From Perkinsela sp. CCAP 1560/9 (taxonomy: Eukaryota; Protista; Euglenozoa: Kinetoplastea), in assembly GCA_965644495.1 (NCBI GenBank), contig CBFFSA010000080.1, forward strand, positions 1 to 22,399: a stretch of DNA of 22,399 nt, in the 5' to 3' direction. Below, one piece after another: positions 1-22,399 of this stretch. Under the pieces are notes generated by a model that did not search any database, was not told where the DNA came from, and saw only the letters and a list, made by a program, of their open reading frames with translations. The stretch's first letter is position 1, and every line of letters starts with the position of its first letter. Made by a program: the position numbers and the translations under genes.

Positions 1-104
1 GGTAAAGGTTGTTGTTGAACAGAACTCGAAGGTGTGGAGGCAGCAGTGGTGGAAAACCAACGCCCACACAAAAGACCACCCCGTCGACTCAATCCAGAAA
101 ACAT
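1..104 (-). CDS. 5' end of a gene for a probable mitochondrion-targeted protein (runs off the window edge)
   Basis: ATG at 104-102 opens a frame reading MFSGLSRRGGLLCGRWFSTTAASTPSSSVQQQPL with no stop to position 1. It is Arg/Ser/Leu-rich, has no acidic residues, and contains an R-x-F|S cleavage-like motif (RWFSTT), typical of mitochondrial presequences. It is absent from the ORF track. The product cannot be identified. Confidence 0.65.
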   Translation of the reverse strand, partial: MFSGLSRRGGLLCGRWFSTTAASTPSSSVQQQPL

Positions 105-240
105 TACAAAAACAAAGCAGAAAAAAACCAGCCTCAAATTCACACCTCCATTAACCAAAAAAGGGGAAAAATGGTTTGGTAATTTATCGTCGCGACGACA
201 CTCGAGAATGAACGAGTTCTTCTTTCTGTCCTGAGATGAT

Positions 241-956
241 TCAACAACATCCAGATAAAGCTTCTTTGTCAAAATTGGTGGTTGGGACACCTTTCTTAAT
301 TTTTTCAGGAGGAGGATCACTTGGAAGGTTTTCAGAAAATTCGAAAATTCAAAACCTTTCAGTTTGTTTCAAGTATTAAAATCTCCCCTTCTTCTCTCCT
401 TCTCCTGTTTTCGTTTCCTCATCGAAAATGTCCGGAAAAGCGCTTCCTACTACCTGAAGTTTAGATATCTTCGAATGAATATAAGCTGTCCTTTTGCTCA
501 GAAGTGATGGGCACTTCGAGATTTCATGCCACTTTCAGAACCTTTAAAAAGGCCAAAACCCATCAAAATCAAAGACACAAACAAAAAAATCAAAAAACTA
601 ATACCAACAAATTGTAGAGGATTCCAAAAGGAACCTTGTCATAAAATTACAGCAACTTCTTGGCAAGAATCGAACACAAAACTGTGGCCACAAAAAACAA
701 GGAATTCAGCAGCGAAGAAAGCGGCAAACGCACACAAAAAAAAAGAACGAAACTTCGACCACAACAATCTGTTTCAAATCAACATCGTTTTTTACTGCTG
801 TGAAAACGGATTTCTGATTCGAAAAAGTAAAGGCGACGGCGCACCACCTCAGCGAAAATGAACCATCAAAATCAAAAAACCAAAAAAGAAGACGCAAAGA
901 AATAGAAAAGAAAATTCGCCTTTGCCACGCCAAAATTATCAAAAAACTTGGGTCAT
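241..956 (-). pseudogene. Possible decayed Rab-like small GTPase remnant
   Basis: Fragments occur in GTPase order but in different frames, with stops: FGVAK, FVFDSCQE, FYDKVPFGILY, KWHEISKCP, LQVVGS, ETKTGEG (417-397), and IFEFSENLP...ALSGCC-stop (stop 243-241). Intron-like T-rich GT..AG tracts lie at 753-682 and 604-542. No intact spliced frame could be built. Confidence 0.25.
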
Positions 957-1084
957 GGCTCACTTCTTCTCCCACCCTCTTTTTTCACACCACAAAACAA
1001 AGAAAACAAGAAAAAAAGAGCTCAATCAATGTTTAAGGTAATATTCGTTTTTTTGATAAAGAAATTGAAAGGGTCGCGCAATGT

Positions 1085-2152
1085 TTAGAACATTCGCGAA
1101 GAACACCCTCTACAATAAGGTCTTCCTTCATGTTGTTGATACCCTCCTCCAGTCAATGCTGAATTACAGAATGAGCAGACAAAGTGCTCAGGATGCCACC
1201 TATTCTCTCTCTCAAAAAAAAAAAAAAAGGGAGAGGGAGAAAGGGGGAAAAAAAAAAAAAAAACATACTTTTTGCCAAGTCCTTCAACAACACGACCAGT
1301 AACCGGCATACCACAACCACCACAAGTCGCACCACTTTGCATATTGTAATGTTGGCGACAATAAGGTCGACCTTCTTTTGCGAAGAAAGTCCCTCCTTCA
1401 AAAGGCATTTGGCAATAGGTACAGACAAAGTGCTCTTTGAAGTTAAAAAAAAAATCATTTAACCAACAAAAAAAAAATCATTTAACCAACAAAAAAAAAA
1501 TCCACTGAAGAAAAGTAAAAGAACCAGCATGCCAATGACGACCGAGTGCATTCACCACATCACCAGCAATTCCTTGATTGCAAGCAGCACAACGATATGA
1601 AAAGTTGGATGAGTAACAATTTTTGCACCAAGGGCGCCCTTCTTTCTCAAAGAACATCCCATCTGGGAAAGGAGCATTGCATCTTGCACAAATGAAATGA
1701 TCGAGATGCCACTTTCAAAAAAATATCAGTAAAAAAAAAAATGAGAAGAATACGACTACTACACAACAACAAAAATAACAAAAAAACTCTAAGTGAAAAA
1801 CCTTCTTTCCCATAGCAGTAATACAACGATCTAACACAGGCTGGTTGCAATGAGCGCAACGAGAGCAGAATAGAGATTGATAGCAAGGATCGCAATAAGG
1901 CTGGGTATCTTGCTCATAGAAAGTTCGAGTTCCAAGGGGTTCCTGAGCGAGATAATTAAAAAAACTTATTGTAATTCAAAGAATCATGTGAGATCTTCTT
2001 TTTCTTGGTCAAAATAAGAAAGGTATCAAAAAAATCGTAAAAAAAAATAAAACAATTACCTGACAGTTTGCGCAAATGAAATGCTCAGGATGAAAAGCCT
2101 TGTTCATTGCTTGAATGACTTCACCCAGAATGGGCTTTTTGCAATAGTTACA
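1085..2152 (-). other. Four tandem LIM domains of the paxillin (split over exons 3-7)
   Basis: Spliced translation: CNYC..FHPEHFICANC..YCDPCY; CAHC..WHLDHFICARC..WCKNCY; CAAC..WHAEHFVCTYC..YCRQHY; CGGC..WHPEHFVCSFC..YCRGCS. All match the LIM double zinc-finger pattern. Confidence 0.95.
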
Positions 2153-4020
2153 AACACCTCTCGAAGCAGGAGCGGAGTCATCAATCTCTGTCATTTGACT
2201 TGAAAGATTTTTAAGCATCAAGTCTAAATCTTCATCTCCACCTCCGCCTCCACCTCCACCAACAGGACCTCCTCTTCTTGGACCAGCACCAGGAGGACCC
2301 CGTTGAGCAGAACCACCCATGGGTGGTTGAGAAGATGTTGGGCGATTGGTTCCAGCTGGTGGTGCGCCAAGTTCATCCAATAGACCATCAAGCTCATCAG
2401 TCGTTGTTGGTGTTCGCTGGCGAGTTTGAGGAGCGGGTTGTTGGGTTCCACCAAGTTCATTCAAGAGACCATCAAGCTCATCAGTTGTTGTTGGTGTTTG
2501 CTGGCGAGTTTGAGAAGCGGGTTGTTGGGTTACAGGTCGTTGGGTAGCGTGTGGTTGGCCTGCGGCGGGTGGTTGACCCTCCAATTCATTCAAGAGAGAA
2601 TCTAAATCATCACCTCCTCCGGCTTGGCTCTTCCGTGGAGGTTGCCGCATCTGAGGTGCCACTTGATTCCCATATTGTGAACGCTGTTGTTGTTGTTTCG
2701 GTGCACCACCACCACCACCTCCGCCAAGTTCATTCAACAAATTATCCAAATCATCACCTCCTCCTCCACCTTGACTTCTTTGTGGAGGAGGAGCTTGTTG
2801 TTGAATCTGAGGTGCTACTGCACGCTGTTGTTGCTGTGGCTGGCTTGGTGCACCTCCTCCACCAAGTTCATTCAACAAATCATCTAAATCATCACCACCT
2901 CCGCCTTGACTTTTTTGTGGAGGAGGGGCTTGTTGAACCTGAGGCGCTGCTGCACGCTGTTGTTGTTGTTGTTGATGCGCTTGGGGTACTGCTTGCCCGT
3001 ACTGTGAACGTTGTTGTTGTTGCCGAGGTGGTGCACCACCCCCACCACTTCCAAGTTCGTTTAAAAGATCATCTAATTCATCTCCTCCACCTTGAGCTTT
3101 TTGTGGAGGGGGAGCTTGTTGTTGAACCTGCTGCTGGCCACCATATTGTGAACGTTGTTGTTGCTGAGGCTGTTGGGGAGGTGGTGCACCTCCTCCACCA
3201 AGTTCATTCAACAAATCATCCAAATCATCACCACCCCCGCCTTGACTTTTTTGTGGAGGAGGGGCTTGTTGTTGAGGTTGACCACCGTATTGTGGTTGTT
3301 GTTGTCGTTGGGGTTGTTGGCCATATTGTGAACGTTGCTGTTGAGGTTGTTGTTGGGGTTGTTGACCATATTGTGAACGTTGTTGTGGTTGCTGCTGTTG
3401 TGGGGGAGCAGGACCTCCAAGTTCACTTAGGAGATCATCGAGATCGTCTGTCTTTGTTGCAGGAGCAGCAGCTGCAGGAGGTCCGCCTCCTAATTCACCG
3501 AGAAGAGCATCTAAATCATCACCGCCTTGACTTGCTTGTGGAGGAGGGGCTTGTTGTTGAGGTTGACCATATTGCGAGCGTTGTTGTTGTTGTGGTTGTT
3601 GGATTGGTTGTTGTGAGTGGTGACTTGCACCACCTCCTCCTCCTCCAAGTTCATTCAACAAATCATCAAGATCATCACCAGCAGAAGGTGGGGGTGGGGG
3701 GGCGGCTCTTGATTGCTGCTTGAAATGTTTAAAAAAAAGAAGAAAAAAAAAGAACTAAGAAAAAAAAAAAACCTGGGGAACAGGTTGGTGGGGTGGAGGT
3801 CCTCCTCCCCCCAAATCAGCCATCAAACTTTCCAATTCAGCCATTTCGTTCTGTGAAATAACCAATAATTATTACAAAAACCCTCTGAAAAAGAAAAAAG
3901 AAATTAAAAAAAAAAAAAAGAAAAAGGGACCCCAACAGGAACTTGATGAACACGAGCAGGGGCAGGGGCAGAAGCAGCTGGAGCCTGCAGTTCATCTAAC
4001 AAAGAATCGAGATCGTCCAT
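1085..4020 (-). CDS. paxB: Paxillin-like LD-motif/LIM-domain adaptor, 7 exons, 811 aa
   Basis: Exons 4020-3931, 3850-3773, 3718-2060, 1942-1802, 1711-1525, 1434-1269 and 1199-1085 join through GT-AG introns into one frame of 2436 nt. The exon 1 donor and the exon 3 NAGNAG acceptor could each shift by a few codons. It begins MDDLDSLLDEL (paxillin LD1-like) and ends in four tandem LIM domains. Confidence 0.93.
1445..1502. repeat. 23-bp tandem duplication (about 2.5 copies) inside paxillin intron 5
   Basis: A10-TCATTTAACCAAC occurs twice exactly (1445-1467, 1468-1490), followed by A10-TC. Confidence 0.9.
2367..2534 (-). repeat. 84-bp (28-codon) tandem duplication encoding LD motifs 11 and 12
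   Basis: Units 2367-2450 and 2451-2534 are nearly identical and encode TQQPA(S/P)QTRQ(Q/R)TPTTTDELDGLL(N/D)ELG. Confidence 0.9.
2570..3690 (-). repeat. Imperfect coding tandem array: LD motif + Gly-run + polyQ/RSQYG + APPPQ(K/R)SQ units
   Basis: Recurrent plus-strand strings ccaagttcattcaacaaat, ccatattgtgaacg and tttgtggaggaggggcttgtt; protein units such as GGGGDDLDDLLNELGGGGAP..QQQQRSQYG..QQAPPPQKSQ. Confidence 0.9.
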
Positions 4021-4378
4021 GAATGGTGGATCGCAAAAAAAAAAAAAAAAAACAAAAAAAGAACAAAAAGAACAAAATATCAAGCAAAAAAGTCTAAAAA
4101 AAGGGATCTAAAAAACCTTTCACCGAAACTCGAGACATAGTGAATGGTGCTGCAGCTGAGTGTTTTTTTTTTGGCCACTTTGTCTCTTGCTTTTGCTGTT
4201 CTTTTGAGTTTGGTTTTAGGTTTGTTTTTCAAAAAGAATCTTTTTTGTTCTTTAATTTTTTCTTATTATTATTTTTTGAAGGTTTTTTTCTTTTTTTCCA
4301 TTTTGTTCTCACACATTACTCAAATTTCTTCATAAAAAGGTTTGGTCCTCTTTTCCCTTTGGTATCGAGTGGAAGTGA
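4021..4378. promoter_or_regulatory. Short divergent intergenic region, probable bidirectional promoter / 5' UTRs
   Basis: Only 358 bp separate the two head-to-head ATGs (4020 minus, 4379 plus). A-tracts lie on the left, T-tracts on the right, with a mixed-sequence core at about 4115-4160. The function is inferred from position only. Confidence 0.55.
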
Positions 4379-7300
4379 ATGAGCTCCCAGACCCCACCGT
4401 TCTGGCGCCAAAGTCCATACTCGGGACTGCTTGGCGACCCGTTTATCGGAGGAACTGATCTTCAAGGTGGTCATATCGCCAATAGTCTCGGTGTTCTCCT
4501 CGGATGTGTTTCTCGAATCTTTTCTTCCACCAAAGGAGCTCGCGGCGGTCCTGAAGGAAAAGGGGAAGAAGAAGAAGGGGATGTTGGCCCATTGGGAGAT
4601 TTGCTCCCTCTTTGGGGGATTGAAGATTTGGAGAGTTTAACTTTACTCCTTCCAATCTTGGAAGATGCAGCAAAAAATGCAGTCGAAGCCGCAAAATGTG
4701 AGTCACCAGAGGATTTATCAAAATTTTTAAAGTCTTTTGTGGAAAGGTTGGAGCGAATCAAAATTGGGGAAACTATTTTTGTTCCTGGAGGTTGGTTAGG
4801 TCTCACCAAAATGGCGTTTGTAATGTTTATTTTAGAAAGAACAAGAGACAAAGAGTTTTCATTCACAATTTGCAATACCGGTGAAGGGCTTGAATATCAC
4901 CCTTCTCGTCTTTTCTCTAGTGAGGAAAAAGTAGATGGTGAAAGTTACTCAATGTAAGGATTTTTTTTTTCCCTCCTCCGCACCAAAACTCAAAAAATTC
5001 AACTAACTAATTTTTTCTCCTCTTTTTCCTTCCCCCTTTTCTCCCCCCCCTCCTTTTCTTTTCATGATGATTCAGAGGATCATCTCGACCACATCTAATG
5101 AAGCTGAAGTACCGTACTTCACTCCGTTTTAAATGTTTGAATGCTGATCGAGTCCTAGATCCCGGATTTTGGATGGTCCTTTTTTGTTTGTGGACCAGAC
5201 AATCTGAATATAATCGTGTTGAGGTGATGTATGATGTCCTTCTTCCTTGGTTAACAGTCCATGGTGGAGTGACTCTCCCTGATCCAATTCATGCCAATTC
5301 AGAAAACAGACTTCTCTTCTCAGAAGCTATCATGGCTTGTAGTGATGACCCTTTTGCTGAATGGCATACTCCGCAGCGCTCAGAAACCAGTGCATATCGA
5401 TCTGTCCACGATGGTCTTCGCTACTATTTGAAATGTCAAGGAATTTCAACTGAAAAAGCCAAACAATTATCATTTGCTTTGCGACAAACTTTCATCACTT
5501 GTGCTGTCGAGGAACTTCTTGCGTTGGCGAATCAAATCCCCTCATCTGAAGCGAAAAATGCTGTTGAGAGAGTCTCCCAGAAAACAAACATCAAAATCCC
5601 CGACCAAGAACCAGGACCTGATATGGGAGGGCAAGGAAGTAGCCTTGAAGGGGTCCTTTCAAAAATTGGTCCTCATTTAGTGAACAAAAGTGGACAACCT
5701 GTTTCTCTTCAGCCACAAGGGAAAATTATTGCTTTATATTTCTCTGGTGTATGGTGTCCTGCCTGTAAAACTTTTACTCCAAGACTTGCGAAAGCTTTCA
5801 AGTTAAGATCTGAAACCCGAGCTGCACAGGGACTCCCAAACGATTTTGAAATAATTTTTGTTAGTTCTGATCGTTCTGAAGCTGAATTTCAAAACTACTT
5901 TACGGCAATGCCTTGGGATATTGCTGTCAATTACAAAAGCAGTGCCCGATCTGAAATTCAGCAAGTGTTGAATGTCGTTGGTTTCCCAACTTTGATGCTT
6001 TATGCGGAGGATGGTTCTTTCATTACCAGTAACGGGACACAACACGTGATTCGAGATGGAAATTTAAAGGGTTTTCCATGGCAAAAAAAGGTTCTTTTTT
6101 TCTTTGTTCTTTCCAAAAAACCTCTTTTTTTTTTTAAAAAAAAATAACTTTTTTTTTTTCGAATTAAGAAACAGGACACTGATGACAAAAAAGAAAAAGA
6201 GGAGAAGAAAGAAGATGAAAACGAGGACCCACCTGTTCAATTCGATATCACAGATAAGGAGTTGATTCGCCTTGGGCTCAAGTCGCTTTCAATTGCTTCT
6301 GTTAAAGAATCGAGAGCCAAGAGATTGAGCCAAAAGGGGTTGTCTTCAATTCAAAATCTTGTGTCATCTGTTGAGAGTTTATTAGTGCAGATGCCCCCCA
6401 ACCAGGATGTATTTCAACGAATTGACTCTCTTGATCCACCTGAAAGCAGTTGCGTTGGAAGCCAATGTACTGCTCTGTCTCTTCTTCCTTTTCGCGGGCT
6501 GGGCCTTCCTCCAGCATTACAACCTGAAATTTCCTGTGCCATGAGCTCTTTTTCAGGGGGAGATTTGCTCAAAAGACGAGATATAGAGCATTATGCTGGA
6601 GAAGCAACCAAACAAGAACCACCACCTTTTTCAAATTTTTTGGATGTTTGTATTTTTTTTCATTTTCTTTTTTTTTTATTTCCAAGGAAAATAATTTTTC
6701 CCCACCTCCATTATTGAATGAAATTTGATAATTCCTTTTTCTTATTTTATTCTAATTTTTAGATCCCCCAACGACGAGTTGATTCTCTCGCACAAGCTAT
6801 CGCAGTTCTAATTAAATGTGATAACATCTGTGACGAACTGATGGAACGTTCTCGAAGTGGTGGAGTGACTTCACGCTTAGCTCTTCAAATGCAAATTATT
6901 GCACTAGTTAACCAAGTGTTCACAATTGTGCTCCCCATTCCCCTCCCACTTGATGCCTCTTTTAGTTCTATACCAGAATCTGGATTTCCAGCTCCGAAGT
7001 GTATTTGGAAGGAGGGTTTTACCAATGTTGAAGAATTTGCAAAACTGATGTCCAAAATTGGGCAAGGTTGGGCAACATTTTTTCTTTTTCTTCTTTTTTT
7101 CTTTTATTATCGAGGAGAACCAAGATTTTCTCCTCCTCGTTCAAGAACACTCAAAAAATTTCCGTTTTTTTCTTTACTAGGTGGTGTTTCGCGAATCCGT
7201 GATGCTCAAAAGGTCTGCCTCCAACGAATTCATAAACTAATGATTACGTACGCGACAGTTTGGCAGGCAATTGAATCTCCTGTTCGATCGTTCGACTCAG

Positions 7301-10300
7301 AAAGAAGCTTGGTTGCTTCTTGTATGTTCACTATTTTTGATGTTTGTGTCAGAACGAGATGTTGTGATGCAGAACCGCTGCTGTTGTCCGAAATTCTTGG
7401 AGAAGATGGGGGTTATGCTTTCTCAACTGGGGTTTGCCAGAATAATCGCGAGTTTTCCGAAGTTGCTGCGACCATGGAACTCTGCCGCCCGGAACTTGCA
7501 GTTGCTCGAGATGGTGTTTTGGCCTATTTGGCATCAGTGAAAAGGCAGTGCACCAATACAATTTTCTATTTGAGACAACCTGCTGACGGCAAGATGGAAT
7601 TCAAGAAATATGGGTCGACTGTGATGTTTTTGAGAAAATTTTTAGAAAGGTGTGGGTTCCCTTTTCTTGATCGAGGCAATCGTGTCTCTGAAATGGAAGC
7701 TCTTATGAATTGGCTTCTCAGCCTCCGGACTCCTCTCTCAAAAGAACACCCTGAATTTTTGATGCTTCGAGATGCTGTATGTTTATTTAAATTTCTTACA
7801 ACAATGGAAACTCGCCAGGCAGAGATCATTCGAAGAAGGGTTTCCCCAGAAGAAGGCAGATTTTGGCGTCTTACTTTTGACGAAGGGGCAAACAGCACGC
7901 GTGCTGGGCATATGGGAATGTTTCGGAGAGGTCATTTTGGTGGTCAATTTGGGTCTGGAGGTTTTCTTGATTGGGAAGTTGCTAATGTTCGAGGAGCCGA
8001 TTTGTCCATTGCCGATGTTCGAGTTGTTGCTTTTGGAGGTCGCGAACTTGCGTTTGGAGAAGGTCCTGTTGTTTATTCTCCAAGTTCTGTCAGTCGTTTA
8101 TTGGCAAAACAAGGACAACCTATTAGTGAGGATGATATCCTTCATTGTGATCGTCTTCCAACTTTTGGTGAAACATTGAGTCGAAGTGAAGCTGAACTTC
8201 TTATGTCTTATCTAACCGTTGACTACATGCGAATTCCGCTTGTAATTGGATTTTTCGCAAACACTGATCGCGTCACTTACTTGTTTGATGAGGGTTTACA
8301 GGAACTTTTAAGGTAAATTCTCTCTCTCCTCTCTCTCTCTCTCCCTCTCTCTCCCTCTCTTTATTTTTGGTGTTTGGATTTTTCTGAAAGAAAATTGACC
8401 TTTCTAATTATTTTTTTCTTTCTTTTAGGTCTGTCCTTTTTGAGCCAGGTCCTTGGGTTGCTGAGGCAAATCGAATCGATCATATCTCATCTATTCCGGT
8501 ACGACAAACAGCTGAACAACGTAGAGTTATGCAAGAAAAGGCACTTCTAGGTGCTGATTTCAAATCGATCATGGACGCTTCTCTGGATCCTGTAGTAACT
8601 TATCTTGGGACTCCGCATGGGTTGCTTCTCAATGAGTTAAACTTTTCTCCAAAAGCGGTCATGGATCCTGTGATGACATTATTAGCTGCAATAGATGACC
8701 TCAAAGAGGCGTCTGTTTATTCTTCAGATGCCTCATTCATTTGCTTCCTTATTTTGTTTGCAATTGATGTAGAATATTATCTCGTTTTTATGATTGACCA
8801 GCTTTGCATGCCAGCGGGTCTTCAAGAGACCGGATTTTCTTGTCGAAAAAATCTTCCCCTTTTGACCCAGTATCGACGAAGATTAGAAGACTTTTTGGGT
8901 GTGATCGTGGCTCCTATTCTCGATCGCTGGGTGAAAGAAGCTGAAAAGAATACTGACATGCCAACTGCGGTGACATGCCGAGCCTACATTGCACTTTTAT
9001 ACTCAAACTCGAGTACTTTTGCAGTTGGGAGTGCTTCCAAATCAAAAGTCGCATCTGAGGATGTGTTAGTTCACTTGTTGGGCAGTATCGCGTATGTTCG
9101 AAACTGGCATGGTTTTGGACTGGGTCAAATGAGATCTCATTTGATTGAACAAGGAGGTCAGGGTTCTGGTGGGGTCAAATTGAATGCAGAAGAGCGACTT
9201 CTTCGTTTTTTGCAAGCCCAAGGAATTGATACCACTCGTATGGCAAAGTCTTCTCTCAATAATTTCTTGTCCTCATCATCTCGCCGACGACCTCTCTTTC
9301 TCCACATCGGAGGGCAAACAATTCGAGCTCCTACGCTTCATCAAAGTTCTGGAGAGGAAGGAGGGACTTTTCACCTTGACATGCTCCCCCCTGCTGATGT
9401 TCCAGAAGAACGTCTATTTCATGTTCTTCAAAAACACAGGAAAACAATCATTGATAACCTTCGAGGACTCCCTGCAGACTCGCGAGAGCGTGTCCTTGAC
9501 CGTGCTGTGAGAATTGCCACTCGAAACAAATCATTCGAATCTGGAGGATGGGATCAAGAATCAGGAGTGACTGGTGTAGGGAGGTATCTGGCTACACGTG
9601 CAAATCTCAAGCTCGATGTTCAGACCGCTGAAATTTTGTGGCGCAATGATGCACTAAAACCAGTGCCTGATAGTATGACTCATTTTGGGGACTTTGAGAC
9701 AATTCTTGGTCGTCAAGCTCTTCACTGCGGTGTTGTTCGCCAACAGAAACATCGTAACTGGGTACATGTTATTGGGACTAACTATGATTTGATTGAGTGG
9801 GATGAACCTGATGTTGACGACCAAGGTGTGGGCATTCCGATGAAACCTGAAGAAGAAAGTCAAGAGATCTTCAATACATGCTTGCTTTGTGGGATGTCTG
9901 GGCAATGTTGGATCTGTGATACTTGTACAGCAATCAATTGTGGAGCTGCATCTTCGAGTTCGTCAACTTGCAATGTTTGTGGAAACAGAAAGAAAGATCC
10001 TGAGAAAGATAAGAAGAAGAAAAAGGCTCAGAAAAAGAAGAAAGAGGAAATGAGTGGTGTTTCTCATGCTCCTCGAAGACTTCATTTTCCTGGAATGAGT
10101 ATTCCCGGTGGTGATGATGGTGATGATGATGATGATGATGATGGAAGTCACCCTTTGTTTGGGATGCCGCAGGCTGCGAGAAGAAGAAGAGGTCAGCAAT
10201 CATCCTCCCAATCTGATCATCCAGAAGGAGGGGGAGGAAAGGAAGAAAAAAAAGAGCCTCTTTTGGAAGCAAATGAGGTGGCTTATCAGGGGATCCTCTT

Positions 10301-13300
10301 TAATCGACATTTCGATCCTTATAACAAAGAAGCTGAGGTTCATGAGGCAGAACAATGGGTCCATGATCTCTTGAAACCTGTTCTTTTGACGTTATATCCA
10401 GAAATGCCACCTGAGAACAAAATGAGTTGGAAATTGTTGTTCCCTCAGAACACTCTACACAAAGATGCCATGGTCTGTCATCTGATTGGCTGTGATGGGG
10501 TAGAAGATGAAGATGCAACCTGGAAAGAAGTTATTTGTGTTAAACAACATCGTCTGGTCCTCTTGTATAATTTGATTTCGCATGGGCGTGAAGTGTATCG
10601 GCAGCTTGTATTTTCTTCAAATGTTCGATATTCACTTCATGGGCTCGCTCCAAGCAGTACCGGGGAGGTCAGTCCTGTAATGCAATTTGCTGGTGGTGAA
10701 TTTAAAAAAAAGAGAGTCCACTCTCCTTCTTTGGTGATTACTCGACGAAACGATGCTTTAGGGGGTGTTGAAACCTATGTTCCTCCAAGATTGATGCAAG
10801 GTGCGATTCCGTCTGCATTATTGGAGTCTTTTCATTTATGGCAAGGGGAAGATGGAATCATCCGAGGAGAGCCTGTTGACGAGTCGTCTCAATGGTTTAA
10901 TTATCAAATTGAAATTGAGTTGAAATCGGATCCTCCTGCGGACTCGAATGGAGTCTACGGAGCAACCCCTCAACCTGTCTGGGTTCAAGTCAAACGAATT
11001 TCTCTTGGTGGTTCTTTTTCTTCCATCAGCCAGCGCGCTATTGGCCCATCGGGTTTGCTAAGAGACTCTACCGGTGGAGGTGATGCCAGTGTCACTGATC
11101 GAGACTCTTTGATGACAGAAGCCAATATCCAAACATTACTTGCGCTTGGCTTTTCTCCATCTGTATGTCGTCTGGCCCTCCGTCGCTGTGATGGTGATGT
11201 CGAAATGGCATCACACTGGCTCTTAAACGATAGTAATAGGGCAGATATCATTGCTTGTGATATGGATCTGGATACAGATCTGTATGGGGGTCTTGGGGAT
11301 TCAGGAGGAGCTGGTGGTGGTGGATCTTCAAGCTCTTCTTCATCAGGTTCACTAAGTGCAACTCCTGCTTTGGCTTTTTTGGATCAAGGTGCTGAGTCTT
11401 CTCAATCTGCTTTCTTGACGGACGTCTTTGGTGAAAAAGCTAAACAGTTCATGATGCCCCCTGAAGAATCTCTTGAAGCTGCGATTCTTGAGTCGATTCG
11501 ATTGGCTGCGCCATCATCTTTTGAAGATTCTGTCTCTTCAAGTGGTCCAGTTGCACCTGAGGAAATTAATCTTGATCAATTGAATCTTGAGAATATTGAC
11601 CTCGGGGGATTTTCTGGTGAAAAAAAGATTGTCGAAGAGAAATCTTCTTCTGAACCAGTCCCGATGAAAGTGGATTCAGAAGAGAAGAATCATGATCAAG
11701 AAGAACTGTGCTTATTAAATTTGCTCCCGACTCACACATCTGCCTCATCAGGGCTTACTGAGAGAATGACAACCTTGTTTACACGTGTTGAAGACTTAAG
11801 TCATATCTTAGTCTGGTATAGAAAGCCCGTACCAAAAGAAGGGAAAGCAGAGGAAAAAAGTGAACCATCTGATGATGTTGAAATTGCTTGTGTTGAATTT
11901 CCACGGCTCAAGATTAAATTTGAACCAAAATGTGATCCCGATGGAAAAGTGCGCTTTTATTTGGCTGATCATGCGGGATGGTTCTTGAGTGATCGCTATG
12001 CATCCCTTTCAGAAGATGAGCCCAGTTCTTCTCCTCTCGCACCTGGAACTCGATTCTTATCTCAAATTCTCGAGAGTATTAGCAATTGTTTAGTTTTGGA
12101 AAATTCTGCTCAGGAAATCAACATCTTGGTTGCCAATCATGACGTCTATCGACCTCACGTGAAAGGTTCACCATTTTCCAGATCTTTGGTATTTGAAAGA
12201 GGATCTCTTGGATGGCAGCAAGTGATGGAGACCCACTATTATTTATATCCTGTTCATGTTAGTCGAACTTTCCTTTTGCCCCCAACCGTTGGTTCAGCAC
12301 TCTATCTTGTGTTGTTGATGTTTTTTAGTCGAGAATACGCGACGGCTTTCAAAATGATTGATGGAAGTATTGGCTCTATTGATACTCTTTTCATACCAGA
12401 AGAGCAATGGGTATTCGAACAATTTTCTCGGACACAAGATGATGGCCATCCAGATGCCCATGCGTGCCGATTGAAGCTCACTCTCTCTGTCATGTATTCT
12501 GAAAACAAATGTCGTTGGGAAACCCACCAAGAAATGGACGCTTACTTGGCCAGGCTCCCGCATGTTTCATGTGAATGTCGCTTAAGTTTGGAGGAAGAAA
12601 TGAGTTTGTTGCGCCGTTGTTCTACTGGAACCTCTCGAATTAAAAACCGTCTCAATTATCTTCGAACTGTGAGTCCTCGTGCTGAAGGGCAACTACCTTC
12701 ATCTGAGCCTAAAGTGACTTATAAAGCTGATGTACCAAAGTGGGGAGGACAACCATGGATGAAACTCTGTAGGGCAGGGTTGGATTACTTCAATACCTAT
12801 GGGACACAATTGACTCGAATCCACTATAAAAGGCCTGGAACGAAGCCGAAGTCAGGAGCAAGTGGCGGAAGCGGTAGCTCTGCTCCTCCTCCTCCACCAG
12901 TAGATCCAAATCTCTCCATTTCTGATGCCCTTGCAGCGGCGCTGGCAGGGAATGCAGGAGGAGGAGGGGGAGGATTTGGAGCAGGATTTGGAGGAGGAGG
13001 AGGTTTTGGAGGAGGAGGTTTTGGAGGAGGAGGGGGGTTTGGAGGAGGAGGGTTTAATATGTTTTCCCCAGCCGGAGGTGCAGGAGGGGGTGCTGGAGGA
13101 AGGCCAGCACCAGAACGCCTGGATCCTTACTTAGAAGACAAAGACTCAATTGGACTGATCTGGAACGATGATGTTTTGATGGACGAGCTTAGTGGGAGCA
13201 ATACCCAACTTGGGTTTTTATTTTTGTATGAGCTTCTTTCCAATCAGTTTTCCTTAAAACTTTTTGGTCGGGATCTGACACGAACAATTGGTGAGCTTCT

Positions 13301-16300
13301 CGTCCGTTGGTATCATTTGAAATTCATGAGATGGGGTCGAGATACTGTTCAAGATACAGAGCAAGAGACTACACAATCTCGTCAGTTGGCTACATTAGCC
13401 TCTATTTTATGTGGAAAATTATTTCTCCTTCCTCCAGTTCCCTCTGATCCAACAACTGCAAACTTAATTGCAAGGGGAATCAATTTGTATTCTGGAAGTG
13501 AACAACAAAGGGAACGCGCACTCCATTTGAAGTCATTCTTGGCATCATTGGACGAAAATTTCCGGCAATATATGAACTCAAAACCTTACTTACTCTTGTC
13601 AGAACACGCTCATTTGGTTTCGGTTTGGCTACAGAAACATCCATTGTTCTGTGGAGTCGAGTCGACAGTCCCGTGCACACCATTTATCTCGTATGAAGGA
13701 ATCTCTTCCCTCCGCCCAGTTTTATCCGATACTTCTCTCAGCCGCTGTGATTTAAAGTCATGCGTGACTTTGGAAAATTTAGGAGCTGATATGAAAAGAG
13801 ATATTGTCTGTTTTGCTACAACTCCTTTGTCTTGTATCTCTTTGAAAGATTTTGTCGGATCTGAACCTGCTGTCACTCAAGGAGACGAAAAAACAGGAGG
13901 AACTAGAGCTCGTGAACAATTACCCTTTGATCTCACTGGGCACCCTCTCGCTCAAACCCCTGTGGCTCAGAGATTATTAGAACGCTTGGGTCGAGATGTT
14001 TCGGGTTTTGCAGAGTCCTACAACTCCCTTGATGTCCCAAAAATTTTGTATCTTCTCTCGAAGGATATACAATTCCTTCGAAATGGAGATAACTCCTCCC
14101 ACGAACACACACGATTGGAGGATGCATCCAAGTTATTGGATCAATTGGTAAAATCTCTGGATGAGCTCCTCGCAAAAGACTCAAAGTTATTGGAAGAAAC
14201 TATCATTCTGATTGAGCAAGATGTAAATCAAGTTTTCTCAACGTCCCCTCCTGACCAACAAGAATCTTCTATGGAAATTGATGCCAGTGAAGATCAATGT
14301 CTGAGGCTCAGGCATGTATTGAGGCGGTATGGAGGACAATCAGCGTTGATTTCTTTCAACTTCATGACAACAGCGCTCCTTTCATCAAGTAGGGAAAATG
14401 ATGTTATCGCTATCAATCCGTTTGTATCGAAAAATCAATTGGCTTCTCTATTTGACACCGTTGCAGTGGTTTTGTTGTATGCGTCAAGGATTCAACAAAC
14501 TAATCGAGCCCGGTTCCAGGCAGTTGGCCTCCGAAACGAAGTGAAGAATTTGATTCAGTCGATCTCAACAATCTCCACCAATAAAGTTTTGGAGAAAAAT
14601 TTGAAACGGATGAGCCAATCTTCTTCCGCATTAGGCCTCACCTTAGCAGCTGCGCGACATTATGTTCGATCAGACCGTTCCACAGAATCCTTTTGGTTCG
14701 ACCCTCGCTTTCTCGTTGTTGAGTATGTGTTTGGTATCTTGTTGAGACAGAGGCAAGTCGAAATGGTCGAGAGTTTTGTGAGCTCAATTCGAAGCGGATC
14801 TTCTCGAGTTCAGCAAATGATCATGGGTGCTGGAAAAACCACAGTTGTTGGTCCATTGTTAGTGTTAATTTTGGCGGACGGTCAATCCCTTGTTACTCAA
14901 GTAATGCCAACTGCTCTCTTGGAACAGACCCGTGATGTTTTACGAAACCGATTTAGCAGTATTATTACCAAGAAGGTGTACACTCTCCAGTTTGATCGTG
15001 GATGGGAAGATAACGCTGAATTGGTTGAAAGTTTGTTTGTTAAGTTAGATAGTGCTCGTCGCCACCGTTGTGTTGTTTGTGCTCCACCTGAAGCTATTAA
15101 GAGTCTCTTATTAAAGTTTGTGGAACATGAACACTCCTTGGAACGTTTAGATGTTTCTCTCCTTCGACCTGATGCGAGCCAGCGAAGCACAAAAGAAATT
15201 GTTCGAACTCGCGATATTATGATTGCTCGGAGTGGGATGGCTGATTCACTTGTTAAGATTATTGATATTCTTTGGCGCAAAAGCGGAATTTTATTGATGG
15301 ATGAAGTAGATGTCCTCTTACATCCTCTTAAGAGCGAGCTGAATTTTCCAATCGGGCATAAACGAGCAATTGATTTGTCTGGTCATCGTTGGGATCTCCC
15401 TATTCATATCATGGACGCTATTTTCTACTCTCATTCCAAGAGAATTTGTGAGGCACTATCAGCCTGGGCTGATGTTCGGTCTGATTCAATTGACTTGAAT
15501 CCTTTGTCAATCTTGCATGATCTAAGAGATGCTGTGGAGGGTGGATATCTCTCTCATCGGATGCAACGCCGACCACATCTCGTTCTTCTTGACTTTAACT
15601 TTTATCATTCCAAACTCAAGCCAATTATTGCACGCTGGGTCCTTCTGTGGCTGTTAAAACACTTTGTAGGTCGTGTGACTGTCCCAATTTCACATTTGTT
15701 GAAGTATCTTTGCTTGACAGGTACTGCCAGCTCTTCTTTAAAGGCAGCGATTGAAGATGGGCTTCTTCCCGATTCCTTGAAATTGTTGAATTTGGCTGCT
15801 ACTTGGTGCCGATCTTTGTTGCCTCACTGTTTGTCGAAGATCAATCGTGTATCTTATGGTCTCTTGACCCAGGAAGAATTAACAACAATCCAAGCAAAAG
15901 AAGAAGGAAAAGAAGCCAAAACACCATTTAGTCGATTGGTGATGGCAGTTCCGTTCATTGGAAAAGATGTTCCGTCACACAGTAGCGAATTTGCACATCC
16001 TGATGTTCTGATTGGTCTGACTGTTTTGGCTTACCGTTATGAGGGCCTTCGCGATTCAGATCTACGAAGGGTTGTCATGCAGTTAAAACAAGATTATTCT
16101 CGCCAAGTTGGACCTCGTTCCCTTCGACCTGCTTGTCAATTATTCAAGTCTTGGATATCCCTAGCGGCTCAACTGGACAAGGCTCCTGAAACTCCTCTAT
16201 TGATTTCTTCAGTTGCTTCAGAAAAGAGTGAAGAAGAGGGAACAGGGTCTCCATCAATGAAACGCCGTAAGCTCACAACCGGTAAAGAGGGTTTGCAAGG

Positions 16301-19300
16301 GAGTGATGATATTGGCGGGGAATCGAGTCGAAGTCGCCTTGCTGCTGCTCTTTTACCCCTCCCTCTGTTTCAACCATCAGACATAAAACAATTCTCCACT
16401 CTCTTCCAATTGACACATGATCTACCTCACTTGATCCATTACTATCTTTGCCAACATATTTTCCCCGCGACAATGAATTTCCAGGAAACCAAGATCAGTG
16501 CGTGTGGGCACGAACTGGGAAGTTCTGTTTTGTTCAAGGGGCGAATCGGATTCTCTGGAACTCCTTCCAATCTCATGCCAGTTGATTTGGGAGAGTGTCA
16601 ATATGAACCGGGTAGTGATGGTCGTGTTGTACATGTTTTGACAGACCCGTCAGTTGTTTCAGCATCCATGCATAATGATTGGGATGTTCCATCTCTCCTT
16701 CGTATGATCGCAAAATCTGATCCTCCTTTCCACACTTTGATTGATTCTGGAGCATTGATTACGGGAATGGAAAATGAAGAGGTTTGTTGTCTCTCCTTTT
16801 TTTTTTTAATTTTTTTTAATTTTGATTTTGGGAAGATGTTGCTCTTTTCTTTTTTTTTGTTAAACCCTTTTCTTTTTAAAAAGGTGGCACGGTTTCTTTT
16901 GAATGAGTTACCAGAGTGGATGGAGGGGGTTGTTTACCTTGATCGATCTGATCGCCAAATGATTTTGTTACGAAGCAGTACAAGTGGACGACCCATGTTG
17001 CTCGCTCAATGTGGAGTATCTCCTGAGAAAAGGTTCACGTTTTACGATCAAGTCCACACAACTGGAATGGATATCAAACAAGCACTGGATGTCCGAGCTG
17101 CTGTCACACTGGGTAAAGATATGACTTTCCGAGACTATGCACAAGGCTGTTATAGGATGCGCGGGATTGGAGCTGGACAGACGATCCATCTTTTCATTAT
17201 CTCAGAGGTGGCAGAATTGATGAAGAAAGAGCTTGGGTACCAACCTGAGGGAAGCTCACTCCTTTCTTCGTCTGGATCATCACGTATTCCTCATATTTAC
17301 TCAGGGAGCCCAGAGTTAGATGTTCCTGCGTGGTTACTGATTAATTCCATGAGAATGGAAACTCTCCAATTCACAAAGTTGTGTCAACAAGAAATCTACA
17401 ACGTTTGGCGAAAAACAGCTTTGGAGACACTCTTAACTGAGGTTCAAGTCAATGCTTTGGTGGCAGGTCAGTCTGATATGGAGCGCTTGAGGAGATTTAC
17501 GGACTATTCAGGAGAAGAAATGGACAAGAGTGAGGGGGGAGGAGAAAAGCAGTGGTTGCGTCAATGCGTAGATTTATTCCGTGAAGCGATTGGTTTTGTT
17601 GTTCCGGATTGTGTTCCAGGCCCGAACCCATTCAGTGCCAAGTTGAGGGAGTGGGCTGAAACTCACAAAAACTTTTGTAGCAACGAGGATGCTCGATCTT
17701 TGGTGGATAGTATGTTGGATCGTGTCGCAAAGATCCAGGCTGGTGATTTGAGTCGAAGTATTACAAGTAGCCAAAGTTCAGAGGATGAAGAAGACGACAA
17801 GATTCGACTTCGAGGTTCTGCGTTTAGTTATGATCCTGCAAATGATTTTGAGGCTGAAGTTGTTCACGAGCATGAACAAGAAGCGGAAGAAGAGGCAGAA
17901 GAGGAAGCAGAAGAAGAAGAGCAAAAAGAGTCAAAGTTTTCTCGGGATGATGAACAACACAATCCATGGTCAGTAGATCACCTCATCAAATTACCATCCT
18001 GTGCCCAAAAACAACAAGAAAAATACAAAATGGGAGAAGAAGCATTTTATCGTTTCTCTGCATTCCAAACACACGAAGGGGCACCAAAATTACCTTTTCC
18101 TGAATCGTTGTTATTATCTGATAATTTCTTTCGACCATCATGGGCTCTTGGATTGGGGGATAGGCGTCTTAAGAATGCTGCGGTTGCGATGGAGTGGGTT
18201 CCTGAGGTTTGGCGTGTGCGACTTGAGCTTGTTTTGAAACAACAGGTTTGGTGATTGAGAAACAAAAGAAAGGAAAAGAGAAAGAGAAAGAAGAAAAGAA
18301 AAGATTATTTATTTTTTTTTTTTCAAAATATTAATTAAAAAACATAACAGATTGTTCTATTGTTTAAACAATTAATGAGTGGGTGTGGAGGAGCGGGGAC
18401 ATCACGTTGTTCACAATCTGAGTTTTGTGGTCATTGTTCTTCTGTTAAACTCCCAAAATCTGAAGCTTTGCAAAAAGTTTTGGCCACTTGTAAAAATCTT
18501 GATGGTTTTTTCTTTTTCTTTTTTCTTTTAAATTATTTTTCATTTTTTCCCCTCTTCTCCACTCTCCCTTTTTTCCTTTTACATTCAACATTTACCCTTC
18601 TCAATAATAGGAGAATCTCCAGCCAATATTTTTTGTGGAAATACAATTGATGCTGTTCGACAATTTGAAAATTCGTTGAAAATTCCCCAAGAGAAACTTC
18701 AGCGATTTTTTGTTGCTATTTCTCTTGCTGAAGCTGAGACTCTTAGGTTTCTATCTCTTTTATTTTGTTTTCTTTTTCTTTTTATTCCAACAACAAATCA
18801 AGACAAAATCCTTCTCTTTATTCTTCTGTCTTCTCTTTTCTCTCTGTCTTTTTCCTTCAATCAATTCTTATCGTAATAACTTTTTCTTTCAAATAGACGT
18901 TTGGTTCATGTACAACACCTTGATCTCCAAAAAGAAGAAGATTCACGACGGTTTTCATCAGTTCAAAAACCCACAACAAAATCTGCAAAGAAAGTTTCAA
19001 TTTCTCTCCGAGTTGTTGATGGCTTTGTTTTGGACTCTTCTCCTCTCTTCCCTATTGAAGGAGGAAGAGAAAAAGAGGAAGAGAAAGAGGAAGAGATGGG
19101 AGTAAGAGAAGGGGGGAGAGTGGCGGAGATTGGAGAACAGTGTTTGAAATTTTATAATTGTGAAATGTATTACTCTGAGCAACAAATTAAGTTTTTGGAG
19201 GAGGGTTTAAGAGAAGCGAGTTTGCCGGATAGATTGTTGTTTTTTCAGGTTTTTTTATTTTATTTTTTATTTTTTATTTTTTATTTTTATTTTTCTTTGT

Positions 19301-20206
19301 TCTCTTTTCTTTTACTACCTCTCCTTTTTTATCTATTCCTAATTCTCTTTTTTAGGAGAGTTTGAGGTTGAGGAGGAGAGAGAGACATATGTGGACAGAC
19401 ACCCCTCTCGCTCGATTATTTTGTGTGGAAGAAGATTGGCATTTGTTGAAGAGTAGAGCGATTTTAGAACAGGTTTGTATTTTCTCTTTCTCTTTCTTCC
19501 CCTTCTCTTTCTTTCTCTCTTTCCCTCTTCCTCCTTTTCTTATCATTTTTATTTCTCTCTCCGTCTAATCCACCAACCAACAACAGATCGTCAAAGGCAT
19601 CAGAGCAGCAATCAAAAAACGACAACTTGATCCTCTTTCAGCATTCAATTTATTTGATGTTGACGGAAAAGGTGCTTTGAATTATAATGAGATGCAGAGA
19701 TGTCTTGCGTGGATGCAATTGGGATTTTCTGCACGGGATTATTATGAAGTTGTCCGCCTTGCTGATCCAAAAAATTTGGGGTTTCTTTTTCTTTTTAGCC
19801 TTTTCTTGCCCATCTTTTCTTGCCCCCCTTTTCTTGCAACGTTTGATGTCTTTTCTTGATCTCACAAAAAAAAAAATCTAGAATTGTCTCCCAAGAGATG
19901 TTTATGAAAACATTTGAAATCCCCTCGACAGCAGAATACGCTGAGCTTCTTAACAAAGGAATGATCAAAAAACTTCTCTCACAAGAAGAACAACCAAGAG
20001 AAAATTGGACTTGTGCTCGTTGTACACTTGTTAACTCTGTCCACAACAAGACTTGTGTTGGTTGTGAGTATGGCTGGGATGGGCAGAGGCGTTGTCCTTC
20101 TGATAAATGGGCCTGTCCTGCTTGTACAGTTTTTAATCCAAAGGTTCTGTATTATTGTGATGTTTGCAATCGAGCTCGTCCTGATCTAAGTACGGTGAAG
20201 TTTTAA
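4379..20206 (+). CDS. Giant DUF3638/DUF3645 helicase-like ATPase with thioredoxin, NZF, UBA, UIM-like, AZUL-like and EF-hand domains; 13 exons, about 4,829 aa
   Basis: Exons 4379-4953, 5076-6090, 6175(or 6169)-6645, 6763-7066, 7181-8312, 8429-16781, 16884-18245, 18351-18504, 18611-18746, 18897-19248, 19356-19472, 19587-19780 and 19882-20206. All 12 introns are GT-AG with compatible phases, giving 14,490 nt in one open frame. An in-frame TGA immediately precedes the ATG at 4379. Confidence 0.88.
4760..5430 (+). other. Putative papain-fold/CE-clan-like domain, apparently catalytically degenerate
   Basis: Motifs VPGGW (4781-4795), FTICNTGEGLEYHP (about 4862-4903) and TPQRSETS (5368-5391) resemble from memory a GGW..H..NTG..PQxxGxC signature. 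The expected His and Cys positions appear to be substituted. Confidence 0.4.
5670..6081 (+). other. Nucleoredoxin/tryparedoxin-type thioredoxin domain (Thioredoxin_8-like), active site WCPAC
   Basis: GKIIALYFSGVWCPACKTFTPRL..FEIIFVSSDRSEAEFQNYFTAMPW..VVGFPTL..DGSFITSNG..FPW matches the NRX/TryX family pattern. CxxC lies at 5755-5766. Confidence 0.93.
8319..8360 (+). repeat. Imperfect (CT)n microsatellite in intron 5 of the giant gene
   Basis: tctctctctcctctctctctctctccctctctctccctctct directly after the 8313 donor. Confidence 0.85.
9879..9990 (+). other. Cys-rich RanBP2/NZF-like zinc finger
   Basis: CLLCGMSGQCWICDTCTAINC..TCNVC gives W-x-C-x2-C-T-x2-N-x10-C-x2-C, plus extra cysteines that could bind a second metal. 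Confidence 0.7.
10113..10142 (+). repeat. (GAT)n coding microsatellite, poly-Asp
   Basis: gatgatggt followed by seven gat codons, encoding DDGDDDDDDD. Confidence 0.85.
11118..11229 (+). other. UBA domain
   Basis: EANIQTLLALGFSPSVCRLALRRCDGDVEMASHWLL: LGF loop, AL, and A-x-x-W-LL typical of UBA domains. Confidence 0.85.
11463..11510 (+). other. UIM-like motif
   Basis: EESLEAAILESIRLA fits the acidic-L-x-x-A-I-x-x-S pattern of ubiquitin-interacting motifs. Confidence 0.6.
12957..13100 (+). repeat. Gly/Phe-rich low-complexity repeat (GGGGF)n
   Basis: GGGGGGFGAGFGGGGGFGGGGFGGGGGFGGGGFNMF, encoded by (gga)n-ttt units. Confidence 0.9.
14698..17180 (+). other. DUF3638 + DUF3645 SF2-helicase-like P-loop ATPase core
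   Basis: LLRQRQV (Q-motif-like); QMIMGAGKTT Walker A (14823-14843); LLMDEVD Walker B (15291-15311); DUF3645-type MAVPFIGKDVPSHSSEFAHPDVLIGLTVLAY (about 15942-16035); GFSGT; LIDSGALI; FYDQVHTTGMDIK; QGCYRMR (17142-17162). Confidence 0.88.
18351..18640 (+). other. AZUL-like zinc-binding domain (exon 8 and start of exon 9)
   Basis: LFKQLMSGCGGAGTSRCSQSEFCGHC..SEALQKVL resembles the QLxxGCG..C..EFCxxC signature of the E6AP/UBE3A AZUL domain. Confidence 0.7.
19629..19915 (+). other. EF-hand pair (split by intron 12)
   Basis: AFNLFDVDGKGALNYNEMQRCL has a near-canonical loop (D1, D3, G6, E12). VRLADPKNLGIVSQEMFMKTF has a degenerate second loop. Confidence 0.8.
20004..20185 (+). other. Two C-terminal RanBP2/NZF zinc fingers
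   Basis: WTCARCTLVNSVHNKTCVGC and WACPACTVFNPKVLYYCDVC both match W-x-C-x2-C-x3-N-x6-C-x2-C exactly. Confidence 0.92.
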
Positions 20207-20412
20207 ATAATCACAATAAAAGCGCTGTCAAACAAACTTTTGTTAACTTTCGAATGAATGCACAAGAGGCCAAAAAAGTATTTTTCTAACAAAAGCAATT
20301 GATAATCCAACTGACTTGATAATGAACACACAAATTGATATAAAATTGATTTATTGGAATTTGTTGGATCGGAGAAGGGGAGAAGGGGAGAAAGAAGACC
20401 CACTTCTCCTTC
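20207..20412. terminator. Convergent 3' ends with candidate polyadenylation signals
   Basis: 206-bp gap between convergent stops. AATAAA occurs on the plus strand at 20215-20220 and on the minus strand at 20355-20350. The AT-rich context makes chance matches possible. Confidence 0.35.
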
Positions 20413-22399
20413 TTAAAAGAAAAGATGGGAAAGAACAGCAATAAAAACAACAAAGAAGCTAACAACCAAAGAGGGAGCACCACTGGGACCAATATCAAAG
20501 GTAATAAAAGCTTCAAAAGTTTCAACAAAAGCCACTTGACTTCCAACAGCACTGTTATCAATATCTGCACTGAATTTGGTGTTTGCTGCCGCTGCTTGCT
20601 CTTGTGTTTCATAGATATTGTAAACATAGTTGTGGAGTTGAAGATTAGCAGTTGCATCAGGAATCATGGATGCATAGGTCCGGAAGCCCGCAAAATCGCT
20701 GAGATCTTTCGCAAACTTCTTGAATTCGTTGCTGACTTGTTGGGTATTGAACGTCGCATCGTCCTTCAAAATGAACAACCAAGTGGTGATATAGAACGAG
20801 TCCTCATTTTGTTCAAAGCAACTATCGTCAGGAGTGTAAAAGAATTGAAGAGAACCTTGTTGGAATCGAACAGGTTCAATTTGCCCTGTCAAATTTGAGG
20901 TTTCAACAAAGGCAACAGCAGCAATTTGAGCTTCAGCAGCATTTTCTTTTCCTTCAAACACGTTCTGGAAGTAGTTGTTTGTTTCATTGACAATCGATCC
21001 TTGATACAAATAGAATCCATCAAGGCTTGATACTTCAGGGCCAAACCCAGTTTCAAACTCATCAGAGACATTCTGGGTCGTGAATGTTGCGGAAGGAGAA
21101 AGCACCCACAAACGAGTAATCAACCTCTTGTCACAAACATCACAAATGTAGTAAGTTCCTTGGTCGTTTGTATCACCCTCACTGTCGATGATCACAGGGG
21201 GAGGGGGAGGGGGAGTCGGGAGAAGGAAAGCATTGGCATCACACTCATCTTCAGGTGCAGTGTCACTTTCGCGAGGAAGATATTCTTGAATAGATGCATC
21301 GAGTTGTGCTTGAACATTAGCGCTCCAATCTCCAACAAAAGAAGTTTCAGCAAGAGTATCATCATCAAGCAAAGTATAAAGAGTTTGACCATGGAAATCG
21401 TCTTCATCATCTCCTGCTCCTTCTTGATAAAAGACACCTTGACAAACTTTGTGTTCTTCATGACAACGACCTTCAGCAAATCCAAGAGTGAAAGGAGTTG
21501 TGGGTGCAGTGTAAGAAGCAATAAAACGGTTTTCACTTTGATCCTCACAAATAAAAGTTCTATCAGGAACCCCAGTCGCATACGTTCCATGGACTCGAGC
21601 AGAAGGAGATGCAGAGAAACGCCAACATTCAGTAGTGTCTGGAACATCATAACTAATACGAGTCACTGATCCCCAATTAAAAGTTTGACCTGGGAGACTG
21701 TCAAATCCATACGTTCCTTCAAAATGGTCGAAATCGATAATCTTCAGAGAAATTGGACCCGCAGTTGTTGTTTCACCGTCTGCATAAAAGACACCAGGTT
21801 CATACCATCGCCCTTCCCAAACACCACTCAATGGATCAAAAGTTCCGCGCACGAGTCCAACTTTGGAATACACACCAGAAAGCTCGGTTGGAGTGCTTTC
21901 GCAGACAAAGAAAGGTCCCGTATAAATTGGATCAGTAAACTCTCCTTCAAACAAAACAGAAGCTCCTGTTGCGCAGGTAGAAGGAGTTACACTTCCACCA
22001 TTTGATGTGATATCAAAAAATTCTCTTAGGTTTGGAGCAGGCAACATCAATCCTTGATCAATGGTTGAAGGATACCATTCAATATGAAGAGTATCCGACG
22101 CAGTCACAGAGATTGTAAAAGAACCCTTAGTACCATTGAACAAATAGATTCCATTGCAAACAACAAAATTTGTATCACACTCTCCATCAAAGAACCCAAC
22201 TGTATCGCTTCCATCCTTACTCGCGATGGTTGCGTTCATTTCACCATTCGTCATACAGATAGAGAAGAGGTAATCATTATTTTCATATGATCCAGTGAGA
22301 GCACCAATATTGCCAGGAGCAGAATTGAAAATAGTAGCCTGATTTGATGGGCGAGTATAACCATTATTACCGGGGTTACGATTAAGAGTTTGTGTTGCG
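20413..22399 (-). CDS. Probable GPI-anchored / C-terminally anchored cell-surface protein with beta-rich repeats and tandem ABM-like domains (5' end outside window)
   Basis: The frame of ORF 20413..22254 stays open upstream to the window edge (ATQTLNRNPG..GALTGSYENNDYLFSIC-MTNG), so the listed Met is internal. The protein is acidic, has paired Cys, N-glycosylation sequons and a PTPPPPPP linker. It ends GPSGAPSLVVSFFVVFIAVLSHLFF-stop (small residues, then a hydrophobic tail with no cytosolic extension). No intron is evident in about 2 kb. Confidence 0.82.
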   Translation of the reverse strand, partial: ATQTLNRNPGNNGYTRPSNQATIFNSAPGNIGALTGSYENNDYLFSICMTNGEMNATIASKDGSDTVGFFDGECDTNFVVCNGIYLFNGTKGSFTISVTASDTLHIEWYPSTIDQGLMLPAPNLREFFDITSNGGSVTPSTCATGASVLFEGEFTDPIYTGPFFVCESTPTELSGVYSKVGLVRGTFDPLSGVWEGRWYEPGVFYADGETTTAGPISLKIIDFDHFEGTYGFDSLPGQTFNWGSVTRISYDVPDTTECWRFSASPSARVHGTYATGVPDRTFICEDQSENRFIASYTAPTTPFTLGFAEGRCHEEHKVCQGVFYQEGAGDDEDDFHGQTLYTLLDDDTLAETSFVGDWSANVQAQLDASIQEYLPRESDTAPEDECDANAFLLPTPPPPPPVIIDSEGDTNDQGTYYICDVCDKRLITRLWVLSPSATFTTQNVSDEFETGFGPEVSSLDGFYLYQGSIVNETNNYFQNVFEGKENAAEAQIAAVAFVETSNLTGQIEPVRFQQGSLQFFYTPDDSCFEQNEDSFYITTWLFILKDDATFNTQQVSNEFKKFAKDLSDFAGFRTYASMIPDATANLQLHNYVYNIYETQEQAAAANTKFSADIDNSAVGSQVAFVETFEAFITFDIGPSGAPSLVVSFFVVFIAVLSHLFF

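What the first reader, a model, noticed from the sequence alone, without database searches (positions are those of the whole stretch)
4379..20206. A single ~4,829-aa protein joining a DUF3638/DUF3645 ATPase to redox, ubiquitin-binding, proteasome-docking-like and calcium modules
Seen: about ten separate ORF-track fragments splice in phase into one CDS. Domain order is protease-like domain, thioredoxin (WCPAC), NZF, UBA, UIM-like, GF repeat, helicase-like ATPase (intact Walker A/B and QxxxRxR motif), AZUL-like, EF-hand pair, two NZFs. Established: UBA, UIM and many NZFs bind ubiquitin; DUF3638/DUF3645 are domains of unknown function in very large proteins. Inference: this is a self-contained ATP-driven machine that reads ubiquitinated substrates and is gated by redox and Ca2+. 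It could act in protein quality control or cell-autonomous defence, conceptually like giant ATPase-ubiquitin proteins such as RNF213 or ZNFX1, though no homology is claimed. I do not recognise this exact architecture from any characterised protein.
Basis: partly seen in the sequence, partly recalled or inferred. Interest (0 to 1): 0.85.

Follow-up and report, generated by a model that had tools for sequence, protein, structure and literature searches.

The report
Giant SecA-like ATPase with ubiquitin readers
This amoeba gene encodes one real 4,831-residue protein of a widespread but unstudied protist family, whose motor is shaped most like the bacterial protein-export motor SecA and sits among ubiquitin-binding modules and a dead protease domain, so it may be an unrecognised machine that pulls on ubiquitin-tagged proteins.

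Summary
The gene is real: 13 exons, 12 GT-AG introns, 4,831 aa (not 4,829). One spliced contig skips introns 1-5; word shares and homologues support introns 6-12. The architecture is not rare: protease-like, thioredoxin, NZF, UBA, DUF3638/3645, EF-hand, two NZFs is the commonest layout (34 of 99 long homologues), with relatives in oomycetes, kinetoplastids, Monosiga, Thecamonas and amoebae. I found no functional study. New here, from folded close homologues: (1) the N-terminal domain has the fold of the Legionella AnkH/LegA15 cysteine-protease-like domain (Z 17.6/15.0). Its catalytic His and Cys are lost here, and Cys is absent from all 49 sampled members of this clade, while a sister clade keeps the triad. 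(2) The ATPase's best structural match is SecA (top 20 rows, Z up to 16.5), including the helical scaffold; sequence profiles do not single out SecA. AZUL is supported through amoebal relatives; UIM and GF repeat are private; no E3 domain was found. Best guess (0.45): a SecA-type motor that threads ubiquitin-tagged proteins. Function untested. The scan had noted parts of this same gene, not other DNA.

The parts
4379..20206 (+). Whole gene: 13 exons, 12 GT-AG introns, 4,831 aa; transcript starts by 4338
4397..5526 (+). AnkH/LegA15-type cysteine-protease-like domain (aa 7-342, split by intron 1), catalytically dead: His site = Ala146 (4814), Asn166 kept (4874), Cys site = Ser297 (5389)
5683..6090 (+). 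Nucleoredoxin/tryparedoxin-type thioredoxin domain with WCPAC at 5752-5766
   Evidence: Pfam Thioredoxin_8 E 1e-20; motif varies among homologues
6169..9840 (+). Conserved body (aa ~531-1640) of unknown fold; aa 1168-1634 may be a helical rod
   Evidence: covered by about 100 of 120 homologues; weak CATCHR-like lead, score 0.82
9906..9986 (+). Internal NZF-like zinc finger (divergent)
   Evidence: Pfam E 0.004; an NZF fills this slot in 34 or more homologues
11121..11231 (+). UBA domain
   Evidence: Pfam E 1e-9; a match in 76 of 120 homologues
11457..11510 (+). UIM-like helix, private to this protein, unconfirmed
   Evidence: no Pfam hit; pattern in 0 of 120 homologues
12951..13061 (+). Gly/Phe repeat in a variable linker, private
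14634..15338 (+). RecA-like domain 1, first part (DUF3638): Q motif, Walker A 14814-14840, Walker B DEVD 15300-15311
15339..16502 (+). Large helical domain (holds DUF3645) inserted after Walker B on two connecting strands (15339-15368 and 16476-16502), placed like the clamp domain (PPXD) of SecA
   Evidence: secondary structure of the surrogate model, mapped; motif order
16548..17165 (+). Motif III (GFSGT) and RecA-like domain 2 with motifs IV-VI; split by intron 6
17310..17684 (+). 51-residue helix plus helical hairpin, superposing on the SecA helical scaffold and two-helix finger
18357..18488 (+). AZUL-like zinc/helical module on its own exon
   Evidence: E 0.026 here; E 2e-10 and 5e-8 at the same slot in P0003 (Pelomyxa) and P0006
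19632..19915 (+). EF-hand pair; loop 1 near-canonical, loop 2 degenerate and split by intron 12
20000..20176 (+). Two C-terminal NZF zinc fingers
   Evidence: Pfam E 5e-8
20189..20206 (+). Conserved tail ending in [RK]-Phe-COOH, function unknown
   Evidence: terminal Phe in 90 of 105 homologues

Best explanation
A single-copy, ancient protist protein that works as a SecA-type polypeptide motor aimed at ubiquitin-tagged clients. The UBA and NZF modules (and perhaps the dead protease groove) bind a ubiquitinated protein. The chain is held between the two strands that carry the inserted helical domain and that domain, as in the SecA clamp. ATP cycles of the two RecA domains ratchet the chain, unfolding it or pulling it out of a complex or membrane. 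In amoebal versions the AZUL module may hand it to the proteasome or a shuttle factor. Thioredoxin and EF-hand modules are optional tuners. Shown: gene, family range, intact ATPase motifs, dead protease site, best fold matches (on homologues). Inferred: ubiquitin binding, a polypeptide substrate, threading, proteasome docking.
For: Foldseek's top 7 hits are SecA. VIA-align ranks SecA first among 48,161 chains (Z 16.1, rmsd 5.2, 444 aligned, chain 25-817), and SecA fills the top 20 rows of the second look. Full SecA beats motor-only SecA (Z 13.4-13.6, about 330 aligned), so the gain comes largely from the scaffold region. Substrate-engaged SecA 5eul aligns 559 residues. The DEVD Walker B, the domain inserted on two strands before motif III, and the long helix after motif VI follow the SecA order. 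Both strand regions hold near-invariant residues, and in SecA these strands grip the substrate (PMC9926265). UBA and NZF are kept across the family, with TF/TY in 151 of about 190 NZFs. No nucleic-acid-binding domain was found in the exons scanned.
Against: The margin over SWI2/SNF2, UvrB and Brr2 is only about 3 Z units at 12-16% identity, on a predicted model of a 60%-identical homologue. Sequence profile comparison does not favour SecA (first RecA domain: DinG 27%, UvrB 7%, RecG 5%, SecA 3%; all weak). Motif Ia (MPTALLEQ) and Ib (PEAIKS) look more like those of nucleic-acid helicases than SecA's (my reading). DinG/XPD also carry an insertion after Walker B (own knowledge). No SecY-like partner is known. 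No biochemistry exists, and about 2,000 conserved residues are unassigned.
Confidence: 0.45

Rival explanations
1. A nucleic-acid or RNP translocase (DinG/XPD- or RIG-I-like in action) that is recruited by ubiquitin, for example to stalled ribosomes, mRNPs or viral RNA.
For: Most SF2 ATPases act on nucleic acids. Helicase-like motifs Ia and Ib. DinG gives the best, though weak, profile match. DinG, LGP2 and MDA5 appear right after SecA in Foldseek. RanBP2-type fingers can bind RNA (own knowledge).
Against: Both fold programs rank SecA first, and most other SF2 matches stop near model residue 816, before the scaffold (Brr2 is an exception at Z 13.3). No iron-sulphur cysteines are conserved. The NZFs carry the TF/TY signature.
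Confidence: 0.25
2. A nucleotide-gated scaffold or cell-autonomous defence sensor that binds ubiquitin-coated bacteria or viruses and signals, without processive threading; the dead protease domain could be a decoy for effectors or a substrate trap.
For: Very large size; shared fold with the Legionella effectors AnkH and LegA15; a divergent homologue on a 408-kb IMG/VR contig; DUF3638 families expanded in microsporidia and polymorphic in Plasmodiophora.
Against: Single copy here, conserved end to end, and at the same chromosomal spot in Trypanosoma and Leishmania: this looks like housekeeping, not an arms race. No E3 or effector domain was found.
Confidence: 0.17
3. An active deubiquitinase, as the automatic UniRef name 'ubiquitinyl hydrolase 1' says.
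For: The database name; a CE-clan-like fold; a sister clade keeps His-Asn-Cys; some oomycete members keep His and have a Cys two residues further on.
Against: This protein has Ala and Ser at the His and Cys sites, and 0 of 49 sampled members of its clade have the Cys. Even AnkH showed no protease activity in vitro (PMC6712400), and LegA15 is reported to be a GTPase (PMC9757750).
Confidence: 0.05
4. The long model is an artefact that joins two or more genes.
For: Introns 6-12 were not seen directly as joints; no single record spans the whole transcript.
Against: One contig joins exons 1-6; word share 0.84 against 0.836 expected; homologues of 4,000-5,000 aa are collinear from residue 1 to 4,831.
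Confidence: 0.02

Closest known systems
DUF3638/DUF3645 giant proteins (PF12340, PF12359), thioredoxin-UBA-NZF subfamily, e.g. T. brucei XP_847624/Q57U46, L. major XP_001685106 (by position LmjF.31.1210), Monosiga XP_001744278, Pelomyxa 'nxn protein'
   Same: Collinear over the whole length; 42-60% identity in the motor; same modules; same dead protease site.
   Different: This member adds AZUL (shared with a few mostly amoebal relatives), a private UIM-like helix and a GF repeat. No member has a described function in the papers searched; the Leishmania gene appears only as an unvalidated two-hybrid hit for metacaspase (PMC4632311).
SecA / SecA2 protein translocase ATPase
   Same: Best fold match: two RecA domains, DEVD, a domain inserted on two strands, a long scaffold helix and a helical hairpin.
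   Different: 12-16% identity; no SecA_DEAD hit; motif VI is Q-x3-R-x-R rather than Q-x3-R-x2-R; motif Ia differs; a larger inserted domain; embedded in a 4,800-aa eukaryotic protein; no SecY partner known.
Cysteine-protease-like domain of Legionella AnkH/LegA3 and LegA15/AnkD (clan CE-like)
   Same: Fold (Z 17.6 and 15.0, next match 5.9). The His, Asn/Asp, Cys order and the local motifs match in intact family members.
   Different: No ankyrin repeats; His and Cys lost in this protein; 11-16% identity; eukaryotic.
p97/Cdc48 with Ufd1-Npl4; RNF213; ZNFX1
   Same: An ATPase coupled to ubiquitin readers (NZF) or to ubiquitin signalling.
   Different: Those are AAA+ rings or an SF1 helicase, and RNF213 and ZNFX1 carry E3 activity (own knowledge). 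Here the motor is SF2/SecA-shaped and no ligase domain was found. No homology.
AZUL domain of E6AP/UBE3A
   Same: Helix-zinc loop-helix; over the Pfam cut-off in close relatives.
   Different: Divergent here; no HECT domain. The Rpn10 RAZUL partner (PMC7064531) could not be checked in this genome.

Membership tests
DUF3638/DUF3645 giant proteins | PF12340 and PF12359 over their cut-offs in a very large protein | tested here: met
   110 bits against 31 and 50 against 25
DUF3638/DUF3645 giant proteins, pseudo-protease clade | Groups with thioredoxin-UBA-NZF members that lack the catalytic Cys | tested here: met
   tree of the motor, split support 1.00, midpoint root; architecture count
SF2 ATPase | Q motif and motifs I, Ia, II, III, V, VI in order on two RecA domains | tested here: met
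SecA | Sequence match to SecA family models | tested here: not met
   no SecA_DEAD hit; no match to E. coli SecA; profile test favours DinG slightly
SecA | Inserted clamp domain on two strands, plus helical scaffold and two-helix finger | tested here: inconclusive
   topology and scaffold superpose on a predicted homologue model; whether the inserted domain has the PPXD fold was not resolved
SecA | Binds SecY and translocates polypeptide | not testable with these tools
   needs biochemistry
DinG/XPD helicases | Iron-sulphur cluster domain with conserved cysteines | tested here: not met
   no conserved Cys set in RecA domain 1
AnkH/LegA15-type cysteine-protease-like domain | Fold | tested here: met
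   Z 17.6 and 15.0 on homologue P0113, pLDDT 94; the same profile hits the window's exons 1 and 2 at E 5e-42 and 1e-39
Active clan CE protease / deubiquitinase | His-Asp/Asn-Cys triad | tested here: not met
   Ala146, Asn166, Ser297
RNF213/ZNFX1-like ATPase-E3 ligases | An E3 ligase domain (RING, RZ, HECT) | tested here: not met
   none in the Pfam scans of the exon frames; a novel ligase fold in the unassigned 2,000 residues is not excluded
AZUL proteasome-docking module | PF16558 match and a RAZUL partner in Rpn10 | tested here: inconclusive
   15 bits against 23.8 here, over the cut-off in relatives; candidate VWA loci could not be cut out
Ubiquitin-interacting motif | Pfam UIM match or conservation in homologues | tested here: not met

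The most novel reading that the evidence does not exclude
An ancient eukaryotic ubiquitin-directed unfoldase or extractor built on a SecA-type motor rather than an AAA+ ring, kept in many protists including trypanosomes, Leishmania and oomycetes, with a sister clade that couples the same motor to an intact AnkH/LegA15-type protease. The family would also be the eukaryotic kin, and possibly the source, of that Legionella effector domain.
Probability: 0.3. Interest if true: 0.9.

Novelty: new variant of a known kind. Interest (0 to 1): 0.64.

Why it matters
The ubiquitin-directed unfoldases I know of (p97, the proteasome base) are AAA+ rings, and SecA is known as a channel-bound export motor. 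A SecA-shaped motor wired to ubiquitin readers would be a new way to handle tagged proteins. The analysis gives DUF3638/3645, a long-standing unknown, a concrete hypothesis that can be tested in T. brucei or Leishmania. It shows that the 'ubiquitinyl hydrolase 1' label is probably wrong for this clade. It also links the cysteine-protease-like domain of a Legionella core effector to proteins of amoebae and other protists, the kind of cell Legionella lives in. The gene itself is an ordinary member of its family.

Tried and rejected
Sequence searches of the PDB with the motor and the N-terminal domain found nothing real. Pfam and NCBIfam have no model for the N-terminal domain. Family profile against single E. 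coli SecA: no match. Profile against profile did not separate SecA from UvrB, RecG or DinG. ESM Atlas feature searches on two unassigned regions gave weak leads only (CATCHR-like 0.82, IucA/IucC 0.85), not accepted. My remembered T. brucei identifier Tb927.8.7490 was wrong (symplekin); Tb927.8.7990 is inferred from gene order only and has no papers. The one prokaryotic hit (Anaerolineaceae MAG, L003) is a 9.9-kb, 65% GC contig with a single open frame, probably a eukaryotic contaminant; the patterns were subfamily-specific, so distant bacterial relatives are not excluded. A search with the isolated protease-like domain was limited by the length filter. The joined model was built only inside scripts, for counting and for local comparison with proteins already fetched.
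Full report
Observation. The window is eukaryotic, with pyrimidine-rich introns of about 80-150 bases. From ATG 4379 to stop 20206, twelve GT-AG introns give a 4,831-aa frame with no internal stop. One spliced contig of run X3 begins at 4338, skips introns 1 to 5 and continues past 9800. For the 3' half, three runs hold 0.84 of the sampled words of 14000-19900, against 0.836 expected for the spliced form. Homologues cross junctions 5 and 10 without gaps in all six tested and junction 6 in five; the closest also crosses 11 and 12 without gaps. No record spans the whole message. The gene is single-copy in its 21-Mb genome. An earlier scan note files the genome under the marine amoeba Paramoeba atlantica (not checked). 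Database searches were done exon by exon by reference; the joined protein was used only inside local scripts.

Domain calls. Thioredoxin_8, UBA, DUF3638, DUF3645, the first EF-hand and the C-terminal NZF pair pass Pfam cut-offs. The AZUL exon scores only E 0.026, but the same slot passes the cut-off in Pelomyxa and in P0006 and is close to it in Rhizomastix. In Monosiga and Pythium the slot holds a similar helical pair without cysteines (my reading). The internal NZF is divergent. The UIM-like helix and the GF repeat occur in none of 120 homologues by my patterns. The thioredoxin dithiol is intact here but degenerate in many relatives; EF loop 1 has Lys at position 5 and loop 2 lacks most ligands, whereas relatives often have a canonical loop. 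Redox and calcium gating are therefore possible but not core features. No E3 ligase domain was detected.

Family. A search with the motor region returned 422 proteins. The best 120 come from oomycetes, kinetoplastids (T. brucei, T. cruzi, Leishmania, Bodo), a euglenid, Monosiga, Thecamonas, Pelomyxa, Rhizomastix, Hondaea and dinoflagellates. They are collinear with the window protein from end to end. The layout protease-like, thioredoxin, NZF, UBA, ATPase, EF, NZF, NZF is the commonest, in 34 of 99 long homologues. The architecture is thus common. It is also unstudied: six papers mention DUF3638 and two mention DUF3645; the three I opened give no function, and the titles of the rest are genome or proteome surveys. 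The L. major orthologue lies next to the H+-pyrophosphatase gene and fits LmjF.31.1210, known only as an unvalidated two-hybrid hit. The library lacks most subscription journals, so a prior description cannot be excluded.

N-terminal domain. A model of homologue P0113 with a 57-sequence alignment (pLDDT 94) matches Legionella AnkH (Z 17.6, rmsd 3.2, 228 aligned) and LegA15/AnkD (Z 15.0). The next row is 5.9, and clan CE proteases follow near 5. AnkH homologues keep rGHa, D/NRg and GNCSW motifs (PMC6712400). Among 209 scorable family rows, 53 have the matching His, Asn and Cys. The window protein has Ala146, Asn166 and Ser297. In a tree of the motor region, all eight intact giants fall in one clade (support 1.00; Chlorarachnion, Bigelowiella and environmental sequences). 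The window protein sits in the sister clade, where 0 of 49 have the cysteine (midpoint root; rows thinned at 82% identity). So this is a conserved pseudo-protease, and the database name 'ubiquitinyl hydrolase 1' is probably wrong for this clade. Even the bacterial models are not proven proteases: AnkH showed no activity in vitro, and LegA15 is reported as a GTPase.

Motor. All SF2 motifs are at least 93% conserved over 120 homologues. A model of homologue P0004 (60% identical; pLDDT 83) shows a large helical domain inserted after DEVD on two strands, and a 51-residue helix plus a hairpin after motif VI. Foldseek's first seven hits are SecA. VIA-align ranks SecA first of 48,161 chains (Z 16.1, 444 aligned, to E. 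coli residue 817) and fills the top 20 rows of the second look with SecA. Motor-only SecA ties with SWI2/SNF2 at Z about 13.4, so the preference comes largely from the scaffold and two-helix-finger region, window aa about 4095-4219. In SecA the two connecting strands and the inserted domain clamp and move the polypeptide (PMC9926265); the equivalent strands are among the most conserved non-ATP motifs here. Against this, the margin is about 3 Z units, sequence profiles slightly prefer DinG and are all weak, and motifs Ia and Ib look helicase-like. It works perhaps like SecA but is not a member of the SecA family. 'SecA-like helicase-related domains' were noted in Amoebophilus effectors (PMC3482391); whether they are related to this family was not tested.

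Mechanism. My best reading (0.45) is a motor that binds ubiquitin-tagged proteins through UBA and NZF, grips the chain in a SecA-like clamp and ratchets it with ATP, to unfold or extract it, with AZUL as an amoebal link to the proteasome. Rivals are a ubiquitin-recruited nucleic-acid translocase (0.25), a defence scaffold (0.17), an active deubiquitinase (0.05) and a fused gene model (0.02). Single copy, full-length conservation and shared gene order in kinetoplastids favour housekeeping over defence. About 2,000 conserved residues remain unassigned, and a near-invariant C-terminal [RK]-Phe tail is unexplained.

Verdict. The gene is a typical member of a catalogued but unstudied family. What is new is the structural reading: a SecA-shaped motor plus a dead AnkH/LegA15-type protease domain among ubiquitin readers. 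Both rest on predicted models of homologues, and the function is untested. Interest 0.64.

Noticed in passing
window ~1100-4140, minus strand: Paxillin-like gene: 11 LD-type motifs in the long exon (2060-3715) separated by Gln/Gly-rich repeats, followed by LIM domains.
   Followed up: partly
window 20413-22399, minus strand: Long open frame (at least 661 aa, runs off the window end) with a hydrophobic C-terminus, probably a surface or anchored protein; only a weak NTF2-like Pfam hit.
   Followed up: partly
window 4954-19881, intron donors: 10 of the 12 donors begin GTT rather than GTR.
   Followed up: partly
window 20189-20206: C-terminal [RK]-Phe tail; terminal Phe in 90 of 105 homologues; does not look like PTS1 or HbYX.
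   Followed up: partly
L100:255-8330: A 2,691-aa divergent homologue with intact ATPase motifs and no hit to the protease-like profile, on a 408-kb IMG/VR contig (19% GC in this locus), possibly a giant virus.
   Followed up: partly
L003:1-9947: Family member on a 65% GC contig of an Anaerolineaceae MAG, one 3,315-codon open frame; probably a eukaryotic contaminant in that GTDB genome.
   Followed up: partly
P0113, P0117, P0179, P0181, P0184, P0198, P0213, P0234: Sister clade of giants with an intact His-Asn-Cys triad and the same motor (EF-hands in the two scanned); candidates for active proteases of the AnkH/LegA15 type in eukaryotes.
   Followed up: partly
G000:C2:536895-537050, minus strand: A second, stronger AZUL match in this genome (E 3e-9, in an 830-aa frame), possibly an E6AP-like ligase.
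   Followed up: no
P0004, P0037, P0067: Some homologues also carry a ubiquitin-like domain (PF00240), a further link of the family to the ubiquitin system.
   Followed up: no
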